Shown in pieces: positions 1-64,000 of a DNA stretch of 64,000 nt. Positions within the stretch are counted from its first letter, which is position 1. Each line of letters starts with the position of its first letter. The notes beneath the pieces were generated by a model. That model was not told the DNA's origin. It did no database searches and worked only from the letters and a program-made list of their open reading frames with translations. The translations under genes were made by a program, and so were the position numbers. This DNA comes from an uncultured Gammaproteobacteria bacterium. GTDB lineage: Bacteria > Patescibacteriota > Microgenomatia > Woykebacterales > RBG-16-39-9b. The stretch is from the NCBI GenBank assembly GCA_965231125.1, contig OZ246414.1, positions 827,239 to 891,238 of the forward strand, in the 5' to 3' direction.

Positions 1-242
1 TCTCCACTTTTTTCTTTCGGAAGGCTTACAAATTCTGCCGGTTTTTTCGCCAGCAAAGCCGCTGCCTCTTCCTTCACAATCCTCAGACATTTTGTACAAA
101 GGGAAAAACTTCTGTGTCTACCGGCAATAGAAAGCGTAGTCTTATGAAGATTTGGATAGCTTCTCTTTTTTGTTCGCCGGTGAGAATGCGAAACATTCAT
201 GCCCACCTGCAAACCTTTTCCGCAACGGTCACATCGGTTCAT
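1..242 (-). CDS. rpmB: 50S ribosomal protein L28, partial. The 3' end runs off the window.
   Basis: Reverse-strand translation from ATG at 242 gives MNRCDRCGKGLQVGMNVSHSHRRTKKRSYPNLHKTTLSIAGRHRSF..., which matches the L28 family pattern (C-x-x-C...SHSxxxTKRRxxPNL). No stop occurs before position 1. Confidence 0.55.
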   Translation of the reverse strand, partial: MNRCDRCGKGLQVGMNVSHSHRRTKKRSYPNLHKTTLSIAGRHRSFSLCTKCLRIVKEEAAALLAKKPAEFVSLPKEKSG

Positions 243-307
243 AATTGTTACTTGTCACCTATAACTTATTACTGATAGACTATACCAGAGCCGTCAACCC
301 GGCAGAT

Positions 308-973
308 ATGTCCGATTTTATTTCAACCCAAAATCCAATAACAATTTTTGTCGCCGTTAGTCTCTTTATTGCTACAATTGCCGCTCTGGTTAGCGTCCAT
401 GAGGCTTCTCACGCTTGGATGGCGAACAAGCTGGGAGACCCAACGGCAAGGTATCAGGGCAGAATCAGCCTTAACCCTCTTGTTCACATTGACCCCTTAG
501 GGACGGTGATACTTCCTCTTATCTTGATAGTCACTAGTGTAGTTACTCACAGTCCGCTTTTTCTATTCGGTTGGGCTAAACCAACCCCTTTCAACCCTTG
601 GAATTTAAAAAACCCACGGCGCGACGCCGCCTTAATTTCCTTCGCCGGCCCAGTCTCCAACTTTATTCTGGCGGCAATATTGGCGGTAGTTTATCGCCTC
701 TTTGGAGGTTTCAACGAACTTTTAGCGAGCTACTTTCAATTTTTGGTGTATCTGTCTTTGGTGCTTGGTATCTTCAACTTAATACCAATTGCGCCTCTTG
801 ATGGGTTTAAAGTCGTCGCGGGTGTACTTCCAAGGGATCTAGCGGCTCGTTGGCAAGAGTTGGAAAGTATTGGCCCATTTTTACTAATCGCCTTAATTTT
901 TCTAGGCGGTCCCCTGATACAGCCGATTATTAGTTTTATTCTCGGTTTCTTTTTGAAAATTTTAATTGGTTAG
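308..973 (+). CDS. Site-2 protease family (peptidase M50) membrane zinc metalloprotease. Start could instead be the ATG at 245.
   Basis: HExxH motif (VHEASHAWMANKLGD) in a polytopic membrane protein. The LNPLxHxDPLG-like segment is typical of the SpoIVFB/S2P family. Confidence 0.65.
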   Translation: MSDFISTQNPITIFVAVSLFIATIAALVSVHEASHAWMANKLGDPTARYQGRISLNPLVHIDPLGTVILPLILIVTSVVTHSPLFLFGWAKPTPFNPWNLKNPRRDAALISFAGPVSNFILAAILAVVYRLFGGFNELLASYFQFLVYLSLVLGIFNLIPIAPLDGFKVVAGVLPRDLAARWQELESIGPFLLIALIFLGGPLIQPIISFILGFFLKILIG

Positions 974-1270
974 CCAAGTAAGACTTCGCTAGCTTGGCTC
1001 TTGCACAAGGGTGTTAATTTCTCTATAATGGTCTTGCAGCAGGTGTTGATGGCGTAGCCGCCACCAGCAAATTTTTGCACCCTACTTTGAAGGAAAAGGA
1101 TGTTGGTTGTTTCTCCTTCTATTTTAAGATACTCGGGGCTAGTCCGAAGTGCTGGATATGCTTTGGCTATCTGGCCAGGATACCCACTTTAAGTCTCTCG
1201 GGGAACGTTACCTACATCTACCTCAAAGCAGGGTGGGAATAATTATTAACTCAGTAAAGGTTTGGTGAAA

Positions 1271-1308
1271 AACCCATCCTGAGCTTGTCGAACGGATGGG
1301 TTTTTCGT
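1271..1308. terminator. Bidirectional Rho-independent terminator between convergent genes.
   Basis: The sequence aaaaacccatcc...ggatgggtttttcg is a 9-bp GC-containing stem flanked by A/T runs on both sides. Confidence 0.55.
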
Positions 1309-1310
1309 TA

Positions 1311-2423
1311 TCACAGTGCTGTAAATTCAATTACGAAGGTGTTGGACCCGTCGGGATTTTTAACTGCTCCTGCCCCGACATCAATCTCATCAACTTCCCA
1401 GTTTGAAAGAATAACGTCCATATGTCCTGGACTATTGGTCCAATCGCTAATAGCCTGATCAAATGCAGTACTATCAGAATTCCAATTTCGCTCGATTACC
1501 TCACCCCATCCATTCGTAGTAATTCCACAATCAGTCAACGCTGTCTGCCCTGACCTTCCATCTGGACGAGTATGACTGAAAAGGATATCGGCTTCGTGAG
1601 CTCTGGTTCTTGCCGCTTGAACCATAAGCGGCTTTATAACTATGGTCTGTGAAAGACCTTGAGAACTCCTAGTTTCCTGAACCCATTGGTGAAGTGCGTC
1701 TTGCCAGGAGGCTTCGGTTGCAGTCGCGGCAGTTGAATTTGAGGTAACGGTTCCTTTGTAATAAAGTCGCAAGTGGTCTCCCGACGGAGAATAGACGTAA
1801 AAATCATACGGAGTCGAGGAATTAAGATCTACGAAAGTGTTTGAGGTTCCCGAAAGATTAAAGACCTCGCCGCCAACATTTGTATTTGTACCGGAGTTAG
1901 TTAAAAGAACACTGTAATTCGCTACGCCATTGCATGGCCCGCTTTTAAACGTCCCCTGCTGAAGTTTCGTTTTCGAACAATCCGGCCAGCAAACAACCCA
2001 ACTATAATTACGATTTGGGTAAAGATTCGTTAGGGTTGTGGAAGTACCACTAACCTGTCTAGGTGTACCGGCAACCACACAAAATGTGCCGCAATCATTA
2101 TCAAAAGCAACCACCGCGTAACTAATTCCTGTCCAAGAAAAGCTTACCTTGCCGGTTGAATCCGAAACTGCGTTTCCGGTAGCGTAATAATTATTCGTAC
2201 CGCCACACCCTGGTAAACAAACCTCCCACTTGTAAGAGAGTCCAGCTGGCTGGTTCGAAAGTACATAACTTTTGCTAGTTGTGGTTGTAATAACAAAGGG
2301 GATTTGCGAAGTGGCCGAGCATATAAAGCCGTACTTCTGAACAACCGATAAGACGTCCGCAATTGTTATCATGCCGTCGGCATTCAAATCGTATCTTTTG
2401 GAATAAGATGATTCTCCCTGCAC
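1311..2423 (-). CDS. Secreted protein with an N-terminal dockerin-like Ca-binding module, a Cys-rich middle and a C-terminal CAP/SCP (PR-1-like) domain. The likely true gene is 1311..2897, interrupted by an in-frame TAG (see findings).
   Basis: Dockerin-like repeat YDLNADGMITIADVLSVV. CAP-domain signature at the C-terminus (HTRPDG...GWGEV...SPGHMDVILSNW...VGAGAV). Confidence 0.6.
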   Translation of the reverse strand: MQGESSYSKRYDLNADGMITIADVLSVVQKYGFICSATSQIPFVITTTTSKSYVLSNQPAGLSYKWEVCLPGCGGTNNYYATGNAVSDSTGKVSFSWTGISYAVVAFDNDCGTFCVVAGTPRQVSGTSTTLTNLYPNRNYSWVVCWPDCSKTKLQQGTFKSGPCNGVANYSVLLTNSGTNTNVGGEVFNLSGTSNTFVDLNSSTPYDFYVYSPSGDHLRLYYKGTVTSNSTAATATEASWQDALHQWVQETRSSQGLSQTIVIKPLMVQAARTRAHEADILFSHTRPDGRSGQTALTDCGITTNGWGEVIERNWNSDSTAFDQAISDWTNSPGHMDVILSNWEVDEIDVGAGAVKNPDGSNTFVIEFTAL

Positions 2424-2943
2424 CGCACCAACTTTCGCTATTACTGTCTGAATATCCGCGGATGTAATTTTTTTATCTTTGTTAAAATCAGCTGGCCAAG
2501 AATCCTCCCCGACATCAGAACAATTATCATTCGGTAACGTACCAATAAAATTCTCGGCTTGATTTGTATAACCATCTTTATCAGAATCAAGGGATGTTGG
2601 GTAATAAATTCGGACAGCGTAACTAACTGGATTCCAATTTATGGTTTTAGAGACAGAACACCCCGAAGTTGCTGACCAACTTGCCGTACCTTGAGCAAAA
2701 TCACAACCAGCAGCTAAAGTTTTTAAATGGTTTCCCTAGGATTTATATTTAACTCCCCAAACTGTTAAGGGAATTAATACCAAAATAAAGACGGTGATTA
2801 AAAGAGTTAGCTGCTTTCTTAGAGAAAGAGATTCTAGAAGCTCAATCGGCTTTAGGATAATCTTTTCGATTTGCGAAGAGTTTGGCAGGGCAGGCATTAA
2901 TTAAATTTTAAGCTTGCAGAGAATGTCTGTCAAATATTAGGTG

Positions 2944-3018
2944 TGGCAGGCGCGGAGGGAATCGAACCCACGACCTCTGGTTTTGGAGACCAGCGTTCTA
3001 CCACTGAACTACACGCCT
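2944..3018 (-). tRNA. tRNA-Trp (CCA)
   Basis: Reverse complement folds as a cloverleaf with anticodon loop CUCCAAA. Acceptor stem AGGCGTG/CGCGCCT. The 3' CCA is encoded. Confidence 0.8.
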
Positions 3019-3064
3019 ACAATAACCCAAGGATTGGGCACAGGATTCGATAGTATGGAAGATA

Positions 3065-3229
3065 CTATTTTGTTTCTTTGTGTTCAGTCACTTTTTTACA
3101 ATGCTTGCAAAACTTCTTAGTGATAAGTCGATCCGGATCGTTAATCTTACTTTTTTCCGTGACGTAGTTTTGGTTTTTGCAAACGGTACATTGTAATGTA
3201 ACTATAATCCTTTTACCTTTTTTAGCCAT
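3065..3229 (-). CDS. rpmG: 50S ribosomal protein L33 (54 aa; below the ORF-track length cutoff).
   Basis: Reverse-strand translation: [54 protein letters not shown]. This shows the L33 C-x-x-C...C-x-x-C zinc ribbon and sits between tRNA-Trp and a tRNA cluster, as in many bacteria. Confidence 0.8.
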
Positions 3230-3302
3230 AGTTTAAACTCCTTTATCAGTGAGCAGAACAAAGTGCTAATTATTGATATATTAATTTATTCAACAATCTA
3301 TC

Positions 3303-3377
3303 TGGAGCCGACGGTGGGAATTGAACCCACGACCTAACCCTTACCAAGGGTTCGCTCTGCCACTGAGCCACGTCGGC
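3303..3377 (-). tRNA. tRNA-Thr (GGT)
   Basis: Cloverleaf with anticodon loop UUGGUAA, T-arm GGTTCAATTCC, and encoded CCA. Confidence 0.8.
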
Positions 3378-3455
3378 AGGTTGAAACTGTGCTCTTAGCC
3401 CGATTAAATCGGGCGCAGCACGCTTTTAGCGGGCTACCACTGAGCCATCCGGGCA
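3378..3455 (-). other. tRNA-like 5' fragment (acceptor plus D-arm GCCCGGATGGCTCAGTGGTAG) followed by a conserved 33-nt core and a hairpin. It is not a foldable tRNA. It sits where tRNA-Gly would be expected.
   Basis: The D-arm sequence matches tRNA consensus. No matching 3' acceptor strand is present. The core CCCGCTAAAAGCGTGCTGCG is shared with the element at 3683-3775. Confidence 0.4.
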
Positions 3456-3541
3456 TGGTGCCGAGGGTAGGGTTCGAACCTACGTAGCCACAAGGGCGCT
3501 TGTTTTACAGACAAGTGCGTTTGACCACTCCGCCACCTCGG
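3456..3541 (-). tRNA. tRNA-Tyr (GTA), long variable arm
   Basis: Anticodon loop CUGUAAA, long variable arm, acceptor GCCGAGG/CCTCGGC, CCA encoded. Confidence 0.8.
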
Positions 3542-3550
3542 CGTGTTGGA

Positions 3551-3607
3551 CTGGAGCCGATCGTCGGATTCGAACCGACAACCTGCTGTTTAGAGCATGC
3601 CGACTCC
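3551..3607 (-). other. tRNA 3'-half fragment (T-arm GTCGGTTCGAATCCGAC plus acceptor 3' strand plus CCA). No D-arm or 5' acceptor is present.
   Basis: At 57 nt it is too short for a tRNA. It ends in ...GATCGGCTCCA and follows tRNA-Thr(TGT) directly. Confidence 0.4.
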
Positions 3608-3682
3608 GTGGAGCCGAGGAAGGGATTCGAACCCTTAACCTGCGGTTTACAAAACCGCTGCTCTACCGTTGAGCCACCTCGG
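3608..3682 (-). tRNA. tRNA-Thr (TGT)
   Basis: Cloverleaf with anticodon loop UUUGUAA, T-arm GGTTCGAATCC, CCA encoded. Confidence 0.75.
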
Positions 3683-3775
3683 CATGCTGCACCCCAACAA
3701 GTCGGGGCTAAAAACCGCTGCTCTTAGACCACAGGTCGCAGCACGCTTTTAGCGGGCTACCACTGAGCTAAGTCG
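3683..3775 (-). other. Second tRNA-like 5' fragment (GCCGACTTAGCTCAGTGGTAG) carrying the same 33-nt core. It ends in a hairpin plus U-run (CCCCGACTTGTTGGGG) just upstream of tRNA-Thr(TGT).
   Basis: It shares the core ...GGTAGCCCGCTAAAAGCGTGCTGCG...CTAAGAGCA with 3378-3455. The 3' part duplicates the D/anticodon-stem sequence of the adjacent tRNA-Thr (AGAGCAGCGGTTTT). Confidence 0.4.
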
Positions 3776-3870
3776 GCAACTGAATGTTTCCAGCTTACCA
3801 AAACCCAGGCATTATATCAAAAACACTCTAAGGCTTCAAGCTTAGTTTCTTTTATCTACTAACCCCATAG

Positions 3871-3898
3871 TTTGACTTGCTCGTTATTTTATGCTATA
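3871..3898 (+). promoter_or_regulatory. Consensus sigma70-type promoter (TTGACT-17-TATACT).
   Basis: Read directly: ttgact tgctcgttattttatgc tatact. Confidence 0.5.
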
Positions 3899-3995
3899 CT
3901 CCATCTCGTCTGCAGTGGACGAAAGGGCCACGGGACAAGGAGGTGGAACAATGCGCGACATCCACGTTTAGAACTGGACGAAGGGCGAGCGCACC

Positions 3996-4208
3996 ATGCC
4001 CATAACCCCTGAGGGAATGGCCGAAGCCATCGAGTTCTTTCTCGACGACGGCTTCAACCTGGCCATCACCCCCACCGATAAGGGGCAAGCGGGTCCTTGG
4101 ATGCAGATCGGACGCGATCGAGAAAGCGGTCGACTTTCGGTCTTCATCTACACAGCCGGAGGCAATCCCGCAGCAATGGCCTCCATTGAGCTGGTTGATT
4201 CCTCATGA
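3996..4208 (+). CDS. Hypothetical 70-aa protein inside a ~300-bp GC-rich island (~58% GC).
   Basis: ORF in a region of anomalous GC. It is preceded by a strong SD (AAGGAGGT) that serves a 6-codon uORF (MRDIHV*). Coding status is uncertain. Confidence 0.3.
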   Translation: MPITPEGMAEAIEFFLDDGFNLAITPTDKGQAGPWMQIGRDRESGRLSVFIYTAGGNPAAMASIELVDSS

Positions 4209-4277
4209 ATTAACCAGCTCCCAAATCCCCTTTACACTATTCCCCTTCTATGCTAGAATCAGGGCCGTTTAAATTTA

Positions 4278-4478
4278 ATGAGACTCATAAAAGGCGTTGT
4301 AAAATATTTCCAACAAGTTCGTCAGGAAACTTTAAAAGTAACCTGGCCGACCCGAGAGCAGACCATTAGGATGACTGCTCTTGTTATAATAGTAAGTGTT
4401 GCCCTTGGCGCCCTTATGGGCGGTCTGGATTACGTTCTTGCTAAAGTTATTAGCGCCGTGTTGCAAAGAACCGTTTAA
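4278..4478 (+). CDS. secE: Preprotein translocase subunit SecE
   Basis: A 66-aa protein with a single C-terminal TM helix, immediately upstream of nusG. The order tRNA-Trp / secE / nusG / rplK / rplA is the conserved arrangement. Confidence 0.8.
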   Translation: MRLIKGVVKYFQQVRQETLKVTWPTREQTIRMTALVIIVSVALGALMGGLDYVLAKVISAVLQRTV

Positions 4479-4484
4479 CTTAAG

Positions 4485-5108
4485 ATGGCTAAAAAAACAA
4501 AAACTTCTGAAAAAGAAAATAAAAAAGAAGAGAAAATTCAAGAACCTGCTGAAGTGGTTAAGGAACCCGCCAAAACGAAACCTTCAAAGGGCCGATGGTA
4601 CGTAGTGCATACGTATGCGGGCCATGAAAATAAGGTAGCGGCGACCCTTAACCAGAAGATAAAGGCTTCCAACCTTGGCGATAAGATTTTTGACGTACTA
4701 GTACCAACCCAAGAAAAAATTGAAATTCGCGAAGGTAAAAAGTACACTATTAAAGAAAAGATCTTTCCAGGCTACATTTTAGTAAATATGGACTTGGACA
4801 ATCTTTCTTGGTATTCTGTCCGCTCTACTGCCGGAGTGACTGGTTTTGTCGGAATTGGCAATAAACCGACTCCTCTTGAAGAAAAAGAAGTCGAAACCAT
4901 TCAGCAGTTTTCTAAGCTGGAAGCGCCCACTTACAAAGCAAGTTTTTCAATTGCTGAAGCGGTAAAAATTATTGATGGGCCTTTTGCCGACTTCATCGGC
5001 TCAGTTGATGAAATAAATGAAGAAAAAGGAAAGATAAAAGTTTTGGTTTCAATTTTTGGTCGAGAAACACCGGTAGAATTAGATTTTTTACAAGTCTCAA
5101 AGTTGTAA
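4485..5108 (+). CDS. nusG: Transcription termination/antitermination factor NusG, with a ~35-aa Lys/Glu-rich N-terminal extension.
   Basis: NGN domain (RWYVVHTYAGHENKV) and C-terminal KOW (GPFADFIGSVDEINEEKGKIKVLVSIFGRETPVELDF). Confidence 0.9.
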   Translation: MAKKTKTSEKENKKEEKIQEPAEVVKEPAKTKPSKGRWYVVHTYAGHENKVAATLNQKIKASNLGDKIFDVLVPTQEKIEIREGKKYTIKEKIFPGYILVNMDLDNLSWYSVRSTAGVTGFVGIGNKPTPLEEKEVETIQQFSKLEAPTYKASFSIAEAVKIIDGPFADFIGSVDEINEEKGKIKVLVSIFGRETPVELDFLQVSKL

Positions 5109-5174
5109 ATGAGAGACTACCGAATTATAATTTCGAGACCAAAAACTAGCTCAAGCGAAGCGGGGCGTCTATTT

Positions 5175-5226
5175 GGTCGAGAAACACCGGTAGAACTAGA
5201 CTTTCTACAGGTATCTAAACTCTAGT
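5175..5226 (+). repeat. Diverged 'ghost' duplicate of the last ~17 codons of nusG (FGRETPVELDFLQVSKL*), 66 bp downstream of the real stop.
   Basis: ttggtcgagaaacaccggtagaaCtagaCttTCtacaGgtAtcTaaaCtCtag versus nusG 5058-5108. The encoded peptide is identical and the differences are synonymous. Confidence 0.7.
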
Positions 5227-5375
5227 CAGTATTTAGTATATGGTATCTAGTATATTGTATCAAGCGATTTATACCAAATACAAAATACCAGATACAAAAT
5301 ACAAAATTTAAGAATGGCTAAAAAAGATAAGCAAAGCTTGCATTTTTGTCCTAGAAATTGTAGAAGGTTAAAACG

Positions 5376-5798
5376 ATGGCCAAAAAAGTAAAAACGTTGA
5401 TTAAACTGAATATTCCTGCTGGTGAGGCTACTCCTGGTCAGCCAATTGGTCCAGCGCTTGGTCAACATGGTTTGCCGATCATGGATTTCGTTAAAGCTTT
5501 CAATGAAAAGACCGCGGACCAAAAAGGTGACGTGTTGCCAGTGGTAATAACCGCCTACGAAGATAGAACTTTCTCTTTTATAACTAAGAAACCACCGGTT
5601 GCCGAATCCATAAAGAAAGCTTTAGGCCTTGAAAAAGGCTCCGGCGTCCCACAAAGGGACAAGGTGGGCAAGATAACAAAAGACCAAGTTAAAAAAATAG
5701 CCGAGAACAAAATGGAAGATTTAAACGCAAAGACTGTGGAAGCCGCAATGAATATCGTTGCCGGAACCGCAAAAAGTATGGGAGTCGACGTAGAATGA
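5376..5798 (+). CDS. rplK: 50S ribosomal protein L11
   Basis: [32 protein letters not shown]... is the canonical L11 N-terminus. Confidence 0.95.
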
Positions 5799-5846
5799 GT
5801 TTATTTTTTGGGGCTCCCAAATTTGTCAAAATTTGGGGTGGAGGTT

Positions 5847-6689
5847 ATGGGTAGACCAAGAATTAAAGTAATTGAAACAGCTCTAGAACCTAAAGCCGCT
5901 GAAAAGCTGGAAGAGAAAAAGCTGGAAATTTCAGAAGAGGCCAACAAAAAAGTTGTTAAACAGGCTAAGGCTGCAAAGAAAAATAAAGAAACAAAACCAA
6001 AGGTTCGAAGTAAGCGTTATGGTACAGCCCATGATTTAATTGACAAAACAAAAGACTACCCTATTAACGAAGCAATAGAGCTCATTAAGAAAACCTCAAC
6101 TGTAAAATTTGATTCAAGCCTTGAAGTGCACATTAATTTAAATGTTGACACTAGTAAATCCGACCAATTGATTAGAAAATCAATCAATTTGCCCTTTGGT
6201 AGCGGTAAAACTATTAGAGTGCTAGTTTTTGGTTTGGACTCTAAACAATCAAAGGATTCGGCAGTAGTGGCCGGAAGTGATAAAACGATAGACGAAATTG
6301 AAAAAGGCAAGGTAGATTTTGATAAAATAGTCTCAACTCCGGATTGGATGCCAAAACTTACTAAGGTGGCTAAAGTGCTCGGTCCAAAAGGCCTGATGCC
6401 AAATCCAAAATCCGGCACTATCACTGAAAACCCAGCTAAACTTTTGGAGGACCTTAAAGGCGGTCTGATCGAAGTGAAAGTTGAAAAAGAACCTATTATT
6501 CACGCAACTACCGGCAAAATTTCCTTACCGGACGAAAAGCTTGCCGAAAATGTAAAAACTCTGGTTTCCGAAATTCAAAAAGCAAAGCCAGAAAGCTTAA
6601 AGAAACCGCTGATCAAATCCGTCTACCTCTCCTCATCGATGGGACCTTCGGTTAAACTAGAAGTCTCCTCTCTTAGTCAAAACCCTTGA
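5847..6689 (+). CDS. rplA: 50S ribosomal protein L1 with a Lys-rich N-terminal extension. Start chosen at the ATG with a GGTGGAGG SD; the ORF is open from 5808.
   Basis: The L1 core (KRYGTAHDLIDKTKDYPINEAIELIKK...VHINLNVD...GKTIRVLVF) begins about 60 residues in. Confidence 0.85.
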   Translation: MGRPRIKVIETALEPKAAEKLEEKKLEISEEANKKVVKQAKAAKKNKETKPKVRSKRYGTAHDLIDKTKDYPINEAIELIKKTSTVKFDSSLEVHINLNVDTSKSDQLIRKSINLPFGSGKTIRVLVFGLDSKQSKDSAVVAGSDKTIDEIEKGKVDFDKIVSTPDWMPKLTKVAKVLGPKGLMPNPKSGTITENPAKLLEDLKGGLIEVKVEKEPIIHATTGKISLPDEKLAENVKTLVSEIQKAKPESLKKPLIKSVYLSSSMGPSVKLEVSSLSQNP

Positions 6690-6875
6690 CAACCTGTAGA
6701 ACTTAATTTATACTCCCCTTCGTACCGAAGACAGCTAGCATTTGCATAAGTCTAGCCGAGGACAGCTTAAGTAAAAAGTATAAAGTTAAAAGTAAAAATT
6801 TTTGACTTTTTCATTTTGAATTTTGACTTAAACAGCCTCGCTTCGGTGGGGTTTTTGCGTTTTAAGGAGTAACTA

Positions 6876-7427
6876 ATGGAAAACGAAGTAAAAAAGTCGC
6901 GAGCGCGAATTAAAAAAGAAGAAACAGTTGCAACTTTGGTTGAAAAGCTAGGGAGGGCAACCAGCATTGTTCTGGCCGATTACCAAGGTCTCTCGGCTTC
7001 TACTCTTTCCGAAGTAAAAAACCAACTTGAAAAAGAGGGAGCGGAGCTAACTGTTGCCAAGAACACTCTTCTATCTCTGGCAACGAAGCAAGCGGGAATA
7101 GAAGTACCCGAGGAGGCCCTGAAAGGCCCAACAGCTGCAGTCTTGGCCTATGATGACCCAATTACACCAATTAAGGATTTGGCCAAGTTTCAAAAGCAGT
7201 ACGAAAAACCTCTGCCAAAGATTGGATTTTTAGGAAGTGAGCTTCTCTCAGTAGAGAAAATTAGAGAGCTCGCCCTCTTGCCAAGCAAACAAGAACTACA
7301 AGCAAAAGTTGTTGGCTCTATTAGCTCCCCTATCTACGGAATTGTCGGGGTGCTCGGGGCGAACTTGAGAAACTTAGTTTATGCCTTGGACCAAATTGCT
7401 AAAAGTAAAGGAAATCCAAATGCTTAA
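6876..7427 (+). CDS. rplJ: 50S ribosomal protein L10
   Basis: L10 family sequence (ADYQGLSASTLSEVKNQLEKEGAELTVAKNTL). It is preceded by a structured leader (6700-6875) with the hairpin gcttcggtggggttttgcg. Confidence 0.9.
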   Translation: MENEVKKSRARIKKEETVATLVEKLGRATSIVLADYQGLSASTLSEVKNQLEKEGAELTVAKNTLLSLATKQAGIEVPEEALKGPTAAVLAYDDPITPIKDLAKFQKQYEKPLPKIGFLGSELLSVEKIRELALLPSKQELQAKVVGSISSPIYGIVGVLGANLRNLVYALDQIAKSKGNPNA

Positions 7428-7459
7428 ATCACATAATTCTGAATTTATATTGAAGGGAG

Positions 7460-8116
7460 GTGCTAGTTAATTTTATGAACGACGACGAAAAGAATCCGTC
7501 AGCTGACGGAGAAGAAAAATCTGAAGGAGCAAGTCAAGAATCTTCTGAATCAAAGCCTGAAAACGAAGAGGTCGAAAAAGAGGTATCCGAAGAGGAAAAG
7601 GCTGAAGAAAAAGCAGTTGAGGAAAAGGCAATAGAAGAGACAAAAGAAACCGAAGTTAAAGAAGAGGAAAAAAAGGAAGAACCTAAAGCCGAACAGCCAA
7701 AATCTGAGGAACCAAAGAAAGAAGTTAAAGTTTCGGGAAAACTCTCTGACATTATCAAAGATATCGAATCTCTATCCGTTTTGGAATTGACCGACCTAGT
7801 TAAAGCTTTGGAACAAAAATTTGGCGTTACTGCGGCTGCTCCTATGGCCGTGGCTGCTCCAACCGGCGGTACCGGGGCTGGCGAAGAAGCCGCTGAAGAA
7901 CAAACCACCTTTAATGTTGTTCTTGCCGAGGCAGGCGCAAATAAAATTGGGGTAATTAAAGCAGTCCGCGAAGTTGTCCCAACTCTTGGTTTGAAAGAAG
8001 CAAAAGACTTGGTAGAGGCAGCCCCCAAACCAGTGGTTGAGGGGGTGAATAAAGAGACAGCCAACGAAGCTAAAAGCAAACTCGAGGCAGCAGGAGCCAA
8101 GGTTGAATTACAGTAA
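7460..8116 (+). CDS. rplL: 50S ribosomal protein L7/L12 with a ~94-aa acidic (EEK-repeat) N-terminal extension
   Basis: Canonical L12 N-terminal domain ([29 protein letters not shown]) and C-terminal domain ([28 protein letters not shown]). The extension is in frame with no alternative start near the canonical N-terminus. Confidence 0.9.
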
Positions 8117-8159
8117 TACTGTTTACGCAGTTGCGTTTCCTTGCGTCGATTTCATCGAC

Positions 8160-8226
8160 TAAAAGAAACCGCCCAGGAAGCAAAGTCTGAATTAGAAGCC
8201 GCAGGTGCGAAAGTTGAATTACAATA
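8160..8226 (+). repeat. Diverged 'ghost' duplicate of the last 21 codons of rplL ([21 protein letters not shown]), 44 bp after the real stop.
   Basis: Compare 8049-8116 ([21 protein letters not shown]) with 8160-8226. Identity is about 75% at the nucleotide level and the reading frame is preserved to a stop. Confidence 0.7.
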
Positions 8227-8229
8227 GAC

Positions 8230-8649
8230 TTACTTAACTACCACAGTCCCGTAGAACTTTAGAGGGTTGAGGTGATCATGGTAGGTAAAGGTACCGGATT
8301 TATTGAAGGTAAAGCTAAATGATTTCCCATTAGTTAGTGGATCACTGAAAAGACCTTTCAGCTTATCGTGGTTTGGATGGGGGTCAGAAGCCACCTGGTG
8401 AGGTAAGCTGTCCGTGTTAGTCCAGACAACTACTGTTCCCTTCTTTACCGCTATGGTAGCCGGAACAAAACCGGCTCGGGTTATTTCTACAGTGGCGCTG
8501 TATAGAACCTTATTTTCTGGACTTTGCGTAGCAACGGTGTTTTCTTTATTTTTCTTCAAATTATTGCCCACCACATAGGCCCCAGCAATTATCACTGCTG
8601 CTACGACAATCGAGACCAGTATAATAATTGTGTTTCGCTTATTAGTCAT
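8230..8649 (-). CDS. Membrane-anchored cupredoxin-fold-like small protein. There is no Cys ligand, so it is probably not a blue-copper protein.
   Basis: N-terminal TM helix, then a beta-rich domain with His-rich motifs (PHQVASDPHPNHD, YHDHLNP) that resembles cupredoxin_1-like domains. Confidence 0.35.
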   Translation of the reverse strand: MTNKRNTIIILVSIVVAAVIIAGAYVVGNNLKKNKENTVATQSPENKVLYSATVEITRAGFVPATIAVKKGTVVVWTNTDSLPHQVASDPHPNHDKLKGLFSDPLTNGKSFSFTFNKSGTFTYHDHLNPLKFYGTVVVK

Positions 8650-8655
8650 CTTTGC

Positions 8656-11600
8656 CTACTTATTTCCAGCTAGTTGTAAAGAGAAGTTTACAGCGGTGGT
8701 AGTGTTGACCAATACACTTGCCACCTTTACTTGTTTCTTATAACCAGATGCACTGGTAGTAACATTGTAACTTCCCACCGAAGGCTGGATTGCATAAAAA
8801 CCAGAACTGTTTGTGGTTGCCGATCCCACAAGCAAGGAATTACCTTTAGAACTAGCAACTGTAACTTTGATAATAGCACCTACAATTGGTGCGCCGGTAG
8901 AAGCACTCGTGACTTGGCCGGATAGTGTTCCGACTGTTGGCAGGGCAAGCGTCGTCGCTGAGGCACTATTTGAGGCTCCGGAAACATTACCGGCCGCATC
9001 ACGTGCCTTAACAAAGTAAGTATAGGTTGTTGAGGCAGCAAGCCCGGTATCTCCAAAACTGGTTGTCGAAACTGTAGTAATTTTACTGTTGTTTCTATAC
9101 ACATCGTAGCTGGTCACGCCTACGTTATCCGTACTGGTCGTCCAGGAAAGATTTATCTGGCTATAACTTACTGCCGCAGCTACTAAATTAGTCGGCGTCG
9201 TTGGCGCTTGGGTGTCTGGAACGGCTGGTGTGGTTGTTGTAGCGGTGTTAGAAGACCCTGAGTTGTTACCTGCAGCATCAGCAGCTATTACTTGGTAGTT
9301 GTAGGTTGTAGAGGCATTTACGCTAGTATCAGTGTAGCTATTTGTCGTAGATGAAGCAATTGTAATCCCATTTCTAACTACCCAATATTTTGCTATTCCC
9401 ACATTATCCGTAGAAGCATTCCAAGACAAACTCACTTTATTGTAGGCAACTGCTGTGGCAGTCAAACCTGTTGGAGTGCTTGGTGGTTGAGTATCTGAAA
9501 TTGGTGGGGCAGTTATCAACCTACCTGTCCTTGCGGCATCATGGCCAAACATAGGCCATTCATATTGGGCAGGGTTCGCGCCTGCTGTGGGAATTGTCCA
9601 AACAACCAATATTCCAGGGCGAACAACATCGTCAGGCGGAATGTGGTATCCAATAACTTCCATTTTCCCGTCGTTATCTAAATCCGCGACCAGCATTGGC
9701 CTTAAGAATTGCGGAACTGGTCCTTTTCTCCAATATGCAGAGCCATCATCATTCACAATAACTGCATCCGGATATGAGTCAGATGGGTATGGACTAAGGG
9801 AACAACAATAACCATTTGCCGTATACTCTAATTTACCATCGCCATCAATATCGCTTACCGAAGTTCCACCAGTTCCACCCATCTTATACTTCGTAAATAC
9901 ACCGGAAGCATTATCGTAAATAATCACATAGTAGAGAAAACCACCAACTATTTCATCTTTACCGTCGCCATTTATGTCCACTAAATCCGGCGCGTGGCGA
10001 GGTTGAGTTAGATACCATAAATAATCATCATAGGTGCCGGAAGTCTTCGGCGCGGTTTTCGGAAATCCCCAAACCAAACTGCCGTCTTTTTTCCAGGCAA
10101 ACCACCAAGCAGGACAAGTTGGGCATTGCCATTGAGCGCCGCCAAATGCTACTAATTCCAGCTTGCCGTCGCCGTCAATGTCGCCAAACCCGAGATTGTC
10201 CTTAAAATCAATGGGCAAAGGTCCTGTGGTGGTGTTTTGATTAGGCGAGGTGTAAGGCCAACTAGGTAAAAAGTTGCCCGCATTGTCTAATAGATAAACT
10301 CTGTTGAGAAAACCTAAGGCCATTTCTGGTTTGCCGTCGCCGTCCATATCGGCTATGGAAAAAGAAGTGAAATAAGGAAAGACGTTCTCTTTAGAAAGCA
10401 CAATGTCTTTTGGGAAGCCGGCAAGTTCTTCGCCGCTGGATTGATAGGCATGCAGAATATAGTGCCGGCCACTACCATCACCGTAGGTCCAATCTTGCAA
10501 GGCAATGATTTCTTTTTTGCCATCACCATTTAAATCGGCAATGGTCGGAGAGTGATAGTACCATGCAAAATGCCCGTATTGAGGCCAGCCCGGCATAACA
10601 GAACCGTCGCTCTTAAATACCCAAATAGGAGAGGAGAAAAGCATGCTTCCACCTCCAGCACCAGATTGCACCACAATTTCCTGTCTGCCATCGCCGTCTA
10701 AATCCGCCACGTTGACCGCTCCACCAAAAAAACCTTGGCTAGTTGCGTCTATAGCCACTGGGAAGCCCGGGAAATTGCTGCCGTCTTTTCTAAATACATA
10801 AACTTTATTCTGAACCGCCACAATTATTTCTTTTTTGCCGTCGCCGTCAAGGTCAGCTACAGCCGGCATAGCTTGCGATAATCCTCCACCACCCCCAACC
10901 GGATCCTGTTCAATGATTTTTGGCCAGCCGTTTAGTACGTCTTTATCAAGCAGCACCGCGCTAACAACAGATTCATTTGAAAGTGTGGAGTAAACCGTTA
11001 AGCGCAGCGAGTATTGCTGGTTGGGGGTTAAGGAAGATGTATCCCAGGTGCCCAACTGGCTATTAGTGACCGGCTGAGTGCCGCCATTGGCAAGGGTAAT
11101 GCCAGCCGTTGACCAAGAGGTTGGAGCAGAACCGGCACCCCATTCCAATTTGTAATTGGAAAACACCACTCCGTTTTTGGTAACTGCCGCGCCAAATACG
11201 GCAGTATTTCCCAAGGTCACTAAAGAATATGGGGAAGAAATAACTGCTTCTAAGTTGTCTATTAAAATATCATGAATTTGGAATTGATAGATTTTACCAT
11301 TGGTATCCGTAGCAGTGACCCTGATAATATTTAAGCCGTCAGGAATAGTTTTCGGGTCAATAGTCGCAAGCGGACCATTAATAACTTGCGTTGTTGAATT
11401 GGCGACTGCAATCCAACTCGTTGGCTGTCGGCCAATGCCAACTTCCACTTTATAACTCTTGAAGTTGGGGCCTGGTATGCTGCCTACAATAGTTATAACA
11501 CCGGTTGCCAATGTGCGGCTGCTCGGGCTTGTTATTATGGGCGAGAGGGGTTTGGTATCAGCTAAAGCAATAGAACCGCTTGCGCTAATCCTGCCATAGC

Positions 11601-13149
11601 CAAAGTCCTTGTCCTTTCCAACTGCGCCTAAATCGGTTGCGCCACTACGTATTATCTGCCGCACTTCTTCATTGGTTAATGAAGGATTTTTGGACAAAAT
11701 CAATGCTGCCAGTCCTGCCACGTGAGGCGTTGCCATGGATGTCCCTGAAACGCGGCAGTAGTTTGTCCCGACAGTGTTGCTTACTCCGCACATACCATTG
11801 ATTGAAGCCCTCGTAGATAAGATATCAACACCGGGTGCAGCCACATCTATTTTTTCGCCCCAGTTTGAGAATGAAGCTTTCAAGTCGTTTGAGTCAGAAG
11901 CTGCGACGCTAATCGCGTAGTCTGCAGATGCTGGCGAAAAGTCAAGTGCATCACCGTTATTATTCCCCGCGGCAACAACAGTAATCATTCCCCTATCATG
12001 TTCGTACTGGACGGCATCGTCCATTGCAACGCTGTTGCAGCCGCAGCCCCAGCTATTCGAGGATACCCTGGCGCCCATGTCGGCAGCATACTGCATAGCT
12101 TTAATGCCGGAGTCCAAAGAACCAGAGCCTCCAGCGCTCAGGAATTTCAGTGCCATTATTTTTACGTTCCAGTTAACGCCAACCACACCCAAGCCATTGT
12201 TGCCAACTGCACCAATGGTTCCTACAGTATGGGTGCCATGGCCATGATCATCCATAGGGTCGTTATCACTATTGGCAAAGTCCCAACCCAAATAGTCATC
12301 AACATAGCCATTGCTGTCGTCGTCTTTATTGTTGCCGGGAATTTCTTTGGTGTTAACCCACATATTGCTCGCTATATCCTGGTGGTTTCTGTCAACTCCT
12401 GTATCAATGCCAGCCACAACTATGTTCGCTGATCCTGTAGCTTGATTCCAAGCTGTTTCTGTACTTATCTTTTTCATTCCCCACATATCTGGATAGGTTT
12501 GACCCCACGAGCCGGTTGAGGAATAATATGGATCATTGGGAACTACAAACACCTCAACAGTATAATTTAAATCTACCGCTTCAATATTTGGATCTATCTT
12601 AAGTTTGGAGATAACCTTCTGTAAGTCCATTACAGATTGAGGGTTTGCTCTTGTCGATTTAGCGTTGGGGCTGGTTTTTCCGGTTTGGATAATTGATAAA
12701 GCCTTATTAAGTCTGCCTACAGCTTTCTCTTTTGGCGCATCCAGTGTCAGCTTATACCAGGAGAAAAGGTCGTGATCGGAACTTGAGTTTCTACCTACTT
12801 TGGCGACTCTTTTAAATCCTTTTCCATGGTTTTCCTTAAAGATGTTGTTTAATGATTCTATGCCGACATCCTGCGCATTGCCTTCTTTTACCTTTCCACG
12901 AGCATCTTTTTTTATTTTTATTAGAAGTTCGTTTGAGAGAAATTCAGTTTCTTTATTTTTTATTGGTGCCTGAGCCTGAGTTTGTTTGTTGGTGTTTAGG
13001 GGTTGAAAGATTCCAATGACAGTCAGAGGAATGATTAGTAGAAGGAAGACCGTAAGACCAACCGCGACAAGGTCGTTACGCTTATACGGTGGGTTTATTG
13101 CCTCTTGGTAGTTTTTTATCCCTGATTTAAATAAATCGACAGCTCTCAT
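8656..13149 (-). CDS. Giant secreted subtilisin-like serine protease (peptidase S8) with FG-GAP/beta-propeller repeats, three fibronectin type III domains and a C-terminal carboxypeptidase-regulatory-like domain.
   Basis: Catalytic triad motifs VAGIDTGVD (Asp), HGTHTVGTIGA (His) and GTSMATPHVAG (Ser). At least eight D-x-[DN]-G-D-G-K-x-E FG-GAP Ca-binding repeats. FN3-like segments (PPSTPTGLTATAV...SLSWNAS). N-terminal signal anchor. Confidence 0.85.
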   Translation of the reverse strand: MRAVDLFKSGIKNYQEAINPPYKRNDLVAVGLTVFLLLIIPLTVIGIFQPLNTNKQTQAQAPIKNKETEFLSNELLIKIKKDARGKVKEGNAQDVGIESLNNIFKENHGKGFKRVAKVGRNSSSDHDLFSWYKLTLDAPKEKAVGRLNKALSIIQTGKTSPNAKSTRANPQSVMDLQKVISKLKIDPNIEAVDLNYTVEVFVVPNDPYYSSTGSWGQTYPDMWGMKKISTETAWNQATGSANIVVAGIDTGVDRNHQDIASNMWVNTKEIPGNNKDDDSNGYVDDYLGWDFANSDNDPMDDHGHGTHTVGTIGAVGNNGLGVVGVNWNVKIMALKFLSAGGSGSLDSGIKAMQYAADMGARVSSNSWGCGCNSVAMDDAVQYEHDRGMITVVAAGNNNGDALDFSPASADYAISVAASDSNDLKASFSNWGEKIDVAAPGVDILSTRASINGMCGVSNTVGTNYCRVSGTSMATPHVAGLAALILSKNPSLTNEEVRQIIRSGATDLGAVGKDKDFGYGRISASGSIALADTKPLSPIITSPSSRTLATGVITIVGSIPGPNFKSYKVEVGIGRQPTSWIAVANSTTQVINGPLATIDPKTIPDGLNIIRVTATDTNGKIYQFQIHDILIDNLEAVISSPYSLVTLGNTAVFGAAVTKNGVVFSNYKLEWGAGSAPTSWSTAGITLANGGTQPVTNSQLGTWDTSSLTPNQQYSLRLTVYSTLSNESVVSAVLLDKDVLNGWPKIIEQDPVGGGGGLSQAMPAVADLDGDGKKEIIVAVQNKVYVFRKDGSNFPGFPVAIDATSQGFFGGAVNVADLDGDGRQEIVVQSGAGGGSMLFSSPIWVFKSDGSVMPGWPQYGHFAWYYHSPTIADLNGDGKKEIIALQDWTYGDGSGRHYILHAYQSSGEELAGFPKDIVLSKENVFPYFTSFSIADMDGDGKPEMALGFLNRVYLLDNAGNFLPSWPYTSPNQNTTTGPLPIDFKDNLGFGDIDGDGKLELVAFGGAQWQCPTCPAWWFAWKKDGSLVWGFPKTAPKTSGTYDDYLWYLTQPRHAPDLVDINGDGKDEIVGGFLYYVIIYDNASGVFTKYKMGGTGGTSVSDIDGDGKLEYTANGYCCSLSPYPSDSYPDAVIVNDDGSAYWRKGPVPQFLRPMLVADLDNDGKMEVIGYHIPPDDVVRPGILVVWTIPTAGANPAQYEWPMFGHDAARTGRLITAPPISDTQPPSTPTGLTATAVAYNKVSLSWNASTDNVGIAKYWVVRNGITIASSTTNSYTDTSVNASTTYNYQVIAADAAGNNSGSSNTATTTTPAVPDTQAPTTPTNLVAAAVSYSQINLSWTTSTDNVGVTSYDVYRNNSKITTVSTTSFGDTGLAASTTYTYFVKARDAAGNVSGASNSASATTLALPTVGTLSGQVTSASTGAPIVGAIIKVTVASSKGNSLLVGSATTNSSGFYAIQPSVGSYNVTTSASGYKKQVKVASVLVNTTTAVNFSLQLAGNK

Positions 13150-13239
13150 TATGGGCAGATAAAAAATTAAATCTCACTTAGTAAAAAAATTATCTCTCCT
13201 GGTTGCTTGGTTGTCAAATTTTTAACCCTATGGGATTGA

Positions 13240-13267
13240 CATCTGGTTTGAGAGCTGCTATAATACC
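13240..13267 (+). promoter_or_regulatory. Perfect-consensus sigma70 promoter (TTGACA-17-TATAAT).
   Basis: ttgaca tctggtttgagagctgc tataat, followed by the SD AGGAGGG and the ATG at 13298. Confidence 0.6.
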
Positions 13268-13297
13268 TGATTAATCTTAGTTAGAAGGAGGGAAAGG

Positions 13298-13609
13298 ATG
13301 AGAGGTCTTTTCGTAGTAGCGATAGTTGCTGTAGCCTTGTTGCTCGGCGGTTTCATCGCAATCGGCTCTAAGGTGGAGGCGGCTCCGGCCGTCCCCAGGA
13401 ACGCCGAGACGGAGACCAACAAGTGCGTCTTGTACTCTGCCAACGGCGTCTTCTCGGGAGGCATCCCTGTGGTCTACCCGGCAACGGTCTCTTATAAGTT
13501 ACAGGACAGTTTTTACTTTCTGTGGCTACCGGGACAGGATCGGCTGAAAGTGGACACGCTCTCGGTGACCGCACTTCCACCAGACGGCTCCTGCTTCGGC
13601 ATCATCTGA
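13298..13609 (+). CDS. Small secreted protein (signal peptide plus ~75-aa mature part with 2 Cys) in a GC-rich island.
   Basis: N-terminal signal peptide MRGLFVVAIVAVALLLGGFIAIGSKVEA. Local GC well above background. Consensus promoter and SD upstream. A hairpin terminator lies at about 13629-13690. Confidence 0.5.
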   Translation: MRGLFVVAIVAVALLLGGFIAIGSKVEAAPAVPRNAETETNKCVLYSANGVFSGGIPVVYPATVSYKLQDSFYFLWLPGQDRLKVDTLSVTALPPDGSCFGII

Positions 13610-13862
13610 GCTACTTTACGGCGCCAAGAAGGCGGTATGGTCTCAAAACCTGCCGCCTTCACTCTTTTTAAGATGAGAAAATCGAGTAGCGCACACTTAG
13701 TGTTACGAGCGGGCATTTTGGGCAAGCAAAAGAAGTATGAGATATTTTTATATATTTGGAGGTATTTCAGTTCTTAAACTTGACAAGTTATTTTTTAGTC
13801 TGATATGTTTAGTAAGTACTTTATTACTACTTTAAATAGTTTTAGTATACAAGGATATCCAA

Positions 13863-14063
13863 ATGTCTTTAGGAGACGATTTACCAGAATTAATGACAGT
13901 CAGAGAAGTAGCTACTTTTTTGCGTGTTTCTCCACTGACTATTAAACGTTGGGGGAAAAGAGGAAAATTACCAGCCATTCGAATAAACGCCCGTGGTGAT
14001 CGCAGGTATAAAAAAGAGGCGGTCTTGTGGTTGCTCGGAGAGATGAAACGGGAGGCGGTATGA
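13863..14063 (+). CDS. Stand-alone excisionase/MerR-superfamily helix-turn-helix DNA-binding protein (66 aa).
   Basis: MTVREVATFLRVSPLTIKRWGKRGKLPAIRINARGDRRY matches the excisionase-family HTH pattern. Confidence 0.6.
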   Translation: MSLGDDLPELMTVREVATFLRVSPLTIKRWGKRGKLPAIRINARGDRRYKKEAVLWLLGEMKREAV

Positions 14064-14317
14064 CTTCCAATTGTCTTGAACCCGCCTCTGCGGTTTGTCG
14101 GTATAGAATCCTCCATAACCAAATTCATTAGCTTCGCTAAAGTAATTTGGGTATTCTCGGATTCTGCGCTTCGCACCTCGTGCCAAGCTAAGAAAGGAAA
14201 CTGTTTAACTAATTTAAACGACTTTAATCTCCTTCTTGCGTCCAGCTAAGCTGGACTAAAAAAAGAAGCATTTTAGGTACCCCCTAGACCTCCCATGATA
14301 TAATTCACCATCAACTT

Positions 14318-15514
14318 ATGAAAGATAAAAAATTTAGTATCTTATTTATTGCAAATCAGTTAATCTATGGCGGTGCCGAGCGCTACACTATTTACGTGGC
14401 CAACGAAATGGCCAAAAGGGGCTATAAGGTGTCCGTGATATCTAAAGGCGGGCCAATGATGAAACTAATAGCTAAAGATGTTAAGCACTACTTTGCCCCA
14501 ACTCGCGGGACCGATATTTTAAGTCGGGCTAAAACTGTTTTAACCATAGTTTACGTCTCCCTAAAAGAAGGGGTAGATATTATTCACACGCAGTCAACCT
14601 CAACTTCCTTGGCAGCCAGGATCGCGAAGATAATAACTCGCACACCAATAGTAAAAACGGCTCATGGTTATCCTGAAGGCCGTTTCCCAACAGTCGCGCG
14701 AACTTTAAATTACACGACCGATAAAGTCGTAATGATCTCTGACTGGCTTTCGGAGCGTCTAATTAGTTTCGGCTTAAAGAGGAGTAAAGCAATTACAATT
14801 TTAAACGGCGTGGACGTTGAAAAGTTTTCGAATGTTAAAACTGACCGATCTATATTAAGAAGCAAGCTTGGATTTTCAGAAAAGGACAAAGTCATCGTTT
14901 CAGTTTCAAGAATAGTACCAGAAAAACAGTTGGAGCAGCTTATCGCCTGGTTCCCCTATGTTTTAGCTAAAGAGAAAGCCGCAAAACTATTAATTGTTGG
15001 TGATGAAGGGGCTGATGGAAGTGCCTACAAGGATTCACTTATAAAACAGGCAAAAAAGTTAGGACTCTTTGGAGAAACCATCGTCTTTTTGAAAGGAACC
15101 GATAAAGTTGCCGAGGTCTTAAAGATGGCTGATATTTTCTGCACTCCTTCGGTAGGAAAAGGTTTTGCCGTACTTGAAGCCATGGCTGCAGGACTGCCGG
15201 TTGTCGCCAGAAAACCCAAAGGTGTTGCTGATACTGTAATTGACGGTGTAAATGGATTTCTCTTTTCAGCCGGCGACTGGGTCTTAATGTCCGAAAGGAT
15301 AGTTTATCTTCTTCAGAGTAAGGACGTATCTAAAAAATTTGGTGAGCAAGGCAAAATCCTTGTAAGTTCTAGCTTTACGTTAGATCAAATGATCACGAAA
15401 CTGGAAAAACTTTATTTAAAACTTCTAAAATCGGGAGTACCCGCAAAACAGGCAGTTACTTCCCCCACCTTAAAAAGTGTCAAGAATCCCAAGTTGGACC
15501 CCGCTTTCGACTAA
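14318..15514 (+). CDS. Glycosyltransferase family 4 (GT-B)
   Basis: C-terminal motif PSVGKGFAVLEAMAAGLPVVA (E-x7-E-like GT4 signature). Confidence 0.8.
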   Translation: MKDKKFSILFIANQLIYGGAERYTIYVANEMAKRGYKVSVISKGGPMMKLIAKDVKHYFAPTRGTDILSRAKTVLTIVYVSLKEGVDIIHTQSTSTSLAARIAKIITRTPIVKTAHGYPEGRFPTVARTLNYTTDKVVMISDWLSERLISFGLKRSKAITILNGVDVEKFSNVKTDRSILRSKLGFSEKDKVIVSVSRIVPEKQLEQLIAWFPYVLAKEKAAKLLIVGDEGADGSAYKDSLIKQAKKLGLFGETIVFLKGTDKVAEVLKMADIFCTPSVGKGFAVLEAMAAGLPVVARKPKGVADTVIDGVNGFLFSAGDWVLMSERIVYLLQSKDVSKKFGEQGKILVSSSFTLDQMITKLEKLYLKLLKSGVPAKQAVTSPTLKSVKNPKLDPAFD

Positions 15515-15526
15515 TTTAATATTTTC

Positions 15527-16108
15527 ATGGAAATTACAAAAATTTACGACAAAGTCGCGCCAAAAATCTCGAGCTTTTACGATTCCCAAACTCATATTAG
15601 AGGCATAAAGGAATTTGTTAATTTCATCCCTAAAAAAGCAAAGGTATTAGACCTAGGAAGTGGTATGGGTAAGGACGTTGCCTTATTCAGCGAGCTTGGG
15701 TATGAAGCTGTCGGAGTTGATGGTTCAAAAGGAATGATTGGGCAGGCACGCAAACGCTATCCGAACGGAAATTTTTTGCTAATGGATCTAAGAAACCTTT
15801 CTTTTCCAGAAAATCATTTCGATGCGGCCTGGAGTTGGTCTGTGCTAACCCATTTGCAGGACACGGACAAGAGGGTCGTCTTGGAACGGATTTATCAAAT
15901 TTTAAAACCTGGGGGCTATTTTACCCAAATGGTGTGGCGAGGCAGAGGTGTGTTTGTGAGTAAGGATGTCTATCCAAGAACCCATTACCTACTAAGTGCG
16001 CCTTCCTGGAAAAAGCTTTACAAAGAAGCCGGTTTTGAGAATCTCTCAGTGAAATTTGTAAAAGGAAAAAGCCGCGGCGCAATCCGTTTAACAGGCCAAA
16101 AGGCTTGA
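15527..16108 (+). CDS. Class I SAM-dependent methyltransferase
   Basis: Motif I VLDLGSGMGKD and post-I/II spacing (AVGVDGSKGMI ... LLMD). Confidence 0.75.
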   Translation: MEITKIYDKVAPKISSFYDSQTHIRGIKEFVNFIPKKAKVLDLGSGMGKDVALFSELGYEAVGVDGSKGMIGQARKRYPNGNFLLMDLRNLSFPENHFDAAWSWSVLTHLQDTDKRVVLERIYQILKPGGYFTQMVWRGRGVFVSKDVYPRTHYLLSAPSWKKLYKEAGFENLSVKFVKGKSRGAIRLTGQKA

Positions 16109-16446
16109 CGCCACTACGCCAGGCTTCTCGGCGTCAACCCCGCGAAACTTCACGGCAGTGGGGTTGACAGCAAGAGGGTTTTATGAAATACTTTGATATA
16201 GTTACAACTCTTCGTTGGCTAACTACCGCAGCGATTGTGATGTAACCAAAAACTCTTCCTGTCGCTAAATATGCGCTGGAGGTAGTGGCAGCTTTTCGCG
16301 CTTCTCGCGAAAATCTGGCTCTTCGCACTTTTACAGATCAAAACCCTTGCCCATTTGATCTGTAAACCTGTCCTGAAATTGCGGCAGTTAGCCAGATCTC
16401 CGCTAGAAGTGTGAGAAGGTAACGCCCAAGAAGATAGGTTAAGATA

Positions 16447-16477
16447 GCCCCTCCCCGTGAGCGGGGAGGGGCTTTTC
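16447..16477 (+). terminator. GC-rich hairpin plus T-run (gcccctccccgtgagcggggaggggctttt).
   Basis: A 12-bp perfect stem followed by TTTT. It lies between the methyltransferase and the convergent wecB-like gene. Confidence 0.5.
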
Positions 16478-16489
16478 CATAGTCCGAAG

Positions 16490-16544
16490 GACGCAGAGCG
16501 CGAAGCGATCGTTAGGAACATAGTGACGCAGAGCGCGAAGCGAT
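16490..16544 (+). repeat. Two copies of a 21-bp direct repeat (gacgcagagcgcgaagcgatc) 34 bp apart.
   Basis: Read directly. Confidence 0.6.
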
Positions 16545-16568
16545 CTATTTGTTTGACCGGTTAAAAAT

Positions 16569-17282
16569 TCATCTTTTAGTCAAAACCAGCCACACGAACC
16601 TTAGCAAAGATAAGTGTCGAGTGATACGCGAAGGTTCGCGCATTAATCTAAACAACCATTCCAAACCAGCCTTCCCCATCCAACTTGGAGCGCGCGGGAC
16701 GACTCCGGAAATAAAGTCGAACGATCCTCCCTCGGCAATTGAAAGCGGCACGCCAAGATCGTTTAGATGATCGGCGATCCATTTTTCCTGCTTGGGAAAA
16801 CCTAAAGCGACAAAAAGAATATCTGGTTTTGCCTGTCTAATCTTATTGACAACCGGCTCGTCCATACCAAAATATCCATTTTGAAAGCCGACCACTTTTA
16901 ATTTTGGAAACCTATCTCTTACTACCTTAACTAATCTTTCTAATACATTTTCTTTGGCTCCGAGAAAAAAGACCGAGTAACTCTGTCTTTGCGCCAAAGC
17001 CAAAACTTCCTCTGTCAGATCCGGCCCTCCAACCCTCTCCCTCAAAGGAGTATGTTTCAACCAAGACGCGACCATAAGACCCACCCCGTCCGGTGGAGCA
17101 AGGCTTGCGGAGTTTAAGATATCTTTAAACTCGCTATCTTTCTGCGCGTAAGTGGTAATTTCGGCATTAGGCTTTACCAAATATTTAGGACTACCCGTTC
17201 TCCCCTCCTCGACTAACTTTGTAACCTCAACCAAGGCTTCTTCGAAACTCAAATTATCAACTTTAACACCTAAAATTTCCAT
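16569..17282 (-). CDS. WecB/TagA/CpsF-family (GT26) glycosyltransferase
   Basis: VFFLGAKENVLERL...ILFVALGFPKQEKWI...GGSFDF...WLFRL is the conserved TagA/WecG pattern. Confidence 0.8.
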   Translation of the reverse strand: MEILGVKVDNLSFEEALVEVTKLVEEGRTGSPKYLVKPNAEITTYAQKDSEFKDILNSASLAPPDGVGLMVASWLKHTPLRERVGGPDLTEEVLALAQRQSYSVFFLGAKENVLERLVKVVRDRFPKLKVVGFQNGYFGMDEPVVNKIRQAKPDILFVALGFPKQEKWIADHLNDLGVPLSIAEGGSFDFISGVVPRAPSWMGKAGLEWLFRLMREPSRITRHLSLLRFVWLVLTKR

Positions 17283-17339
17283 CTTATCCCCAGTTTCTAA
17301 CCTATAACGTTAAGGACTGTCCTTGGAGTTATAGGATAA

Positions 17340-18446
17340 CTAGCTTTTATAGACTTTCTCAAAAACCTTAATTGTTTCCTGGGCGGTTTTTTCCCAAGAA
17401 AAATTTTTTGCCCATTCCAAACCGCCAGCAGAAAGTTTACGCCTTAAGTCGGCGTCTTTAGCAAGCTTCGCCAAATTATTAGCGATGTCATTTACGTCGT
17501 TTGGTTTGGCCAGCAGTGCGTTCCCCCCGGAAACCTCCGGCAAGCTACTTACATTCGAGGTAAGAACTGGAGCGCCAGCCGCCATTGCTTCCAGAACCGG
17601 CAAGCCAAAACCTTCGTAAAGTGAAGGTAAAACAAAGGCGGTTGCACCTGTGTAAAGAGCGGGTAAATCCCCCTCCGAAACAAATCCCAAAAATTTTACA
17701 CTGCCGGAAACACCAAACTTTTTAGGAGCGGCGTAAATTTCATCATGAAGCCAGCCGGCTTTCCCAACTAAAACTAAATCAAATCTTGGGTCGGAAAATT
17801 TCGCAAAAGCCCCGATTAGGTTAACCAGATTCTTTCTCGGCTGAATTGTACCCACGTATAAAAAATATTTTTTCTTCAAACCGTACCTCAGTTTAACAGC
17901 TTCAACTTCTTTCTCCTGCCTTGGATAGAAAAAGGAATGATCCACTCCTTCATGAACCACGCTTATTCTCTTCGGCGAGGTCTTAAAAGTTGTAGTAAGA
18001 TCTTTTTTTGTAGACTCTGATATAGCAATTATATGGGTCGCCAATCGAGAAACATACTCTGTAGACCAGTTTAAATAAATCTTTTGGGGGAACTTGTGAT
18101 AGGCTTCGAGAAATTTCGCACCTAAATCATGGACAGTAACAATTGTTTTCAACGACGGGCGCCGAAGTGCCGGAATTGTATGGGCCGGCACAAAAAGTAT
18201 GTCTGGCGGCCGAACTAGACATTCCAATGACAACCGCACTTGGGTCCAAAGATATGGCATAGGTATGTACCTAGTGCTAATGTTTTTGTAGCTAACTTCA
18301 AAAAAGCGGGGCAGTTTATTGAAATAAAGTGTGTACCGATTGGTCTTATCAATTTTTCCGATTGCTTCAATAAGTTTTAGCGTGTAGTTTTCTGTTCCCG
18401 ACCGCTCATCTAAAGCAATCCTAGAAGCATCAATTCCTATGTGCAT
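17340..18446 (-). CDS. Glycosyltransferase family 4
   Basis: PSLYEGFGLPVLEAMAAGAPVLTS motif. Confidence 0.8.
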   Translation of the reverse strand: MHIGIDASRIALDERSGTENYTLKLIEAIGKIDKTNRYTLYFNKLPRFFEVSYKNISTRYIPMPYLWTQVRLSLECLVRPPDILFVPAHTIPALRRPSLKTIVTVHDLGAKFLEAYHKFPQKIYLNWSTEYVSRLATHIIAISESTKKDLTTTFKTSPKRISVVHEGVDHSFFYPRQEKEVEAVKLRYGLKKKYFLYVGTIQPRKNLVNLIGAFAKFSDPRFDLVLVGKAGWLHDEIYAAPKKFGVSGSVKFLGFVSEGDLPALYTGATAFVLPSLYEGFGLPVLEAMAAGAPVLTSNVSSLPEVSGGNALLAKPNDVNDIANNLAKLAKDADLRRKLSAGGLEWAKNFSWEKTAQETIKVFEKVYKS

Positions 18447-18504
18447 AATTAACGTTTGATTATAGAACTTTTTAGCCTCGATTTATCGAGGCGCAAGCGA
18501 AGCA

Positions 18505-19509
18505 TTATCTCTTAATGATGCTTCGCTTATACAAATCTATATTCTCCAGCGCCATTCCGGTCCCAGTTACAACGCAAAGCAGAGCATCCTCGGCTACGTG
18601 ACAAGGCACGCCAGTGACTTCGGTAAAATATTTATCTAAGTTACGTAGTAGCGATGTCCCCCCACTCATTACTATACCCCGATCGATTATGTCACTGGCA
18701 AGCTCTGGTGGAGTTTGCTCCAAAACTCCTTTAACTGCCTCTAAAATTTGGTTAATCGTGCCTCTTATTGCTTCGGTAACTTCCCGAGACGAAAGTTCCA
18801 AAGTTTTTGGAAGTCCGCTGATACTGTCCCGACCCCTTACCTCCATGGTCGGATTGTCCTCCGACGGTGAAGCACTTGCAACTGTCAATTTTATATCCTC
18901 GGCGGTTCTTTCTCCGACGATTAAATTGAATTTTCTTCTAATGTATTGGATAATTGCCTCGTCAATTTTATTTCCGGCTACTCGGGCACTGCTGTGAACG
19001 ACAACCCCTCCTAAGGAAATCACCGCCGCCTCGGTTGACCCACCACCAATATCCACTATCATGTTTCCAGAGGCTGTCCCGATGGGAATTCGAGCCCCAA
19101 TTGCGGCTGCCAAAGGTTCATCAATCAAGTAAGCCGTGCGGGCACCCGCTGAAAGAGTCGCATCCAAAACCGCCCGGCGCTCTACGGAAGTGACACCAGC
19201 CGGCACACAAATCATCACCTCTGGCTTGAAAATTCTTGAGTGGCCACAAACTTTATCGATAAAATACCGCAGCATAACCTCGGTAATTACGTAATCGGCG
19301 ATTACGCCGTCTCTCATGGGGCGAGACGCCGTTATGCCCTCCGGGGTTCTTCCAAGCATGGCTTTTGCTTCGTTACCGACAGCTAAAACTTCTCCGTCGT
19401 CCTCGGAAACAGCCACTACAGTTGGCTCATTAAGAACAACACCTGAGCCTTCTAAGTAAACGAGTGAATTTGCAGTTCCTAAATCTATACCTATTCTTTT
19501 TGAAAACAT
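18505..19509 (-). CDS. mreB: Rod-shape-determining actin homologue MreB
   Basis: IGIDLGTANSLVY N-terminal phosphate-1 motif, DIGGGSTE phosphate-2 motif, and actin-fold length. Confidence 0.9.
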   Translation of the reverse strand: MFSKRIGIDLGTANSLVYLEGSGVVLNEPTVVAVSEDDGEVLAVGNEAKAMLGRTPEGITASRPMRDGVIADYVITEVMLRYFIDKVCGHSRIFKPEVMICVPAGVTSVERRAVLDATLSAGARTAYLIDEPLAAAIGARIPIGTASGNMIVDIGGGSTEAAVISLGGVVVHSSARVAGNKIDEAIIQYIRRKFNLIVGERTAEDIKLTVASASPSEDNPTMEVRGRDSISGLPKTLELSSREVTEAIRGTINQILEAVKGVLEQTPPELASDIIDRGIVMSGGTSLLRNLDKYFTEVTGVPCHVAEDALLCVVTGTGMALENIDLYKRSIIKR

Positions 19510-19653
19510 AGTTTTTGGAATGGGCGTAAGACTAACTCATTATATTGGTGGAACTCCAACTTGACAAGAGGCTTTTTCGTCAGCTAGTTCAAATATTACT
19601 TAAATATATCAATCTGTTTAATCTAAAATGGCGGTATTGAAAATTTTTTTTCT

Positions 19654-20784
19654 GTGATAGAATTACTCTCTATGAAAAGGCTAGTCTTCTTTTTCGGGGC
19701 AGTTGCGTTCGTAGTGGTGTTAACTCTCTTGTTAGTATTTTACGGACGCGGTTACAGACTGAATCTTAGTAGCAGGAGGATCGCCGGCACAGGCATTATT
19801 GCCATAACTTCTACTCCGTCTGACGCTTCCGTCTACCTAGATGGGCAATTTAAAAACTCGACAAATACAAACATCGAAAATTTAACCCCCGGTAAATACG
19901 ATCTGCGGATAACTAAGGACGGTTTCAGTAGTTGGGAAAAGCAAATCTCAGTGACCAAGGAAAAGGTAACCCCAGTAAATGTGCTACTTTTCCCTTTAGC
20001 GCCTAGTTTATCAGCCCTGACGTACACGGGAGTATCTTCGCCAAAAATTTCTCCAGACGGCCAAAAAATTGCATACCATGTGCAAGGCGACAGTACCTCC
20101 GGTTTGTGGACTCTAGATTTAGGTCAACGCTCGTTTATATTTTCTAAGTCTACCAAGCAAATTGCCCAGGATAGTAGTGACTTTATTTTTTCAAAATCTG
20201 CTTTTACTTGGTCCCCCGACAGCAAATCAATACTTACATCGGCCAAAGATTCTTCTGGCAAATTAAGAAACTATCTGCTAGATACCTCAAAGCTAAATGA
20301 AAATTTTGTTGATATTTCCGGAACGTCCGCCACACTAAAAGAGGGGTGGGACAGCCAAGTTAAATCTAGCGAAGAAGAGAAACTTCGCCGTCTTGGAATC
20401 AAAGCCCAGGCTCTTGCGAAAGGTGCCGACCAAATTATTTTTTCTCCAGACAATCACGCAGTTATTATTGTAAAGAACGGGAAAAGCCCCGTAGTTTACG
20501 ATGCTAGACCTTCGCTAGATCCGACAATGAAACCGAAAGTTTTTGAAATACCGGCAGCGGCCAGTTACATCTGGTACCCATCTAACAACGATATCATTCT
20601 AGTTAAAAAACACTCAATAAGTATTGTTGATCTTGGCGGGACGAATGACACCACGATTTATACTGGGGATTTTGAAGAAGACGCTGTTTTCCCTTGGCCA
20701 GACGGGTCCAAGCTAGTAATAGCCAGTGCACTAAACACAACCGCAAACAAAAAACCTAACCTCTACTCGATTTCCCTTCGTTAG
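19654..20784 (+). CDS. Membrane-anchored PEGA-domain protein with a TolB-like beta-propeller.
   Basis: N-terminal TM, PEGA-like segment (SVYLDGQ...LTPGKYDLRITKDGF), and repeated SPDG/WSPD propeller blades. Confidence 0.6.
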   Translation: MIELLSMKRLVFFFGAVAFVVVLTLLLVFYGRGYRLNLSSRRIAGTGIIAITSTPSDASVYLDGQFKNSTNTNIENLTPGKYDLRITKDGFSSWEKQISVTKEKVTPVNVLLFPLAPSLSALTYTGVSSPKISPDGQKIAYHVQGDSTSGLWTLDLGQRSFIFSKSTKQIAQDSSDFIFSKSAFTWSPDSKSILTSAKDSSGKLRNYLLDTSKLNENFVDISGTSATLKEGWDSQVKSSEEEKLRRLGIKAQALAKGADQIIFSPDNHAVIIVKNGKSPVVYDARPSLDPTMKPKVFEIPAAASYIWYPSNNDIILVKKHSISIVDLGGTNDTTIYTGDFEEDAVFPWPDGSKLVIASALNTTANKKPNLYSISLR

Positions 20785-20792
20785 TTGACCAA

Positions 20793-21485
20793 TCACGACC
20801 CGACCAACCTTGCTGTAACAATCAATCTCCGCAAACTCGAGCCGGGTGGATCGCAGGTTTGCAAAGTGACTATCGGATCCTTTGAGGGCTGGGTAATGTA
20901 GCGAGTATCGGTTGCCTCAACCACTTTCTTATCAAAAACAATGTAATCATAACGTTTCCCTTTGTAATAAAGTATAACTCTATCCCCAACTGCCAATTTC
21001 CTTAGTAAATAAAAAACACTGTTGTACATTCGCGCTTGAATCGGATTTACTGCCGAATGAGCAAAAAGGAAGACATTGTTGTTTGCCGCTTTTGTCGAAC
21101 CAGGAAACGCGGTCCCTTTGGCATGAGCAACCCCGGATCGTAAAGCGTTGATGTAATCGGCGTAGTTAAAGCTGTCAACGTTTGGAACTACTGGCGAGTT
21201 TACATCAATCTTGGGAATTACAATTCCAAAATTAGTATCTTTAGGTTTGATTGTAACAACCTTTGGCTCGATGAATGGGGCTAAAACACTTTTTTCCCTT
21301 TGGGAAGCTTGGGCTTCACCAGGAACAACGTAAGTCACTCCGGTGATATGATCCCACCAATAACGAATTTCCAGGCTAACGAACGGCCAAAAGCTAAGAA
21401 ACGCAAACATAACTCCCAAAATTATCAGAGAGTTTGCAATTGTTCTTATTAAAATAAAAAGCCAAAACCTATTTCTTTTTTGCAT
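20793..21485 (-). CDS. Sortase-family transpeptidase. Start trimmed to the second Met to avoid overlapping tRNA-Arg.
   Basis: TLQTCDP active-site Cys motif, upstream His (LFAHS), downstream Arg (VTARLV), N-terminal TM. Confidence 0.8.
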   Translation of the reverse strand: MQKRNRFWLFILIRTIANSLIILGVMFAFLSFWPFVSLEIRYWWDHITGVTYVVPGEAQASQREKSVLAPFIEPKVVTIKPKDTNFGIVIPKIDVNSPVVPNVDSFNYADYINALRSGVAHAKGTAFPGSTKAANNNVFLFAHSAVNPIQARMYNSVFYLLRKLAVGDRVILYYKGKRYDYIVFDKKVVEATDTRYITQPSKDPIVTLQTCDPPGSSLRRLIVTARLVGS

Positions 21486-21506
21486 AACGATAGCGAAAGG
21501 GTCACT

Positions 21507-21582
21507 TGGCGCCCCTGGAGGGAGTCGAACCCCCAATCTTTCCCTTAGGACGGGACTGCTTTATCCATTAAGCCACAGGGGC
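21507..21582 (-). tRNA. tRNA-Arg (CCT), probable
   Basis: Acceptor GCCCCTG/CAGGGGC is perfect. T-arm GGTTCGACTCC. Anticodon loop GUCCUAA. CCA is encoded. Confidence 0.6.
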
Positions 21583-21712
21583 ACTAATCTTAAGAATCTT
21601 TTAATGTTTGGATTCTAACAAATATGTAGGTGCATTTCAATTTCTGACAAACCCATTACCATTTTAGAGACTACCAGTATATAACCGAGAGGTTTGTGTT
21701 ATACTAAGCTAA

Positions 21713-22105
21713 ATGCACAAAACTCACATAAAAGGACTTTTAGGCGAATTAGAATTCTCCTTGTATCTAATTCAAAAGGGTTGGTCCGTATTAAAACCAA
21801 CCAATCAAAATTCAAGGTATGATGTTGTTTTGGAAAAAGATGGTAAGTTTAAAAGACTTCAAATAAAATATTGTACACCAAACAATGGCGTAATAAGACT
21901 TGAGCTTGACAGGCCAAAAAGAAAAACTAGGCCATACGGAAGTAGTGAAATTGATTATATAGCTGCTTATAATTCTAGAGACCATAAGTTTTATTTAATA
22001 CCAATAAGCCACTTTAGAAAGCAAAAAGAAATTTGGCTAAGGATTGATAAACCCAGGAACGGTCAAAACAAAAATATAAGATTTGCCAGTGACTATGAAA
22101 TTTAA
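21713..22105 (+). CDS. Putative PD-(D/E)XK-fold nuclease-like protein (130 aa).
   Basis: GxxGE...D(YDVVL)...(RLQIK) arrangement, reminiscent of restriction-endonuclease-like / YraN-like folds. This is a weak, motif-only call. Confidence 0.3.
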
Positions 22106-22182
22106 CGGGGAGTGGCGCAGCTTGGTAGCGCGCGTCGTTCGGGACGACGAGGCCGGAGGTTCAAATCCTCTCTCCCCGACCA
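22106..22182 (+). tRNA. tRNA-Pro (CGG)
   Basis: Acceptor CGGGGAG/CTCCCCG. Anticodon loop UUCGGGA. T-arm GGTTCAAATCC. CCA encoded. Confidence 0.8.
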
Positions 22183-22221
22183 AGTTGACACTAAGACATC
22201 CTAACAACTATCATTTAACTA

Positions 22222-22752
22222 ATGATCCCGCCAATTAAAACTCGAAGTTCTCTAAAAACCCTTGGCGGGCGTTTCGCCAAGTCCCCTGGTTTTACCCTTG
22301 TTGAACTTTTAGTTGTGATTTCAATTATTTCTGTTTTAGCAACTCTCGCTTTTGTTAACTATAGAACCGCCCAAAGAAATTCGCGAGACCAAAAAAGAAT
22401 TCAAGAGTTAGATGGAGTTAAAGGCTCTCTTGAACTCTATTTTCAAAATAATCAATCTTATCCAAACTCAGATGCAGCCGGAAACATGGCTTGTGGATCA
22501 CCAATTGTTTCTCTGAATTGGGGGTCCAGCCCGTTTAGCTGCTCCTCATCCGGGCCAGTTTATATGAGAGTGCTACCCTATGATACGAATGTGCAATATT
22601 GCTACGTATCGGCAGTAGCACCAACACCTGCAACTTCCTTTTCACTCTATGCTTTCATGGAAAACCCCAAAAATGTCAATCGCACTTTAGATGTAGCTGC
22701 CGGCTGTCCTGGAGGGGTTGAGTACAACTATTTACTAGAAAACGAAAAGTGA
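22222..22752 (+). CDS. Type IV pilin/pseudopilin (prepilin-type N-terminal methylation domain)
   Basis: GFTLVELLVVISIISVLATLAF class III signal peptide. Confidence 0.8.
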   Translation: MIPPIKTRSSLKTLGGRFAKSPGFTLVELLVVISIISVLATLAFVNYRTAQRNSRDQKRIQELDGVKGSLELYFQNNQSYPNSDAAGNMACGSPIVSLNWGSSPFSCSSSGPVYMRVLPYDTNVQYCYVSAVAPTPATSFSLYAFMENPKNVNRTLDVAAGCPGGVEYNYLLENEK

Positions 22753-22783
22753 CAGACGGCCTCAATTTAGAAGGCTTTTAAAT

Positions 22784-23344
22784 TTGACAAAGACGGCCGT
22801 TACAAATATATTTAAAGCAATGTCCATTCCAACTAGGCATTACGTAAAACGCGGTTTTACGCTCATTGAACTTCTAATTGTTGTGGCGATTATTTCGATT
22901 CTTATATCGATTGGGGCAACTTCCTACCTTAGAGCGCAGAAAAATGGTCGGGATGGCCAAAGGAAATCTGACCTGGGTATAGTAGCCTCTGGTCTCGAAC
23001 AGTATTATGCCGACAATAATAAATATCCGCAGAGTGGCACTGGTGCTGATGCTGGAAAAATATTTTGCGATGGGGCTGCCTTGAATTGGGATGGAACAAC
23101 AGCGTTTGCTTGTTCATCAAGAACTTACCTTAGCAAGCTTCCCCAGGATCTACTGGCTCCGGCTCAAAATTACTACTACCTCGCCTTGAATTCGTCGGGT
23201 GCTGCTGGTTGTGATAATACATCACCAGGCAATAGTTGTCAGCGGTTTATACTATCAACAAATTTGGAAAATAATAATGACGACAGTAGAAATGCTGGTT
23301 GTAACAGTTCTAATGCGACTGACGATTACTGCCTCTACCCATAA
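22784..23344 (+). CDS. Type IV pilin/pseudopilin, second copy
   Basis: RGFTLIELLIVVAIISILISIGATSY class III signal peptide. Confidence 0.8.
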   Translation: MTKTAVTNIFKAMSIPTRHYVKRGFTLIELLIVVAIISILISIGATSYLRAQKNGRDGQRKSDLGIVASGLEQYYADNNKYPQSGTGADAGKIFCDGAALNWDGTTAFACSSRTYLSKLPQDLLAPAQNYYYLALNSSGAAGCDNTSPGNSCQRFILSTNLENNNDDSRNAGCNSSNATDDYCLYP

Positions 23345-23352
23345 AGTGTGGG

Positions 23353-23988
23353 TTAATACTCGTAAATCTCACCCTCACTAAACCATAAAGTTTCTTCGAA
23401 CTTTGCCTCTTCTTCCGAACCAGAAACGTGGATTAGATTTTCAACTCCTCTTCTTTCAACATTGGCGTAAGCTGCCGAATCGGTCGAAAAATCCCCTCTT
23501 ATCGTTCCCGGGGCGGCTTGCACTGGCATTGTCGGTCCGGCTAGAGAAGTTACGTTTTCAACGGCGTGGCGGCCTTCCAAAAGCATTGCAACCACCGGCC
23601 CACCACCGACATAATGCAGGAGCCAGCTGACGACTAGTCTGCCAAGTTCTTTTGGGTCGCTCGTTCCAAAATCGGCCTTTGCGTCTTTACCAAACTCGGC
23701 ATAAGTTTTGAGGGTTTTATTACCAAGTCTGTCCAAAGTTTCTTCCTTATCAACTTTATAATGCTTCTTAAGAAGCTCTTCGTCCGGCCACACCATTTTC
23801 ATGGCAACAATTTTTAAACCCACGCGCTCAAACCGGTGAATAATTTCACCGGCCACTCCTCTTTTTACTGCATCTGGTTTTAATAAAACAACGGTTCTTT
23901 CCAAGATTAAGCTAATAGTTGTAGCGCCAGCGAAAACTATGCTTAAGCGCAGTACGCGCAGTAGCTGATCTTCGGTAGAAGATATCAA
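23353..23988 (-). CDS. ndk: Nucleoside-diphosphate kinase, with an internal insertion
   Basis: ERTVVLLKPDAV...NLIHVSGS (active-site His region). Confidence 0.75.
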   Translation of the reverse strand: MISSTEDQLLRVLRLSIVFAGATTISLILERTVVLLKPDAVKRGVAGEIIHRFERVGLKIVAMKMVWPDEELLKKHYKVDKEETLDRLGNKTLKTYAEFGKDAKADFGTSDPKELGRLVVSWLLHYVGGGPVVAMLLEGRHAVENVTSLAGPTMPVQAAPGTIRGDFSTDSAAYANVERRGVENLIHVSGSEEEAKFEETLWFSEGEIYEY

Positions 23989-24028
23989 CTACGAGCGGAC
24001 TATAAACTATCCTTCTTTAAAATTGCTT

Positions 24029-25297
24029 CTAAAATCTCAAAATTTTCTCAAACTTCTCTTCACTCTTAAACGGACCGACTATCGCCAGGTTCAAACCTTG
24101 ATTCACAAAGATATCTTTTGCTACCTTTTGAATATCTTGTGCGGTTACCTTTTCGATATTTTTTATTATCTGCTCTGGTGTGCGAATCTTCTCTTCAAGC
24201 AGTTCTTGCAACCCAAACAAATTTGATACTTCTCGTGAATCTTCCAGCTCCAAAACAAACTTACCCTTTAAATAATCTTTAGCCTTTTTCAATTCTACTT
24301 CAGAAACTATCTCATCTGCAAGTTTCTTATATTCAGCGAGGATGACTTTAACTGCTTCTTCAATATTTTTAGGCTCAACGCCGGCTTGGGCTGCGAGTGA
24401 CCCGGCATCGTGATATTCCTCAGTGCCGCTGCGGACGTAATAAGCCAACCCGCGCCGCTCCCGCAATTGAATAAAAAGCCGGCTGCTCATGGACGATCCA
24501 AGGATTGTATTTAAAACTCCAAGTTTATAGCGATTTGGATGGCCGATTGGATAGGATCGGACTCCAAGACAAAGATGGGCCTGTTCGCTATCTTTATAAA
24601 AGATTTTTACACCGGGTGCTTTTTGCTGAACCTTAACTTTATCAAACCCTTTTGTTTTCTTTTCCTTAAGTTCACCGAGAAACTTTCCGACAAGATCCTT
24701 TGACTTTTCCGCCGAGGCTCCACCGGAGATGGTAACCACCATATTCCCCGGTTTGTAAAAATCTTCAATGTATTGAAAAAAATCTTCCCGTTGAATATTT
24801 TTGAGCGATTCAATAGTGCCAACTGTATCCCAACCCAAAGGTTGGTCTCCATACAATAGCGAATCATAAACTTCCGGAACATAACGCATCGGCGTGTCCA
24901 AATACATACGCAATTCTTCGATAATTACATTCACCTCCCTATCAATCTCCTCTTGGGAAAATAAGGAATTCAGAAGCATATCGGAAACAACATCCAAACA
25001 AAGTTCCAGATGGTCTTTGGCGGCTTTAATGTAATAACCAGTGAATTCTTTAGAGGTGAAGGCGTTGAATTCTCCACCGATTCCATCTATCAAAGAGGAG
25101 ATTTCTAATGCACTGGGTCTCCTTTGCGTGCCTTTAAAAAACATGTGTTCGGCAAAATGCGCAACGCCATTTTTCTCTTTGGTTTCGTAACGAGAGCCGG
25201 ATTTTACCAGCACCATAACAGTAACGGATTCCACCCCTGACATGTGAGTCGAAACAATCCTTAAGTTATTTTTTAGTTTTATTAGTTCTGGTTTCAT
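24029..25297 (-). CDS. Peptidase M16 (insulinase-like) zinc protease
   Basis: Inverted zinc motif HFAEHMFFKGT (HxxEH). Confidence 0.8.
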   Translation of the reverse strand: MKPELIKLKNNLRIVSTHMSGVESVTVMVLVKSGSRYETKEKNGVAHFAEHMFFKGTQRRPSALEISSLIDGIGGEFNAFTSKEFTGYYIKAAKDHLELCLDVVSDMLLNSLFSQEEIDREVNVIIEELRMYLDTPMRYVPEVYDSLLYGDQPLGWDTVGTIESLKNIQREDFFQYIEDFYKPGNMVVTISGGASAEKSKDLVGKFLGELKEKKTKGFDKVKVQQKAPGVKIFYKDSEQAHLCLGVRSYPIGHPNRYKLGVLNTILGSSMSSRLFIQLRERRGLAYYVRSGTEEYHDAGSLAAQAGVEPKNIEEAVKVILAEYKKLADEIVSEVELKKAKDYLKGKFVLELEDSREVSNLFGLQELLEEKIRTPEQIIKNIEKVTAQDIQKVAKDIFVNQGLNLAIVGPFKSEEKFEKILRF

Positions 25298-25408
25298 GAT
25301 AAGGACTCGTGCTGAGCTTGTCGAAGCATTGTAGCAGAAAGGAAAAGATATGAAAAGAGGCGTAAAAACTTTTAGTTTTTACGCCCCTGCGAATTCTGAC
25401 CTCTCTAC

Positions 25409-26590
25409 CTAATTGTAGCTAACTTTCGCTTGAGCGAAAGCGTTGCTAATCTCAATGGCCATAGTAGTGACGTCCGCACAAACGCTGTAGCGGATGTACG
25501 ACCCGAAAGGAACACCCACCACCCCGGCTTTCTCAATCATGACAGAGTTGAAAGCCTCTCCGCCGGGCGTCTCTTGACCAAAGGCCCAATTCGGGGAAAG
25601 CGAAAGAGTGAAGAACCCGGCCTGTGGCAGGACTGCGAGCTGTAAGCCTGCTCCTTCCAGAAGACTAACAAGCAGGTTCACTCTAAAATTGTAGATCCTC
25701 AGACACTCGGCGACCCCTGCTTGATCATGTTCCATAGCATAAAGCGCGCCGACTGCCTGTGGGGCAGTGAAGCCACTGTCGGTATTTCCTTTCACTCGTG
25801 ACAGATCTGCAATGAAATCTGGTGAGCCGACCATAGCACCGACACGCCAACCGGTACCGTTGGCGATTGATTTCGAAGCAGAGACGCCCTCCATCCAGGA
25901 AAGTCTTGGAAACCCCGGTGCGACATGGGCAAGCGCTGTTCCAGTTTGGTAATGGAGAGCGAGATACGCCGCATCGTTGAAGAGACGGATACCCCTCTCC
26001 TCGCAGAAGGCACAGATCTTCCGCCAACCTTCTGAAGTCATAACCTGACCGGTTGGGTTGTGCGGGTAGTTGAGCATTAAGAGCTTTACGTCCGGATCGA
26101 TGTCGGCGACGTCAACCACGAACTGGTTTTCCATGTTCAACGGCAGCTCCTGAATCGGAAGGTGCAGATCCATGCACTGATCCAGTGGCGTCGGATAACC
26201 CGGGTTTGTCATCGTAGCAACCTTGATTGGGTGATCCACCGCCCCACAGGCTTTAGGTATCAACCCAAGCATAGGTTTGATACCCGGAATAGGTAGAAAA
26301 TCTACATCCTCACCTTCGAGAGAAGATAGAAGATGGGCCTCCACGAAACGACGGGCGAAATCTGGGCAACCAGGACTTCCATTGTCCTGATACTCGTGCA
26401 CCGCCATTTCTCGACTGTATATAGCTTCGGCCGCTGCCGCACGAGCGCTTGCTAAGGCAGGGCCTTGTGGTTGGCCTATCGCCATGTCAATGACTTGCAT
26501 CCCCGACTTTTCGGCTTCCAACCGCCGCCGTTTGATACGCTGGAAAAGATTCTCTCCACCTTCTGGAAGCCAAGATTTCAAAGTGGTCAT
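25409..26590 (-). CDS. Class I/II PLP aminotransferase, LL-diaminopimelate-aminotransferase-like. GC-rich.
   Basis: NYPHNPTG, and SASKSIANGTGWRVGAM around the PLP-Lys. GC is clearly above background. Confidence 0.55.
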   Translation of the reverse strand: MTTLKSWLPEGGENLFQRIKRRRLEAEKSGMQVIDMAIGQPQGPALASARAAAAEAIYSREMAVHEYQDNGSPGCPDFARRFVEAHLLSSLEGEDVDFLPIPGIKPMLGLIPKACGAVDHPIKVATMTNPGYPTPLDQCMDLHLPIQELPLNMENQFVVDVADIDPDVKLLMLNYPHNPTGQVMTSEGWRKICAFCEERGIRLFNDAAYLALHYQTGTALAHVAPGFPRLSWMEGVSASKSIANGTGWRVGAMVGSPDFIADLSRVKGNTDSGFTAPQAVGALYAMEHDQAGVAECLRIYNFRVNLLVSLLEGAGLQLAVLPQAGFFTLSLSPNWAFGQETPGGEAFNSVMIEKAGVVGVPFGSYIRYSVCADVTTMAIEISNAFAQAKVSYN

Positions 26591-26607
26591 GTCTCTACTA
26601 CCTCCTT

Positions 26608-27888
26608 CTACAGTTTTAGTACATTCCGCTCAAAATCGAGCTGGGTCCGTAGGTAATCATCAACTGTCTCCGCGCGGCGGATAAGTTCAACACTTCCATC
26701 CCCTAGGAGCAGGAGCTCTTTAGGGCGAAGTCTTCCATTGTACCAGAAGCCCATGGCAATGCCGTGAGCACCGGTGTCATGGATGATGACGAAGTCGCCC
26801 TCTGCTGAGAAAGCTGGAAGTCCTCGCTGCACTGCGAACTTGTCGTTGTTCTCGCAAAGCGACCCCACAACGTCGAAGGGTTCATCAATGCCGATTTCCC
26901 CAGTACCATCGGGCCTTAGCACTGTGCAGCGATGATAAGCCGTCGGGTACATACCGGGTCGCATGAGTGAGCTCATGCAGGCATCAACACCTAGGTATTC
27001 CCGGTGCTTATTCATTCGGTTAATGACCGTAGTCGCCAACACGCCGTGGGGTCCGGTGATCGCGCGGCCAGATTCCATGAAAAGCTTCGGTTGGTAACCG
27101 TTTCGCTCTCCAAAGGACTGGAAAAGCCCCCGACTGGCAGCTGCCAAGGCTCCCAAGTTGAAGGGCTGGTCGTCCGGCTTGTAGGGAATACCGATACCGC
27201 CACCGATGTTGCTGAAGTCGAACTCGACGCCGAGCTCCCTTCCGAGCAGCTCGACCAGATCGAGCAGCATCCAAACCGTCTCCACCATATAGGTGTAATT
27301 CAGCTCGTTGCTGATGATCATGGTGTGGAGGCCGAAGCGTTTGGCGCCCCGCTCTATCGCTTCCTTGCAGGCGTCCAATAGTTGGTCACGGCGCAATCCG
27401 TACTTGGCCTCTTCGGGCTTGCCAATAATGGCGTTGCCTTCTCGGTCTGGACCAGGATTGTAGCGGAAGCAGATGAGTTCCGGAAAGGGCTCTGGAACTT
27501 TTCCGACGAAGCTGATGTCGTCAAGATTCAAGATGCAACCGCCTTCGGACTGCGCTACCTGGTATTCCACCGGTGAGGTATTGTTCGAGGTGAACATGAT
27601 CCGGTCTGGCGTTGCACCAACTTGGCGAGCCATTACTAGCTCCGGAATCGAACTGCAGTCAAAACCACAACCCTCTTCCAGAAGCATTGTCATGATACGC
27701 AAGTTCGGCAGTGCTTTGACCGCGAAGTACTCACGGAAGTCCGGACACCACGAAAATAGTGCCAGTAGCTGCCGCATACCCTCCCGAATCCCAACTTCGT
27801 CATAGATGTGGAAGGGAGTACCGAAATGCTCGACGATCGCTGGGAGCCGTGGGAAAAGCCGCGACTCAAAATCCTCTGACATTGGCAT
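26608..27888 (-). CDS. Fold-type III PLP decarboxylase, LysA-like (diaminopimelate/ornithine decarboxylase family). GC-rich.
   Basis: FAVKALPN (PLP-Lys), GGGIGIPY, ESGRAI and CENND motifs, arranged as in LysA. Confidence 0.55.
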   Translation of the reverse strand: MPMSEDFESRLFPRLPAIVEHFGTPFHIYDEVGIREGMRQLLALFSWCPDFREYFAVKALPNLRIMTMLLEEGCGFDCSSIPELVMARQVGATPDRIMFTSNNTSPVEYQVAQSEGGCILNLDDISFVGKVPEPFPELICFRYNPGPDREGNAIIGKPEEAKYGLRRDQLLDACKEAIERGAKRFGLHTMIISNELNYTYMVETVWMLLDLVELLGRELGVEFDFSNIGGGIGIPYKPDDQPFNLGALAAASRGLFQSFGERNGYQPKLFMESGRAITGPHGVLATTVINRMNKHREYLGVDACMSSLMRPGMYPTAYHRCTVLRPDGTGEIGIDEPFDVVGSLCENNDKFAVQRGLPAFSAEGDFVIIHDTGAHGIAMGFWYNGRLRPKELLLLGDGSVELIRRAETVDDYLRTQLDFERNVLKL

Positions 27889-27983
27889 TGTGATCTCCTC
27901 CTTCTTAAATATGAAAATTGGAATGTGCTAGTTTATCGGCTGGATAATAACAAATGGCGGCGAAAAAAACAATGTTATGGGAC

Positions 27984-29615
27984 TTACATCCTCTCCGGAG
28001 CGGAGATGCCGAGGAGGGAAAGAGTGTTTCGCAGTACTATTTTTGTTGCTAATATTAGATTTAGCCTGGCTTTTGTAAGATTGTCGTCTTCGGAGATGAC
28101 GCGGTGTTTTTCGTAAAACTTGTGGAGAAGATCGGCAATTTCAATTGAGTAAGTTGTTAGGTGCTGCACGGCAAAACTTTTCGAAATTTCTTCAACCAGC
28201 TCCGGAAGTTTCAAAATCCTCTTTCCCAAAGCAAGTTCCTCTTTCTCTTTTAGCAAAGAAAGATCCGCCCCGCTAAACTTTTCCTGGGTAAAACCCTGCT
28301 CTTCTCCTTTTTTTAAAATATTAGCGCAGCGGGCATGGGCGTATTGGACATAATAGACTGGGTTCACTTCGTTTTTTTGTTTGGCAAGTTCCAGATCAAA
28401 GTCTATGTGAGTGTTTGGTGAATGCGAAAGAAGAAAAAAGCGAAAAGCATCTTTTCCAACTTCATCCAACACCTCACGAGCCGTAACATAATTGCCGGCT
28501 CTTTTAGACATTTTTACTATCTCAGAACCTCTCTTAACCCTAACGTACTGATACAAAATTATTTTTAATCGGCTGACATCAAAACCTAAAGCTCTTGCCA
28601 GAGCCTGGATTTTTGGAACGTGGCCAAAAGTGTTACTGCCGAAAACATCGATTATCAACTCATACCCGCTCTCAAATTTTTCTTTATGATAGGCGACGTC
28701 AGAAGCAAAATATGTGTATGAACCATCGCTCTTAACGACAACCGCGTCTTTATCTTTCAAAAATTCCTTGTCGGCCGCAAACCACACCGCACCTTCGTGC
28801 TTTTTCAAGAGCTTCTGTGAATCAAGCTGCCCAAGGACTGCCGGTAATTTTTCTTGCAACTTACTCTCATGAACCACAAGGTCAAATTTAATTCCCATAG
28901 AGCCGGCATCATCCATTATGTCTTTAAATAAGTTTTGGACTCCGGCTTCGCCGGCTTTCTCGATTATCTGCTTTTTGGAAAGATCTTTTGTATTTCCCAA
29001 TTTTCCCTTAATCTTTTTAGCAAGCTCGGCTGTATATTCTCCCTTGTAACTAAGGTCTTCTTCATTTTCTTTGATAAACCCGGCCAAAGTGGCCAACGTT
29101 TTACCCAAATCTTTAACTTGGTTCCCTGTGTCATTATCGATATACTCTCTAAGTACCTTAAAACCTGTACTTTCTAGTACACTTGCTAGGGCGTCGCCTA
29201 AAGGTCCTCCGCGCGCGTTACCTATATGCAGCGGACCGGTTGGGTTTGCCGAAATGAATTCGACCCGAGCCTTTTTACCCTGATTAATTTCTATTTGACC
29301 AAAGGTTTTATCTCCTTCGATAATTTTTTGGATATTGCTCTGGATCAAACTTGATTGAACGTAAAAGTTTATAAAGCCTGGATTGGCAAATTCGACTTTG
29401 GAAAACTCTGGAATTTTTTGTAGTCTAGGTACAAGTACTTTAGCAATATCTGCTGGTGTCTGCGAGGCAGTGAAGCTAGAAAGTCTCAATGGCGCATTTG
29501 TCGAATAATCGCCGAAAGCGGCGGACGGTGGTTCGGAGACATCAAAATCAACTTTTGGCAGATTCTCTTTTTGCGTCGCTGTTACAATTTGTTCGGCTAT
29601 AAATTGCTTAATCAT
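27984..29615 (-). CDS. argS: Arginine--tRNA ligase
   Basis: ANPTGPLHIGNARG (HIGH region) and KMSKRAGN (KMSKS). Confidence 0.9.
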   Translation of the reverse strand: MIKQFIAEQIVTATQKENLPKVDFDVSEPPSAAFGDYSTNAPLRLSSFTASQTPADIAKVLVPRLQKIPEFSKVEFANPGFINFYVQSSLIQSNIQKIIEGDKTFGQIEINQGKKARVEFISANPTGPLHIGNARGGPLGDALASVLESTGFKVLREYIDNDTGNQVKDLGKTLATLAGFIKENEEDLSYKGEYTAELAKKIKGKLGNTKDLSKKQIIEKAGEAGVQNLFKDIMDDAGSMGIKFDLVVHESKLQEKLPAVLGQLDSQKLLKKHEGAVWFAADKEFLKDKDAVVVKSDGSYTYFASDVAYHKEKFESGYELIIDVFGSNTFGHVPKIQALARALGFDVSRLKIILYQYVRVKRGSEIVKMSKRAGNYVTAREVLDEVGKDAFRFFLLSHSPNTHIDFDLELAKQKNEVNPVYYVQYAHARCANILKKGEEQGFTQEKFSGADLSLLKEKEELALGKRILKLPELVEEISKSFAVQHLTTYSIEIADLLHKFYEKHRVISEDDNLTKARLNLILATKIVLRNTLSLLGISAPERM

Positions 29616-30466
29616 CTTTCCATTTTAGTATACCAGCTCTCCCCATCACTAACAATTTCGACTGTTCCATTTTGATCGGTTCTGTAAACTTTTGTGCGAG
29701 CACTATCTAATAATTTAACTAGCTCTGGATTCGGGTGGCCGTAACGATTATGAGCTCCAACTGAAATAACGGATATGTCAGGCGAAAGTTTGGCTAGATA
29801 ATTCTCGTCGATTGCAGTTTTAGATCCGTGGTGCGGCACTTTAAGAAATTCTACGTGAGAGGTTGAAGAAGTGTAAGGCTGAACTTGCTCGTCAGCGTCT
29901 GAGGTTAAGAGACCATCAAAATTTTTGTAATCCAACTTTATCACGATCGCAGTTGTGTTTAAATCAGTGTACGGCTGCACCGATCTCGGCCAAATGACAT
30001 TAAGATCTACACCGTCTGGAAAGATGATTTTATCGCCAGCCCAAACGTGCACTTGGTGTAAATGTCTCTCACTGACAACCTTCTCCCATTCCTTGTAAAC
30101 CTGGGTGTTATTAACTGAGTAGCTGGTCCATAAAGTTTTAATCTGATACCTTTTGGCGACCTCGATTAAACCTGTCATGTGATCGGCTTGTGGATGCGTC
30201 AAGACCACTAGATCAAGAGTTTTATCCCAAAGAGGCAGACTCTCACCTAAAAGGCCGACTATTTTATTGTCTGGGCCGCCATCAATTAAGATCTTGTAAC
30301 CAGAAGGCGTCCTAATAAAAATACTATCCCCCTGACCCACATCCAAAACTTTTATATGCAATTTCTTATCCGGAAGCCTAAAAGCGCTTGACCAAATTAG
30401 TATAGAGAAACCCGCAAGGCCAATTATTAAAAACTTACTCTGATTTCTTTTTATATATTCTGACAT
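29612..30466 (-). CDS. Metallo-beta-lactamase-fold domain protein. Probably the detached C-terminal domain of ComEC.
   Basis: DVGQGDSIFI...VLTHPQADHMTGL motif. It overlaps the end of the upstream comEC-like ORF by 32 nt in a different frame. Confidence 0.65.
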   Translation of the reverse strand: MSEYIKRNQSKFLIIGLAGFSILIWSSAFRLPDKKLHIKVLDVGQGDSIFIRTPSGYKILIDGGPDNKIVGLLGESLPLWDKTLDLVVLTHPQADHMTGLIEVAKRYQIKTLWTSYSVNNTQVYKEWEKVVSERHLHQVHVWAGDKIIFPDGVDLNVIWPRSVQPYTDLNTTAIVIKLDYKNFDGLLTSDADEQVQPYTSSTSHVEFLKVPHHGSKTAIDENYLAKLSPDISVISVGAHNRYGHPNPELVKLLDSARTKVYRTDQNGTVEIVSDGESWYTKMER

Positions 30467-31646
30467 ATTTAAGTAATATAAAGATCACTACACTTAGGCC
30501 CAAATAATAACTTACTAAGACCCAAATATTTTTCTCTGGTACTTTAATTGTAGCCAAAGGAGCCTTTGCAAGAGCCTCAACTAACCAAACAAAGATGGAT
30601 AGTGGAACCCAGGCAATCCAGGCTAATAGCTGACCTAAGGGCTCAAAAAGCAAACCAAAAAAAGCAATCCCAAAACCCAGTAGTGTGGCCAGGGGTACCG
30701 TCCACAGAACTAGAGCATTAACGATTGGGGATATTATGGAAACCTGGCCAAAATTATAAAAGATTATTGGTATAACTAGAACTTGCGCGGAAAGAGTCGT
30801 AATTAAATCCTCGCCAAAAGGAGACGGGGCGTTTTTGAAGAAAGGCGAAATTTTATCTTCAAAAAGGATTATTCCGGCCGTTGCCAAGAAAGAAAGTTGG
30901 AAACCAATTTCGGAAATAACTCTTGGACTCACTAAAAGCATGATAAAAGCGGCTAAGAGCAAGCTGTAAAAAGGCCAATTCTGCCTACCGGTAAGCATGG
31001 CTAAAAAAGCCAAAACACCCATTATTGCCGCTCTGACAGTTGGTGCAGAAGCCCCGGTCATAAGTGTATAAAAAACAATCGCTCCTAAGGCTAAAACTAA
31101 AGTGTAGCGGCGTTTTATCACACCAGCCAGGAGTAAAAAGAACCCGCCAACAACACTAATGTTGTATCCGGAAACAACAACAACGTGAATTGTCCCCGTT
31201 TTTCTCAAAGCAGTTTGAAAATCCGCGGGCAAATCTTTATTAACCCCAAGCAGCAGTCCATCCATTAGTGAGGCCTGGGGCTCTGGAAGAAATTTGTTAA
31301 TTTTCTCCTCAACTACCGATCTCAAACTGAACAATCTTTCTTGGATGTTATTTGACTCACCTACAGTTTCTACCTTTGGAAAGTAGATGACTCCCTTGTC
31401 ATTTGCCTCTCCATCGATCCTTACAATCTGGCCATAATGTAACTGCGGGTATACCGAGTTGATAACTTCGTACCCTTGGAAGTTGAAATAAGCTCTTTGC
31501 CCTTTTATAGTTGGCTCGTTATTTAAAGATTCTTGAAGATTAACCTTACCCGGAGTAATTTTAGTCTGACTAAATTGATATCTGATTACGATTAAACCAG
31601 CCGCAATTAAAGAGATTGATAAGATAAGTGGAAGCTTACTGGACAC
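30435..31646 (-). CDS. comEC: ComEC/Rec2-family competence membrane channel (membrane domain).
   Basis: A polytopic membrane protein of ComEC length and topology, adjacent to comEA and followed by the MBL domain ORF. Confidence 0.6.
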   Translation of the reverse strand: MSSKLPLILSISLIAAGLIVIRYQFSQTKITPGKVNLQESLNNEPTIKGQRAYFNFQGYEVINSVYPQLHYGQIVRIDGEANDKGVIYFPKVETVGESNNIQERLFSLRSVVEEKINKFLPEPQASLMDGLLLGVNKDLPADFQTALRKTGTIHVVVVSGYNISVVGGFFLLLAGVIKRRYTLVLALGAIVFYTLMTGASAPTVRAAIMGVLAFLAMLTGRQNWPFYSLLLAAFIMLLVSPRVISEIGFQLSFLATAGIILFEDKISPFFKNAPSPFGEDLITTLSAQVLVIPIIFYNFGQVSIISPIVNALVLWTVPLATLLGFGIAFFGLLFEPLGQLLAWIAWVPLSIFVWLVEALAKAPLATIKVPEKNIWVLVSYYLGLSVVIFILLKYVRIYKKKSE

Positions 31647-32268
31647 TTACTAAATCCTTAAGGCCATCAAAAGTTTTGGGCCCGACAACTTTTTTGTTTA
31701 ACAGATCTTGTACTGAAGAGTAAGGCCGCCCTGCAATAATTTTTTGGGCTGTTACTGGGCCAATTCTTGGTAGTGTATCTAATTGCTCGGCGCTTGCAGT
31801 GTTTATATTTACTTGGCCAGAAACGCTTTGACTCCCTACCGTAGTTACTCCTAGCGCACTACCAACATCATTGCTAGAAATTCCCGTGTCACCAGAGCTA
31901 GGAATGTATAACTTTGCCCCATCCGTAATAACTTGGGCAAGATTAAGGTTTTTTGCAATCCAATCTTTATTTGCCCATTGCGTTAAACCACCAGCTGCTT
32001 TTATTGCATCTTCGATTCTGGCGCCATCATAAAGATCATAAACTTTTGGCTTCTTAACTGCCCCTTCAACATCGACTTTTATCTTTAGGCTTTTCTGCGA
32101 TTGGTTTTGGGTGGCTGTCTCAAAAACTGGAGCGGGTTTTGATATATTCAATCTTGGAATCAAAAACCCCAAACCCACGAGGATCACTCCTATTAGACCA
32201 AAAATTATTGAGGCTTTGTATTTCTCTACAAAATCCCAGATGGATGGAGGCGTTTCCTTGGCAGACAT
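31636..32268 (-). CDS. comEA: Competence protein ComEA (SLBB plus helix-hairpin-helix DNA-binding)
   Basis: C-terminal HhH motif VNINTASAEQLDTLPRIGPVTAQKII. N-terminal TM. Confidence 0.75.
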   Translation of the reverse strand: MSAKETPPSIWDFVEKYKASIIFGLIGVILVGLGFLIPRLNISKPAPVFETATQNQSQKSLKIKVDVEGAVKKPKVYDLYDGARIEDAIKAAGGLTQWANKDWIAKNLNLAQVITDGAKLYIPSSGDTGISSNDVGSALGVTTVGSQSVSGQVNINTASAEQLDTLPRIGPVTAQKIIAGRPYSSVQDLLNKKVVGPKTFDGLKDLVSVQ

Positions 32269-32345
32269 GCAGCCATTTTAGAAAAAGATTCAGGGAAAAA
32301 GCAATAGGTTATTTTAACTAAACAAGGGGAGGAGTTCTTTACTAA

Positions 32346-32756
32346 CTAATACGAGAGGCGATCGTTTTCAATTGACTCACGATATTTCTGAACCCAAGAT
32401 TTGTAGAAATCAACAAGATGAGATAAGCCTCGGGACTTTAATTCCTTATCGATTACACCACCGCGGTGCGGGTAACGGTGCAGACGGGGGTTTTCGGAAG
32501 AAAATCCTTGCGCGTAATGCACAAGTTCGTGGGCTAAGGTGTGGTCGATAACTTGCATTGGAAATGATGGGTTCGCGAACTTTCCGTTTATTGTAACGTA
32601 ACTAGTTTTATTCTTAAAATTCAACCGAATGGAACCAAAGCGGTAGCGAGCGTTTCTTCCAAACTTAACAATGATTGGATTTGTTCGGGCAACATCGGAA
32701 AAATGACTTTTCCAGATTTTATTAAGGCGTTGTCCAAGCCACAAATTATCACGCAT
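32346..32756 (-). CDS. Small putative zinc metallopeptidase (HExxH), SprT/DUF45-like.
   Basis: HTLAHELVHY motif. Family assignment is weak. Confidence 0.35.
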   Translation of the reverse strand: MRDNLWLGQRLNKIWKSHFSDVARTNPIIVKFGRNARYRFGSIRLNFKNKTSYVTINGKFANPSFPMQVIDHTLAHELVHYAQGFSSENPRLHRYPHRGGVIDKELKSRGLSHLVDFYKSWVQKYRESIENDRLSY

Positions 32757-32865
32757 AGATTAGCCATTAGAAAGTTAGCCACTAGAAAATTTAATAGATA
32801 CTAGAGACTAAACTTTATTTATTTGTGGTAAAAAAAGGAGTTTCCTAGATTACAGATGATCCGTG

Positions 32866-35661
32866 TTAACCATCAGTAACTAAGTTGAGTAGTCTGCCCT
32901 CTACCCAGATGATATCCTTAACCTCTCTTTTTTCAGTGTAAGCTTTTACTTTTGGCAGGTCAAGGGCCAAGCGAGCGACTAGTTCCTTAGAAATACCTCT
33001 GGGAGCCTCTAATTTATCCCTCAGGCGGCCATTTACCTGGATAACAATAGTTACTCTATCTTCTTCCAAAATACCTCTGTCGTAAGACGGCCATTTTTGT
33101 TGGTGAATCGAAAACTCCCCACCTAAAACTGACCACAGCTCTTCAGAAATATGCGGTGCAAATGGGGCTAAAAGTAATAAAAAGTGCTTCAAAATATCTA
33201 AATCTATATCAGATTTGTTTTCGTACATTAAGTTAACAAATTCCATCAACGCCGCGATCGCGGTGTTGAATTTTAGATTTTCTAGATCTTCACTAACTCT
33301 CTTAGTTAGTTTGTTCAAATCTTTGACTAATCGAGATGACTCTTTAGTTTTTGTTCTTGACAAGCCGCTTGCAACTTCGTTAACTATCGTCCAAACTCTA
33401 TTCAAAAATCGATAAACTCCGGAAATTGCTCGATCCGAAAAATCCCCACCTTGATCGTATGGTCCTAAGAACAGCAAGTACATGCGCAAAGTATCCGCCC
33501 CGTAGGCTTCGATAAATTCATTTGGATTCACTACATTGCCGCGGGATTTACTCATCTTTGCCCCCTCGTGTATCACCAAACCATGGGCCCGAAACTTTTT
33601 AAATGGTTCTTCGAAGTTAATCAAACCTATATCGTGCAAAACCATGGTGATGAATCTTGTGTACATAAGGTGAAGTACAGCGTGTTCGTTACCACCGATG
33701 TACATGTCGACTGGAAGCCACCTTTTTGTTATTTCTTCGTTCCAAGGCAGTTGTGTTTTGTGATTTTGAATTCCTACACTAGGATAACGTAGAAAGTACC
33801 AGGACGAATCTAGAAATGTATCAGAAACATCAGTTTCGCGTTTTGCAGAACTGCCGCATCCCGGACATTTTACATTCACAAAATTTGGCAGAGTGGCGAG
33901 CGGACTGACACCTTTACCTCTGGGTTGATAATCTTTTAGTTCTGGCAACTCCACTGGTAGGTATTTTTCGGGAACTGGATACCAACCCGGCATTGATGAG
34001 TTAAGAGTTTTGAGTTCAGAGCTGAGAGTTTCCGATCTTTCTGAATTCTGCCCGCCCGACGGCGAGGCGGGAATTCTGAATTCTGAACTTTCCTTTGTTG
34101 TAAACCAACTCTCCCCTTCACTCGCGCAATGTTCACAGTGAATCATCGGTATCGGCGGTCCCCAATAGCGCTGCCGGCTGATTAACCAATCGCGTAGATG
34201 GTAATTAATTGTTATTTTGCCCAAATGAGTATCTTCTATATATTTTGATATATTCTTGATGGCCTCCTTTGAAGTCTGACCAGTAAATTGTCCTGAGTTA
34301 ACTAATTTGCCTTCCCCAAGATAGGCTTTAGTTAAATCGTCATTCTGAGGCGAAGCCGAAGAATCTCCTTTAGATCCTTCACTATCGTTCAGGATGACAG
34401 GAATAATTGGTAGCTTGTACTTTTTTGCAAACTCAAAATCGCGCTGGTCATGAGCCGGCACCGCCATAATCGCCCCGGTTCCGTAACCAGTCAAAACATA
34501 ATCCGCGATCCAAATAGGAATTTCTTTTCTAGTAAATGGGTTAATTGCAAAGTGCCCAGTAAATACCCCCTCTTTCTTTTTTCCTTCTGCTTGTCTTTCG
34601 AGTTCCGTCTTTAACACTGCTTTGCTAACATAGTTCATTACTTTTTGGCCATTACCAAACCGGAGTATCTTTGAGACCAATGGGTGCTCTGGGGCTACAA
34701 TCATAAATGTTGCACCGTAGACCGTATCGGGACGGGTTGTGTAAACTGTCAAATGTTCTTTATAGCCTTTTATTGGGAATTCTATTTCTGCTCCTTCAGA
34801 CCGCCCGATCCAGTTCCTCTGCATTGTCTTGGTCGTCTCGGACCAGTCAATCCCCGCCTCCCTCGCTTTCTCACCAAGTTTAATCTTTGGTCCGTAAACA
34901 TCGGCGGGTAGGCTATCCAGATTTTTTAGTAACCGCTCGGCATATTCAGTAATCCGGAAGAACCACTGTTCGAGATCCTTCTGGACAACTTCAGTCCCAC
35001 AGCGTTCACATTTTCCGGCAATAACTTGCTCATCCGCCAGAACTGTCAAACAAGATGGGCACCAATCCACGGCTGCTTTTTTCCGTACCGCAAGACCCCT
35101 CTTGAAAAGCCGGACAAATAACCACTGCGTCCATTTGTAGTAGTTCGGATCGCTAGTTATAACTTCATGGTCCCAATCAAACAAAGCGCCTAATTTTTTT
35201 AATTGGTTTTCACGGAAATAGGTGGTAGTTTGCTTTATCAGTTCACCAGGGTGTTTGCCAATTTTAATAGCATAATTTTCAGAATTAATTCCAAAAGAAT
35301 CAAAGCCCATTGGCTCAAAGACATCAAATCCTTGCATTTTCTTAAAACGCCCAAAAGTGTCCGCCCCACCAAAAGCGTAAACGTGACCGACATGAAGACC
35401 TTCACCAGAGGGGTAAGGAAACATCATCAGATTATAGAATTTGGGCTTACGCCCAGAATTCTGCGAGCTAAGCTCTAAAAATTTTGGCTTGCCGCCAAAA
35501 TCTTGCGGCCTCTGGTCTAAGAATGGTTTTTTTGATCTTTTAATATCAACCTTAAAAGTTTTTTTCTCCTGCCAAACTTTTTGCCAACGCTTTTCAATTT
35601 CTTGAGGATTATATCTTTCCATGCTGGTGACTATTCTATCAGACACAGTCCCACTGCGCAA
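32866..35661 (-). CDS. leuS: Leucine--tRNA ligase
   Basis: PYPSGEGLHVGH (HIGH) and AKMSKSRGN (KMSKS). Length fits bacterial LeuRS with editing-domain insertions. Confidence 0.9.
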   Translation of the reverse strand: MRSGTVSDRIVTSMERYNPQEIEKRWQKVWQEKKTFKVDIKRSKKPFLDQRPQDFGGKPKFLELSSQNSGRKPKFYNLMMFPYPSGEGLHVGHVYAFGGADTFGRFKKMQGFDVFEPMGFDSFGINSENYAIKIGKHPGELIKQTTTYFRENQLKKLGALFDWDHEVITSDPNYYKWTQWLFVRLFKRGLAVRKKAAVDWCPSCLTVLADEQVIAGKCERCGTEVVQKDLEQWFFRITEYAERLLKNLDSLPADVYGPKIKLGEKAREAGIDWSETTKTMQRNWIGRSEGAEIEFPIKGYKEHLTVYTTRPDTVYGATFMIVAPEHPLVSKILRFGNGQKVMNYVSKAVLKTELERQAEGKKKEGVFTGHFAINPFTRKEIPIWIADYVLTGYGTGAIMAVPAHDQRDFEFAKKYKLPIIPVILNDSEGSKGDSSASPQNDDLTKAYLGEGKLVNSGQFTGQTSKEAIKNISKYIEDTHLGKITINYHLRDWLISRQRYWGPPIPMIHCEHCASEGESWFTTKESSEFRIPASPSGGQNSERSETLSSELKTLNSSMPGWYPVPEKYLPVELPELKDYQPRGKGVSPLATLPNFVNVKCPGCGSSAKRETDVSDTFLDSSWYFLRYPSVGIQNHKTQLPWNEEITKRWLPVDMYIGGNEHAVLHLMYTRFITMVLHDIGLINFEEPFKKFRAHGLVIHEGAKMSKSRGNVVNPNEFIEAYGADTLRMYLLFLGPYDQGGDFSDRAISGVYRFLNRVWTIVNEVASGLSRTKTKESSRLVKDLNKLTKRVSEDLENLKFNTAIAALMEFVNLMYENKSDIDLDILKHFLLLLAPFAPHISEELWSVLGGEFSIHQQKWPSYDRGILEEDRVTIVIQVNGRLRDKLEAPRGISKELVARLALDLPKVKAYTEKREVKDIIWVEGRLLNLVTDG

Positions 35662-35687
35662 AAGTCTTTATAACGTGGGGGGGTTTG

Positions 35688-35716
35688 ACAACCACTGATA
35701 TAGTAATATAATTAAG
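35688..35716 (+). promoter_or_regulatory. Consensus promoter (TTGACA-17-ATAATT/TATAAT) for giant gene 1. A TATGCA...TGCATA palindrome lies just downstream (35728-35751).
   Basis: gtttgacaaccactgatatagtaatataatta read directly. Confidence 0.5.
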
Positions 35717-35758
35717 GTAGTTTACCTATGCACAGGTTAAGCGATGCATAGATAAGAT

Positions 35759-38700
35759 ATGCCTACCTCTCTGCCCAAAGAGAATAAGTTAGTACCAATT
35801 GGTGAAGCCGCCGATTTCCTTGGTGTTTCAATTGACACCCTGCGTCGCTGGGACCGCTCTGGTAAACTTCACTCGCACCGCCCCGACAGTAAGAACCGTC
35901 ATTTTTATTTTAATGAGCTAGAACAAATAAAGTTCTCCCAACCGTTCTCGATATCAGAGGCCGCAGCCCGCCTTGGCATCTCCCCCACCACTCTAAGAAG
36001 GCTTGAGAAAAAAGGTTTAGTTACACCAGAAAGGAATAAAAACAGTGAAAGGCTCTACTCGCATGAGTCACTAGAAAAGCTAACCAATTCTCCTCAACTT
36101 CTTCGCCACAATCCTCCTGAAGAAAAAATTATAAGACCATTGGAAAACACAGCGGTCTTACTAAGTAAACAACCGTCAAAGTCGAAGATAAAACCAGAAG
36201 CTTTAGTTGACACTATTGTTGAAACACGAGAAAAAGTTTTAGAGAACTGGGAGAGGGTTCTTGAAGAAAAAGAAAAGGTCATAGAACTTGAGGAAAAGGA
36301 ATTCGAAACAAGAAAAAATCTTAATGCTATTAATAGGGCCAAAAGCCGTTTGTTGCGGTCATTGGCATCGATAGTTCTACTTTTAATAATTACTATCTCA
36401 GCTATCACCACTGCTTATCTTATCAGCCCTGAATCCACGGCTAAATTCTTTGGCTATTACAATCCTCGTAGCTTTCAAAATCAGTCTAGTAAGCCCGCAA
36501 CTTCTTTGGTTGGACAGCGCAGTGGAGAGATCTTGGGAATCCACTATCCAACTAATCTGCCTGCAACATCAAACCCGTTGTCTGACTTACTTAAGCCCCT
36601 AAGCAATGTATCTTTGGCTATCGTTTACCTAGTCAACCGTGAAACTTACAACAAAGTAGTTCCTGCGAAAGTACTAGCAGACGTAAATGAAGCCTTTACA
36701 ATTGATGAGGGAGGAAATCTTGCGCCACTTTACACTATCCGACTTCCCGAGAGTAGTTATCTCGAAGTTCCGGATAAAGGGCTCATCAGCAATCTTAACG
36801 CCGATTATTTACGCGGTAAGGTGCCTGGTAATGAAGAGGGTAACCTAGTTATTTTTGGCGAGGGTGGCTCAGTCGCCAATTTGAAAGTAGATGAGACGAA
36901 CCTTAAGAATGGCTCTGTAAAGGGCGGCCCTGGCGGGGTAATTGCTGACAACACAATCACGGCAAATGATCTAGCACCAGGCATTTCTTTAGGAGGTGGT
37001 GGAAGTGGTGATGTAACGGGAGTTATTGCTGGTGACGGCTTAATCGGCGGCGGAAGCTCCGGAAGCGTAACATTGAATATTGAGGTGGGTAACGGATTAC
37101 AAGTTTCGGCTGATCAACTTAATCTCGATGTGAATACAACCGGAACGACTTCAACTACTTTTGCGAATTCTGGACTGGAAACTAGCAGTAATGGTCTGTC
37201 ATTGCTAAAAGGTTGTGCTGATAACCAAATCTTAAAGTGGGACGCTGGGGCAGTCAGATGGCAATGTGAAGCAGATTCAGGTGGAGGCGGCGGAGGAAGT
37301 ATTGATATTGAAGAAGGTGATGCGACGATAACTTCTGGCGCTGGGTTCCTAGATTTTTTGGCGTCTGACTTTAATGTATCAGACTCGCCTGCTGGCGAGG
37401 CTAATGTCTCTATTGATTATGCAAATAGCGATATAACAAGAAACGACGTGGCCGAAACGATTACTGGAGGTTGGACTTTTAACACAATCCCAACTACCTT
37501 CACTACCGCCATCGATGTTAACTCCGCTTCAACAATCGCTGGGTTAACAGTTGACGGGTCCGGTACATTCACAGCGAACAATGCCGCTACTTTCCTTGGG
37601 AATATTACTGCTAATGACGCTTCGGCGGATACGATACTTATTGGTCAAAACGGTGCCACCGATGACACGGTCACCATCGCTGGCAATATCTCTCTGACTG
37701 ATGATCAGTGGTCTATTTCAGCAACTGGGGTAGCTAGTGGTCTATCCGGAACAAATACTAGTTTAACAGCTGGGGACCTTTCCTGCGCAAATTGTATTGG
37801 TGGTACTGAGATTGATGAATCTACTTTTGGCGCTCTAACTGCCACTTCGCTAACTTCCACTGGGACTCTAGATGTTTCAGGTGTAGCTACCTTTACTGGA
37901 AATATAACGGCAAACGACGCTTCGGCGGATACTATTTTGATTGGGCAATCAGGAGCTACAGACGATACAGTCACGATTGCCGGCAACATTTCCCTTACTG
38001 ATGACCAATGGTCCATTTCGGCTACTGGCGCGGCAAGTGGGCTTTCAGGCACTAACACTGGACTAACTGCTGGTGATCTTTCCTGTACTAATTGTATTGG
38101 CCCAACTGAAATATCCGATTTAACACTAACCGCTGATACTACTGGTGATTATGTGGCCACTATCACTGCTGGTGGCGGACTGACAGGTGATGCAAGCGGT
38201 GAAGGGTCAACACCAACTTTGGCGGTAGGTACTGGCTCTGGAATTACTGTCAATGCCGACGATGTGGCAGTAAACCAGAACTTCTCCTTTGCCTGGACAG
38301 CCGATCATACTTGGACGTTAGCTGGCGCCGAAGATTTGGCTATCAGTCATGACGGTACTGGCGGGGCGGTTGATATTGTGAACATTTCGGCTACTCCCTC
38401 CTCAAGCGCTGGGGCTATGAATGGTCTAGTTATCACTCAAGCTAATTCGGCGAACACTAATCCCCTTGATGCTGGGTTGCGGATCAACAATGCTGATACT
38501 AATCTAGCTATACCAGCGGCAATTCAGATAGCTAACACAGGCGGTGGTGGCTACACTACCATTATAGATAATGCGGGTACTTTGATTTCTGGTACCGAAC
38601 TTAATGTCCTGGACTCTGGAATTGATGAGTCTGAAGTAACCGGTGATATTGAAGCTGTAACAGCCGGTTCAGGACTAACTGGAGGCGGAGCCGCTGACTC

Positions 38701-41700
38701 AGTCACCCTAAATATTGGAGCCGGAGACGGTATTACTGTTAATGCTGACTCCATACAAGTAAGACTGGATACTACTGCCGCTGATGGAGCAACTACTTCC
38801 TCTGTCTCTGGTATGGAGTTTGTGGGTGGAGAACTATCTCTGATCCGGGGCTGTGCTGCCGGCGGCATCCTTGAATGGGATAATGTCGCCTTTGAGTGGG
38901 ATTGTGGTGTTGATGATACTGGAGGAGGTGGGGCTAATAGTTTCGAAACCATCAATGCCCCAGCTGGGACTGACCCAGTGGCTGACTCTGCTACTGACAC
39001 CCTTAACCTGACCGTGACTGAGGCTAACTTAACCATTACTGGTAACTCTGGAACAGATACTCTTGACTTTGATATATCCGAGGCTACCCTAGCCGGAGCA
39101 GGACTCGCCGCCAACGGTGATGCACTGGACGTAGGGGCTGGAGACGGGATTAGCGTGGCCGCCGACTCGGTAGCTGTAAGGCTAGATACTACTGCAGCCG
39201 ATGGGGCGACTACTTCATCGGTCTCTGGTATGGAGTTTGCGGGAGGTGAATTATCTTTAATTAGAGGCTGTGCCGCTGGTGGAATACTGGAATGGGATAA
39301 CGTAGCCTTTGAGTGGGACTGTGGGGTAGATGACACTGGCGGTGGTGGGGCGAACTCCTTCGAGACCATCAACGCTCCAGCTGGGACTGACCCGGTCGCC
39401 GATTCCGCTACTGACACTCTTAACCTGACCGTGACTGGGGCTAACCTGACCATTACCGGAACTGCGGGTACTGATACCCTTGACTTTGATATATCCGAGG
39501 CAACTCTTGCCGGGGCAGGCCTCACCGCCAACGGGGACGCCCTGGACGTGGGTGCCGGGACCGGAATAACCGTTAACGCTAATGACGTGGCCGTCAACAC
39601 TGGGGCGGCCTTTGCCTGGACTGGTCTCCACTCCTGGACTAACACTCTCACTAATGATAGTAGTAGTCAGGATATTAACCTTACTCTTGGTGCCGACGCG
39701 GATGCCGATATCATTTCCGGCCTTAATATTGACGTCACTTCCGCCGCGACGGGAGACGCCGATCTGCTTTACGGGATAAATATAGGGAACGTGACCTCTG
39801 CTGATGGGACGGTTGTGGAGACTGCCCTGCGTATTGGTGAAGACTGGGAGAACGCGGTGGAAGTAGAAGGGTCAACTAACGACGCCGTCGAGACTTACCT
39901 GGTCTTTACGGATCCGACGGTTTCCGATAAAACGATTACCTTCCCTAACGAGACCGGCACGGTTTGTACCACGGGTAGTGTCTGTTCTGGTTACCAAGCC
40001 TCAGGCTCTTTTGTGCCTACCACGCGAACCTTGACCGCCGGTGACGGACTTTCCGGTGGCGGCGATCTCTCCGCCGACCGTTCCTTTGCGGTTAACACTG
40101 CTTCGGGTATAACCACCTCGGCTGACAACGTGGTTCTGGACCTTACTTACGCGGCCGCCTGGACTGGTCTCCACTCCTGGACTAACACTCTCACTAATGA
40201 TAGTAGTAGTCAGGATATTAACCTTACTCTTGGTGCCGACGCGGATGCCGATATCATTTCCGGCCTTAATATTGACGTCACTTCCGCCGCGACGGGAGAC
40301 GCCGATCTGCTTTACGGGATAAATATAGGGAACGTGACCTCTGCTGATGGGACGGTTGTGGAGACTGCCCTGCGTATTGGTGAAGACTGGGAGAACGCGG
40401 TGGAAGTAGAAGGGTCAACTAACGACGCCGTCGAGACTTACCTGGTCTTTACGGATCCGACGGTTTCCGATAAAACGATTACCATACCCAACCGCTCTGG
40501 TACAGTCTCCCTCTCTGGAGATACCTTTACGGGAGACGTGACTGGTACCTTAAATAGTAGTGGAGCCACTGCTTTAACTGTCGCTAGTGACGCTGTTGCT
40601 CTAACGACTGATACTACTGGTGATTATGTATCCTCAGCTACTGCAAGCGGTGGGCTTACTCTAACTGGCACCGAAGGTGCATCACTAGGTATTGACCTGT
40701 CTAGTGGAGACGGTGCTGGTGGCACATCCAGCGGTTCAGGCCTAGAATTAGACGCCAACGGAGTCGGACTACTACAAGGTTGTGGTATTAACGAGATTCT
40801 TAAATGGAATGATGGTGCTTCCACTTGGGGTTGTGCCACGGATGTCTCCGGTGGTACTCCTTCCCTAGATACTATCAGTGCCGCACTCGCCAATGGAAGT
40901 GCTCAAGATTCTAATGCTTTTACCATTAACTGGAACTGGGATTTTCAAGCTGCCGCCGTTGACTCCGGTCTTAATATCTCGGAATCATCAAATTCGACGC
41001 TCGGCACCCAAGACCAACAGGCCCTGGTTGAGATAACAACCCTTGCCAACTCCACTGCCTCACCTTTGCAAGTCACCGCTGGCGGGACTGCTGCCGGTGA
41101 TGTCTGGTTCGATTTAAGCGGCACTTCAGATTTTGAAATCCGCGATGCTGGGACCGCATTTGCCATTTTCAAAAATGATTCGACTACTGACTGGGTTTTA
41201 CCAGCTGCTGGTGACATTGCGATTGACGCGGCGACGACCGACACCACCACCACCGCTGGCGTTTTGGATCTTAACATTGACGCTGGTAACGCTGCTGTTG
41301 ATGGTATCAATATTGACATGGAAGCCGCGGGTGCTATTACTGCGGGTACTGACATTACAGCTTTGGAAATTCTCCTAACCGCAACTGACACCGATGCTGA
41401 TCTATTTGGTATTACCATAGACACTCATGCTACGGCAGGTATTGCTAGTTCATATGATGCTGGCATTAAGATTAACAATCAAGATGACACCGGCGGATCC
41501 ATGCTAGATGGAATTATTATTACAGCCAATACCGATACCGCTATCACCGACGGTCTTGATGTATCGGATGCGGAAATTGTGAATGCTATTAACATTGGTG
41601 GAAATGCCATTGCCGGAACAAACTTTGCTGTCAGTGCTGCTGGCGCCATCACCGCCGCGACAGGCATCACCTCCTCTGGAACAATCACACTTTCCGGTCT

Positions 41701-43504
41701 TGTCAGCTGTGCTGGAATAAAGACGGACGGCTCTGGTGTCTTGAGTTGTAATGCTGCGGTACCAAAATCCCTGGCTGGTACTTGGACCGAAGTTAATACC
41801 GCTGCTAGCCAAACCGATGGAAATATGGATCGAGTCGTGTCTTCCATCCTTCCTGCTGGCGCCAGTCAGGTTAACTCGATCAGGATGCCGTTTGCTGGTT
41901 CTGTCCGGGGTATTTCGGTATCCCTTTCGGCTGCCAGAAGTGCTGACACATTGACTGTTACTGCTTTCGTAAACGGTGCAAGTGTAGGTTTCACCTGCTT
42001 GATTGACGGAACTAACACTCAACGCAACCAGTGCTCTCAAGCTACCGGGCTTGATACCTTTGTTGCCGGTGATACCCTTGAGGCAAAATATAGCACTGGC
42101 GCAAGCTTTGCACCGACTACAGCAGAAATCGAGGTCGAGCTGTGGGTTGACTGGTCAGGAGCAGATGTCGCCGAGATGTACCAGACGAACGATTTTAGCG
42201 TAGAAGCCGGCCACCTAGTCAGCATTGATCCCCAAATCGCTGTCGGAGTCAAGAAGAGCGAGGGAGCGTATGACAAAAATATCGTTGGCGTGATCTCCAC
42301 CGCCGCCGGCTTGACATTAAACGAAGGACTTAATAGTCCAGGCAATGAGGTAAAAGTGGCTTTGGCAGGCCAGGCGCCGGTTTATGTGACCACCGAGAAC
42401 GGGCCTATTAGCGCGGGCGACTACATTACCTCCTCCTCCATCCCGGGAATTGCCATGAAGGCCACCAAAGCAGGGCCCGTAGTCGGTAGGGCCATGACTA
42501 ACTTTGATGGCGATAGAGTGGGTTGGGTGGTTGTCTTTGTCAGCCCCGGGTACTATAACGGTACAAATTTGGCCGGTCTTTTGCCTGATTTAACTACCGA
42601 ATCTAGCTCGCCCGAAAGTTCGACAAGCTCACCACAAGATTTTGGTAAGCAAATCCTAGGTCAACTGCTTACTCAGAAAGATCAACTTACTACTTCAGTC
42701 AATTTCTCGGAAATATTCACTGACCGTCTTGCTGCTGGTCTTGAGATTATTACTCCAAAAATTACCGCCGAAGAGCTGGCGCTTACTGGTAAATTTACCA
42801 TGGTAGATGAAACTGGAAAAGAGACGGTTAGTGTTGACTCCGCCGGCAACGCCTTCTTTGCCGGCACCATTACGGCGGATAAGATTAAAGCAAACCAAAT
42901 TGAAGGTCTGGAAATTATAACTGATAAAATAACCAGCCTTTCGGATAAGTTAGCCAAAATTAGCAGTGCACCTAGTGAAGTGCTACCTTCGGGAGAGGCA
43001 ACCGAAAGCGCATCTAGTATAACGGCTGTAAGTGCCGATAATTCACAAGATCTGGGTAATATAAATGTAGAGTCTGCTAAGGTGGCTCTAGATATGTCTG
43101 TCTTGGGCAATCTGGAGGCTCAAGGAGGATTAGTTGTTGGTGGCCCAGCGGAGTTTAAAGGTGAGTCAGTATTTGAGAAGCTGGCCACATTTGTCGGCAA
43201 CGTAATCTTCCGCGGTGACGTCCAGTTTCTGGGACGGCCAACCTTTAATAAAGACACAGCCGGAACTGCAGTGGTAAAGGCTGGTGATACAGAAGTTGAA
43301 GTCCAATTTGAGCGGGAGTATGAAAACCCACCAGTCGTTACTGCCAGCTTAAACCTATCAGAGGATACCGCAAGTCAAGTACTTACCAGTGCACCCTCTT
43401 ATGGAGTAATATCGGCAACAACTAAAGGATTCAAAATACGTCTTGCTGCTGCGGCGACAAGTGACCTGCAGTTTTCTTGGATGGCAATCTCTGTAAAGCA
43501 GTGA
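35759..43504 (+). CDS. Giant (2581 aa) membrane protein. It has two N-terminal cytoplasmic MerR/excisionase-type HTH domains, a charged coiled region, one TM helix and a >2300-aa Gly/Thr/Asp/Ala-rich repetitive extracellular region. It ends in a conserved C-terminal domain.
   Basis: HTH1 IGEAADFLGVSIDTLRRWDRSGKL. HTH2 ISEAAARLGISPTTLRRLEKKGLV...ERLYSHESL. TM LLRSLASIVLLLIITISAITTAYLI. Recurrent GC..G.ILKW...W.C..D.GGGG motifs. Internal tandem repeats. Confidence 0.8.
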   Translation: MPTSLPKENKLVPIGEAADFLGVSIDTLRRWDRSGKLHSHRPDSKNRHFYFNELEQIKFSQPFSISEAAARLGISPTTLRRLEKKGLVTPERNKNSERLYSHESLEKLTNSPQLLRHNPPEEKIIRPLENTAVLLSKQPSKSKIKPEALVDTIVETREKVLENWERVLEEKEKVIELEEKEFETRKNLNAINRAKSRLLRSLASIVLLLIITISAITTAYLISPESTAKFFGYYNPRSFQNQSSKPATSLVGQRSGEILGIHYPTNLPATSNPLSDLLKPLSNVSLAIVYLVNRETYNKVVPAKVLADVNEAFTIDEGGNLAPLYTIRLPESSYLEVPDKGLISNLNADYLRGKVPGNEEGNLVIFGEGGSVANLKVDETNLKNGSVKGGPGGVIADNTITANDLAPGISLGGGGSGDVTGVIAGDGLIGGGSSGSVTLNIEVGNGLQVSADQLNLDVNTTGTTSTTFANSGLETSSNGLSLLKGCADNQILKWDAGAVRWQCEADSGGGGGGSIDIEEGDATITSGAGFLDFLASDFNVSDSPAGEANVSIDYANSDITRNDVAETITGGWTFNTIPTTFTTAIDVNSASTIAGLTVDGSGTFTANNAATFLGNITANDASADTILIGQNGATDDTVTIAGNISLTDDQWSISATGVASGLSGTNTSLTAGDLSCANCIGGTEIDESTFGALTATSLTSTGTLDVSGVATFTGNITANDASADTILIGQSGATDDTVTIAGNISLTDDQWSISATGAASGLSGTNTGLTAGDLSCTNCIGPTEISDLTLTADTTGDYVATITAGGGLTGDASGEGSTPTLAVGTGSGITVNADDVAVNQNFSFAWTADHTWTLAGAEDLAISHDGTGGAVDIVNISATPSSSAGAMNGLVITQANSANTNPLDAGLRINNADTNLAIPAAIQIANTGGGGYTTIIDNAGTLISGTELNVLDSGIDESEVTGDIEAVTAGSGLTGGGAADSVTLNIGAGDGITVNADSIQVRLDTTAADGATTSSVSGMEFVGGELSLIRGCAAGGILEWDNVAFEWDCGVDDTGGGGANSFETINAPAGTDPVADSATDTLNLTVTEANLTITGNSGTDTLDFDISEATLAGAGLAANGDALDVGAGDGISVAADSVAVRLDTTAADGATTSSVSGMEFAGGELSLIRGCAAGGILEWDNVAFEWDCGVDDTGGGGANSFETINAPAGTDPVADSATDTLNLTVTGANLTITGTAGTDTLDFDISEATLAGAGLTANGDALDVGAGTGITVNANDVAVNTGAAFAWTGLHSWTNTLTNDSSSQDINLTLGADADADIISGLNIDVTSAATGDADLLYGINIGNVTSADGTVVETALRIGEDWENAVEVEGSTNDAVETYLVFTDPTVSDKTITFPNETGTVCTTGSVCSGYQASGSFVPTTRTLTAGDGLSGGGDLSADRSFAVNTASGITTSADNVVLDLTYAAAWTGLHSWTNTLTNDSSSQDINLTLGADADADIISGLNIDVTSAATGDADLLYGINIGNVTSADGTVVETALRIGEDWENAVEVEGSTNDAVETYLVFTDPTVSDKTITIPNRSGTVSLSGDTFTGDVTGTLNSSGATALTVASDAVALTTDTTGDYVSSATASGGLTLTGTEGASLGIDLSSGDGAGGTSSGSGLELDANGVGLLQGCGINEILKWNDGASTWGCATDVSGGTPSLDTISAALANGSAQDSNAFTINWNWDFQAAAVDSGLNISESSNSTLGTQDQQALVEITTLANSTASPLQVTAGGTAAGDVWFDLSGTSDFEIRDAGTAFAIFKNDSTTDWVLPAAGDIAIDAATTDTTTTAGVLDLNIDAGNAAVDGINIDMEAAGAITAGTDITALEILLTATDTDADLFGITIDTHATAGIASSYDAGIKINNQDDTGGSMLDGIIITANTDTAITDGLDVSDAEIVNAINIGGNAIAGTNFAVSAAGAITAATGITSSGTITLSGLVSCAGIKTDGSGVLSCNAAVPKSLAGTWTEVNTAASQTDGNMDRVVSSILPAGASQVNSIRMPFAGSVRGISVSLSAARSADTLTVTAFVNGASVGFTCLIDGTNTQRNQCSQATGLDTFVAGDTLEAKYSTGASFAPTTAEIEVELWVDWSGADVAEMYQTNDFSVEAGHLVSIDPQIAVGVKKSEGAYDKNIVGVISTAAGLTLNEGLNSPGNEVKVALAGQAPVYVTTENGPISAGDYITSSSIPGIAMKATKAGPVVGRAMTNFDGDRVGWVVVFVSPGYYNGTNLAGLLPDLTTESSSPESSTSSPQDFGKQILGQLLTQKDQLTTSVNFSEIFTDRLAAGLEIITPKITAEELALTGKFTMVDETGKETVSVDSAGNAFFAGTITADKIKANQIEGLEIITDKITSLSDKLAKISSAPSEVLPSGEATESASSITAVSADNSQDLGNINVESAKVALDMSVLGNLEAQGGLVVGGPAEFKGESVFEKLATFVGNVIFRGDVQFLGRPTFNKDTAGTAVVKAGDTEVEVQFEREYENPPVVTASLNLSEDTASQVLTSAPSYGVISATTKGFKIRLAAAATSDLQFSWMAISVKQ
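39614..40495 (+). repeat. Exact ~339-bp direct repeat (39614-39952 and 40157-40495) inside giant gene 1, alongside older diverged tandem repeats (37598-38110; 38716-39555).
   Basis: The two copies read identically base for base (gcctggactggtctccactcctggactaacactctcactaatgatagtagtagtcagg ... aaaacgattacc). Confidence 0.75.
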
Positions 43505-43604
43505 TCAAGCTATTAGCCTGCCTACACCTATGCAAAGCTTAACCAATGCATATGGACGCCTTTGTGCTATTGACAAACAAGAAAGCGACAAGTAAGATTT
43601 ATTA

Positions 43605-44042
43605 ATGACCATCCTTACCTGGATAAAACCTTTCTTAAATCTCAAGATCCTTATAATTATTATCTTAATAATCGCTGGTGTCGGTGGGACAGGCTATTTT
43701 TACACAAATTACCAAAAATCACAATCAGAACTTCAGCGGTTTAGGAACGATCCTAAGGAGTTAGTAAAGGAAGAAAACAAACGGTTAATAGAAACTGTAG
43801 GTAAGCTTGTTGAACTACCAAAAGGTGAGGATCCAATCATAGCTACGGTTAACGATATACGCAAACTTAAAGGTCAGCCCTTTTTCATTAAAGCCCTGAA
43901 CGGAGATAAGGTTTTGATCTATACTAAGGCCAAGGAAGCTATTCTTTACCGTCCAAGTACTAACAAAATCATTGAGATAGCGCCGGTTAATCTTGGAGAA
44001 GGTAAATCTAAGTCTGCAACAAGCTCCGCAACAAAACCATAA
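43605..44042 (+). CDS. Hypothetical membrane-anchored protein (145 aa) downstream of giant gene 1.
   Basis: N-terminal TM helix and a soluble Lys-rich domain. No recognisable motif. Confidence 0.5.
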   Translation: MTILTWIKPFLNLKILIIIILIIAGVGGTGYFYTNYQKSQSELQRFRNDPKELVKEENKRLIETVGKLVELPKGEDPIIATVNDIRKLKGQPFFIKALNGDKVLIYTKAKEAILYRPSTNKIIEIAPVNLGEGKSKSATSSATKP

Positions 44043-44066
44043 TCTAGACAGAAACGCGCGAACTTC

Positions 44067-44345
44067 CTAGACCCCTAGGAAAACTCTCACAACATTACCG
44101 CTTACTTCCAAAATACCTCCGCCGAAGTTATAAGTAAACTTATTGCCAGATTCTGGTGTAATTGAGATTTTATTTTTTATCAAACTGATTAAATTCGCGT
44201 GCATCGGCAAGACATCCAAAGCCCCCAGATCGTTTTCCGTGCTAACAGAAAAAGCTCTTCCGTGAAAATCCGGATCTTTACTGAAAGAATGCCACATGAT
44301 GTGAATTTCCAGTTGATTTTTGCTACCTAAAGATGGGTTAGACAT
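44067..44345 (-). CDS. atpC: F-type ATP synthase epsilon subunit (short; beta-sandwich domain only)
   Basis: Position after atpD, and epsilon-like N-domain sequence. Confidence 0.6.
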   Translation of the reverse strand: MSNPSLGSKNQLEIHIMWHSFSKDPDFHGRAFSVSTENDLGALDVLPMHANLISLIKNKISITPESGNKFTYNFGGGILEVSGNVVRVFLGV

Positions 44346-44366
44346 CGTAGAACTGGTTTGAATATG

Positions 44367-46605
<2,239 letters not shown>

Positions 46606-46648
46606 GCTGGCAAAAACTCAAATTTTAAAACTAAAATTTCAAATTAGT

Positions 46649-48181
46649 TTAAATAGTTGAACTTTGGATTTTGACATTTGGATTTTCAATAGCAACACCA
46701 TCTTTCCGCGGAGGGCTCGAGTAAAGTGCATTTTCGATATTACCTTGTATCTGACCAACCAGGTATTTTAGGTTCTCCAAATTTGAGGCCTCTAAAACTT
46801 TGGAAACTACATCCCCCAGCATAGAGTTGTTGTAAGCCTTGACTATTTTTTCCCTTTCAACGCGAACTTGCTCGATGGGTTTGGAAACCCAAAAATCATT
46901 TAAAAGTAGGCCAAAAATCACTAGGGCAAGCGGTTTAGGAATTAAGGTGTCGCTTTCCTGATAAAAAATAGCTTCCAATCTCTCCCCTATGTTCAGATCG
47001 GAACGTGTCTGCAAGGGCAGGTCAAAACCAAAATGAGCTATTTCAAGGGCCTTACGATAGCGACTAAGCTTGTCAGCCAGAGTTTTTCTAATTTCTTTCT
47101 CTAGCAGAGTTTGAGTCTGATTGCCAACTCTTGTAACTGACAAAGGAGTGTTTATTGCCGGCCGGTGCCCCTTTTTAAACTCATCATGATCAAAAAACAG
47201 GTGACCGTCTGTCATAGCCATGACATTCGTCGGCAAAAATCCAGTCAGATCCCCTTGCACAGTCTCAATAATTGGGAAGGCAGTTATACTTTTGGAACGA
47301 TGGTCCTTTTTGAAATTACCAGCTCTCTCAATAAGCTTGGCATGAACATTAAATATATCTCCAGGATAAGACTCTCTAGACGGCATCCTTTTTGAAATAA
47401 GCGATATTTCTCGGTAAAATTTAGCGTGGGTTGTTAAATCATCGAGAATAATTACCACTTCGTTTCCCTGATCTCGGAAAAACTCGGCAACTGTAAACCC
47501 CGTAAAGGGCGCAAGAAAAACCAGTGAAGCTGGGTCGGCCGAGCTGGTAAAAATTATGACGCTTCGTTTCATCACGCCCATTTTTCTAAAATAGTCTTCA
47601 ACAAACTTAACATCAGTCTTTTTCTTACCGATTGCTACATAGATACAAATCGCTCCTTTTAGAACTTGAGAGGTGGCCGTTTGTAACAAAAAAGTAGTTC
47701 TTCCTGTTTTCTGATCTCCGATTACAAGCTCCCTTTGACCTTTACCCAAAGGTATTAAGAAATCTACTAAGCTGACGCCAGATTCTAATTGCTCATTTAC
47801 CCTAACTCTTTCCCTTATACCTGGAGCGTCTCGATGCAACGGAAGTGAAACCTTATACCCACCGACAGGAGGAAGACCATCTACCGGCTCCAGGAACGGG
47901 TCTACAACTCTACCTAAAAGCTCGGTGGAAACCGGTACTTTAACAATATCGTTCGTTCTAGTTACTCTAGTGCCTGGTATAATTCTTTTTGATGACAGTA
48001 TTAAAATCTCAATAAGATCTTTCTCGATATCTTGAACCAGGCCCTTTTCTCCATCTTCCGTTATAACTAATTCATTCGGACGAGCCTTAGGCAGTCCCGA
48101 AACATAAATTACGGATTGAAATATAGATTCAACTTGACCAATTTCACCAGATTCTTGCAAATATTCATCAAAACTTTTCAT
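46649..48181 (-). CDS. atpA: F-type ATP synthase alpha subunit. Start trimmed to MKSFDEYLQ; the ORF is open to 48304.
   Basis: GDQKTGRTTF P-loop and the alpha-subunit ILDDLTTHAKFYREISL region. Confidence 0.9.
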   Translation of the reverse strand: MKSFDEYLQESGEIGQVESIFQSVIYVSGLPKARPNELVITEDGEKGLVQDIEKDLIEILILSSKRIIPGTRVTRTNDIVKVPVSTELLGRVVDPFLEPVDGLPPVGGYKVSLPLHRDAPGIRERVRVNEQLESGVSLVDFLIPLGKGQRELVIGDQKTGRTTFLLQTATSQVLKGAICIYVAIGKKKTDVKFVEDYFRKMGVMKRSVIIFTSSADPASLVFLAPFTGFTVAEFFRDQGNEVVIILDDLTTHAKFYREISLISKRMPSRESYPGDIFNVHAKLIERAGNFKKDHRSKSITAFPIIETVQGDLTGFLPTNVMAMTDGHLFFDHDEFKKGHRPAINTPLSVTRVGNQTQTLLEKEIRKTLADKLSRYRKALEIAHFGFDLPLQTRSDLNIGERLEAIFYQESDTLIPKPLALVIFGLLLNDFWVSKPIEQVRVEREKIVKAYNNSMLGDVVSKVLEASNLENLKYLVGQIQGNIENALYSSPPRKDGVAIENPNVKIQSSTI

Positions 48182-48638
48182 GGGCAAACCTTTCTTTAAG
48201 CGCTTCCTGAAGTTTGGTTGCGTAAGAATAATCCTTATATTTGCCTTGATAATCAATGGTAAGTCCGGCCACCAAAGAAGGCTTGACAAAAATGTCCAGC
48301 ACAATTTTATGATCCGCGCCAGCGTTTATAAATTCTGAAATCTCGTTGAGTAATTCCCTCCCTGGTCTAAAAGCCAGCCCAAGGCTAGCTTTAGGTAGCT
48401 TTAATAAATACTCCTTCAAGCCTGTGAGATACTCGAGACGCTTTTCTTTTGATCTGGGCATATATTCCTCAATCTCTTTAAGAAAGCCAGTCTCTAAATC
48501 ACTTTCCACTTCCTTATTCAAACCAGCCTTATTTATCTCGTAATACCGCGTCTCCAACTCGCTTATATCATCCAATAACTGGTATAAGTCTTCGGTAGTT
48601 ATGATTTCTTGGGCAATCTTTTCGTAATCTTTTTCCAT
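48168..48638 (-). CDS. atpH: F-type ATP synthase delta (OSCP) subunit
   Basis: Position between b and alpha. OSCP-like C-terminus (VKPSLVAGLTIDYQGKYKDYSYATKLQ). Confidence 0.65.
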   Translation of the reverse strand: MEKDYEKIAQEIITTEDLYQLLDDISELETRYYEINKAGLNKEVESDLETGFLKEIEEYMPRSKEKRLEYLTGLKEYLLKLPKASLGLAFRPGRELLNEISEFINAGADHKIVLDIFVKPSLVAGLTIDYQGKYKDYSYATKLQEALKERFAHEKF

Positions 48639-48649
48639 AGTTCTTATTT

Positions 48650-49324
48650 TCAGAACATTTGTTCGGCTTTGGCTTTTTCTAAAGCTTTCATAACTAATTC
48701 TTGGTGCTTAGCTAAATCGATAGAGGCGCCAAGCGTTTCGGAAGCAACTTGGGAAATCACTGAAAATGTTTTTTCAGAAAGTGTTTGCTCTATTTCGCTC
48801 TTTCGCAAACGTAACTCCTCCATCAGTTTGTTTTTCTCCTGATCTGGAAACTTGACTATCTCCTCACTAAGCTGCCTCATAAGATATTGCACAGAAGACT
48901 TCGCTTGATCCGCTATCTTAATGTACTCGGAGTTCTGAAGACCCTTCATTTCCTCCAAGCTAATTTTATAAGAATTCGTTATGTCTTTTATTACATTTTG
49001 AAATACTTCGAGCTCTTTTGATATTGTTTCGTAAACTAATTTCTTTGCTTGTTCGTCCAGCTCGGCTCTTGTGTGATTGGCCATATCTTCAACGCCTTCC
49101 AAATCTTTAAGAGTTTCTTTTACAGAAGATTCCGACTCGCTCAACGCAGTTTCTAATATCTTCTTTTCCTTATCGGTTGCTTGGGAGCGTATATCTTGGA
49201 GGGATTTAAAAAACCATTTGGCGTCAAAAAGCTTTATTTGATTCTGATAGAAGATGAATATGGCAACCAATACGATTAGGTTTGTTATTAAAGAAGCTAT
49301 TAACAAAATTTGACTAGTTTCCAT
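48650..49324 (-). CDS. atpF: F-type ATP synthase subunit b
   Basis: Single N-terminal TM followed by a long charged coiled coil. Operon position. Confidence 0.7.
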   Translation of the reverse strand: METSQILLIASLITNLIVLVAIFIFYQNQIKLFDAKWFFKSLQDIRSQATDKEKKILETALSESESSVKETLKDLEGVEDMANHTRAELDEQAKKLVYETISKELEVFQNVIKDITNSYKISLEEMKGLQNSEYIKIADQAKSSVQYLMRQLSEEIVKFPDQEKNKLMEELRLRKSEIEQTLSEKTFSVISQVASETLGASIDLAKHQELVMKALEKAKAEQMF

Positions 49325-49336
49325 AAGCTTTTTGTA

Positions 49337-50161
49337 TTAGTAAAAAATTATGACCAGCGAAAGTCCTAGTCCAGCAACGGCCAAAAACACAATTGCTCCG
49401 AGATTCAAGAACATACTTGAAAAGATTGTTCCTTTAGCCAATGGGTTTCGACCTATGGCAACAATACTTGTGCGCAGCGCCCGAGCGGCAAAAATAAAAC
49501 CTAAGATAAAAGAAGCGCTCCCCACTACAAATGCGAAGAGATAGCGTATAAAAAACTCGAGTCCGCGCGGCTGCGAAAGAGTCTCTGAGGTTACCGCTGT
49601 AATTTTATCAAGTACATTTTTTAAATTTGCCGCGCCAATCCTATTTTGGTACTGAATATTAATGAAAACCGGTATGGTACCTACCCCTTCACCACTGTAA
49701 GAAGCTGATGCTTTACCAATAACCATACCTTCATGGGTTGCCTTTTCCCCAACCCCAGCTTGGTCCGACGAAGTTATGAAATCCCCAACCTCAATATTTC
49801 CGGCTGCTGCCGAAACCCTCACTTCGGCTTCCCCTTGAGAAATAACTGGTACAGTAGTTTTTGTTTGAACATTAAGTACTGCCGCTGGGTCCTGGACCGC
49901 TACGCCAAATATGTTTTGGTCGTACTCACCGGTAGATCTAACTATTTTGCTGTCGGTTGTTAAAGATAGTATATCCCCGGGTTGGATATTTTTGTCATCG
50001 ACTTCAAAGTTTTTAGCAATTTGCCCACCGGTTAAAACTTGCGCGAAAACAAAAGAATGGTTAAGACGCAGGGACGCGACCAGAACAAGACTTATTAGAC
50101 TAACAAACTTGACTCCACTAGTTAATTCAGGCAGGTTATTTAGCTTCAATCGGGCAAACAT
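49337..50161 (-). CDS. Fusion protein: signal peptide, then the extracytoplasmic domain shared with both giant proteins, then a C-terminal F-ATPase c-subunit-like helical hairpin that lacks the conserved carboxylate.
   Basis: The C-terminus LRTSIVAIGRNPLAKGTIFSSMFLNLGAIVFLAVAGLGLSLVIIFY aligns with c-subunit SRTIEGIARQPE...[22 protein letters not shown]. A Val/Asn sits at the Glu/Asp position. The gene occupies the atpE position of the operon. Confidence 0.55.
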   Translation of the reverse strand: MFARLKLNNLPELTSGVKFVSLISLVLVASLRLNHSFVFAQVLTGGQIAKNFEVDDKNIQPGDILSLTTDSKIVRSTGEYDQNIFGVAVQDPAAVLNVQTKTTVPVISQGEAEVRVSAAAGNIEVGDFITSSDQAGVGEKATHEGMVIGKASASYSGEGVGTIPVFINIQYQNRIGAANLKNVLDKITAVTSETLSQPRGLEFFIRYLFAFVVGSASFILGFIFAARALRTSIVAIGRNPLAKGTIFSSMFLNLGAIVFLAVAGLGLSLVIIFY

Positions 50162-50268
50162 TGCTCCCCTGTCACGGGAAATGTGCTCCTTAAAATTATA
50201 AATCTCACATTTCCTCTATCTATATGTTACTAAAATTTACTCAATCTTTAAAATCCTACCTGTAGAAA

Positions 50269-50297
50269 CTTGACAATCAGCCACAACTGTCTCATAA
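50269..50297 (+). promoter_or_regulatory. Consensus promoter (TTGACA-17-CATAAT) for giant gene 2
   Basis: cttgacaatcagccacaactgtctcataat read directly. Confidence 0.5.
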
Positions 50298-50367
50298 TTT
50301 TAATTAGAATTTCCCGTAACGAGAAACTTTTCTCCTTAAGGGAAAGTCTAATTAACTAACCCTGCCC

Positions 50368-53300
50368 ATGGGAACCGAAAATAGTCTAAAAGCCGAATCT
50401 TTACCAAAGGCGGAAGAGAACCAAAAACTTTTACCATATCCCGAAGTCATAAAGCTTGCTAAACAAGCTGGTGTTGATTTTGGGAAAGGCTACCCCTACA
50501 ATAGGCTGCGCTACTACACAAAGATAGGTTTGCTACCCAAAGCCCACCGCCGCTCTTTCGGAGGTCCAGCTGAAGGATGCTACCCATCTTGGGTTGTTGA
50601 CAAATTAATTGAAATCGACAGGCAGCTTAAACAAGGCCAATCAGTCCAATCAATCCTTAGACAAAAGTCGAGTACACCATCATTAACCAATGCTTTATCG
50701 CCCGCTCCCATCTCTTTATACGAAAACCGAAAAATAGCTAACCAAGAGGATTTCGCCCAGTCTACAGATTTCGGGATTGGTGAGCAGTCGACCTACACTG
50801 AAAGTTCAGCAGGTGCTCTCGACTTCATCAGACGTGGAGCTTTATATCTTGGTTTGATGTCAATAATTTTCGTCTCTGGACTCGCAACTGTTTACGAAAT
50901 GCCGCAGAGTCATGACAATGTTCAAAGCCTAGTGAACATTGCAAAAAATAAGTTTTTTGGAACTTATTCACCGAAAAATCTGATCGCTCTCCCAAACCAA
51001 ATCGGAAGTGTGCTGGGACGCACCACCGCCCCTTATTTCAAAGTAAACGTTCCGACCGAAATTACCCATCTGCTCAGTGCCTTTGGTGGAATCAAAACAA
51101 ACGGCGCCAATGCGAATTTAGGGAAAGGTAAACTAACCGCCTCAAACGTTATTTACGATGTCCTTCCTGGCACTAATGTCAGCATCTCTTCTGGTCAAAA
51201 GCCGACCATTTCCGTTTCTGGACTAATCGGATCGGTAAATGGAACTGCCGGAAGAATTACTTCTTCGGGTGGGGACAATCCAACAATTGATATTGCCAGC
51301 AACTATACTGGCCAGACTTCAATCGATACTGTCGGAACAATAGGGAGCGGCGTGTGGCACGGATCCCCCCTTACCGATCCTTATGTTTCCAACAACATTA
51401 CTGTTTCAAACTATTTGCCCCTCTCCGGAGGAACTTTAACCGGTTCTTTGACCTTAAACAACAATGATGGTGGTAGCGGCGATGTTAACTTAATCCTTGG
51501 AGATTCCAACGAATCGGGAGACATAGTTCTTAATAACAGTGGCTTTACTGGCGCTATAACTTCTGGAGCGCTAACTGCGGCAAGAGTCTGGACTCTACCA
51601 AACGAGACCGGCACCATTTGCACCACTACAAGCGGTTGTGGAGCCGCTGGAGTTTTATTCGATATCGCTGCTGATGCTGGTGCAAATCAAAGCGTTACCG
51701 CCGGAGACACCGTTACTCTTACCGGTGGGGCGGGAATCAGTACTTCGGTTGCTGCTGGACCGACGGCAACTTTTGATGTAAATACTGGTAACGGGGTTCA
51801 GATATCGGCAGATGCGGTTGCTTTAGGTCCGTTGACAGCCGATTGGGACCAAACTGGAGCCTTCAATATCTACCTAGACAACGCGGGCAGCAACCTACAG
51901 ATCAGAGAAAACGGTGGCGGAGCCGACAAAGGCATTTTTGATGTTGCCTCGATTGCTGGCGACCAAACTTACACTTTTACAACCGGCGGCACAGTTTGGA
52001 CTTCCGGAAATGATGGCTCCGGTTCTACCTTAGATGCTGATACTCTTGATTCATTGGATTCTTCTCAATTTCTTAGGTCGGATACTTCGGACAGCTTCAC
52101 CTCCGGAACCTTAACCTTTGACAATGGGACTACTCTAACAGTAAATGGGGTCGCCAATATTGGGGATGGTGGGGATGCGGTTGCAATTTCTGGCACGACA
52201 GTCTCGGTAACCGCCAATGGGGCCGGTAATGATATAACTTTGAATTTGGTTGACAACAACACCGATGCCCTAGACATTAAACAGGGCGCTGATAACTATA
52301 TCAATATAAATACTACCAATACAACAGAAAATATCTCGTTCGGTAACGCTGCCACTAACCCCACCTACTCTTTTCTGGGAAGTGGTACAGCTACTTTCTC
52401 TGGAGCAACTACAGTCACTGGTACCCTAACCGCTAACGGCTCCTTTGTAGCCAACAACACCTTCACCTTAGGAGATGGTGGGGACACTGGATCAATCAAC
52501 ACTTCGGATTGGGCCGTGTCAACAACTGGAGACATGACTGGGATTGGAAGTATTGGGGCTGACGGGGATATAACCACTTCCCAAGCGACCCCGTCTGTCT
52601 TTTTGACGGACACAACCGCGGCTTCGGATGATTATTCAATTAACGCTGACGCTAGTACTTTTACCATCCGTAACGAGACAGATGCCAGGGACGATGTCAG
52701 CATTGATGGGTCTGGAAATGTAACTCTAAATTCGGTGGGATCCTTTGGAAACGGCACCTGGTCTTTCTCTTCGGCTGGAGCACTTTCCGGTGTAACCACC
52801 ATCTCAACTTCTTCAACGATAACTTTAGGCGCTCTTGGGGCGACGGATACCACCACTTTGCTTTGTCGTAACTCTGGAAATGTGATTGCCGGTTGTAACA
52901 GCGGTTCTGGTTCTGGACAGGATGCGGATCTTTTGGACGGTCTAGATTCTTCACAATTCCTAAGAAGTGACACTTCGGATAACTTTACCTCTGGTACTTT
53001 AACTACAGATGCTGGAACCACCTTGGCAGTTGCCGGAGATTTAACCATTGCTGATAATAATATTCCTCTGACTGGTGGAGACACTACGATTGACTTGAAC
53101 GCGGCGGCTACGAGAACTTTAACTATTACTAACTCAAATGGCGCGAATGTTGCTAACTTATCTGTCGAAGGCACTGCCACAGCTGCCGATTTCTCCTGTA
53201 GCGATTGTATCGCTTTAACGACTGAAACCTCCGGTGACTATGTTGCCAATGTCGACACGAGTGTATTAACAGGACTAACTGGAGGTTCGGCAGGTTCGGA

Positions 53301-56300
53301 AGGCGCCTCTTTAAGTTTGGCTTTTGATTATTCTCAAGCCCTTTCCGGAGATGTCGGTTTAGGAGCCAACGCCGCCGTCTTCGGCCAATCAGGTTTTGTC
53401 TTCGAAGGCGCGACCGCAAATACCTTCGAAACTTTTCTGGCGGTGACCGATCCAACCGGCGACCGAACCATCACTTTTCCGGATGCTGGCGGGACTGTCT
53501 GTCTTAGTGGCCAGACTTGTGCAACCAGCGGAACTGTCGGTTATTGGAGTCGGACTAGCACAGCTCTTTCACCAGCAACCGGGGGAGATACTGTGGATAT
53601 GGCGGGCGCCATAATAAGTAATATTGGAAATACTGCAACAGATTTTGACACGGGCGGTGGTCTTACGCTGGCGGGTAATCTCGTCGTCCAAGGGACCACG
53701 GGGCTTACCTTTAATACCGGTGCGGGAGGGGACATTACTTTTGCCAACGGCGAGAAGATTGATAACGACACAGATGGCACCGTTGCCATCACTGGTAACG
53801 GATCAATTTCCGGCCACGCGGCAATCGGCGGCTCTGCCAGCATCAGCACCGCCTATTTACTTACCATTCAAGAAACTACTTCAGTTGCTGGCTCGCGCGG
53901 TATTAATTTGGCCCCGACTTTCAACCCGAGCGCCAGCACCATTGATATTTCTTTCAATAACATTCCTACCTTTAGCCCTACCGGTGGGATAACACATACA
54001 GTCGAAGGCCAATACAATAAGATAACTGTTGGAGGTTCTGCGACAATTCCTGTCGCTTATGGCGTGGCAATAGACACGCCGACTATCTCCGGTAGTACTG
54101 TGACGAATTTGTACGGCCTTTACGTTGCAAACCAAACCGGCGCGACGAACAACTACGCTGCGGTTTTTGCTGGTGGCAATGTCGGCATCGGCACCACTGC
54201 ACCAAATCAACTGCTCCATCTCTCATCTTCTGGTAGCCCTGCAGAGCAGTTCACCAGCACGGCTGCTCCAAGCCAAGGTGCCAATGGTGGTTCTACTTTC
54301 AGCGACGATTCCTCTATCGGGACAGTTACTTGGGGTAGCCCATCGAATGCGCAGACAAATGATGCTAGTTATGCCAACGCCACTCTTGCCAGTACTGAAA
54401 TTTCTCACTATCTCAAGGCAACTGATTTCGCTTTCACTGTTCCGGCCACCGCCACGATAACAGGGATTTCTGTTAGTGTGGTCAGAAAAATAAGTGGCGG
54501 ATGCTTATGCATCCTTACGGACAACTCCATAAAGTTGGTAAAAGGCGGAACTATCAGCGGAGATAATAAAGCAGACACCGGTACAGCCTGGACTACCTCC
54601 GATGTCACCGCCACCTACGGCAACAGTAGCGACCTGTGGGGACTTTCCTTAGCCCCTAGCGACGTCAACGCGTCAAACTTCGGTGTAGCTGTCTCTGCTA
54701 CAAATACCATTGGTAGTGCCATCGACGCCGACATTAATTACATCAGCATCACTGTCTACTATACCTATAACAGCTGGGTCGCTGGTCTGAACACAAGTGA
54801 CAGCGGCAACTTCAATATTTCCAATTACACTGCCTTTGGTACAAATGACTACTTTAGAATAGGCTCCTTTGGCAATCTTGCCGTCGGTGCTGGCGCCGGC
54901 AGCGGCAACCTTGTAAACCAAGGCCTTTTTAGCTACCCAACCTTTAGCGGCGGAGCTACCAGCTGTGCGTTTGGATGTACTGGAGTATTTGGGAAAGGAA
55001 AAATAGACAACACCAGCAATAATAATATCGTTATCGGGGTCGGCGGTCAAGTTGAAACTGCCGCTACTTCCTTTACCCTAACCAATGCTATCGCACTTTT
55101 TGCTAACTCGCCTCTTAAAGGCTCTGGGTCCAGCATCACTAATAGTTACGGATTGGATGTCCAAAACCAGGATACTGTGGGGGTAACTACAAGTTATGGA
55201 GTATATATTGAAAATCAGACCGGCACTGGCACTAATTACGGCCTTTATGTTGTTGGGGCCGACACTGACGCTATTTACACCGCTGCCGGATCTAATAAAT
55301 TTGTCTTCGCGACGGGAGACAATTTTTCCATCGATGCCAGTACCACCGCCCAGACTCAAACAGCTGGTACTTTAGATCTAAATATCAACGCCGGCAACGC
55401 TACCGTCACTGGTCTTAATGTAGATTTCATTGCCAACACGGGTATCACTGCCGCGACGGACGAAGTTGGAGCAAAAATTAATCTTACTCAAAACGATGCC
55501 AATGCGGATATGTTCGGTCTGCAAATTAATCAACTAGCGACTTCAGTAACTATCGGTGGTGGAGACTTAGTTGAATGTTTACTTTGTTTAGATAATGCTG
55601 AGAACCAAGCCGCGGCAGTGACAGATGCAATCAGAATCACCAACTCAGGTGGGACTGCAAATGCCATTACTAATGATATTAATCTGCAAAATGGAGAGAC
55701 AATTGATAACAAAACCAACGGTACTATCGCGCTCACCGCAACCACCACCTCACTTTCCGGAGTTCTTTCAATCGATGGTACTTCCGGCACAGCTATTAGC
55801 GTAACAAACACTGGAATCACAACTGACATCAGCCTGCAAAATGGAGAGACAATTGATAATAATACAGATGGAACCATTTCTCTTGGCACTACCACAACTT
55901 TAACTGCAAGCGGTGCTTTAACCATATCAACTGGCAGCAACGGAGTCCTGACTCTTTCCCCCAACGGAACTGGCAATGTAGTGATCAGCGGAACAACTAC
56001 TGGTATAAACTCCGCTCTCGATGTGACCAAAACCACTTCCAGCTGCGGGTTTGGTTGCTTTGGTGTTTTAGCACGTCCTCTTTTTACTACTACCGAGTCG
56101 ATTGCCAACGCTGTGGGTGGGCAGATCCGTACCAATACTGGGGCGGCCCTAACAACGGCCAGTGCCTTACTTGCTGGGGGCCCCAACATAACTGCTGGAA
56201 CCATCACCACTGCAAATGGTTTGTATGTACAGAGTCAGGGCAGCGCCTCAACCACGACAGCAATTGGAATCTACCTTGAACCAATGACGGGATCAACAAA

Positions 56301-57495
56301 TAACTACGGAATTTGTTTTGATTGTGATGGAACTTTTGGCACGCAAACAGTCGCTTCTGGAATCCGCTGGGGTACAGATGGCACTGCGGCCAACAATATT
56401 AATGCCTATCGAAGTGCCAACGGCCAGTTTACTATTGACAATGGAACCCCAACAACCCTTTTCCAAGTTAGTACCACCGCGAACTTATTAAATTTGGACG
56501 ACACGACTTCCCGTACTGAAAGGCTTTGCCACGGCGCAGGAAATGGTGGCACCGGAACTGCCGCAATTTCTGATTGTTCTGGAACCCCAGGAGATTACGC
56601 CGAGCAATACGGCACCTCCGACCCGTCAATTGAAGCCGGAGACCTTGTGGTTGTAGATACAGACCAGCCTGCCCAAACAATAACAAATAAGGACGGTCAG
56701 GTTGGTTCGAAAGCTTGGGTTTTGAAATCTAGTGAAGCCTACCAAACAAGCTTAATCGGAGTTGTCTCGACAAGTCCAAACGAAGTAATCGGTCAAAACT
56801 TTACCAATGAAGAAAATCCAAGACCAATCACCCTTAGTGGCAGGGTGCCGGTTAAAGTTTCCACTGAAAATGGACCTATTGAGGCCGGAGATCCTATCAC
56901 GAGCTCATCAACTCCCGGAGTTGCGATGAAAGCCACCGCGTCGGGACCGATCATCGGTAAGGCGTTGGAGCCCTACAACGAATCTGGAGTTGGAAAAATA
57001 ATCGCCATTATCCAGGTGGGCTGGTACGTTGCTCCTCTAGGTAGCGGGCAAGAGTCTGGGCAATCCAGCATCACTGGCGTTACCGACCTGGCTCTTAATA
57101 GCTTAACTGCTAATACAATAATTTTAGGCAGCAATCAAATTTCTTTAGATCAATATGGGAACCTTCAAATTAATGGTAACTTGGCTCTTTCTGGAAATGA
57201 GCAGATTAGTGGAAACTTAGACCTAACTGGTAGCCTAACCGCCTCTTCAATTAATACTGGTGAGTTGAAGATTTCCGATAAGTCGTCCGGCTCCTCGTCA
57301 ATTAACGCTGGGGGAAGCACGGTAATAATAAATAACAACGTAGTAACTGGCAACTCAAAGGTTCTTGTGACTTTTAACTCCGACTGGGCTCCGGCAGATA
57401 GGTTCTGGGTTTCGAAAGCTTCTGGTAGTTTTATAGTCCACGTTGATAAACCTGTCTCTACCAGAGCAAATTTTGATTGGATAGTTGTTAATTAA
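50368..57495 (+). CDS. Giant (2375 aa) membrane protein. It has an N-terminal cytoplasmic MerR-type HTH, one TM helix, a huge Gly/Thr/Ser/Asn-rich extracellular region and the same conserved C-terminal domain as giant protein 1.
   Basis: MerR-like N-terminus (NRLRYYTKIGLLPKAHRRSFGG). TM GALYLGLMSIIFVSGLATVY. C-terminal ENGPIEAGDPITSSSTPGVAMKAT domain. Recurrent ...TGTVCLSGQTC / TICTTTSGCGAAG motifs shared with giant 1. Confidence 0.8.
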   Translation: MGTENSLKAESLPKAEENQKLLPYPEVIKLAKQAGVDFGKGYPYNRLRYYTKIGLLPKAHRRSFGGPAEGCYPSWVVDKLIEIDRQLKQGQSVQSILRQKSSTPSLTNALSPAPISLYENRKIANQEDFAQSTDFGIGEQSTYTESSAGALDFIRRGALYLGLMSIIFVSGLATVYEMPQSHDNVQSLVNIAKNKFFGTYSPKNLIALPNQIGSVLGRTTAPYFKVNVPTEITHLLSAFGGIKTNGANANLGKGKLTASNVIYDVLPGTNVSISSGQKPTISVSGLIGSVNGTAGRITSSGGDNPTIDIASNYTGQTSIDTVGTIGSGVWHGSPLTDPYVSNNITVSNYLPLSGGTLTGSLTLNNNDGGSGDVNLILGDSNESGDIVLNNSGFTGAITSGALTAARVWTLPNETGTICTTTSGCGAAGVLFDIAADAGANQSVTAGDTVTLTGGAGISTSVAAGPTATFDVNTGNGVQISADAVALGPLTADWDQTGAFNIYLDNAGSNLQIRENGGGADKGIFDVASIAGDQTYTFTTGGTVWTSGNDGSGSTLDADTLDSLDSSQFLRSDTSDSFTSGTLTFDNGTTLTVNGVANIGDGGDAVAISGTTVSVTANGAGNDITLNLVDNNTDALDIKQGADNYININTTNTTENISFGNAATNPTYSFLGSGTATFSGATTVTGTLTANGSFVANNTFTLGDGGDTGSINTSDWAVSTTGDMTGIGSIGADGDITTSQATPSVFLTDTTAASDDYSINADASTFTIRNETDARDDVSIDGSGNVTLNSVGSFGNGTWSFSSAGALSGVTTISTSSTITLGALGATDTTTLLCRNSGNVIAGCNSGSGSGQDADLLDGLDSSQFLRSDTSDNFTSGTLTTDAGTTLAVAGDLTIADNNIPLTGGDTTIDLNAAATRTLTITNSNGANVANLSVEGTATAADFSCSDCIALTTETSGDYVANVDTSVLTGLTGGSAGSEGASLSLAFDYSQALSGDVGLGANAAVFGQSGFVFEGATANTFETFLAVTDPTGDRTITFPDAGGTVCLSGQTCATSGTVGYWSRTSTALSPATGGDTVDMAGAIISNIGNTATDFDTGGGLTLAGNLVVQGTTGLTFNTGAGGDITFANGEKIDNDTDGTVAITGNGSISGHAAIGGSASISTAYLLTIQETTSVAGSRGINLAPTFNPSASTIDISFNNIPTFSPTGGITHTVEGQYNKITVGGSATIPVAYGVAIDTPTISGSTVTNLYGLYVANQTGATNNYAAVFAGGNVGIGTTAPNQLLHLSSSGSPAEQFTSTAAPSQGANGGSTFSDDSSIGTVTWGSPSNAQTNDASYANATLASTEISHYLKATDFAFTVPATATITGISVSVVRKISGGCLCILTDNSIKLVKGGTISGDNKADTGTAWTTSDVTATYGNSSDLWGLSLAPSDVNASNFGVAVSATNTIGSAIDADINYISITVYYTYNSWVAGLNTSDSGNFNISNYTAFGTNDYFRIGSFGNLAVGAGAGSGNLVNQGLFSYPTFSGGATSCAFGCTGVFGKGKIDNTSNNNIVIGVGGQVETAATSFTLTNAIALFANSPLKGSGSSITNSYGLDVQNQDTVGVTTSYGVYIENQTGTGTNYGLYVVGADTDAIYTAAGSNKFVFATGDNFSIDASTTAQTQTAGTLDLNINAGNATVTGLNVDFIANTGITAATDEVGAKINLTQNDANADMFGLQINQLATSVTIGGGDLVECLLCLDNAENQAAAVTDAIRITNSGGTANAITNDINLQNGETIDNKTNGTIALTATTTSLSGVLSIDGTSGTAISVTNTGITTDISLQNGETIDNNTDGTISLGTTTTLTASGALTISTGSNGVLTLSPNGTGNVVISGTTTGINSALDVTKTTSSCGFGCFGVLARPLFTTTESIANAVGGQIRTNTGAALTTASALLAGGPNITAGTITTANGLYVQSQGSASTTTAIGIYLEPMTGSTNNYGICFDCDGTFGTQTVASGIRWGTDGTAANNINAYRSANGQFTIDNGTPTTLFQVSTTANLLNLDDTTSRTERLCHGAGNGGTGTAAISDCSGTPGDYAEQYGTSDPSIEAGDLVVVDTDQPAQTITNKDGQVGSKAWVLKSSEAYQTSLIGVVSTSPNEVIGQNFTNEENPRPITLSGRVPVKVSTENGPIEAGDPITSSSTPGVAMKATASGPIIGKALEPYNESGVGKIIAIIQVGWYVAPLGSGQESGQSSITGVTDLALNSLTANTIILGSNQISLDQYGNLQINGNLALSGNEQISGNLDLTGSLTASSINTGELKISDKSSGSSSINAGGSTVIINNNVVTGNSKVLVTFNSDWAPADRFWVSKASGSFIVHVDKPVSTRANFDWIVVN

Positions 57496-57531
57496 ATCGG
57501 TTGACAGACCGCGGGCCGTTTATGTAGACTA

Positions 57532-59769
57532 ATGAGGTTACAAATGAGAGAACAATATTCTAAAATCGCGAGTCAAATAATAAATATTGGCGCTGTCGCC
57601 ACCGTATTCATTATTCCACTACTTTTTATTCCACTGCCACAAGATCTCAACAACACTCGCCTCTTTGCGGAATTTAATAAAGAAATTGCGTTTGTACTTG
57701 TTAGCTTTACGCTCTTTACACTTTGGACTATTAAAATGGTTCTGGACAGAAAGGTAACAATAATCCGCACACCGATAGACTTACCCTTAATCGTCTTCTT
57801 CCTTATTTATATATTAGCGACTGTCTTTAGCAGCGACCCATTCGTCTCAGTAGTCGGTTACTACGGAATTTTTCACCCTTCTTTGGTAAGTATGCTCGCT
57901 TTAATCTTGTTTTACTTTACAGCCGTCTCTAATTTGAGCCCAAAGACTCGTATTTGGGCGCTTGGTTGCCTAGTTGTGTCGATTGGAATAGCCTCCCTTG
58001 TAGCAATTATTCATTACTTCGGCATTTTTATAACCCAATACAAGGTTGCCCAATCCCGCGACTGGACTCCTATTATCTCTCCTGGTACGTTGGCTTTTTT
58101 GGCTTCATTATCGGTGCCGATAGCCGTTGGTCTTGCCGTAGCCGCCAAAAACTTTTGGGTGAAGTTAGGTTGGCTTGTTGCCGGCATAATTATTTTCGGT
58201 TCAATATTAATAGTAAACTCTTTTGGCGCCTGGATTGCCCTGTTTGCCGGCCTCTTAACTATTTTATTTTTTGCCCAAGGAGTTGTTAACCGCGCCGAAA
58301 ACCGTCTTACCCTTGGAGCAGCTGCTATCGTGGCTATCGTTCTATTTGCGGTATCCATGACACCGTCTTTAAAAGGCAGCATTATTAAACCACTCATTCG
58401 CGGTAACGATAAAACCTTATTATTAAACGCGGAAAAACGACTTCCAGTAGATGACAGCTGGCAAATTGCTGTTTCTAGTATCGGTAACAAGCCTTTTTTG
58501 GGTTACGGACCAGGAACATTTCCATTTGTATTTACAAAATTCTCCCCTATTTCTATGAATCAAGGTTCGGATTGGAATGTTCGCTACGAACAAGCTTCAA
58601 ATGAATACGCAAACACTTTATCCACCCTAGGGTTCTTAGGTTTAGCGGCTTATTTAGCCGTCCTGTTTTTCCTTTTAAGATCGCTAGTTAATTTTTGTTT
58701 AAGAAGTTCCTCGCTTAAAGATAATCCCATGCCGGTATTTCTTCTTTCTTCTCTAATAGCCTTCGCAGTTGGAAGTTTATTTTTTGATACGAGTTTGGTA
58801 ATCGGAATGTTATTCATACTTGTTAGCGCGGCCGCTTTCTCAACCCTCTTCAACTTAGGTACCGAAGGAGTTGACAAAGTAAACTTAAAATTGGTTTCCC
58901 TCAAATCCGGTGTAGTTGGTTACGGCTCAGAAAACCCAAGTAACAATTTGCTCGGGTTTATTTTATTAGTACCCTGCCTGGCTATTACTGCCGCTGCACT
59001 TTACTTCGGAATAAGATCGTATCAAGCGGAACTTTCTTACCAACGCTCCGTTATTTCGGCATCCAAAAATAATGCTAAAGAAACAAGAGACCTTCTTGTT
59101 TCTGCTATTAAGGAGTTTAGTTTCAGAGACATCTACCACCGAACTCTTTCTTTAGTAGATATTAGAATCGCCCAATCGTTAAGTAGACAAACCCAGACTG
59201 ATCAAAACAAGACAAATATTCAACTTCTCGTAAGCGAGTCTGTCGCTCAAAGTAGAATCGCTACTGGCTACCAAAACCCGCCCGTACCAGGAACAAGTAG
59301 TAACAACGTTGTTAATTGGGAATCTTTAGGAGTTGTCTATTCAAGTTTGATTGACGTTGTTAAAGGTACAGGAGATCAAACAGTTATTGTATACCTTCAG
59401 GCGAAAATATTATTCCCCAGAAATCCCGCTCTTTATCAGTCTTTAGGAAACGTTTATTTAAAAATCGGTAAGACCCAAGATGCCATTAGGGCCTTGGAAA
59501 CGGCTGTTTCCCTGAAGAACGATCTTGCTTTTTCCCATTACTCACTAGCGCAGGCGTACGAAAAGGCCGGCAACCGCCAAGACGACGCCCTGAAGGAGTT
59601 AGAGGCGGCTTTTGGTCTGCTACCGGAAGGATCAGATAAGCAAAAAGTCCAAGGTGAGATAGATACCTTGAAAAAAGAGATTGGTAATAACCTAAAGCAA
59701 CTAACCCCAACTGCCTCTACCACGGCGACCCCTTCCGCCACGGCGACATCCTCCGCAAAACCAAAGTAA
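57532..59769 (+). CDS. O-antigen ligase/polymerase-like (Wzy_C) polytopic membrane protein with C-terminal TPR repeats
   Basis: About 12 TM segments with a large loop, and C-terminal TPR-like helices (AIRALETAVSLKNDLAFSHYSLAQAYEKAGN). Confidence 0.6.
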   Translation: MRLQMREQYSKIASQIINIGAVATVFIIPLLFIPLPQDLNNTRLFAEFNKEIAFVLVSFTLFTLWTIKMVLDRKVTIIRTPIDLPLIVFFLIYILATVFSSDPFVSVVGYYGIFHPSLVSMLALILFYFTAVSNLSPKTRIWALGCLVVSIGIASLVAIIHYFGIFITQYKVAQSRDWTPIISPGTLAFLASLSVPIAVGLAVAAKNFWVKLGWLVAGIIIFGSILIVNSFGAWIALFAGLLTILFFAQGVVNRAENRLTLGAAAIVAIVLFAVSMTPSLKGSIIKPLIRGNDKTLLLNAEKRLPVDDSWQIAVSSIGNKPFLGYGPGTFPFVFTKFSPISMNQGSDWNVRYEQASNEYANTLSTLGFLGLAAYLAVLFFLLRSLVNFCLRSSSLKDNPMPVFLLSSLIAFAVGSLFFDTSLVIGMLFILVSAAAFSTLFNLGTEGVDKVNLKLVSLKSGVVGYGSENPSNNLLGFILLVPCLAITAAALYFGIRSYQAELSYQRSVISASKNNAKETRDLLVSAIKEFSFRDIYHRTLSLVDIRIAQSLSRQTQTDQNKTNIQLLVSESVAQSRIATGYQNPPVPGTSSNNVVNWESLGVVYSSLIDVVKGTGDQTVIVYLQAKILFPRNPALYQSLGNVYLKIGKTQDAIRALETAVSLKNDLAFSHYSLAQAYEKAGNRQDDALKELEAAFGLLPEGSDKQKVQGEIDTLKKEIGNNLKQLTPTASTTATPSATATSSAKPK

Positions 59770-59896
59770 CCTCTATTGAGCTAAGTATAATACTTGTGAT
59801 AAAATTGGCGCGAGTTCGTGGGCCTGTGGCGCAATAGACTGCTTCGCATTCTGCGACCACTTTGTGGACTATTGCTAGCGCAGCCCCGTAAAATTT

Positions 59897-59972
59897 GGGC
59901 CCATGGCTCAATTGGTAGAGCGCTTCCATGGCATGGAAGAGGTTGCCGGTTCAAGTCCGGCTGGGTCCACCA
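59897..59972 (+). tRNA. tRNA-Ala (GGC)
   Basis: Acceptor GGGCCCA/TGGGTCC (G3:U70 present). Anticodon loop AUGGCAU. T-arm GGTTCAAGTCC. CCA encoded. Confidence 0.7.
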
Positions 59973-59978
59973 AATTTG

Positions 59979-60019
59979 TACGGGGAGGTTAGGGGTTCGA
60001 GTCCCCTCAGTTCCACCAG
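59979..60019 (+). other. tRNA 3'-half fragment (T-arm AGGGGTTCGAGTCCCCT plus acceptor 3' strand plus CCA) with no 5' half
   Basis: Only 41 nt. No D-arm or anticodon arm upstream. Confidence 0.4.
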
Positions 60020-60167
60020 GCCACTACGTTTCGCAAAGCGAAACTACGCGGCCTGCTCCGCGAAGCTTTAGCGTAGTGGGGTACACTTCGCTCTTAGAGC
60101 TTCGCGTGGCACAGCCAAAGAGGGGCGAGAAGTAAGAAGTGTGCTCCGCAAAAAGTAAATCTTTTTA

Positions 60168-60243
60168 GGGCCTGAAGTTTAACTGGTTGAACACCTCATT
60201 CGCATTGAGGAGGTAGGCGGTTCGATTCCGCCCAGGTCCACCA
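60168..60243 (+). tRNA. tRNA-Ala (CGC)
   Basis: Acceptor GGGCCTG/CAGGTCC with G3:U70. Anticodon loop UUCGCAU. T-arm GGTTCGATTCC. CCA encoded. Confidence 0.7.
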
Positions 60244-60248
60244 AAGCT

Positions 60249-60290
60249 ACTAGGTTGAGGAGGTAGGCGGTTCGACCCCACCCCAGCTGC
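60249..60290 (+). other. Partial duplicate of the tRNA-Ala(CGC) 3' portion (ttgaggaggtaggcggttcga...)
   Basis: 21 nt identical to tRNA positions 37-57, then diverging. No acceptor. Confidence 0.4.
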
Positions 60291-60472
60291 ACTGACTCCT
60301 CGAGATTTTAATATATTTATATATCTTTGTTAATAAATTGATATACTCTGTTCTTTAACTCGGAGTGGTTTAGTATATCAATACTAATCAAACTAGAAAT
60401 TTTTATTCCCCTACAGCTTACTAGAGTTTCCGCAGAGAATTTTGTTTTTTTAACTCAATACTATATAATATA

Positions 60473-62953
60473 ATGAGAATGCTTATAGGATTATACCGAC
60501 GGAAAACTAAATTTTTCACTTTAGTATCCACTTCTGTCGTCATCTTTGCCGTTGTATTAGGGTTTTTATTTATTAAATCTTTAGAGAGGCATCCTTACGC
60601 CTTCGGTCAGACTTCCGATGCTACACCATACGGGCTTGATCTACTCCAAAATCCGGAAAAAATAGCTTACCTTAGGCCACTTGTAAAAATAGGTAAAGTC
60701 TCTAGTCATGCCAAAGACGGCTACAATAAAGACTCAGGTATATCAGATGACAACGGACAAGAAACTTACCTATACAAAAACGGTTCTAACTACGTGCTTC
60801 TAGACGAAAAGGGCCCAGGCACAATTACCAGACTCTGGTTTTATTTGTTCCCGGATGGAGTCTCCCCTGATGGAACAGTATTTAGTAATTATAAAAGCTA
60901 CAGATTAAAATTCTTTTTCGACGGCGAAACAACTCCACGAGTAGACAAAACTTTAGACGAGATATTCTCCGGGACCCAAAGCCCATTTCTGTCTCCTTTG
61001 GTCGGTAATGCAAACACAAGCTCAGGAGGTTCCTACTCTTATGTGCCGATGAGTTTTGCAAAATCCGTCAGGGTCGAAATCACAGGCATGCCCTATTATT
61101 ACCAGATAGATTATGAGAAATACGATTTAACTGTACCTGTTACCACATTTACACCAAGTATTGACGTTTCCGCGGTTGTTAATAAATGGAGTAACGCCGG
61201 AACCCAAGACCCCAAATCTTTGAGCGGAACTGTAATGACAACTTCTGGAACAATTGACAGCAATAATCCTTTAAAAAAGGGCGATACCCTGCAAATTTTT
61301 AACCAGACGGGCTCGGCTGTCATTAAATCAATAGTCTTCACAGTTCCGGGATACTCGGATCCCAGCGATTCCACTTCAAGAGATGTCTTCATGAATATGC
61401 GTATAAAAGGAACCTGGGATAATAATTCGCAGCCCAATATTGACGTACCCTTCGGTTCGTTCTTTGGTACCTTTTTAGGTAAAACAAACACTAAAGGCCT
61501 CTTCTTTGGCTCTGATCCGCAGACAGGCAGGCTTTATAACTATTACCCGATGTATTTTGCCAACTCGGCAAACCTCTCGCTTGTCAACAACAGCCAGTCG
61601 GATATTTCGGGAATTTCATACCAAATAGAATACATCCCACTTACTTCAATTGATGGACTCGGCACTAAAATCGGTTATTTTAACGCCACCTATAACCAGG
61701 AAATTCCAGTTACCCCCAGCGTGGATTTTAAAATGGCTAACCTTTCGGGGCGTGGCCAAATTGTCGCTAACACCCTGTATATTAAATGCTGGTCTCTGGA
61801 CCAACCAACATGGCAATTGCATCATTCTTGCCTTGAAGGTGACGAAAGATTTTATATTGATGATTCAAAATCTCCAGATACGTACGGAACTGGCACAGAA
61901 GAATTTTTTAATGGCGCCAATTATTTTATACTAGGACCATTTAACCGACCTACCCACGGCGATAACTACCAATTTACTAAATATAATTCAAGTCCAACAA
62001 CTTTCGATGGTTACGGCGAAGATTCTGCCTGGCGTATCTTTGCGGTTGATCCAATACCATTCCGCTCAAATATATTGATGGGTATCGAACACGGGAATCC
62101 TTATAAATACGGCACTATAGAATTACCAGGCTGGAACCAAAAAAGCACATATCCTGGCAATTATTACAGTACAGTATTTTGGTATGGTACCAATGCTGCA
62201 GACCTAAACCCCGTTGATTCACTTGATGTCGGAAACTCCCAAAGCCAGACAAGCCACTTGTACAGTGCGGGCGCGTCTGCAAATATCCCATCTCAAACAT
62301 TTTTCTATGAGGGTGATAACGATGAAGTGCCTGTTTCCGATGACGGCCAGTCAGGCACAGGAAAAATAACATTCAAGATGAATGTTGATTCTGGAAAGGC
62401 TCATGTACTTCGCCGAAGATTTGACCAGTCTATAAGAAACCAAAGCGCTGAAGTAAGAATAGATGGCGTGAGAATTGGGACATGGTACGATGCAGGAAGA
62501 AATTCCGTACTCAGATGGAAAGAAAGTGAAATGTTCATTCCGGCAATTCATACCCAAGGTAAATCCCAAATTACAGTCCAAGTTACCCCCAACCCTGGAT
62601 CAACGTGGACCACCTTTCGTTATGATCTATTTTCAATTCCCTCTACATCTCCACAAAACTTATCCGACTTTGACCTCGATGGCTTTAGTGACACTTTAGA
62701 AACCTACCTTGGGACCAACTCTCAAAGTGATTGCTCATTAAACTCAAGTACCGATGCCTGGCCACCAGATTTTAACCGTGATGGTAAAGTTTCAGTAGCC
62801 GATATAGATGCTGTGAAACAAGCCTACGGCAAAAACTCATCATCGGCCGACTGGTCTACAAAATATAAGAGGCTTGATCTTGTCCAGAACGGTTCAATCA
62901 CCATTGCCGATATAATGGCCGTAGTTAATCTTTACAATCGATCCTACTGTTAA
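60473..62953 (+). CDS. Secreted 826-aa protein with an N-terminal signal anchor and a C-terminal thrombospondin-3-like/dockerin-like Ca-binding module
   Basis: The C-terminus DFDLDGFSD...DFNRDGKVSVADIDAV...DLVQNGSITIADIMAVV is a duplicated dockerin-type F-hand. The central domain is unassigned. Confidence 0.7.
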   Translation: MRMLIGLYRRKTKFFTLVSTSVVIFAVVLGFLFIKSLERHPYAFGQTSDATPYGLDLLQNPEKIAYLRPLVKIGKVSSHAKDGYNKDSGISDDNGQETYLYKNGSNYVLLDEKGPGTITRLWFYLFPDGVSPDGTVFSNYKSYRLKFFFDGETTPRVDKTLDEIFSGTQSPFLSPLVGNANTSSGGSYSYVPMSFAKSVRVEITGMPYYYQIDYEKYDLTVPVTTFTPSIDVSAVVNKWSNAGTQDPKSLSGTVMTTSGTIDSNNPLKKGDTLQIFNQTGSAVIKSIVFTVPGYSDPSDSTSRDVFMNMRIKGTWDNNSQPNIDVPFGSFFGTFLGKTNTKGLFFGSDPQTGRLYNYYPMYFANSANLSLVNNSQSDISGISYQIEYIPLTSIDGLGTKIGYFNATYNQEIPVTPSVDFKMANLSGRGQIVANTLYIKCWSLDQPTWQLHHSCLEGDERFYIDDSKSPDTYGTGTEEFFNGANYFILGPFNRPTHGDNYQFTKYNSSPTTFDGYGEDSAWRIFAVDPIPFRSNILMGIEHGNPYKYGTIELPGWNQKSTYPGNYYSTVFWYGTNAADLNPVDSLDVGNSQSQTSHLYSAGASANIPSQTFFYEGDNDEVPVSDDGQSGTGKITFKMNVDSGKAHVLRRRFDQSIRNQSAEVRIDGVRIGTWYDAGRNSVLRWKESEMFIPAIHTQGKSQITVQVTPNPGSTWTTFRYDLFSIPSTSPQNLSDFDLDGFSDTLETYLGTNSQSDCSLNSSTDAWPPDFNRDGKVSVADIDAVKQAYGKNSSSADWSTKYKRLDLVQNGSITIADIMAVVNLYNRSYC

Positions 62954-62966
62954 CAAAGTCTGCCGG

Positions 62967-64000
62967 CTAAACTTCTTTGGAAATTAGTTTTACTAACTCT
63001 TCTAGCCCAAAGGCGTTCAAAGCTGAAATATCGAGCGGTCTGAGTCCCTTTTCCACTAGATTAGCCAGCTTTTCTTTTAACTCTTCTTCGGTCAAAAGAT
63101 CTATCTTGTTAACCACAACAATTTCTTTTTTCTCCACAAGAGACGGGTTGTAAGATTTTAATTCGTTTCTTACCACTAAGTAATCTTTATACGGATCGGG
63201 TGAGGTGGCATCCAGTAAATGCACCAAAACTTTGGTTCTTTCAATGTGTTTAAGAAACTGGTCACCCAAACCCCGTCCCTGGCTTGCGCCCTCGATTAGC
63301 CCCGGAATATCAGCAATCACGAGGGTTAAAGGTTTAGGGTTTAGGGCAACCCTGCCCCCTAATGTCATTACACCAAGATTTGGTTCCAGTGTTGTAAATG
63401 GGTAATTAGCAATTTTCGGAGTTGCGGCCGTTAACTTTGATAACAAGGTTGATTTACCCGCGTTCGGAAGGCCGATTAACCCAACCTCTGCCAAAACTCG
63501 CAGCTCTAAAACCAACTCAATTTCCTCTCCCTCTCCCCCCTTTTCGGCGTGTTTAAGATATTCCCAACGACCTTCTTTTTCTCCAGTTATTTTTTCATTA
63601 TTCATTCTTAACTTTTCTAGTTCGTTAGAACGCAAAGCGCGGAGCGCTTTATTCTCACTTCGTGAGAGGTGAGCGTTCCCTCTTCCTCCTTTGCCGCCTT
63701 TTGCAACTAGCAACTCATCGCCTTCAGCTGCCAAATCGCCGACAACTTCTTCTTGCGTGTCTTTAACCAGAGTTCCTAAGGGCACTTCTAAAATTAGGCT
63801 GCCTCCGCTAGCTCCTTTTCTCATGGATTTTCCGCCCGGCTCGCCTGAACCGCCCTTAAAATTTTTTTTAAACTGGAAAGGGGTTAATGTAGAAAGGTTT
63901 TTACTTGCCTTAATTAAAACATCCCCACCGTTTCCGCCGTCCCCACCATCTGGCGGTCCGTAGGCTTTACCACGAAGTTTTCTAAAGGAGACTGCGCCTG
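62967..64000 (-). CDS. obg: GTPase Obg/CgtA. The N-terminus runs past the window end.
   Basis: Obg-fold Gly-rich N-domain (GGDGGNGGDV, GGKGGRGN) and G-domain (GLPNAGKST, DIPGLIEGA, NKID). Confidence 0.9.
   Translation of the reverse strand, partial: GAVSFRKLRGKAYGPPDGGDGGNGGDVLIKASKNLSTLTPFQFKKNFKGGSGEPGGKSMRKGASGGSLILEVPLGTLVKDTQEEVVGDLAAEGDELLVAKGGKGGRGNAHLSRSENKALRALRSNELEKLRMNNEKITGEKEGRWEYLKHAEKGGEGEEIELVLELRVLAEVGLIGLPNAGKSTLLSKLTAATPKIANYPFTTLEPNLGVMTLGGRVALNPKPLTLVIADIPGLIEGASQGRGLGDQFLKHIERTKVLVHLLDATSPDPYKDYLVVRNELKSYNPSLVEKKEIVVVNKIDLLTEEELKEKLANLVEKGLRPLDISALNAFGLEELVKLISKEV

Follow-up and report, generated by a model that had tools for sequence, protein, structure and literature searches.

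The two calcium-loop segments that we analyzed in a 64-kb stretch of bacterial DNA (hereafter the window; 64,000 nucleotides) are both copies of a single, widely distributed extracellular domain approximately 90-96 residues long. This domain (hereafter the module) joins an EF-hand/TSP3-like loop to a dockerin and carries an invariant Cys residue at each end of the dockerin. It is found near the N-terminus of the protein encoded by gene A and at the C-terminus of that encoded by gene B, an exported glycoside hydrolase of family GH172. The most likely mechanism would be calcium-dependent docking of the GH172 enzyme on a cohesin, carried by a surface or scaffold protein whose gene lies elsewhere in the genome, and we consider this reading reasonably probable.

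Two copies of the module in unrelated proteins

The two carrier genes and the parts of the module in each have the following positions in the window.

1311-2732, minus strand: remainder of gene A (473 codons plus stop), with a short Cys-containing segment, module A, an fn3-like beta region and a CAP/YkwD-like domain
2319-2591, minus strand: module A (residues 48-138 of the 473-aa part), from the EF-hand/TSP3-like loop through the closing Cys
2319-2498, minus strand: dockerin proper of module A (WPAD...GFIC), including the second invariant Cys
2355-2390, minus strand: F-hand loop 2 of module A, DLNADGMITIAD
2454-2489, minus strand: F-hand loop 1 of module A, DFNKDKKITSAD
2520-2588, minus strand: EF-hand/TSP3-like loop of module A, DSDKDGYTNQAE, with the helix and the first invariant Cys; TSP3_bac match below threshold (E = 0.053)
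2733-2735, minus strand: in-frame TAG that interrupts gene A; Gln at this position in the homologs P0002 and P0003
2736-2897, minus strand: 53-codon open reading frame (ORF) of gene A, with the N-terminal membrane anchor/signal MPALPNSS...LTLLITVFILVLIPLTVWGVKYKS; aligns with the N-termini of the intact homologs P0002-P0006
60473-62953, plus strand: gene B, encoding an 826-aa exported GH172 (DUF2961) glycoside hydrolase (Pfam) with an N-terminal signal anchor and a C-terminal module B
62663-62950, plus strand: module B (residues 731-826), at the C-terminus of the gene B protein and ending in ...SYC
62666-62734, plus strand: TSP3-like loop of module B
62759-62950, plus strand: dockerin of module B
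62768-62803, plus strand: F-hand loop 1 of module B, DFNRDGKVSVAD, canonical
62876-62911, plus strand: F-hand loop 2 of module B, DLVQNGSITIAD, with Val at ligand position 3

At the protein level, the two segments share 35 of 87 residues (40% identity; BLASTP, E = 1e-18). When the full-length proteins were compared, the module was the sole significant match (36/90 identical residues, E = 3e-15). These results agree with the preliminary description of this DNA, which had reported the same module in two otherwise unrelated proteins, N-terminal in one (A) and C-terminal in the other (B). No third copy was found when the six-frame translation of the window was searched with a profile built from copies A and B. 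The second F-hand loop of copy B is partly degenerate, and the Val at its third ligand position may weaken one of the calcium sites.

At the DNA level, we found no similarity between copies A and B beyond an 18-nt patch. Together with the 40% protein identity, this points to an old shared ancestry of the domain rather than a recent duplication. The presence of the module twice inside 64 kb could be taken as a sign of recent duplication, gene conversion or a mobile cassette within this genome, but such an origin is very improbable in view of the low amino acid identity and the lack of nucleotide similarity. Also, the two copies fall in different module subfamilies. Copy B has an "ADW..YKR" insertion and a "..FC/..YC" ending in common with the modules of P0125, P0106, P0134, and P0177. 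Among these, P0125 is a GH172 ortholog from elsewhere that already carries a C-terminal module of the same subfamily as copy B, and the module is likewise already present in the gene A orthologs (P0002-P0006 and P0083), which have conserved synteny.

Gene B has an intact ORF, in contrast to gene A. Its DUF2961 match (PF11175) is well above the threshold (186.1 bits, E = 9.5e-55), and the precomputed Pfam labels for this protein are GH172_1st, GH172_dom, and GH172_2nd.

A premature stop codon in gene A

The preliminary description had treated positions 1311-2897 as a single gene, and this needs to be revised. Translation of the minus strand over positions 1311-3020 gave one long frame that is split by the TAG at positions 2733-2735. 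The 53-codon ORF upstream of this stop encodes the membrane-anchor stretch (…LTLLITVFILVLIPLTVWGV…), and the module, the fn3-like region and the CAP/YkwD-like domain are all downstream of it. The homologs of gene A (P0002-P0006 and P0083; 508-524 aa) have a membrane anchor, the module, an fn3-like region and a CAP/YkwD domain, with Pfam matches to Dockerin_1, fn3, and CAP. In several of these relatives the synteny is conserved, with the gene for L33 and tRNA genes on one side and those for an M50 peptidase, L28, and Def/Fmt on the other.

A separately assembled JGI contig, 99.87% identical to this region (seven mismatches in 5,423 bp, one of which falls inside gene A), has the TAG at the same place. 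Within the window, TAG is the normal stop codon of eight of the 35 ORFs, and gene A is the only one that a TAG splits. On these two grounds, a reassignment of TAG can be ruled out. The recurrence of the codon in an independent assembly and its normal use as a stop elsewhere indicate that the stop arose by a real and recent nonsense mutation and reflects neither recoding nor misassembly. Judging from the Gln of P0002 and P0003 at this position, the mutation was likely a CAG to TAG change. The first ATG, GTG or TTG codon after the TAG is a GTG at position 2423, which corresponds to residue 104 of the 473 and falls within the dockerin, after its first F-hand loop and before its second. An exported protein containing copy A could be produced only by read-through of the TAG, and gene A is probably dead. 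Because of this premature stop, only copy B is certain to be expressed on an exported protein.

Dockerin identity and predicted fold

The preliminary description had read the segments as dockerin-like and proposed a search with the Pfam model Dockerin_1 (PF00404). Both copies indeed score above the curated gathering threshold of this model (22.9 bits), copy A clearly (33.4 bits, E = 5.4e-8) and copy B barely (23.2 bits, E = 8e-5). All EF-hand models of Pfam, as well as TSP3_bac, remained below their own thresholds in both copies. The best sequence match in the PDB is the type II X-dockerin of Clostridium thermocellum CipA (2b59_B, E = 1.4e-4), and in this alignment the Trp that precedes loop 1 of the module is paired with the CipA Trp.

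Structure prediction, which had also been suggested, pointed in the same direction. The AlphaFold2 (AF2) model of the module, made from the copy A sequence with the module family alignment, is one compact domain predicted with high confidence (pLDDT 95.1, pTM 0.84). It has three loops and three helices (residues 13-19, 47-54, and 80-87), each helix beginning at position 9-10 of its loop. The module also has the tandem 12-residue F-hand pattern of dockerins (D1, N/D3, D/N5, and D12, followed by a helix), for which the predicted helices are those at 47-54 and 80-87. When this model was compared with the PDB by Foldseek, only the last ~57 residues were aligned. Type II dockerins came first (rmsd 0.8 Å over 57 residues, 30% identity), and the best 11 matches were all dockerin-containing chains of cohesin-dockerin complexes, mostly of type II. 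In 10 of these 11 the rmsd was 0.7-2.1 Å over 52-61 columns, and in the remaining one it was 6.9 Å.

These results also bear on the possibility, named beforehand as the outcome that would undo the dockerin reading, that the repeats are mere noise from EF-hand-like or Asp-rich low-complexity sequence, unrelated to dockerins in any specific way. Weak EF-hand matches do accompany the dockerin match, all of them below threshold, and calmodulin-like proteins occur in the tail of the PDB lists. However, Dockerin_1 passes its curated threshold in both copies where every EF-hand model fails its own, the fold search places dockerins above EF-hand proteins, and the copies align with each other at E = 1e-18. 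Furthermore, thousands of full-length homologs keep residues that are not calcium ligands, namely, both Cys, R69, and the Trp-Pro pair. We regard noise as a negligible explanation and a dockerin identity as established for both copies. For the window itself, this is an ordinary member of the dockerin family, which routine domain annotation would flag.

A dockerin with an additional loop and a Cys pair

The order of elements within the module is an EF-hand/TSP3-like loop (DxDxDGxxxxxE) with a helix, a Cys, a short variable linker, a Trp-Pro motif (WPxD), a two-F-hand dockerin and a final Cys. In an alignment of 58 diverse modules, D5, D7, D9, E16, C27, D38, D49, R69, D71, D82, and C94 are invariant, and G20, T21, W35, and P36 are conserved in at least 90% of the sequences. 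The first four of these invariant residues (D5, D7, D9, and E16) occupy positions 1, 3, 5, and 12 of a canonical EF-hand loop. Similarly, positions 1 and 12 are taken by D38 and D49 in the first dockerin F-hand and by D71 and D82 in the second. The conserved loop ligands and the fold model together suggest that the module is a dockerin extended on its N-terminal side by a third EF-hand-like calcium site, with a Cys at each end; for the third site, it is the conservation of the ligands that we rely on.

The two Cys residues tend to occur together. Among 371 dockerin matches, the C-terminal Cys is present in 173 of the 197 that have the N-terminal Cys and in 32 of the 174 that lack it. This co-occurrence is supportive rather than conclusive, since the sequences counted are kin, and as far as sequences can tell, a disulfide probably joins the two ends of the module. 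Dockerins are known to need an "intramolecular clasp" between the residues just before loop 1 and the C-terminus (PMC3821032). In the type II dockerin of C. thermocellum the clasp residue is a Trp at position -2, and in Ruminococcus flavefaciens ScaA a broken clasp leads to lower stability and lower cohesin binding (PMC3821032). The Trp-Pro motif and the Cys pair of the module would fit a reinforced, probably covalent, version of this clasp.

Comparison with known families and systems

Type II dockerins, represented by the X-dockerin structures of CipA (2B59 and 3KCP) and Acetivibrio cellulolyticus ScaA (4U3S), resemble the module in having two F-hand calcium loops, each followed by a helix, and a Trp, the residue of their intramolecular clasp, 2-3 positions ahead of loop 1. 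For the predicted model of copy A, the identity to these structures is 28-30% and the rmsd is 0.8-0.9 Å over 53-57 residues. However, the module does not have the Ig-like X-module and instead has an N-terminal extension of ~35 residues with the third EF-hand-type loop and helix. Further differences are the invariant Cys pair that brackets the dockerin and the carriers in the window, which are not cellulases.

The closest curated model of composite layout is the NCBIfam model NF041520 (flexitail domain-containing putative surface protein). Its profile positions 1-107 align end to end with residues 5-94 of the module, starting at the initial Asp of the TSP3-like loop and ending with the final Cys, such that the same overall layout is covered. 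The scores, however, are far below the 40-bit cutoff of this model in copy A (18.4 bits; 23.8 bits for the excised module) and copy B (12.7 bits). Weak matches were found in 27 of the 58 sampled family modules, none of which reaches the cutoff, and none of ten further relatives did so either. Because these matches are end to end and yet below the cutoff, the modules of the window are best regarded as distant relatives of flexitail rather than members. From the name of the model, we presume that flexitail forms a terminal tail of surface proteins. A second model, NF041540 (GC-type dockerin domain-anchored protein), describes a dockerin-like tail at the C-terminus with a Cys as its end, as in copy B, but it matches the dockerin part only (profile positions 4-64 of 67). 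Copy B scores 18.6 bits against a cutoff of 29 bits, and copy A has no match.

The preliminary description had also called the module TSP3-like. The DxDxDGxxDxxExxxGT pattern of bacterial TSP3 repeats is visible in both copies, and this part of the claim stands. By profile score it does not hold for either copy, as the TSP3_bac model (PF18884; cutoff 25 bits) gave 13.8 bits in copy A (E = 0.053) and no match at E ≤ 1 in copy B. Among 91 module-bearing proteins, 41 have a TSP3_bac match at E ≤ 1e-4. The module differs from TSP3 proteins in having a single repeat fused to a dockerin instead of an array, and its first Cys appears, from the co-occurrence described above, to be paired with the Cys at the far end of the dockerin and not within the repeat.

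Family size and fusion partners

To delimit the family, a profile was built from six sequences covering the whole ~96-residue unit and searched against 1.84 billion cluster representatives (50% identity). At E ≤ 1e-3 it matched 7,921 representatives, of which 1,238 remained at the stricter limit of E ≤ 1e-10, and most of the matches span profile positions 4-95. In a pooled sample of 180 proteins, all of which match the module profile, there are 161 full-length module matches; 86 of these lie no more than eight residues from the C-terminal end, 32 are close to the N-terminus and 43 have an internal position. Two to five copies of the module are present in 35 of the 180 proteins. The domains fused to the module, surveyed in 91 module-bearing proteins, include CAP, Big_7, fn3, CBM60, subtilase, PA14, GH172, GH5, GH2, and M10/M11 peptidases. 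Such diverse extracellular partners are what one would expect of a portable tag. A degenerate DNA pattern for AWPPDFNND was found at five loci, too few to be read as taxonomic spread, of which one belongs to a member of Dehalococcoidia, two to metagenome-assembled genomes (MAGs) labeled "Gammaproteobacteria" and two to unclassified MAGs.

Association with cohesins and the proposed docking mechanism

In other organisms, members of the module family are found together with cohesins. The protein P0089, first picked out with a C. thermocellum cohesin sequence as the lead and then confirmed by Pfam, has a cohesin domain (32.8 bits; threshold 24.1 bits) followed by two modules. Its gene is part of a 15-kb cluster in which seven genes, including one for a GDSL lipase, end in the module. 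By phmmer (E = 1e-16 to 2.5e-4), homologs of its cohesin region were recognized in no fewer than 10 other proteins with the module, such that at least 11 of the 180 sampled proteins also have a divergent cohesin domain; by iterated profile, the number is 16. All of these relatives came from phmmer and jackhmmer searches, and a word-indexed search with the P0089 cohesin domain returned no match. Their usual layout is signal peptide, module, cohesin and module.

This domain, although divergent, is a genuine cohesin. A profile of the P0089-type domain matched CipA Coh2 in the PDB (E = 0.0017), followed by ScaC and CipC, and an AF2 model (pLDDT 77, pTM 0.78) retrieved cohesins in all 50 Foldseek matches listed, with E-values down to 1.6e-8. 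The recurrent fusion, the gene clustering and the cohesin fold together indicate that the module family is tightly associated with a genuine, divergent cohesin family, and the repeated fusions make a cohesin-docking role reasonable for the family. These fusions are the best available evidence that the family docks on cohesins, and they support that role. The link to copies A and B is indirect, because the cohesin-fused modules belong to other subfamilies, probably from phyla other than those of copies A and B.

No cohesin was found by Pfam among the window proteins that were scanned, in the six frames of the window with a family-specific profile (best E = 0.88) or in the conserved neighborhoods of the orthologous loci of relatives. 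For the window, the Pfam and profile results match the earlier report that none could be recognized there. That report had further proposed a cellulosome-style or surface-anchoring attachment system in this organism. Docking as a role for the family is supported by the cohesin fusions found elsewhere; with no cohesin in the window or in the loci of relatives, the system in this organism is not demonstrated. There is no sign of cellulose breakdown: one carrier is a GH172 glycosidase and the other is of the CAP/YkwD type. We found no cellulase or xylanase in the window, and no carrier there is of the plant-cell-wall-degrading kind. In addition, no PADLOC match to a defense system was obtained.

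In the docking mechanism that we favor, the protein would be exported through its N-terminal signal anchor and the module would bind up to three Ca2+ ions. The Trp-aromatic clasp described for dockerins would then hold the domain closed, probably with the help of a Cys-Cys disulfide between its ends. The two dockerin helices could dock on the cohesin domain of a partner, a surface or scaffold protein, and thereby tether the GH172 glycosidase (B) to it; in the ancestor, the membrane-anchored CAP-domain protein (A) would have been held in the same way. Known cohesin-dockerin systems, both the cellulosome and non-cellulosomal ones such as those of Archaeoglobus fulgidus (cohesin 2XDH) and Clostridium perfringens (NagJ/NagH), likewise have dockerin-tagged secreted hydrolases, and elsewhere the same module shares gene clusters and single polypeptides with a cohesin fold. 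The window differs from a cellulosome in that no scaffoldin, cohesin or cellulase was seen in it. Also, the cohesin-bearing relatives are typically small module-cohesin-module proteins, unlike multi-cohesin scaffoldins.

The main alternative, which we consider less probable, is a cohesin-independent role for the module. In this case, the module would be a calcium-stabilized tail that anchors or retains the secreted protein through some other ligand, such as a cell-wall or S-layer polymer, pili, a giant surface protein or the surface of a host cell, or that merely stabilizes the protein. Reduced-genome organisms, of which this bacterium may be one, would then carry dockerin-tagged proteins without any cohesin. 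The lack of a cohesin in the window and in the syntenic loci of relatives is in line with this explanation, as is the contrast between 7,921 module clusters and the 11-16 cohesin fusions seen among 180 proteins. The NCBI names of the nearest composite models ("flexitail…putative surface protein" and "GC-type dockerin domain-anchored protein") speak only of surface proteins and anchoring, and the window encodes giant surface proteins without recognizable domains, e.g., a 2,375-aa protein that has neither a Pfam match nor a PDB sequence match. Against it, the dockerin core fold is kept to 0.8 Å together with the clasp Trp of the cohesin-binding type II dockerins, and members of the family are strongly and repeatedly linked, by fusion and by gene clustering, to a genuine cohesin fold. 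Also, we know of no ligand other than cohesin for the dockerin fold. Docking on a cohesin encoded elsewhere in the genome is thus retained as the preferred explanation.

A broader reading, which we offer as speculation and consider unlikely to hold in full, would combine these observations. The Cys-bracketed, three-calcium "TSP3-dockerin" would represent a distinct and very large class of dockerins (at least 7,900 clusters) served by a divergent cohesin family of its own, and proteins of the module-cohesin-module type would polymerize or cross-link into extracellular networks. The tag would then hang the GH172 enzyme on such a network or on the surface of a partner or host cell. The bacterium itself would probably be one with a reduced genome. 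If a partner is found in this lineage, it would reveal how the GH172 glycosidase stays at the cell surface.

Implications for annotation

At the level of the window, the gain is mainly one of better annotation, in that two of its proteins carry a standard, if extended, dockerin tag. The wider weight lies in the size of the composite dockerin family and in its own cohesin family. That fusion to a divergent cohesin recurs in this family suggests that, among bacteria not yet in culture, cohesins and dockerins commonly assemble outside cellulosomes. The composite domain is very abundant, yet Pfam divides it between two models, and NCBIfam covers a narrow relative only. Our literature search retrieved no description of flexitail or of the composite TSP3-dockerin module, and no structure or binding study of the latter. 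According to a preprint, giant proteins of Omnitrophota combine dockerin with bacterial TSP3 repeats.

Cohesin-Dockerin Associations in Other Organisms

Among the module-bearing proteins found by profile search, a small secreted architecture recurs, in which a signal peptide is followed by a TSP3-dockerin module, a divergent cohesin, and a second module (P0060, P0082, P0068, P0105, P0067, and P0123). This layout would in principle allow the proteins to form chains by self-association. No description of this architecture was found in the literature searched. Modules and a cohesin also occur together in one cluster from another assembly:

L009 1581-16558 (ENA ERZ25039602 contig_28699), cluster of seven module-bearing genes

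All seven genes end in the TSP3-dockerin module; one of them has an N-terminal cohesin, and another encodes a GDSL lipase. The locus has the appearance of a compact cohesin-dockerin gene cluster of non-cellulosomal type.

The CAP/Dockerin Gene and S8 Peptidases

The CAP/dockerin gene (1311-2897, minus strand) is interrupted in frame:

2733-2735, minus strand, premature in-frame TAG

This codon separates an anchor ORF of 53 codons from the remaining 473 codons, and it is also present in an independent JGI assembly with 99.87% identity. The ORF is otherwise intact, which leaves two readings: a pseudogene of very recent origin, or a TAG that serves as a read-through site.

One S8 peptidase is encoded in the window and another in a relative (L002), beside its orthologue of the CAP gene:

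8656-13149, minus strand, secreted subtilase (Peptidase_S8), 1,497 aa
L002 11621-13693, S8 peptidase adjoining the orthologous CAP gene

The window protein combines FG-GAP repeats and two fn3 domains with an end resembling CarboxypepD_reg. It lacks a dockerin, whereas the L002 peptidase has a plain dockerin with neither the TSP3 loop nor the Cys pair.

Other Genes in the Window

A sortase gene lies beside tRNA-Arg/tRNA-Pro and two type IV pilin-like genes with an N_methyl motif:

20793-21536, minus strand, sortase
22222-22752, plus strand, type IV pilin-like
22784-23344, plus strand, type IV pilin-like

An LPXTG-type end is absent from both dockerin proteins.

Further features are as follows:

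3690-4270, ~580-nt stretch between the tRNA cluster and secE
35759-43504, plus strand, 2,581-aa ORF
49337-50161, minus strand, 274-aa protein
50368-57495, plus strand, 2,375-aa ORF

No convincing ORF was seen in the first, and no Rfam family reached the gathering threshold there. The 274-aa protein, encoded next to the ATP synthase genes, has weak, sub-threshold similarity to phage cement/minor capsid proteins (E about 1e-4). The 2,375-aa ORF, which encodes a giant protein, lies just upstream of a Wzy_C/TPR protein gene and the GH172 glycosidase gene that encodes the second dockerin protein; neither a Pfam match at E<=0.01 nor a PDB sequence match at E<=0.1 was obtained for it. The 2,581-aa ORF starts with two MerR/HTH-type DNA-binding motifs, followed by a membrane segment, long Gly/Thr/Ala-rich repeats, and a weak H-type lectin match at its end, an odd pairing of a cytoplasmic HTH with a giant, apparently extracellular protein.

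Follow-up and report, generated by a model that had tools for sequence, protein, structure and literature searches.

Within the 64-kb stretch of DNA analysed here (the window), from a Patescibacteria (CPR) bacterium near Candidatus Woykebacteria, tRNA genes appear to have been replaced repeatedly by DNA that entered the anticodon-loop region and carried its own working copy of the gene, an explanation to which we give a probability of about 0.6. The pattern, one tRNA gene nested in the remains of another, recurs in this group of tiny uncultured bacteria. Genomes of less than 1 Mb usually hold one gene per tRNA; nested replacement is nonetheless evident at no fewer than four tRNA genes across two related genomes, so that in this lineage essential tRNA genes, though present once each, appear to be exchanged often. 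Among the explanations offered in a preliminary description of the locus, decayed tRNA genes or integration scars lie nearest to the comparative evidence.

Older and inner genes at the Thr locus

Read on the minus strand, the locus runs from fragment B (3777..3684) through tRNA-Thr(UGU) (3683..3609), a 57-nt piece (3608..3552) and tRNA-Tyr (3542..3456), and continues with fragment A (3454..3378), tRNA-Thr(GGU) (3377..3303), rpmG (3229..3065) and tRNA-Trp (3018..2944); the coordinates and tRNA calls confirm the order first described. A second, independent assembly from JGI (L002) shows the same arrangement and differs at 1 of 1001 nt, which excludes an assembly artefact. Fragments A and B each start, as had been claimed, with a tRNA-like 5′ acceptor strand and D-arm, and the core that they were said to share is real: CCCGCTAAAAGCGTGCTGCG occurs exactly twice in 64 kb, against a chance expectation of 0. 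Together with the preceding D-arm this 20-mer makes up a 32-nt run identical in A and B, and in both fragments CTAAGAGCA comes after a variable hairpin.

Fragment B and the end of the 57-nt piece (3592..3552) are the 5′ and 3′ halves of a single older tRNA-Thr(UGU) gene, broken at the anticodon by a 118-nt segment that holds a complete, different tRNA-Thr(UGU) gene. The 5′ half opens with nt 1–21 of the older gene (3757..3777, minus strand; GCCGACTTAGCTCAGTGGTAG), and the intact tRNA-Thr(UGU) of relative L018 starts with these same 21 nt. After a 34-nt insert in the D-loop (copy B, 3723..3756, minus strand) it resumes with the D-stem 3′ strand, the anticodon-stem 5′ strand and the first loop nucleotides (3710..3722, minus strand; AGCAGCGGTTTTT). 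The initial 12 nt of this second part are identical to the nested intact gene, and fragment B does duplicate 12 nt (AGCAGCGGTTTT) of the adjacent tRNA-Thr(UGU), as previously stated. Without the insert, fragment B is identical to the intact L018 gene at 31 of 34 positions. The 3′ half (3552..3592, minus strand) extends from the anticodon-loop UAA through CCA and matches the 3′ half of the intact tRNA-Thr(UGU) of L003 at 39 of 41 positions, compared with 32 of 41 for the neighbouring intact gene. When the nested segment was removed in silico, fragment B without its insert, one added G and the 3′ piece together were called by ARAGORN as tRNA-Thr(tgt).

The nested gene itself (3609..3683, minus strand), called by ARAGORN and given 75.2 bits by the Rfam tRNA model, sits in the anticodon loop of the older one. 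In its left flank (3684..3709, minus strand) lie a hairpin of 6 bp (CCCCGA/TTGGGG) and the stretch AGCATGCC; the right flank (3593..3608, minus strand; CGGAGTCGGCATGCTC) holds the complement of the latter, GGCATGCT. The right flank also contains AGTCGGC, the perfect complement of the fragment B 5′ strand GCCGACT; the two pair in the minimum-free-energy fold, and AGTCGGC matches the 3′ acceptor strand of the L015 and L018 tRNA-Thr(UGU) allele. The 57-nt piece had been described as an orphan 3′ half, which holds for its perfect T-arm and CCA, but only the last 41 nt are tRNA-derived and the first 16 nt are flank.

Fragment A is the 5′ half of an older tRNA-Thr(GGU) that, from the anticodon loop on, has been replaced by a complete tRNA-Thr(GGU) of another allele type. 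It begins 1 nt after the intact tRNA-Tyr(GUA) (3456..3542, minus strand; ARAGORN and Rfam) with nt 1–21 of the older gene (3434..3454, minus strand; GCCCGGATGGCTCAGTGGTAG), followed by a 40-nt D-loop insert (copy A, 3394..3433, minus strand) and by a second part (3378..3393, minus strand) that consists of AGCACAGTTT, covering the D-stem 3′ strand, the anticodon-stem 5′ strand and the first loop nucleotide, and a 6-nt linker. The intact gene of the other allele type (GCCGACG..CGTCGGC; 3303..3377, minus strand; ARAGORN and Rfam) comes directly afterwards. An intact allele of the gene to which fragment A belonged (GCCCAGATAGTTCAGTGG..) is found in L024 and L015, and in L024 it begins 1 nt past tRNA-Tyr, the exact start position of fragment A. 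The L003 copy of fragment A, minus its insert, is identical to the intact tRNA-Thr(GGU) of L015 at 30 of 31 aligned positions, and in L015 the broken outer gene is of the allele type found intact in the window. Fragment A lacks a 3′ acceptor strand, as noted before: it has no 3′ half, and a search of the 64 kb for its 3′ partner (TCCGGGCNCCA) gave chance-level matches only.

A promoter-like site about 30 nt upstream of fragment B (3811..3839, minus strand) is predicted from TTGAAG, a 17-nt spacer and a TG-extended TATAAT. It is the sole such site on the minus strand from there to 2933, and the string TTTTTGATATAAT is also present upstream of the tRNA cluster in L003. Since this single predicted promoter lies upstream of fragment B, the relics would be co-transcribed with the tRNAs as leader or spacer RNA, to be discarded once RNase P and 3′ processing have freed the intact tRNAs.

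Recurrence at Ala and in related genomes

A second nest lies 56 kb from the first, on the plus strand. An Ala-type 5′ half (59820..59896) with a 40-nt D-loop insert (59836..59875; 42.8 bits) that has GCATTCTGCGACC in common with the Thr insert of L015 is followed by an intact tRNA-Ala(GGC) (59897..59972; ARAGORN and Rfam) and then by the other relic half (59973..60018), in which a flank pairing with the left flank leads into GGGG, a perfect T-arm and CAGTTCC-ACCA. The acceptor of the relic forms 6 of 7 pairs with the 5′ half, G3:U70 included. In L015 the nested architecture is found at Thr(GGU) and Tyr; at Thr(GGU) the allele that is intact and the one that is broken have changed places relative to the window, so that allele G1 lies within G2 in one relative and G2 within G1 in another. 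The relics are absent from L024, L018 and L012 and present in L003, with the reciprocal arrangement in L015. All insertion points fall in the anticodon loop, apparently at about positions 32–36; the anticodon stem is where inner and outer alleles diverge most; and next to each relic there is an intact gene with the same anticodon.

The preliminary description held that the shared core argues against random decay, which is only partly right. Between genomes the relics are 75–81% identical, barely above the 71% seen at synonymous third positions, with 68% in spacer, and the exact match of A and B within this genome has the look of gene conversion, the two copies being 320 bp apart.

The events that we propose would start with mobile or incoming DNA inserting in a tRNA gene that is essential and present once, in the region of its anticodon loop; this would be tolerated only because the incoming DNA supplies a working copy of the same tRNA; the remainder of that DNA would have been lost afterwards. 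Either an integrase-type or a homing-endonuclease-type process would fit. The mobile element is inferred rather than seen, since the Thr and Ala nests neither contain nor adjoin a gene for an integrase, transposase or endonuclease and the inner genes are flanked by 0–27 nt only. A Pfam scan of 26 ORFs of the window, among them the neighbours of the Thr, Arg/Pro and Ala tRNA loci, found no recombinase. Junction sequence common to relic and intact gene amounts to 12 nt for fragment B and 20 nt for a duplicate at tRNA-Ala(CGC), with none for fragment A. Replacement does not account for the D-loop insert in almost all disabled Thr or Ala copies, nor for the good preservation of the outer helices.

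The two-hairpin insert in the D-loop

The shared core represents most of a 34–40-nt, two-hairpin insertion between D-loop nt 21 and 22 of the disabled copies. Copy B (65.2 bits, model R1) is composed of hairpin 1 (CCCGC-UAAAA-GCGUG), CUGCG, hairpin 2 (ACC-UGU-GGU) and CUAAG; copy A (73.7 bits) agrees with it in hairpin 1, CUGCG and the final CUAAG but has another hairpin 2 (CCCGAU-UUA-AUCGGG). Six copies form the family, every one in the D-loop of a disabled gene, including all three in the window, and it is carried by three lineages only. The insert always has the orientation of tRNA transcription, on both genome strands; one weak reverse-strand match (13.7 bits) occurs in a T-loop insert of L015. 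In the alignment 91.6% of cells are paired and 6 pairs are changed on both sides. None of 500 shuffles attained the observed share of paired cells, count of two-sided cell changes or covariation score, and 2 of 500 attained 6 pairs changed on both sides; the count of further pair types was not above that in shuffles (185/500), and the small number of sequences limits the firmness of this test. The insert may be one member of a small family of structured insertions in the lineage, spreading between D-arms by insertion or gene conversion.

A related module (GAGUGCUGCG, a hairpin and CUAAG) directly adjoins tRNA-Trp in several relatives, forms the 3′ end of a motif of about 90 nt found in tRNA leaders, and is also present in one non-tRNA intergenic region. 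Its occurrence in tRNA-Trp leaders and at the intergenic site hints at a function of its own. Rfam covariance models run at permissive thresholds on the locus and the whole window gave noise below gathering scores, with no family and no ribozyme. The exact 20-mer core had one match in a collection of genome contigs, in an ABC-F coding region of Nanopelagicaceae with no tRNA nearby, which we treated as chance, and no match among metagenome contigs. A degenerate pattern with 21 specified bases matched the metagenome contigs once, in a high-GC coding region (also taken as chance), and the viral contigs not at all; blastn of fragment A against phage records returned nothing meaningful.

As an identity for the insert, a promoter was rejected because the spacing between its conserved blocks ranges from 9 to 19 nt, and for a bulge-helix-bulge intron no suitable helix could be drawn. 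The likeness of CUGCG-hairpin-CUAAGA to the end of a type I-F CRISPR repeat was judged a coincidence, as there is no array. With REP/MITE-type elements the insert shares its length of 34–40 nt, its two hairpins and, in some copies, short inverted termini; it differs from them in its low number and confinement to tRNA D-loops (3 copies in 64 kb), and no transposase was seen. The inverted ends, 7 nt long (TAGCCCG...CGGGCTA in copy A), are found in some copies only, and a possible TAG duplication can be seen at the insert ends.

Alternative readings and known parallels

The locus had first been likened to a thrU-tyrU-glyT-thrT cluster with a non-tRNA in the Gly slot, in which case fragment A would be a decayed tRNA-Gly. 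The D-arm TAGTTCAGTGGTAG of the L003 copy counts for this, as it resembles many bacterial tRNA-Gly genes, but the 21 nt of fragment A also begin the intact tRNA-Thr(GGU) of L015 and L024 and its anticodon-stem remnant likewise matches Thr(GGU). Fragment A has no complete cloverleaf with an NCC anticodon, and neither ARAGORN nor Rfam calls it. The orthologous loci refute the analogy, for tRNA-Tyr is followed by tRNA-Thr(GGU) or its relic, never by tRNA-Gly, in L003, L006, L012, L015 and L024, and we give the Gly origin next to no credence. Scarcely more probable is that the pieces are parts of working tRNAs of the split, permuted or multi-intron kinds known in some Archaea, which would be joined or spliced once transcribed. 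It is true that the outer halves of Thr(UGU), Ala and the L015 Thr(GGU) retain acceptor, D and T helices, and that inserts sit in D- and anticodon loops and, in L015, also in the T-loop, positions at which archaeal introns are known (PMC4090602). Yet no anticodon survives in any outer gene: Thr(tgt) needs one added G, the anticodon loop is absent from the outer genes of Ala and L015, and fragment A is without a 3′ partner in the 64 kb. ARAGORN allowing introns of up to 400 nt called no outer gene, even with the D inserts removed, and at an 80% threshold gave spurious overlapping calls only. The junctions showed no bulge-helix-bulge motif by inspection, the host is a bacterium, and an intact gene for the same anticodon accompanies every outer gene. 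These points also separate the nests from archaeal multi-intron, split and permuted tRNA genes (PMC4090602, PMC3978253), which they resemble in having insertions in the D-, anticodon and T-loops; the outer genes here cannot be reconstituted. A conserved leader, another option in the preliminary description, may yet apply to the insert module, which recurs in the tRNA leaders of relatives. The D-arm and two-hairpin module would then be a functional cis-acting RNA, a structured leader under selection upstream of certain tRNAs, which might guide or insulate the folding or processing of the pre-tRNA, for example by keeping the nested tRNA free of mispairing with the relic 5′ half or through binding of a processing protein. 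Both hairpins are maintained through two-sided changes, the orientation follows transcription without exception, A and B have been kept between the window and L003 beside unalignable linkers, the related module abuts tRNA-Trp and ends the longer leader motif, and the module falls inside the predicted primary transcript. The distance to the downstream tRNA nevertheless ranges from 0 to 47 nt, close relatives with the same tRNAs (L024, L018, L012) lack the module, its conservation is close to the near-neutral level given above, the hairpins could equally be constrained as DNA, and the sequences are too few for a firm covariation test; on balance a leader role seems rather unlikely.

Replacement through the anticodon loop also has a more specific version, in which the nests are footprints of homing cassettes: the loop is cut, a donor is copied in with a nuclease gene and a cleavage-resistant tRNA, and the nuclease is later lost. 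The outer halves would act as homology arms, and their helices are well preserved, as expected of recently copied arms; the confinement of insertion points to the anticodon loop, the concentration of allelic differences in the anticodon stem and the reciprocal nesting of G1 and G2 among relatives all favour it. So, circumstantially, does a full-length gene for a free-standing, 130-aa PD-(D/E)XK endonuclease of the I-Ssp6803I family (21713..22105, plus strand; PF11645, E = 1.9e-26; PDB 2OST, E = 6.6e-8), which ends at the first base of tRNA-Pro and whose product is a possible agent of the tRNA gene breaks. This gene is 18 kb from the Thr nest and the adjoining tRNA-Pro has no relic halves; the nuclease has 22 protein relatives, and a search of viral contigs confirmed no relative there. 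There is precedent in SegB of phage T4, a free-standing homing endonuclease whose cleavage of tRNA genes spreads the tRNA region (PMC2330249), and the type enzyme, I-Ssp6803I, is encoded in an intron interrupting a tRNA-fMet gene (PMC1995217). Such enzymes target conserved tRNA-gene DNA and drive replacement of tRNA regions, and the window likewise has an I-Ssp6803I-family protein beside a tRNA gene; its nests differ in having neither a nuclease gene nor a group I intron, and function would return through the replacement gene, not splicing. For a group I intron core no Rfam intron match was obtained at E <= 10, and the inserts are too short. That no nest holds a nuclease gene or remnant, and that reciprocal invasion would require two specificities, makes us doubt the homing version. 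We also entertain, no less tentatively, a hitherto undescribed selfish insertion in essential tRNA genes of this lineage, in which DNA with a replacement tRNA gene, in place of a self-splicing intron, lodges in the anticodon loop, possibly driven by an I-Ssp6803I-type enzyme, and leaves one tRNA nested in another; the two-hairpin insert of the D-loop (and T-loop) would be either part of the system or a new kind of small, tRNA-specific insert or intron-like sequence.

If a nuclease or integrase does drive the replacement of these genes, selfish DNA could occupy essential RNA genes without splicing. For annotation, the relics resemble tRNA halves or tRNA-like RNAs and should not be taken for split tRNAs or a missing tRNA-Gly. 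The D-loop insert offers a compact, recurrent structure that is open to direct testing.

A close parallel is known from the archaeon Caldiarchaeum subterraneum, in which a complete allele of tRNA-Thr(GGU) is preceded by a 5′ fragment of another (Sugahara et al., 2012; PMC3293823). The state of that locus varies in the natural population, and the authors invoke a mobile element integrating at tRNA genes (PMC3293823). There, 1.8 kb encoding a recombinase separate fragment and gene, and spliceable introns are present, whereas in the window the gap is 6–27 nt, the host is bacterial and no splicing is indicated. Integrating elements are also known to leave tRNA fragments (van der Gulik et al., 2023; PMC9897764), and the att-site duplications described share with the present loci a partial tRNA beside an intact gene of the same tRNA and breakpoints in the anticodon loop. 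They differ in that here whole genes are nested in older genes, 5′ and 3′ halves both survive, the disabled copies have a specific D-loop insertion, and there is no element body or integrase. What looks like a classic att-site case is the decayed duplicate of the 3′ half of tRNA-Ala(CGC) (60256..60291, plus strand), which starts 12 nt after that gene and is identical to it for 20 nt before diverging.

Identity of the tRNA fragments

On the minus strand the tRNA cluster reads fragment B (3777..3684), tRNA-Thr(UGU) (3683..3609), a 57-nt piece directly after it (3608..3552), tRNA-Tyr (3542..3456), fragment A (3454..3378), tRNA-Thr(GGU) (3377..3303), rpmG (3229..3065) and tRNA-Trp (3018..2944). 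The genes secE, nusG, rplK, rplA, rplJ and rplL are divergent from it, beginning at 4278. Between the predicted cluster promoter and secE lies a block of 60% G+C (3890..4210; background about 42%), which includes a 70-aa ORF (3996..4208, plus strand) that is covered by a JGI gene call and has no Pfam match. Just 5′ of rplJ (6707..6822, plus strand), the Rfam model of the ribosomal protein L10 leader (RF00557) scores 37.9 bits (E 0.014), below its gathering score of 44; this is probably a genuine divergent leader.

The four tRNAs are intact and were the only ones called at the cluster by ARAGORN and Rfam; A, B and the 57-nt piece received no call, and a permissive Rfam scan found nothing credible for them. 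The 20-mer CCCGCTAAAAGCGTGCTGCG occurs in two exact copies in the window against none expected. Identity between A and B extends to a 32-nt run once the D-arm preceding the 20-mer is included, and both carry CTAAGAGCA again on the 3′ side of a hairpin that differs between them. L002, which JGI assembled independently from the same population, has the identical arrangement, with a single difference in 1001 positions. The fragments and their shared core, as given in the preliminary description, are thus real, and an assembly artefact is excluded by the independent assemblies of this population and of the relatives L003/L004.

Homologues of L33, the rpmG product, place the organism among the Patescibacteria, close to Candidatus Woykebacteria. 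Since the core, exact or degenerate, was absent from genome, metagenome and viral DNA collections save for two chance matches, relatives were gathered by exact L33 look-ups. In one of these, L024, whose L33 is about 85% identical to that of the window, an intact Thr(GGU) gene (GCCCAGATAGTTCAGTGGAAGAACGCAGTCTT...) begins 1 nt after tRNA-Tyr, which is the start point of A. A homologue of A stands in the same place in L003, a Woykebacteria locus, and, once its insert is removed, agrees with L015's intact Thr(GGU) in 30 of the 31 positions aligned. From these two comparisons, A is identified as the 5′ half of a Thr(GGU) gene, extending to the first anticodon-loop nucleotide. It had been described as a non-tRNA in the slot expected for tRNA-Gly; the Thr(GGU) matches refute this, and no tRNA-Gly was found at that position in any relative compared.

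When its insert is left out, B shares 31 of 34 positions with L018's intact Thr(UGU), the first 21 nt among them. The last 41 nt of the 57-nt piece match the 3′ half of L003 Thr(UGU) at 39 positions, versus 32 for the neighbouring intact gene. Judged by sequence, a single older Thr(UGU) gene has left B as its 5′ half and the 3′ piece as its 3′ half; it is interrupted at the anticodon by a 118-nt segment that holds the working Thr(UGU) gene. When the D-loop insert and this segment were taken out in silico and one G put in, a 75-nt cloverleaf resulted, which ARAGORN called as tRNA-Thr(tgt). Within the 16-nt right flank, AGTCGGC is perfectly complementary to the 5′ strand of B and is also the 3′ acceptor strand of the L015/L018 allele, so replacement at this locus may have occurred more than once. 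The fragments are superseded tRNA genes, nested around or truncated before their replacements, each with a small structured D-loop insertion; the earlier observation holds and its headline interpretation does not.

Recurrence and distribution of nests

The same geometry, an intact inner gene within a broken outer gene of the same isoacceptor, recurs for other tRNAs. In L015 the outer Thr(GGU) 5′ half (GCCGACATGGCTCAGTGGTAG, insert, AGCGCGCTTTA) is joined without a gap to an intact Thr(GGU) gene belonging to the other allele type, and the outer 3′ part follows directly, ending in TGTCGGCTCCA and carrying a further insertion in its T-loop. The allele states are reciprocal: of the two alleles, the window and L003 keep one intact and L015 the other, the counterpart being broken in each case. 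The same locus has an intact tRNA-Tyr nested inside an older Tyr gene and, between the Tyr and Thr nests (353..393), a tiny tRNA remnant ATAGTTTAGTGGAAAACTAGCTCCA in which a D-arm is fused to a 3′ end, therefore a third layer of debris in a 1-kb contig. A T-loop pattern search of the window led to a tRNA-Ala pair, in which intact Ala(GGC) (59897..59972) is enclosed by an Ala-type 5′ half (59820..59896), bearing a D-loop insert of 40 nt, and the matching 3′ part (59973..60018), the left and right flanks pairing with each other. Ala(CGC) has a decayed duplicate of its own 3′ half downstream. The 149 nt 5′ of it (60019..60167, plus strand) are hairpin-rich, with a perfect 9-bp stem (CGCGAAGCU/AGCUUCGCG), a GGCCTG like the Ala acceptor strand and a D-loop-like string, AGTGGGGTA; this stretch could be another decayed 5′ relic, one whose insertion differs.

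Distribution among relatives is patchy, the cluster relics being absent in L024, L018, L012 and L006. In L018 (202..553) the order is Thr(GGU)-Tyr-Thr(UGU)-rpmG, with the Thr order reversed relative to the window, so the cluster has undergone rearrangement in addition to nesting. A spacer element (AAAGAATTTTGAAGAGGAGG..., hairpin, ...AGTCCAGCCCGACG) is conserved 5′ of tRNA-Tyr in L003 (2581..2689), L015 (27..169) and L024 (1..111) and 5′ of Thr(GGU) in L005 (1..98); in the window the Thr(UGU) 3′ relic replaces it and GTCCAACAC alone is left.

Between the window and L003, identity is 81% for relic A, 75% for relic B, 79–89% for the intact tRNAs, 71% at rpmG third positions of same-amino-acid codons and 68% in the Thr(GGU)-rpmG spacer, while the linkers beside the relics are unalignable. 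The relics may be too young to have decayed, and purifying selection is not claimed. The exact A/B identity in the window extends to a D-stem change that, compared with the copy in L003, appears compensatory; the best reading of this identity is gene conversion, the two copies lying 320 bp from each other.

Gene fragments next to tRNA genes are commonplace. As far as could be found in the literature searched, the same does not hold for a complete gene within an anticodon loop, repeated for Thr, Ala and Tyr, for reciprocal allele states among relatives or for a recurrent D-loop insert.

The D-loop insert

Six copies of the insert were compared (A, B and Ala in the window, A and B in L003, and that of L015), all of them lying between D-loop A21 and D-stem G22. 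The insert is built of a closing helix (UAG/CUA), hairpin 1 (loop UAAA(A) or UUC), unpaired (U)CUGCG, hairpin 2 of variable sequence and length, and CUA(A)G. In the hand-checked alignment 91.6% of pair cells hold standard pairs, versus 21–39% with partners slid by 1–3 columns. Six pairs are changed on both sides, a number reached by 2 of 500 shuffles; the percentage paired, the number of doubly changed cells and the covariation score were each higher than in any of the 500, and further pair types were not above shuffles (185/500). The sample is small for such a test, at six sequences of which some share a genome.

When the 64-kb window and 17 loci were searched with a covariance model, no further strong copy emerged; weaker relatives (18–19 bits) lie directly 5′ of tRNA-Trp in the L025–L030 group. 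A weak match (13.7 bits) falls on the opposite strand of the T-loop insertion of the outer Thr(GGU) in L015 (556..591), which has 7-nt inverted ends (AGATCGC/GTGATCT). If that match is real, the insert family could lie in either orientation, which would favour a DNA-level element. The 3′ two-thirds of the insert (GUGCUGCG, hairpin, CUAAG) are the end of a motif of about 90 nt (CCAAAUU...AAUUUGGGUAnUCUCG..UCUGCG, hairpin, CUAAG), present at 14110..14199 (plus strand) in the window and at 2328..2411 and 3169..3261 in L003, in the cluster and Trp leaders. The window copy shares an ORF-poor interval (13610..14317) with a promoter-like site (13780..13809). The motif matches no Rfam family and may be an undescribed structured RNA.

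The module may, less probably, be a functional leader, as its orientation is constant, its hairpins are kept and it recurs in tRNA leaders; however, it lies anywhere from 0 to 47 nt from the tRNA and it is absent in close relatives. Split, permuted or intron-type tRNAs, of which the split and permuted forms were among the options listed in the preliminary description, are disfavoured: no anticodon survives, A is without a partner, and the intron mode of ARAGORN finds nothing even with the D inserts removed.

Proposed origin of the nests

We propose that a nest of superseded genes would arise by insertion of DNA with its own working tRNA gene into the resident gene, in the region of the anticodon loop; in a genome that has a single gene for each tRNA, survival would be restricted to insertions that bring a replacement. 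The relics would be co-transcribed with the tRNAs from a predicted promoter at 3839..3811 and discarded during RNase P and 3′-end processing. This promoter-like site (TG-extended TATAAT) is the sole one found on this strand above the cluster and is also present in L003. Fragments of tRNA genes are a known residue of integrating elements (PMC9897764), and a mobile element has been linked to a Caldiarchaeum locus where a 5′ fragment of tRNA-Thr(GGU) precedes a second allele (PMC3293823).

In a more specific version, the agent of insertion would be a nuclease of the I-Ssp6803I family. A full-length PD-(D/E)XK ORF of this family (130 aa; 21713..22105, plus strand; PF11645, E 1.9e-26; PDB 2OST), with 22 relatives in metagenomes at 52–75% identity, is divergent from tRNA-Arg(CCU) and ends on the first base of tRNA-Pro(CGG), which its stop codon abuts. 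The I-Ssp6803I type enzyme is encoded in an intron interrupting a tRNA-fMet gene (PMC1995217), and the free-standing nuclease SegB of T4 targets tRNA-gene DNA and spreads the surrounding tRNA genes (PMC2330249). Against this version, no nuclease or recombinase gene was found in or beside any nest, the adjacent tRNA-Pro has no relic halves, and the 20 other window ORFs scanned were housekeeping or unassigned, with no recombinase or transposase among them. Also in the window is a nucleoside diphosphate kinase ORF of 211 aa (23353..23988, minus strand); its match to the Pfam NDK model falls into two stretches, of which residues 123–208 are the best, suggesting an N-terminal extension or internal insertion.

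Follow-up and report, generated by a model that had tools for sequence, protein, structure and literature searches.

Stranded second copies of the 3′ ends of nusG, rplL and three tRNA genes in an uncultured gammaproteobacterium

Why do two essential genes, nusG and rplL, each have a repeat of their own 3′ end just downstream? This question was raised by a stretch of 64,000 nucleotides (the window, analysed over its whole length) from an uncultured Gammaproteobacteria bacterium (GCA_965231125.1, OZ246414.1:827239-891238), in which three tRNA genes are affected as well. A preliminary description had interpreted the copies, here called ghosts, as scars of gene replacement at the edges of one ribosomal-protein block.

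Second copies of the nusG and rplL ends

The live nusG gene (4485-5108, plus strand, 207 aa) was recognized from the ORF list, from the Pfam NusG/KOW domains on an identical contig and from its homologues. Its last 17 codons and TAA (5055-5108, plus strand) have a second copy 117 nt downstream (5172-5225, plus strand), which consists of 17 codons and TAG and is in frame with nusG. Both copies have the identical translation FGRETPVELDFLQVSKL followed by a stop, and all nine substitutions between them (T/C, T/C, T/C, A/G, C/A, A/T, G/A, T/C, G/C) are synonymous, with 0 amino-acid changes. The in-frame, stop-ended and purely synonymous repeat was thus as previously described, with coordinates that had been right within a few bases, and self-BLAST (87% identity over 47 nt, E = 7e-9) showed that it is not a chance match. 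The differences are unevenly distributed. The first 24 of 24 nucleotides are identical, and none of the first eight codons differs, as against eight of the last nine; the chance of such a split, calculated by hand, is C(9,8)/C(17,8) = 3.7e-4. The 24-nt block TTTGGTCGAGAAACACCGGTAGAA forms the left flanking direct repeat (5055-5078, plus strand) and recurs perfectly at 5172-5195, so that the two copies bound an insert of 117 nt. The presumed inserted segment (5079-5171, plus strand) comprises the live last nine codons and TAA (5079-5108) and a 63-nt spacer (5109-5171). In the metagenome collection the 24-mer was found in just two contigs, both with unrelated nusG genes; rare as it is, it can be common to distant alleles and, judged from these matches, could act as an anchor. 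A diversity-generating retroelement was considered at nusG and rejected, as the mismatches are not confined to the adenines of one copy and there is no reverse transcriptase at the locus. As a separate observation, a genuine diversity-generating retroelement lies between rplA and rplJ in the relatives L083 and L084.

The live rplL gene (7460-8116, plus strand, start at 7460 or 7475; Pfam Ribosomal_L12 and homologues) shows a comparable arrangement. Its last 21 codons and TAA (8051-8116, plus strand) are followed by a 45-nt spacer (8117-8161, plus strand) and, at an offset of 111 nt, by a ghost of 21 codons and TAG (8162-8227, plus strand) in frame with rplL. The repeat of the last 21 codons past the rplL stop had likewise been reported and was recovered here with 72% nucleotide identity and 19/21 identical amino acids (18 substitutions, two amino-acid changes). 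This pair has no identical core, its longest identical run being 11 nt. The ghost carries a K to E change where 119 of 120 homologues have K, which suggests that it is decaying or under relaxed constraint. It adjoins the stop codon of a convergent cupredoxin gene (8230-8649) and marks a point at which gene order departs from that of the relatives, as judged by synteny.

Both offsets are multiples of 3, and the sole stop codon between the copies of each pair is the gene's own. When the 64-kb window was searched at the protein level for ghosts of all ORFs of at least 60-80 aa, only the nusG and rplL tail ghosts were found. The ghosts are identical in three assemblies representing two strains: the NCBI 915-kb contig, a Logan contig (100% identity over 7,370 nt) and a JGI contig from another sample (13 SNPs in 9,429 nt, 0 in ghosts or spacers). 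Both duplications are genuine and fixed. Neutral drift of the ghost was rejected even when half of the differences were taken as neutral (P = 0.004 for nusG and P = 0.001 for rplL). The codon patterns show that the copies of each pair diverged while both were constrained as a working gene.

The preliminary description had proposed looking for the ghosts in sister genomes. The nusG ghost was absent from all of the approximately 20 relatives examined. In these genomes the distance from nusG to rplK is mostly 1-80 nt, or other genes are inserted between them, such as a 4-helix-bundle gene (L006) or a beta-lactamase gene (L102 and L104). The nearest relative has a NusG that is 91% identical and is saturated at synonymous sites, too diverged for a comparison of the exact junction; an empty-site genome close enough to give the exact pre-insertion sequence was not found among the relatives examined. 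Over the last nine codons, 11 of 16 relatives resemble the nusG ghost more than the live end, and no near relative favours the live end (L082 gives a tie, 22/22); the live end is the better match only for L004 and L006. At rplL, in contrast, 11 of 12 relatives are closer to the live end than to the ghost. Tail ghosts also occur among the relatives themselves: L073 has a tuf tail ghost of 51 codons, L092 and L003 have short rplL-end ghosts, each within a conserved element downstream of rplL, and L092 carries two successive rplL-end fragments.

Remnants of diverged tRNA genes

The partial tRNA duplicates mentioned in the preliminary description were located at tRNA-Thr(tgt), tRNA-Ala(ggc) and tRNA-Ala(cgc), each of which is directly followed by the 3′ half of a diverged tRNA, and in two 5′ tRNA fragments upstream of the two tRNA-Thr genes. 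The ghosts have compensated T-stems and CCA ends. The live tRNA-Thr(tgt) (3609-3683) has directly 3′ of it the remnants at 3543-3608 (minus strand), which consist of AGTCGGCA and a 3′ half. AGTCGGCA is the 3′ strand of an acceptor stem and fits the upstream 5′ fragment. The 3′ half derives from a diverged tRNA-Thr(tgt) and has a compensated T-arm of its own as well as CCA; over 41 nt it is 92.7% identical to the L004 tRNA-Thr(tgt), and in T-arm and anticodon stem it agrees with L004, L101 and L092, from which the live gene departs. Upstream of the live gene lies the 5′ fragment of a clade-typical tRNA-Thr(tgt), GCCGACTTAGCTCAGTGGTAG ... AGAGCAGCGGTTTT (3684-3783, minus strand), with the D-loop split by an insert of ~30 nt. 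A second 5′ tRNA-like fragment, upstream of tRNA-Thr(ggt) (3378-3455, minus strand), contains the same ~30-nt insert; the block that holds it matches 3734-3768 with 97% identity over 35 nt. Comparison with the relatives showed that at tRNA-Thr(tgt) the scattered fragments represent the clade-typical gene and the intact gene is the atypical one.

At tRNA-Ala(ggc) (59897-59972), the ghost 3′ half begins 13 nt past the live gene (59985-60018, plus strand) and has the T-arm AGGGG/CCCCT and a CCA end. At tRNA-Ala(cgc) (60168-60243), it begins 11 nt past the live gene (60255-60292, plus strand). Its first 21 nt (60255-60275) are identical in 21 of 21 positions to 60205-60225 and the remainder is diverged, which is the topology found at nusG. 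The insert here is 50 nt long (copies starting at 60205 and 60255) and is bounded by the 21-nt repeat.

Origin of the stranded ends

Codon-preserving divergence, compensated tRNA T-stems, the clade-typical tRNA-Thr(tgt) fragments and the relative-like nusG ghost together argue that a second, diverged allele is represented beside each live end. The earlier reading as gene-replacement scars was therefore sustained in that the ghosts appear to be remnants of a second diverged functional allele; the single replaced block and the simple resolution of recombination inside the gene were not. Homologous recombination that resolves inside a gene would duplicate nothing, and the topology therefore calls for an insertion, of Campbell or att type or with one illegitimate junction. 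We consider it moderately probable that the ghosts are non-functional displaced 3′ ends, which arose when short segments of diverged alleles were inserted by integrase-type or homology-facilitated recombination. Short DNA carrying the 3′ end of a diverged allele and a few dozen flanking bases would have been inserted at the 3′ ends of conserved genes; the gene would then end in one copy, with the other copy stranded just downstream. At nusG and tRNA-Thr the ghost would be the former native end and the live end would come from outside, and the rplL ghost may be a relic of the same kind but of greater age, now in decay.

Two routes may be considered. The first would be integration by a site-specific event (integrase, att-type) or by a single crossover of Campbell type, after which the element body was lost. 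In the second, DNA taken up from a related organism would have recombined through a short identical block as the anchor and through one illegitimate joint. The att or Campbell topology is favoured because identical blocks flank the inserts. No integrase or recombinase was found between or beside the repeats (inserts of 50-117 nt; ten nearby ORFs compared with Pfam), and since no recombinase remains, an integrase origin would require that the element body was deleted independently at every site. Further points run counter to the displaced-end reading. The rplL pair lacks an identical core and its ghost is farther from the relatives, so that the direction of displacement there is unclear from sequence. 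Moreover, the in-frame ghosts, the lack of an extra intervening stop and the ATG-started ORF abutting the nusG stop have to be coincidence.

The last point leads to the alternative that the ghosts are retained for a function, either as cis-acting RNA structure or as translated small peptides, which we regard as unlikely. Such a function could be that of an rplK leader whose structure joins the ghost by base pairing to an inverted copy and to the rplK ribosome-binding site, that of an rplL 3′-UTR element, or that of small peptides such as a 38-aa product coupled to the nusG stop. Both ghosts are indeed open and in frame, all or nearly all substitutions are synonymous, and the nusG ghost closes a 38-codon ORF (5109-5225) whose ATG lies directly 3′ of the nusG TAA; however, neither ghost ORF has a Shine-Dalgarno sequence, and that of rplL could start only with TTG. 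A promoter-like TTGTAA-17-TATAAT (5103-5131, 10/12 matches in a promoter scan), which overlaps the nusG stop, would place the ghost in the rplK 5′ UTR. The whole 267-nt nusG-rplK spacer folds at z = -3.6 relative to shuffles, part of the beginning of the nusG tail recurs in inverted form within the spacer (5131-5145, p ~0.01), and possible pairings connect 5131-5143 with 5172-5184 and 5199-5210 with 5358-5369 beside the rplK start. Most of the predicted structure, however, comes from an A+T-rich imperfect palindrome just 3′ of the ghost (5229-5302, plus strand, 35-nt arms, 80% complementary, z = -4.6) and not from the ghost itself. The rplL ghost region folds no better than shuffles on either strand, including an imperfect hairpin (8135-8150 with 8154-8169, z = -0.9) that straddles the junction of spacer and ghost, and the K to E change speaks against L12-like selection. 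At neither ghost was an Rfam family matched even at E <= 5; the one relevant match is a sub-threshold L10 leader (6707-6822) unrelated to the ghosts.

A parallel for a function comes from the element downstream of rplL in L092 and L003. It is ~110 nt long, ends in the rplL-end ghost AKVELQ followed by a stop, and is ~70% identical between the two genomes, compared with 31% for the third codon positions of rplL, so that it is far more conserved than synonymous sites. All four differences between the two ghosts (4/4) are at third codon positions, and three compensated pairs connect the rplL end with downstream sequence. This conservation may point to selection, at least on that counterpart of the rplL ghost. 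Against a function of the ghosts in the window, a covariance model of the element gave no match there (11.9 bits), and the nusG ghost with its long spacer is missing from every relative examined. Support for a retained function within the window is weak.

Replacement of the whole rplK-rplA-rplJ-rplL block in a single event, with illegitimate joints at both ends, is still less probable. A donor fragment would then have reached from within the donor nusG tail to 45 nt past the donor rplL, the nusG ghost would be donor DNA and the rplL ghost the recipient's old end. The ghosts do bracket 5172-8161, so that one event would cover both, and the rplL ghost both lies at the gene-order break and resembles an older, decaying copy. 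The preliminary description had likewise placed the ghosts at the two edges of one replaced block, but the nusG ghost lies between nusG and rplK and has its own 24-nt repeat. A comparison of affinities within and beside the block gave the same nearest relatives (the L083 group) for nusG, rplK, rplA, rplJ and rplL, hence no discordance at this coarse resolution, though secE ranks differently. A donor nusG ghost, moreover, should not match perfectly over 24 nt and then differ in 8/9 codons, and the codon choices of close relatives are found in the ghost and not in the live end. Self-contained ghosts at three tRNA genes indicate that local events suffice. One replacement of the whole block is thus not supported.

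In-place tandem duplication across each stop, by replication slippage or unequal crossing-over and followed by drift, would fit copies that are direct, close (117 and 111 nt) and in frame, and small duplications across a stop codon would be harmless and could persist. Drift should, however, give mostly non-synonymous changes, which was rejected at the P values given above (P <= 0.004 and 0.001), and no second copy of the spacer follows the ghost. Nor does a perfect 24-nt block beside a synonymously saturated 27-nt block result from uniform decay, and the tRNA ghosts have the compensated stems of a different allele. This explanation is already largely refuted and highly improbable. Tandem joining of reads from two co-occurring strains, conceivable for a metagenome-assembled genome whose copies differ as strain or species variants might, is excluded for practical purposes because the Logan contig and the JGI contig of a distinct strain agree with the NCBI contig at the ghosts, and the spacers are unique sequence without homology to the part of the gene that precedes the tail.

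Comparison with known systems of gene-end displacement

Foreign gene ends are also brought in by mobile endonucleases, and free-standing endonuclease genes spread by intron-less homing. Paquin et al. in 1994 reportedly described a C-terminal replacement of atp6 in Allomyces mitochondria, in which a mobile endonuclease insertion supplied a surrogate C-terminus. The likeness is that the gene acquires a foreign end in frame and its native end survives downstream as a pseudo-fragment; unlike in that case, there is no endonuclease ORF at or near the nusG and rplL ghosts. Elsewhere, adjoining tRNA-Pro, the window encodes a free-standing I-Ssp6803I-like PD-(D/E)XK endonuclease.

C-terminal displacement is also known from Rhs, CDI and T6SS effector loci (Jackson et al., 2009, as presented in PMC5361080). 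There, too, an incoming 3′ module takes over the gene end and the old end becomes a downstream orphan with a conserved piece, an arrangement to which the two successive rplL-end fragments of L092 are similar. Those loci, however, swap variable toxin domains and immunity genes under diversifying selection, whereas the ends described here encode the same or nearly the same peptide and have no cargo. The discussion in PMC5361080 attributes strings of orphaned 3′ regions to homology-facilitated illegitimate recombination, a process of natural transformation (de Vries and Wackernagel, 2002; Prudhomme et al., 2002; Meier and Wackernagel, 2003, as cited there), and Patescibacteria were shown to be naturally transformable, according to the account in PMC10633639. 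As in that process, a conserved stretch would serve as the anchor, the other end would be joined without homology, and DNA of a related organism would be trapped beside a conserved gene. The origin of one copy from a diverged functional allele is reflected here in the codon-preserving divergence and the compensated tRNA stems. The classical form replaces or deletes recipient DNA and leaves the anchor unduplicated; at nusG and tRNA-Ala(cgc) the block occurs on either side of the insert.

Elements that carry an integrase leave partial gene copies (attL/attR) where they enter the 3′ ends of tRNA, tmRNA and protein genes. Such integrase elements of att type differ from our case in that there is no element body or integrase here and the inserts are only 50-117 nt long, in that two of the targets are the essential protein genes nusG and rplL, and in that the rplL pair lacks an identical core. 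Williams in 2002 is said to have set out sublocation rules for tRNA integration sites. The likenesses are several: the 3′ part of an intact gene recurs downstream of it, an identical core bounds the insert (24 nt at nusG, 21 nt at tRNA-Ala), the remainder of the copies differs since one arrived with the incoming DNA, and the tRNA ghosts start somewhere from the anticodon stem to the variable loop and run to CCA. Partial tRNAs flank and outlast integrative elements, for example the tycheposon islands of Prochlorococcus (10.1101/2020.12.28.424599). An element-borne 3′ end with the native end displaced distally is matched here by diverged alleles, the ghost being the clade-typical one at nusG and tRNA-Thr(tgt). 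Most likely, the ghosts are scars of a type already known, found here at unusually conserved genes in a bacterium with a tiny genome.

Partial copies of the nusG and rplL 3' ends

The window carries tRNA-Trp, rpmG, tRNA-Thr(ggt), tRNA-Tyr and tRNA-Thr(tgt) on the minus strand; the plus-strand genes secE, nusG, rplK, rplA, rplJ and rplL come next. The source contig comprises 915 kb, and the genomes closest to the window are Patescibacteria of the Microgenomates/Woykebacteria type. The last 17 codons and the stop of nusG (4485-5108, plus strand; live end 5055-5108) were present again at 5172-5225, at an offset of 117 nt, and the last 21 codons and the stop of rplL (7460-8116, plus strand, start at 7460 or 7475; live end 8051-8116) at 8162-8227, at an offset of 111 nt. 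Such a second copy of a gene's own 3' end is termed a ghost here, and the DNA between the live stop and the ghost a spacer. Both ghosts are in frame, and the gene's own stop is the sole stop codon before each of them. A 38-codon ORF, whose ATG immediately follows the nusG TAA, terminates in the nusG ghost; the ghost peptide is MRDYRIIISRPKTSSSEAGRLFGRETPVELDFLQVSKL.

Self-comparison recovered both copies and ruled out chance similarity. A protein-level scan of the ORFs of the 64-kb window (at least 60-80 aa) revealed tail ghosts of nusG and rplL only, and a scan of this kind found no head ghosts. A putative 5' ghost of rplK (ATGGCTAAAAAAG, 5314-5326) was rejected as too short, the MAKK start being common and present also in nusG, and a third partial tail copy at 5342-5357 was not significant. 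A Logan contig was 100% identical to the window across 7.4 kb, and a JGI contig from another sample, representing a distinct strain (13 SNPs in 9.4 kb), had the ghosts and spacers of both genes without any difference. With two strains and three assemblies in agreement, the duplications belong to the organism and not to the assembler, which rules out an assembly artefact and confirms the partial duplicates reported in the preliminary description. Elsewhere in the window, two giant ORFs of 2,581 aa (35759-43504) and 2,375 aa (50368-57495) both contain long stretches of DNA repeated internally, such as 39605-39949 with 40151-40492 (98% identical) or 38717-39152 with 39134-39568 (81% identical).

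Divergence of the copies and probable direction of replacement

Between the two nusG copies, 9 sense positions differ and no amino acid changes; between the rplL copies, 18 positions differ, with 2 amino-acid changes. In simulations of neutral drift in place, so few amino-acid changes were obtained at P < 1e-5 when all differences were assigned to the ghost, and at P = 0.004 (nusG) and P = 0.001 (rplL) when half of them were. An in-place duplicate undergoing neutral decay was ruled out by this simulation and by the spacer not being repeated. The scarcity of amino-acid changes therefore indicates that each pair consists of alleles which diverged when both still functioned as genes, unless coding-like selection acts on the ghost itself. 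A DGR template/variable repeat pair was ruled out because the mismatches are not adenine-specific. DGRs do occur between rplA and rplJ in close relatives (locus L083, 3225-6126; locus L084, 3948-6843), with a 360-aa reverse transcriptase; in L083 the template repeat (4709-4817) is 82% identical to the variable repeat (5329-5437), which lies at the 3' end of a 281-aa gene.

The divergence of the nusG copies is uneven: codons 1-8 of the tail (24 nt) show no difference, against 8 differing codons among the following 9, a split with a probability of 9/24310 = 3.7e-4 by hand calculation. This indicates a 117-nt insert between perfect direct repeats, the order being the 24-nt block, the new last 9 codons with TAA and a 63-nt spacer, the identical 24-nt block again, and the other last 9 codons with TAG. 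Its topology is that of Campbell or att-type integration and not of a simple crossover within the gene. In a metagenome collection the 24-mer was found on only two contigs, each time in a single-copy nusG of unrelated bacteria, and viral contigs gave 0 matches to it; no donor or element bearing this core was identified among the viral and metagenome contigs scanned.

Among the relatives compared, NusG is 55-91% identical to that of the window. In the loci L002-L005, L007, L008, L082-L088, L092, L093 and L101 from other genomes, nusG and rplK are separated by 1-80 nt and the nusG ghost is absent; the nusG spacer of the window is present in no relative. Conservation of the nusG ghost in sister genomes was thus found in none of the relatives examined. 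In other loci the nusG-rplK junction is occupied by a gene: in L006 that of a 119-aa four-helix-bundle protein, a type linked to rRNA intervening sequences (5801-6160), flanked by ATGAGAGATGAGT-like repeats, and in L102 (1327-2256) and L104 (924-1841) an inserted beta-lactamase-fold gene. Unrelated Actinomycetota show similar features: in L073 (643-840), about 30 nt past the tuf stop, the C-terminus of EF-Tu recurs as a 51-codon ghost of a diverged allele, and in L056 (5329-5590) secE is directly followed by a diverged second copy of most of the gene.

Over the last 9 codons of nusG, the ghost is nearer than the live end to 11 of 16 relatives and at least as near in every near relative (L082 being a 22/22 tie); the only relatives that the live end resembles are the distant L004 and L006. 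This points to the present nusG ghost as the end that the gene originally had. In rplL, 11 of 12 relatives are nearer to the live end than to the ghost, and the ghost carries the changes N→Q and K→E, the latter at a position where 119 of 120 homologues have K, which fits an older relic in which decay has begun.

Partial copies of tRNA genes

The tRNA genes had also been described as partially duplicated, and this held for tRNA-Thr(tgt), tRNA-Ala(ggc) and tRNA-Ala(cgc). A copy of the 3' half of tRNA-Ala(cgc) lies 11 nt downstream of the gene, its first 21 nt identical and the remainder diverged. After tRNA-Ala(ggc), and likewise after tRNA-Thr(tgt), comes a 3' half that belongs to a different allele and has a compensated T-stem and a CCA of its own. 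The pieces flanking tRNA-Thr(tgt), namely a 5' part (GCCGACTTAGCTCAGTGGTAG...), an acceptor strand (AGTCGGCA) and a 3' half with the T-arm GTCGG/CCGAC, jointly match the tRNA-Thr(tgt) of the relatives L004, L101 and L092. The intact gene between them differs from the pieces in acceptor stem, anticodon stem and T-arm. By this comparison the fragments appear to be the native gene and the working copy the newcomer.

Two 5' tRNA-like fragments on the minus strand, at 3378-3455 and 3684-3783, have different acceptors (GCCCGGA... and GCCGACT...) and share an insert, placed identically in the D-loop. The insert block GCTCAGTGGTAGCCCGCTAAAAGCGTGCTGCG is identical in 32 of 32 nt; the second hairpin after it varies in sequence from one copy to the other yet still pairs. 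Among all loci compared the block was seen in this species only; it could be a small element targeting tRNA D-loops, or a structured RNA. A free-standing 130-aa PD-(D/E)XK endonuclease (21713-22102, plus strand; Pfam PDDEXK_5, E = 2e-26) ends 3 nt before tRNA-Pro(cgg) (22106-22182) and matches PDB 2OST (E = 7e-8), which is I-Ssp6803I, the homing endonuclease of a tRNA intron. The tRNA-Thr/Tyr/Thr-rpmG-tRNA-Trp cluster (2944-3783) is inverted relative to secE-nusG in the window and in L101, and co-oriented with it in most relatives (compared: L002-L005, L092, L093). An island of about 58-60% G+C (3900-4210; genome 44%), wedged between this cluster and secE, contains a 70-aa ORF (3996-4208) without a Pfam match; in several relatives a two-component system takes its position.

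Origin and possible function of the ghosts

Displaced 3' ends are the best-supported interpretation of the ghosts. Short segments carrying the 3' end of a diverged allele would have been inserted, leaving the old ends behind as ghosts, and we favour an att or Campbell topology on account of the identical flanking blocks. The earlier view of the ghosts as gene-replacement scars flanking the block was right in substance, but not in assuming one block-wide event. The nearest relatives form the same group for nusG, rplK, rplA, rplJ and rplL (the ranking for secE differs), and per-gene identity to 12 relatives revealed no discordance between nusG and rplK-rplL; a single rplK-rplL replacement is thus not supported at this coarse resolution.

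Retention of the ghosts for a function is a minority possibility. The 267-nt nusG-rplK spacer is predicted to fold better than shuffled sequences (z = -3.6), and an A+T-rich palindrome (5229-5302; z = -4.6) contributes most of the signal. The start of the tail is partly copied in inverted orientation at 5131-5145, and pairing of this copy with either direct copy is predicted, as is pairing of the second half of the nusG ghost with the ribosome-binding site of rplK. The nusG stop is overlapped by a promoter-like TTGTAA-17-TATAAT (5103-5131), from which transcription would start at about 5138. The fold of the rplL ghost region is no better than chance, Rfam gave no family at the ghosts at gathering or permissive thresholds, and BLAST against all loci compared found no homologues of the spacers, the palindrome or the GC-rich ORF. 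Upstream of rplJ, a sub-threshold match to the L10 leader (RF00557; 6707-6822; 37.9 bits against a gathering threshold of 44, E = 0.0012) is probably genuine; a promoter-like TTGACA-17-TATACT (6686-6714) overlaps the rplA stop and a terminator-like hairpin lies at 6834-6853.

The best support for a retained function is a conserved element of about 110 nt directly after rplL in L092 (10318-10425) and L003 (9721-9830). It terminates in a 7-codon rplL ghost (AKVELQ and the stop) at nearly the distance from the rplL stop at which the ghost of the window ends; L092 has a second fragment, KEAANESKGK, with a hairpin ahead of it, much like the window. Third codon positions of rplL are only 31% identical between L092 and L003, synonymous sites being saturated, whereas the element is still about 70% identical, which implies either selection on the element or an age below that of the two host lineages. 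One hairpin consists of the last codons of rplL and the bases after them and shows 3 compensated pairs. Similarity of the part upstream of the ghost to an rplL tail was not significant, which limits this ghost to the last 7 codons. The element had no Rfam match, and a covariance model of it found no copy in the window. It contains a GAAA-loop motif, AAAGGCGAAAGCU; L101 has a weak match to this motif close to its HTH_17 gene (9292-9460, minus strand).

Gene order breaks directly after rplL: in the window the ghost and a cupredoxin gene in convergent orientation follow, and in most relatives a non-coding gap and then a small HTH_17 gene. This HTH_17/MerR-type gene of 66-70 aa, missing there in the window, lies a few hundred non-coding bases after rplL in L092, L093, L095-L098, L100, L101, L102, L104, L003 and L005. 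No ghost follows rplL in L005, L093, L095, L101 or L104, four of which have an ordinary terminator there. A match to the rplL tail downstream of rplL in L004 was due to chance and sits within a real convergent 393-aa gene.

It is improbable, though conceivable, that the units of live end plus spacer (nusG, 117 nt; rplL, 111 nt; L092 and L003, about 105 nt) are self-healing miniature insertions aimed at the 3' ends of the most conserved genes in these bacteria with reduced genomes, at least some of them selected. Such an insertion would carry a surrogate copy of the end of its target gene. The nusG unit would then supply a promoter and a structured leader to rplKA, and the rplL unit would be a conserved 3'-UTR element, with the last codons of rplL forming part of its hairpin.

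Read as displaced ends, the ghosts are a record of past DNA insertion. Five stranded gene ends lie within 64 kb of a genome of about 0.9 Mb, all at the most conserved genes (nusG, rplL, tRNA-Thr and two tRNA-Ala). This suggests that conserved sequence blocks may be landing sites for the DNA of related organisms in these bacteria, and that core translation and transcription genes, too, can have their ends exchanged. If this is true genome-wide, ghosts would provide a simple sequence signature for counting insertion events in uncultivated lineages and a caution for gene callers and single-gene phylogenies.

The inserts are short (50-117 nt), and a comparison of ten neighbouring ORFs with Pfam revealed no integrase; no recombinase or element body was thus seen at the ghosts. 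The ghosts fit known mechanisms, and no new function is shown. Scars of this type are known from C-terminal displacement by homology-facilitated illegitimate recombination (PMC5361080). They are also known from integrative elements at tRNA genes (10.1101/2020.12.28.424599).

What the first reader, a model, noticed from the sequence alone, without database searches (positions are those of the whole stretch)
35688..43504. Membrane-tethered MerR-type DNA-binding domains fused to a 2581-aa extracellular giant protein
The ORF opens with two tandem MerR/excisionase-class HTH domains, then a ~90-aa charged coiled region, a single TM helix, and more than 2300 aa of Gly/Thr/Asp-rich repeats. The repeats include recurring Cys pairs (GC..G.ILKW....W.C..D.GGGG) and T-I-T-F-P-N-E-T-G-T-V-C motifs. 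The second giant gene (50368) has the same plan. A cytoplasmic DNA-binding head on a giant surface filament resembles a ToxR-like one-component system scaled up enormously. It could couple surface or host contact directly to transcription. The TATGCA-N12-TGCATA palindrome (35728-35751), just downstream of its own consensus promoter, is a candidate autoregulatory operator. I know of no described family with this architecture.
Basis: partly seen in the sequence, partly recalled or inferred. Interest (0 to 1): 0.8.

Follow-up and report, generated by a model that had tools for sequence, protein, structure and literature searches.

The report
Giant surface fibre with regulator head
A 2581-residue protein of an uncultured ultra-small (CPR) bacterium joins two DNA-binding domains inside the cell, through one membrane helix, to a very long phage-tail-fibre-like filament outside, and a DNA palindrome conserved at its own promoter suggests it controls its own gene; this kind of membrane-tethered regulator seems not to have been described.

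Summary

The fusion recurs: 214 protein clusters match at E<=1e-30. Of the best 154 members, 53 are at least 1000 aa (maximum 5145), and 51 of those 53 have one TM after the HTH.

CTATGCA/TGCATAG is the most enriched 7-mer upstream of 21 homologous genes (22 occurrences against 0.38 expected). It shows no RNA covariation. A second perfect copy lies just after the gene, ahead of a small membrane-protein gene that also follows the giant in three other loci, as toxS follows toxR.

Giant 2 is a stretched version of roughly 221-aa MerR_1-TM proteins and has a different palindrome.

Best reading: a membrane-tethered, autoregulating MerR-type one-component regulator on an adhesin-like fibre. DNA binding and signalling are inferred, not shown. 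I found no description in the literature.

The parts
35685..35712 (+). Sigma-70-type promoter of giant 1 (TTGACA, 16-nt spacer, TATAAT)
   Evidence: Matches 12 of 12 consensus positions. TTGACA(A) is also among the most enriched 7-mers upstream of homologous genes.
35722..35755 (.). Operator candidate 1: ACCTATGCA-caGGTTAAgCgA-TGCATAGAT. It lies between the -10 box and the ATG and overlaps the ribosome-binding region.
   Evidence: It is conserved at the same place in L002, L003, L004, L005-L008 and L090, and in degenerate form in L091 and L093. The half-site is the top enriched 7-mer. There are no compensatory changes.
35759..43504 (+). Giant 1 gene, 2581 aa
35798..35917 (+). MerR/HTH_17 winged HTH domain 1 (aa 14-53), cytoplasmic
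   Evidence: Pfam; AF2 pLDDT >90; invariant S24, D26, T27, R29, R30, W31 and R47 in homologues
35945..36103 (+). MerR winged HTH domain 2 (aa 63-115), cytoplasmic
   Evidence: Pfam best stretch 64-100 and MerR_1 63-115; AF2; Foldseek matches to NmlR, RacA, GlnR, BldC, CueR and TraN
36110..36193 (+). Low-confidence, probably disordered linker (aa 118-145)
   Evidence: pLDDT <50
36194..36424 (+). One long predicted helix (aa 146-222): a charged cytoplasmic part followed by the single TM segment (aa ~198-221)
   Evidence: AF2 helix H146-222; hydropathy peak at aa 198-216; net charge +3 before and +1 after the segment
36425..36889 (+). Conserved membrane-proximal outer module (PESTAKFFGY ... LKPxS ... 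NLNADYLRGKxPG)
   Evidence: Aligned in P0001-P0004 and P0010. It matches family members over profile positions up to ~400.
36890..42166 (+). Gly/Thr/Ala/Asp-rich repetitive stalk with paired Cys; includes duplicated units
   Evidence: Composition and Cys pairs; direct repeats 37586-38112, 38717-39433, 39614-40456; no Pfam family
42167..42559 (+). phi29 gp12 C-terminal autochaperone / capsid-cement-like beta domain (aa 2137-2267)
43247..43501 (+). H-type-lectin-like terminal domain (aa ~2497-2581)
   Evidence: Pfam H_lectin 20.8 bits against a cut-off of 24; AF2 confident; matches to Helix pomatia agglutinin, SLL-2, the R2 pyocin fibre and the Pam1 tailspike receptor-binding domain
43526..43555 (.). 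Operator candidate 2: ACCTATGCA-aaGcTTAACCAA-TGCATATGG. It starts 22 nt after the giant's stop and ends 14 nt upstream of the next -35 box.
   Evidence: Second perfect TATGCA-N12-TGCATA in the window, against 0.01 expected
43570..43598 (+). Promoter-like site of the partner gene
   Evidence: Matches 10 of 12 consensus positions
43605..44042 (+). Small single-pass membrane protein (145 aa); conserved partner candidate
   Evidence: N-terminal hydrophobic segment and no Pfam family. Homologues lie directly after giant homologues in L015 (54% id), L009 (44%) and L092 (58%).
50270..50298 (+). Promoter-like site of giant 2 (TTGACA, 17-nt spacer, CATAAT)
   Evidence: Read directly from the sequence
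50300..50355 (.). Inverted repeat in the giant 2 leader that contains ATTTCCCGT / GGGAAAG boxes
   Evidence: 27-nt arms, 89% complementary. A related palindrome, TTTCCCGTgACGGGAA or ATTTCCCtcacGGGAAAT, follows the promoter in L084 and L088. This rests on few loci, and the 7-mer is not enriched in the window as a whole.
50368..57495 (+). Giant 2 gene, 2375 aa: divergent MerR_1-like head, one TM, stalk, the same gp12-like domain and a lectin-like end
57532..59769 (+). Wzy_C (O-antigen-ligase family) plus TPR protein, syntenic partner of the giant 2 family
   Evidence: Pfam. The same gene follows the ~221-229-aa MerR_1-TM homologues in L085 and L087.

Best explanation
Giant 1 is a type-II (N-in, C-out) membrane protein. 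Two tandem MerR-type winged-HTH domains sit in the cytoplasm. One long helix links them through the membrane to a filament of about 2360 residues outside. That filament is built like a phage tail fibre or spike: a repetitive stalk, a phi29-gp12-like trimerising autochaperone domain, and an H-type-lectin-like tip that probably binds a glycan on another cell or surface.

The cytoplasmic heads recognise (C)CTATGCA boxes. In this window the boxes form a 30-bp palindrome right after the -10 box of the protein's own consensus promoter, a position where binding should repress. A second copy lies in front of the next gene, which encodes a small membrane protein that is a conserved partner candidate.

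The protein therefore most likely works as a membrane-tethered one-component regulator. It feeds back on its own synthesis, and its DNA occupancy depends on how many fibres are in the membrane and on their oligomeric or engaged state.

Shown here by computation: the architecture, the MerR fold, conservation of the fusion, conservation and promoter placement of the boxes, the phage-fibre-like C-terminus, and the partner synteny.

Inferred: that this head (rather than a paralogue) binds the boxes, that binding represses, the trimeric state, the ligand, and any relay of an outside signal.
For: Architecture
- Continuous ORF.
- MerR Pfam hits well above threshold.
- AF2 model with two confident wHTH domains and a helix 146-222.
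- All top Foldseek matches are MerR-family domains bound to DNA, and the list also includes the tandem-HTH protein TraN.
- One hydrophobic segment, more positive charge on the N side, and all 9 Cys pairs outside.

The fusion is real and old
- Homologues at 25-40% identity carry the same HTH-TM-juxtamembrane module.
- At least 12 loci from genome representatives carry an HTH, one TM and an ORF of 630 to more than 3600 aa.
- A profile search gives 214 clusters at E<=1e-30. Of the best 154 members, 53 are >=1000 aa, 25 are >=2000 aa and 6 are >=4000 aa. Of the 53 long ones, 51 have a single TM at aa 80-350.
- The same HTH-TM chassis carries other ectodomains, including SH3_3, LytR_C and LVIVD. 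Swapping of the sensor domain is typical of sensor proteins.

Operator
- Two perfect copies in the window against 0.01 expected.
- The same palindrome lies immediately before the ATG in L002, L003, L004, L005-L008 and L090.
- In 1.22 Mb of loci the full motif occurs 13 times, 9 of them within 100 nt upstream of the HTH gene and a 10th overlapping the called start in L012.
- An unbiased 7-mer count puts CTATGCA first, with 22 occurrences in 13 of 21 loci against 0.38 expected.
- Soluble proteins with the same recognition helix have 2-5 direct TGCATAGATT repeats over their promoters: 51 hexamer hits against 1.67 expected.
- There are no compensatory changes in the would-be stem.
- In other loci the boxes also occur as direct repeats, inside the -35/-10 spacer, or upstream of the -35.

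Ectodomain

Partner
- The small TM protein follows the giant in 4 divergent loci.

Independent parallel
- Giant 2 belongs to a second MerR_1-TM family. It has its own palindrome after its promoter and a conserved neighbour gene.
Against: - There is no experimental evidence of DNA binding, topology or regulation.
- The boxes could be bound by a soluble paralogue with the same recognition helix rather than by the tethered head.
- The right arm overlaps a Shine-Dalgarno-like AGG, so part of its conservation may come from translation signals.
- The promoter has a 16-nt spacer and the site lies downstream of the -10. That is not the classical MerR arrangement of an operator inside a 19-20-bp spacer.
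- A trimeric fibre, as the gp12-like and lectin folds suggest, does not fit a dyad-symmetric operator in any obvious way.
- Some homologous loci (L024, L013 proximal region, L010) show no clear box near the start.
- The partner gene is absent after the giant in L004, L090, L091 and L093.
- The Pfam matches to Peptidase_G2 and H_lectin are below threshold.
Confidence: 0.55

Rival explanations
1. Release by proteolysis, as in Notch, MYRF or TcpP. The fibre holds the MerR heads at the membrane. Shedding, tension or ligand binding then triggers cleavage, by a site-2 protease or in the disordered linker at aa 118-145. The soluble head is the active regulator.
For: A Peptidase_M50 (site-2 protease family) gene lies in the same window at 245-973. 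A low-confidence linker separates the heads from the helix. Regulated intramembrane proteolysis of the membrane-bound regulator TcpP, and proteolysis of ToxR, are documented (PMC4388833). MYRF joins a DNA-binding domain to a phage-tailspike chaperone domain and a TM helix (PMC13294678, citing PMC3742443).
Against: M50 proteases are common and nothing here links this one to the giant. The phage-like autochaperone domain is outside the cell and near the C-terminus, not between the DNA-binding domain and the TM as in MYRF. Membrane-bound regulators such as ToxR act without being released (PMC7496328).
Confidence: 0.15
2. DNA anchoring rather than gene regulation. The heads tether the chromosome, or the protein's own gene, to the membrane at the base of the fibre. 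This would resemble RacA, or would help co-translational insertion of a 2581-aa protein.
For: RacA-DNA complexes are among the best structural matches, and there is a weak NCBIfam RacA hit. The two perfect sites bracket the 7.8-kb gene.
Against: In nearly all loci the boxes sit at promoters of the HTH genes, including those of small soluble homologues that have no membrane anchor. That is the signature of autoregulation. The 64-kb window holds only two sites.
Confidence: 0.1
3. The boxes belong to a soluble paralogue. The giant gene is merely a target of that regulator, and its own HTH domains are inert or act as competitors or decoys.
For: Soluble ~240-aa CPR proteins with the same 'LGVSIDTLRRWD' helix have the same boxes at their promoters.
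Against: The residues that define the MerR HTH are invariant or nearly so across TM-class homologues at 25-45% identity, which argues for selection on DNA binding. TM-class genes with two HTH domains often carry a distinct palindromic arrangement with a conserved GGTTAACCAA core, which I did not see in the soluble-class promoters printed.
Confidence: 0.1
4. The inverted repeat is an RNA hairpin in the 5' leader that masks the ribosome-binding site or stabilises the mRNA. On this reading it is not a protein-binding DNA site.
For: In this window it lies between the -10 box and the ATG. Its right arm overlaps an AGG, and its left arm contains CCT. Giant 2 also has a long inverted repeat in its leader.
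Against: Across 10 sites, none of the 9 pairs shows a change on both sides, and pairing is no better than in shuffles. In L005-L007 only 5-6 of 9 positions pair. In other loci the same boxes occur as direct repeats, within the -35/-10 spacer, or upstream of the -35, where they are not transcribed as a hairpin.
Confidence: 0.05

Closest known systems
ToxR/ToxS, TcpP/TcpH, CadC and VtrA/VtrC (membrane-bound one-component regulators of Vibrio and enterobacteria)
   Same: An N-terminal cytoplasmic DNA-binding domain, one TM helix and an extracytoplasmic C-terminal part. A small single-pass membrane protein is encoded next to it. DNA is presumed to be bound at promoters while the protein stays in the membrane (PMC7496328, PMC4388833).
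   Different: The DNA-binding domain is MerR-type and duplicated, not an OmpR/PhoB-type winged helix. The outer part is about 2360 aa of phage-fibre-like filament rather than a periplasmic domain of about 100 aa. The organism is a monoderm-like CPR bacterium.
MerR family regulators, including the minimal or atypical members BldC, RacA, GlnR/TnrA, NmlR and the tandem-HTH protein TraN of pIP501
   Same: The fold and signature of the wHTH domain. Like BldC and excisionases, relatives bind arrays of short boxes, inferred from the direct repeats. TraN also has two such domains in one chain.
   Different: There is no effector-binding C-terminal domain. A TM helix and ectodomain take its place. Here the operator lies downstream of a promoter with a 16-nt spacer, not inside a 19-20-bp spacer.
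MYRF (eukaryotic membrane-bound transcription factor with a phage tailspike chaperone domain)
   Same: One polypeptide combines a DNA-binding domain, a TM helix and a phage-derived, trimerising intramolecular chaperone-type domain (PMC13294678).
   Different: In MYRF the chaperone (Peptidase_S74) domain lies on the cytoplasmic side, between the DNA-binding domain and the TM, and cuts the factor free. Here the gp12-like (Peptidase_G2-like) domain lies outside the cell, about 1900 residues beyond the TM. The DNA-binding domains are unrelated.
Phage tail fibres and spikes and R-type pyocin fibres; the phi29 gp12 pre-neck appendage
   Different: It is encoded among housekeeping genes (LeuRS, ATP synthase) and is anchored in the cell membrane by an N-terminal TM helix with a cytoplasmic regulator head.
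RsgI-type anti-sigma factors of clostridia (my own knowledge, not checked here)
   Same: A cytoplasmic regulatory head, one TM and swappable carbohydrate-binding outer domains.
   Different: RsgI binds a sigma factor, not DNA, and its ectodomains are small.
Giant genes reported from metagenomes (for example Omnitrophota; bioRxiv 10.1101/2023.11.21.568195)
   Same: Very long surface-exposed proteins in uncultured bacteria with symbiotic or predatory lifestyles.
   Different: That paper does not contain the terms MerR, helix-turn-helix, transcription or DNA-binding.

Membership tests
MerR family (Pfam PF00376 / PF13411) | N-terminal winged helix-turn-helix with the MerR signature | tested here: met
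   PF00376 scores 78.8 bits (cut-off 28.2) with two stretches, and PF13411 scores 63.6 bits (cut-off 21.6). AF2 and Foldseek match NmlR, GlnR, CueR and BldC.
MerR family (Pfam PF00376 / PF13411) | Long dimerisation helix followed by a C-terminal effector-binding domain | tested here: not met
   A long helix (aa 146-222) exists but runs into the membrane. No effector domain is present; a TM helix and ectodomain follow.
MerR family (Pfam PF00376 / PF13411) | Dyad operator inside an over-long (19-20 bp) -35/-10 spacer | tested here: not met
   In the window the spacer is 16 nt and the palindrome lies downstream of the -10. In L012, L075 and L076 a box does sit in the spacer just after TTGACA.
ToxR-like membrane-bound one-component regulators | Cytoplasmic N-terminal DNA-binding domain, single TM, extracytoplasmic C-terminal domain | tested here: met
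   One hydrophobic segment, charge bias, and Cys pairs only on the C-terminal side. No dedicated topology predictor was run and there is no experimental test of topology.
ToxR-like membrane-bound one-component regulators | OmpR/PhoB-type winged-helix DNA-binding domain | tested here: not met
   Only MerR/HTH_17-type hits were found, and no Trans_reg_C hit.
ToxR-like membrane-bound one-component regulators | Adjacent gene for a small single-pass membrane partner (ToxS, TcpH or VtrC type) | tested here: inconclusive
   A 145-aa TM protein follows the giant in the window, L009, L015 and L092, but not in L004, L090, L091 or L093. No interaction was tested.
ToxR-like membrane-bound one-component regulators | Binds promoter DNA while membrane-anchored and responds to an outside cue | not testable with these tools
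   Only indirect evidence exists: conserved boxes at the protein's own promoters.
Peptidase_G2 / phi29 gp12 C-terminal autochaperone | Fold of the gp12 C-terminal fragment | tested here: met
Peptidase_G2 / phi29 gp12 C-terminal autochaperone | Sequence match above the Pfam gathering score | tested here: not met
   16.2 bits against a cut-off of 25, covering only profile positions 49-99 of 228.
Peptidase_G2 / phi29 gp12 C-terminal autochaperone | Trimerisation-dependent self-cleavage | not testable with these tools
   Needs protein chemistry.
H-type lectin (PF09458) | Sequence and fold of the H-type lectin domain | tested here: inconclusive
MYRF-type self-cleaving membrane transcription factors | Peptidase_S74 chaperone domain between the DNA-binding domain and the TM on the cytoplasmic side | tested here: not met
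   No S74 hit was found. The chaperone-like domain is at aa 2137-2267, far outside the TM at aa 198-221.

The most novel reading that the evidence does not exclude
These proteins are contact or tension sensors of ultra-small episymbiotic bacteria. A very long fibre with a lectin tip touches a host cell. The mechanical or clustering event is passed down one helix, or converted into proteolytic release of the head, to MerR domains that re-programme transcription. This would be a bacterial counterpart of Notch/MYRF-type signalling. The stalk length, from 0 to more than 4000 residues across family members, would set the sensing distance.
Probability: 0.15. Interest if true: 0.9.

Novelty: new variant of a known kind. 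Interest (0 to 1): 0.78.

Why it matters
Membrane-tethered transcription factors are rare in bacteria, and those studied so far have small periplasmic sensor domains. This is a large, conserved family: at least 214 clusters at 50% identity, with members up to 5145 aa. Its members put a MerR-type head on a phage-fibre-like surface filament, and a recognisable operator sits at their own promoters.

CPR/Patescibacteria have tiny genomes, few known regulators and a host-attached lifestyle that is poorly understood. A protein that is at once a likely attachment fibre and a regulator gives a concrete, testable link between cell-surface events and gene expression in these organisms.

The work also yields:
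- a predicted DNA motif for a CPR-wide HTH clade;
- a candidate partner protein;
- a clear case of a regulator gene expanded by insertion of a stalk of roughly 2000 aa (giant 2 against its ~221-aa relatives).

Tried and rejected
- **Artefactual fusion (missed stop or frameshift).** Rejected. The ORF is continuous, and the fusion recurs in dozens of divergent proteins.
- **RNA hairpin reading of the palindrome.** No covariation, and the box arrangements vary.
- **Rfam.** Only tRNAs were found in the window.
- **Direct profile comparison of the giant 2 head with the giant 1 family.** No HTH match; only the KFFG motif after the TM, at E 0.14. The link to MerR came instead through the ~221-aa homologues.
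- **PDB sequence searches** with the whole protein and with the shared C-terminal domain. Nothing significant; the relationship to gp12 appeared only at the fold level.
- **PHROGs.** Only HTH hits for giant 1, and a weak tail-fibre hit for giant 2.
- **ATTTCCC half-site of giant 2.** Not enriched across the window, so that operator remains a lead resting on three loci.
- **Literature.** Seven full-text searches plus look-ups in three papers found no description of a membrane-bound MerR protein or of HTH-headed giant proteins. The library lacks many subscription papers, so absence is not proof.
- **Prophage origin of the gene.** Unlikely given the flanking LeuRS and ATP synthase genes and the conserved chromosomal contexts, although the fibre modules are clearly phage-like.

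Full report
**1. What is in the sequence**

The ORF 35759-43504 on the plus strand is uninterrupted and encodes 2581 residues. Pfam finds two MerR-type domains at the N-terminus:
- PF00376, 78.8 bits against a gathering score of 28.2, with two stretches;
- PF13411, 63.6 bits;
- HTH_17, 43.2 bits.

NCBIfam agrees, with partial matches to HspR, excisionase, MerR, ZntR, SoxR and others.

An AlphaFold2 model was built from 13 homologous sequences. It gives pLDDT above 90 for residues 10-110, which form two winged helix-turn-helix units. Residues 118-145 are a low-confidence linker. Residues 146-222 form one continuous helix. All of the best Foldseek matches in the PDB are MerR-family DNA-binding domains, mostly in complex with DNA: NmlR, RacA, GlnR, BmrR, BldC, CueR and CarH. 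An excisionase and the tandem-HTH protein TraN also match.

The protein has a single strongly hydrophobic segment, residues 198-216, inside that long helix. Net charge is +3 just before it and +1 just after it. All 18 cysteines lie beyond residue 486 and come in nine close pairs. Both features fit an N-in, C-out orientation.

The rest is rich in Thr, Ala, Gly, Ser and Asp. An independent assembly of the same population breaks inside the gene, so the copy number of these repeats is uncertain. The reading frame is not in doubt.

**2. Where it comes from**

The window matches a 67-kb contig of JGI metagenome 3300010391. It carries housekeeping genes:
- LeuRS directly upstream;
- an ATP synthase operon downstream;
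- ArgRS, NusG, L1, MreB and eight tRNAs.

The closest protein relatives are named Levybacteria, Daviesbacteria, Microgenomates and Patescibacteria. Some record titles say 'uncultured Gammaproteobacteria' or 'Saccharibacteria'. I take those as MAG labels and did not check them. This is a chromosomal gene of a CPR bacterium, not a phage gene.

**3. The fusion is conserved**

A search with the first 377 residues found proteins at 25-40% identity. They share the HTH domains, the TM helix and a conserved membrane-proximal outer module (PESTAKFFGY..., NLNADYLRGKxPG). Most of them are cut off by contig ends.

In one genome per species, at least twelve loci carry an N-terminal HTH, one TM at residues ~105-270 and a long ORF:
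- complete ORFs of 2698, 2666, 1421 and 630 residues;
- truncated ORFs of more than 3600, 3476, 3392, 1899, 1821, 1793, 1649 and 858 residues.

A profile search of 1.84 billion representatives gave 745 proteins at E<=1e-10 and 214 at E<=1e-30. Of the best 154 members:
- 53 are at least 1000 residues, 25 at least 2000 and six at least 4000 (maximum 5145);
- 51 of the 53 long ones have a single TM at residues 80-350;
- most have two HTH copies, some have one or three.

The same HTH-TM chassis also carries short ectodomains. Examples are SH3_3 in proteins of about 300 aa, LytR_C in a 903-aa protein and LVIVD beta-propeller repeats in a 4430-aa protein. A missed stop or frameshift is therefore excluded.

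**4. The outer part resembles a phage fibre**

The two giants of the window share one clearly homologous domain, 42% identical. Pfam gives it only a sub-threshold Peptidase_G2 match.

From my own knowledge, all of these are trimer-forming modules of fibres and spikes. I therefore infer a trimeric filament with a glycan-binding tip. The oligomeric state was not modelled.

This C-terminal module is itself a widespread CPR family. It is attached to many different N-terminal parts.

**5. The palindrome is a conserved DNA element**

The promoter 35685-35712 matches the consensus at 12 of 12 positions. It extends to ACCTATGCA-N12-TGCATAGAT.

The window holds two perfect TATGCA-N12-TGCATA copies against 0.01 expected. 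The second, at 43529-43552, lies between the giant's stop codon and the promoter-like site of the next gene.

Upstream of homologous genes the same element recurs at the same place, ending 4-8 nt before the ATG:
- L002: ACCTATGCAaaGGTTAACCAATGCATAGGT;
- L003, L004, L005-L008 and L090: variants of this;
- L091 and L093: weaker versions;
- L092: two copies further upstream.

In 1.22 Mb of fetched loci the full motif occurs 13 times. Nine of these lie within 100 nt upstream of the HTH gene, and a tenth overlaps the called start in L012.

I counted 7-mers in the 200 nt upstream of the 21 TM-class genes without assuming any motif. CTATGCA/TGCATAG ranks first, with 22 occurrences in 13 loci against 0.38 expected. 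That puts it level with the -35 element.

Soluble proteins of about 240 aa across CPR have the same recognition helix (LGVSIDTLRRWD). They carry two to five direct TGCATAGATT repeats over their promoters: 51 hexamer hits against 1.67 expected.

The element does not behave as an RNA hairpin:
- Across ten sites no pair shows a compensatory change, and pairing equals the shuffled control.
- In L005-L007 only five or six of nine positions would pair.
- Elsewhere the boxes occur as direct repeats (L006, L013), inside the -35/-10 spacer (L012, L075, L076) or upstream of the -35 (L001).

A regulator gene preceded by a conserved motif across distant lineages is the usual comparative signature of autoregulation. 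That the tethered head is the protein that binds it remains an inference.

**6. A partner gene**

The next gene, 43605-44042, encodes a 145-residue protein with an N-terminal hydrophobic segment and no Pfam family. Homologues lie directly after the giant gene in L015 (54% identity, 25 nt after the stop), L009 (44%, 10 nt) and L092 (58%, 79 nt). They are absent after the giant in L004, L090, L091 and L093. The arrangement recalls toxRS and tcpPH.

**7. Giant 2**

Its head is not recognisably similar to that of giant 1 and falls below the Pfam threshold on its own. It is, however, 42-51% identical to Patescibacteria proteins of about 221-229 aa, which have:
- a MerR_1 match that passes the gathering score in those scanned (26-27 bits against 21.6 for P0277 and P0287);
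- a single TM;
- a C-terminal domain that matches the very end of giant 2.

Two of these small genes (P0281 and P0286, loci L085 and L087) are followed by a gene of about 740 aa for a TPR protein, with Wzy_C detected in L087. Giant 2 is likewise followed by the Wzy_C+TPR gene at 57532-59769. Giant 2 thus looks like the same regulator with about 2000 residues of stalk inserted.

Its leader holds a 27-nt-arm inverted repeat with TTTCCCGT/GGGAAA boxes. Related palindromes follow the promoters in L084 and L088. This rests on three loci, and the 7-mer is not enriched in the window.

**8. How it most likely works**

The best-supported model is a membrane-tethered one-component regulator. The heads bind the palindrome, which lies at about +4 to +33 relative to the presumed transcription start. 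Binding there should repress (inference from position). The amount of fibre in the membrane would then limit its own costly synthesis.

The single helix from cytoplasm to outside, the swappable ectodomains and the partner protein suggest that assembly, clustering, ligand binding or loss of the fibre changes DNA occupancy. None of these steps has been tested.

Rival readings are:
- release of the head by proteolysis; an M50 protease gene is in the window, and proteolysis of membrane regulators is known (PMC4388833);
- DNA anchoring of the RacA type;
- binding of the boxes by a soluble paralogue;
- an RNA leader hairpin.

**9. Comparison with what is known**

It works like ToxR, TcpP or CadC but is not a member of that group, because its DNA-binding domain is MerR-type. 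It belongs to the MerR superfamily by its HTH domain. It lacks the effector domain and the classical promoter geometry.

It shares with eukaryotic MYRF the combination of a DNA-binding domain, a TM helix and a phage chaperone-type domain. The order, the side of the membrane and the domain families all differ (PMC13294678).

Seven literature searches found no description of membrane-bound MerR proteins or of regulator-headed giant proteins. The preprint on giant genes mentions no such domains. The searched library is incomplete, so prior description cannot be ruled out.

**10. Verdict**

I rate the finding a new variant of a known kind, with high interest.

Noticed in passing
window 43605-44042; L015 14279-14740; L009 9944-10444; L092 7352-7798: A small single-pass membrane protein (145-166 aa, conserved '...PTIATV.D..K.K.QPFF..A.NGDKVLIY...K.A.LYRPS') lies directly after giant homologues in four divergent loci. 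It is a candidate ToxS-like partner.
   Followed up: partly
L016-L079 (e.g. L037 3670-3790, L062 9870-9990, L063 4160-4280): Soluble MerR-HTH proteins of about 240 aa occur across many CPR lineages. They carry 2-5 direct TGCATAGATT repeats, spaced 10-11 bp apart, over their own promoters. The repeats overlap -35-like TTGCAT and extended -10 elements. This gives a predicted operator for a CPR-wide regulator clade.
   Followed up: partly
window 50368-57495 and 57532-59769; L085, L087: Giant 2 is the positional counterpart of ~221-229-aa MerR_1-TM proteins. It has about 2000 aa inserted between the TM and a conserved terminal domain. The gene pair with a TPR protein (Wzy_C detected in the window and L087) is conserved. 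The O-antigen-ligase-family neighbour might glycosylate the Ser/Thr-rich stalk, but that is speculation.
   Followed up: partly
window 245-973: A Peptidase_M50 (site-2 protease family) gene, relevant to a possible proteolytic release of the membrane-bound heads.
   Followed up: no
window 29612-32268; L085 and L087 1-1418: Competence genes lie near both systems. ComEA, ComEC and a metallo-beta-lactamase-fold domain lie upstream of LeuRS in the window. DprA and a ComM-like Mg-chelatase lie divergent from the small giant-2-type MerR-TM genes.
   Followed up: no
window 49337-50161 (-): A 274-aa ORF next to giant 2 has weak XM1_gp53 minor-capsid and Phage_cement_2 hits (E ~1e-4). This is the same fold class as the gp12-like domain inside both giants.
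   Followed up: no
window 39614-39913 and 40157-40456: A 300-nt direct repeat inside giant 1 is 100% identical, with a 543-nt period. An independent Logan assembly breaks inside the gene, so repeat copy number may be mis-assembled.
   Followed up: partly
window 8656-13149 (-), 20793-21536 (-), 60473-62953: Other surface machinery: a 1497-aa subtilase with FG-GAP, fn3 and CarboxypepD_reg domains, a sortase, and a DUF2961 protein with a dockerin domain.
   Followed up: no
L090 1653-2363; L091 233-977: An HTH_17 antitoxin-like gene plus a PIN-domain gene lies divergently upstream of two giant homologues.
   Followed up: no
L006 4286-4340 and 8273-8301; L013 5676-5781: Further clusters of (C)TATGCA boxes, as direct repeats 19-23 bp apart, lie in intergenic regions away from the HTH gene start. 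In L013 they precede a two-gene stretch that runs into the giant gene. They are possible additional regulon sites.
   Followed up: partly
L015 14825-15073: An 82-aa HTH_17/MerR-like ORF follows the partner gene of a giant homologue.
   Followed up: no
   Followed up: yes
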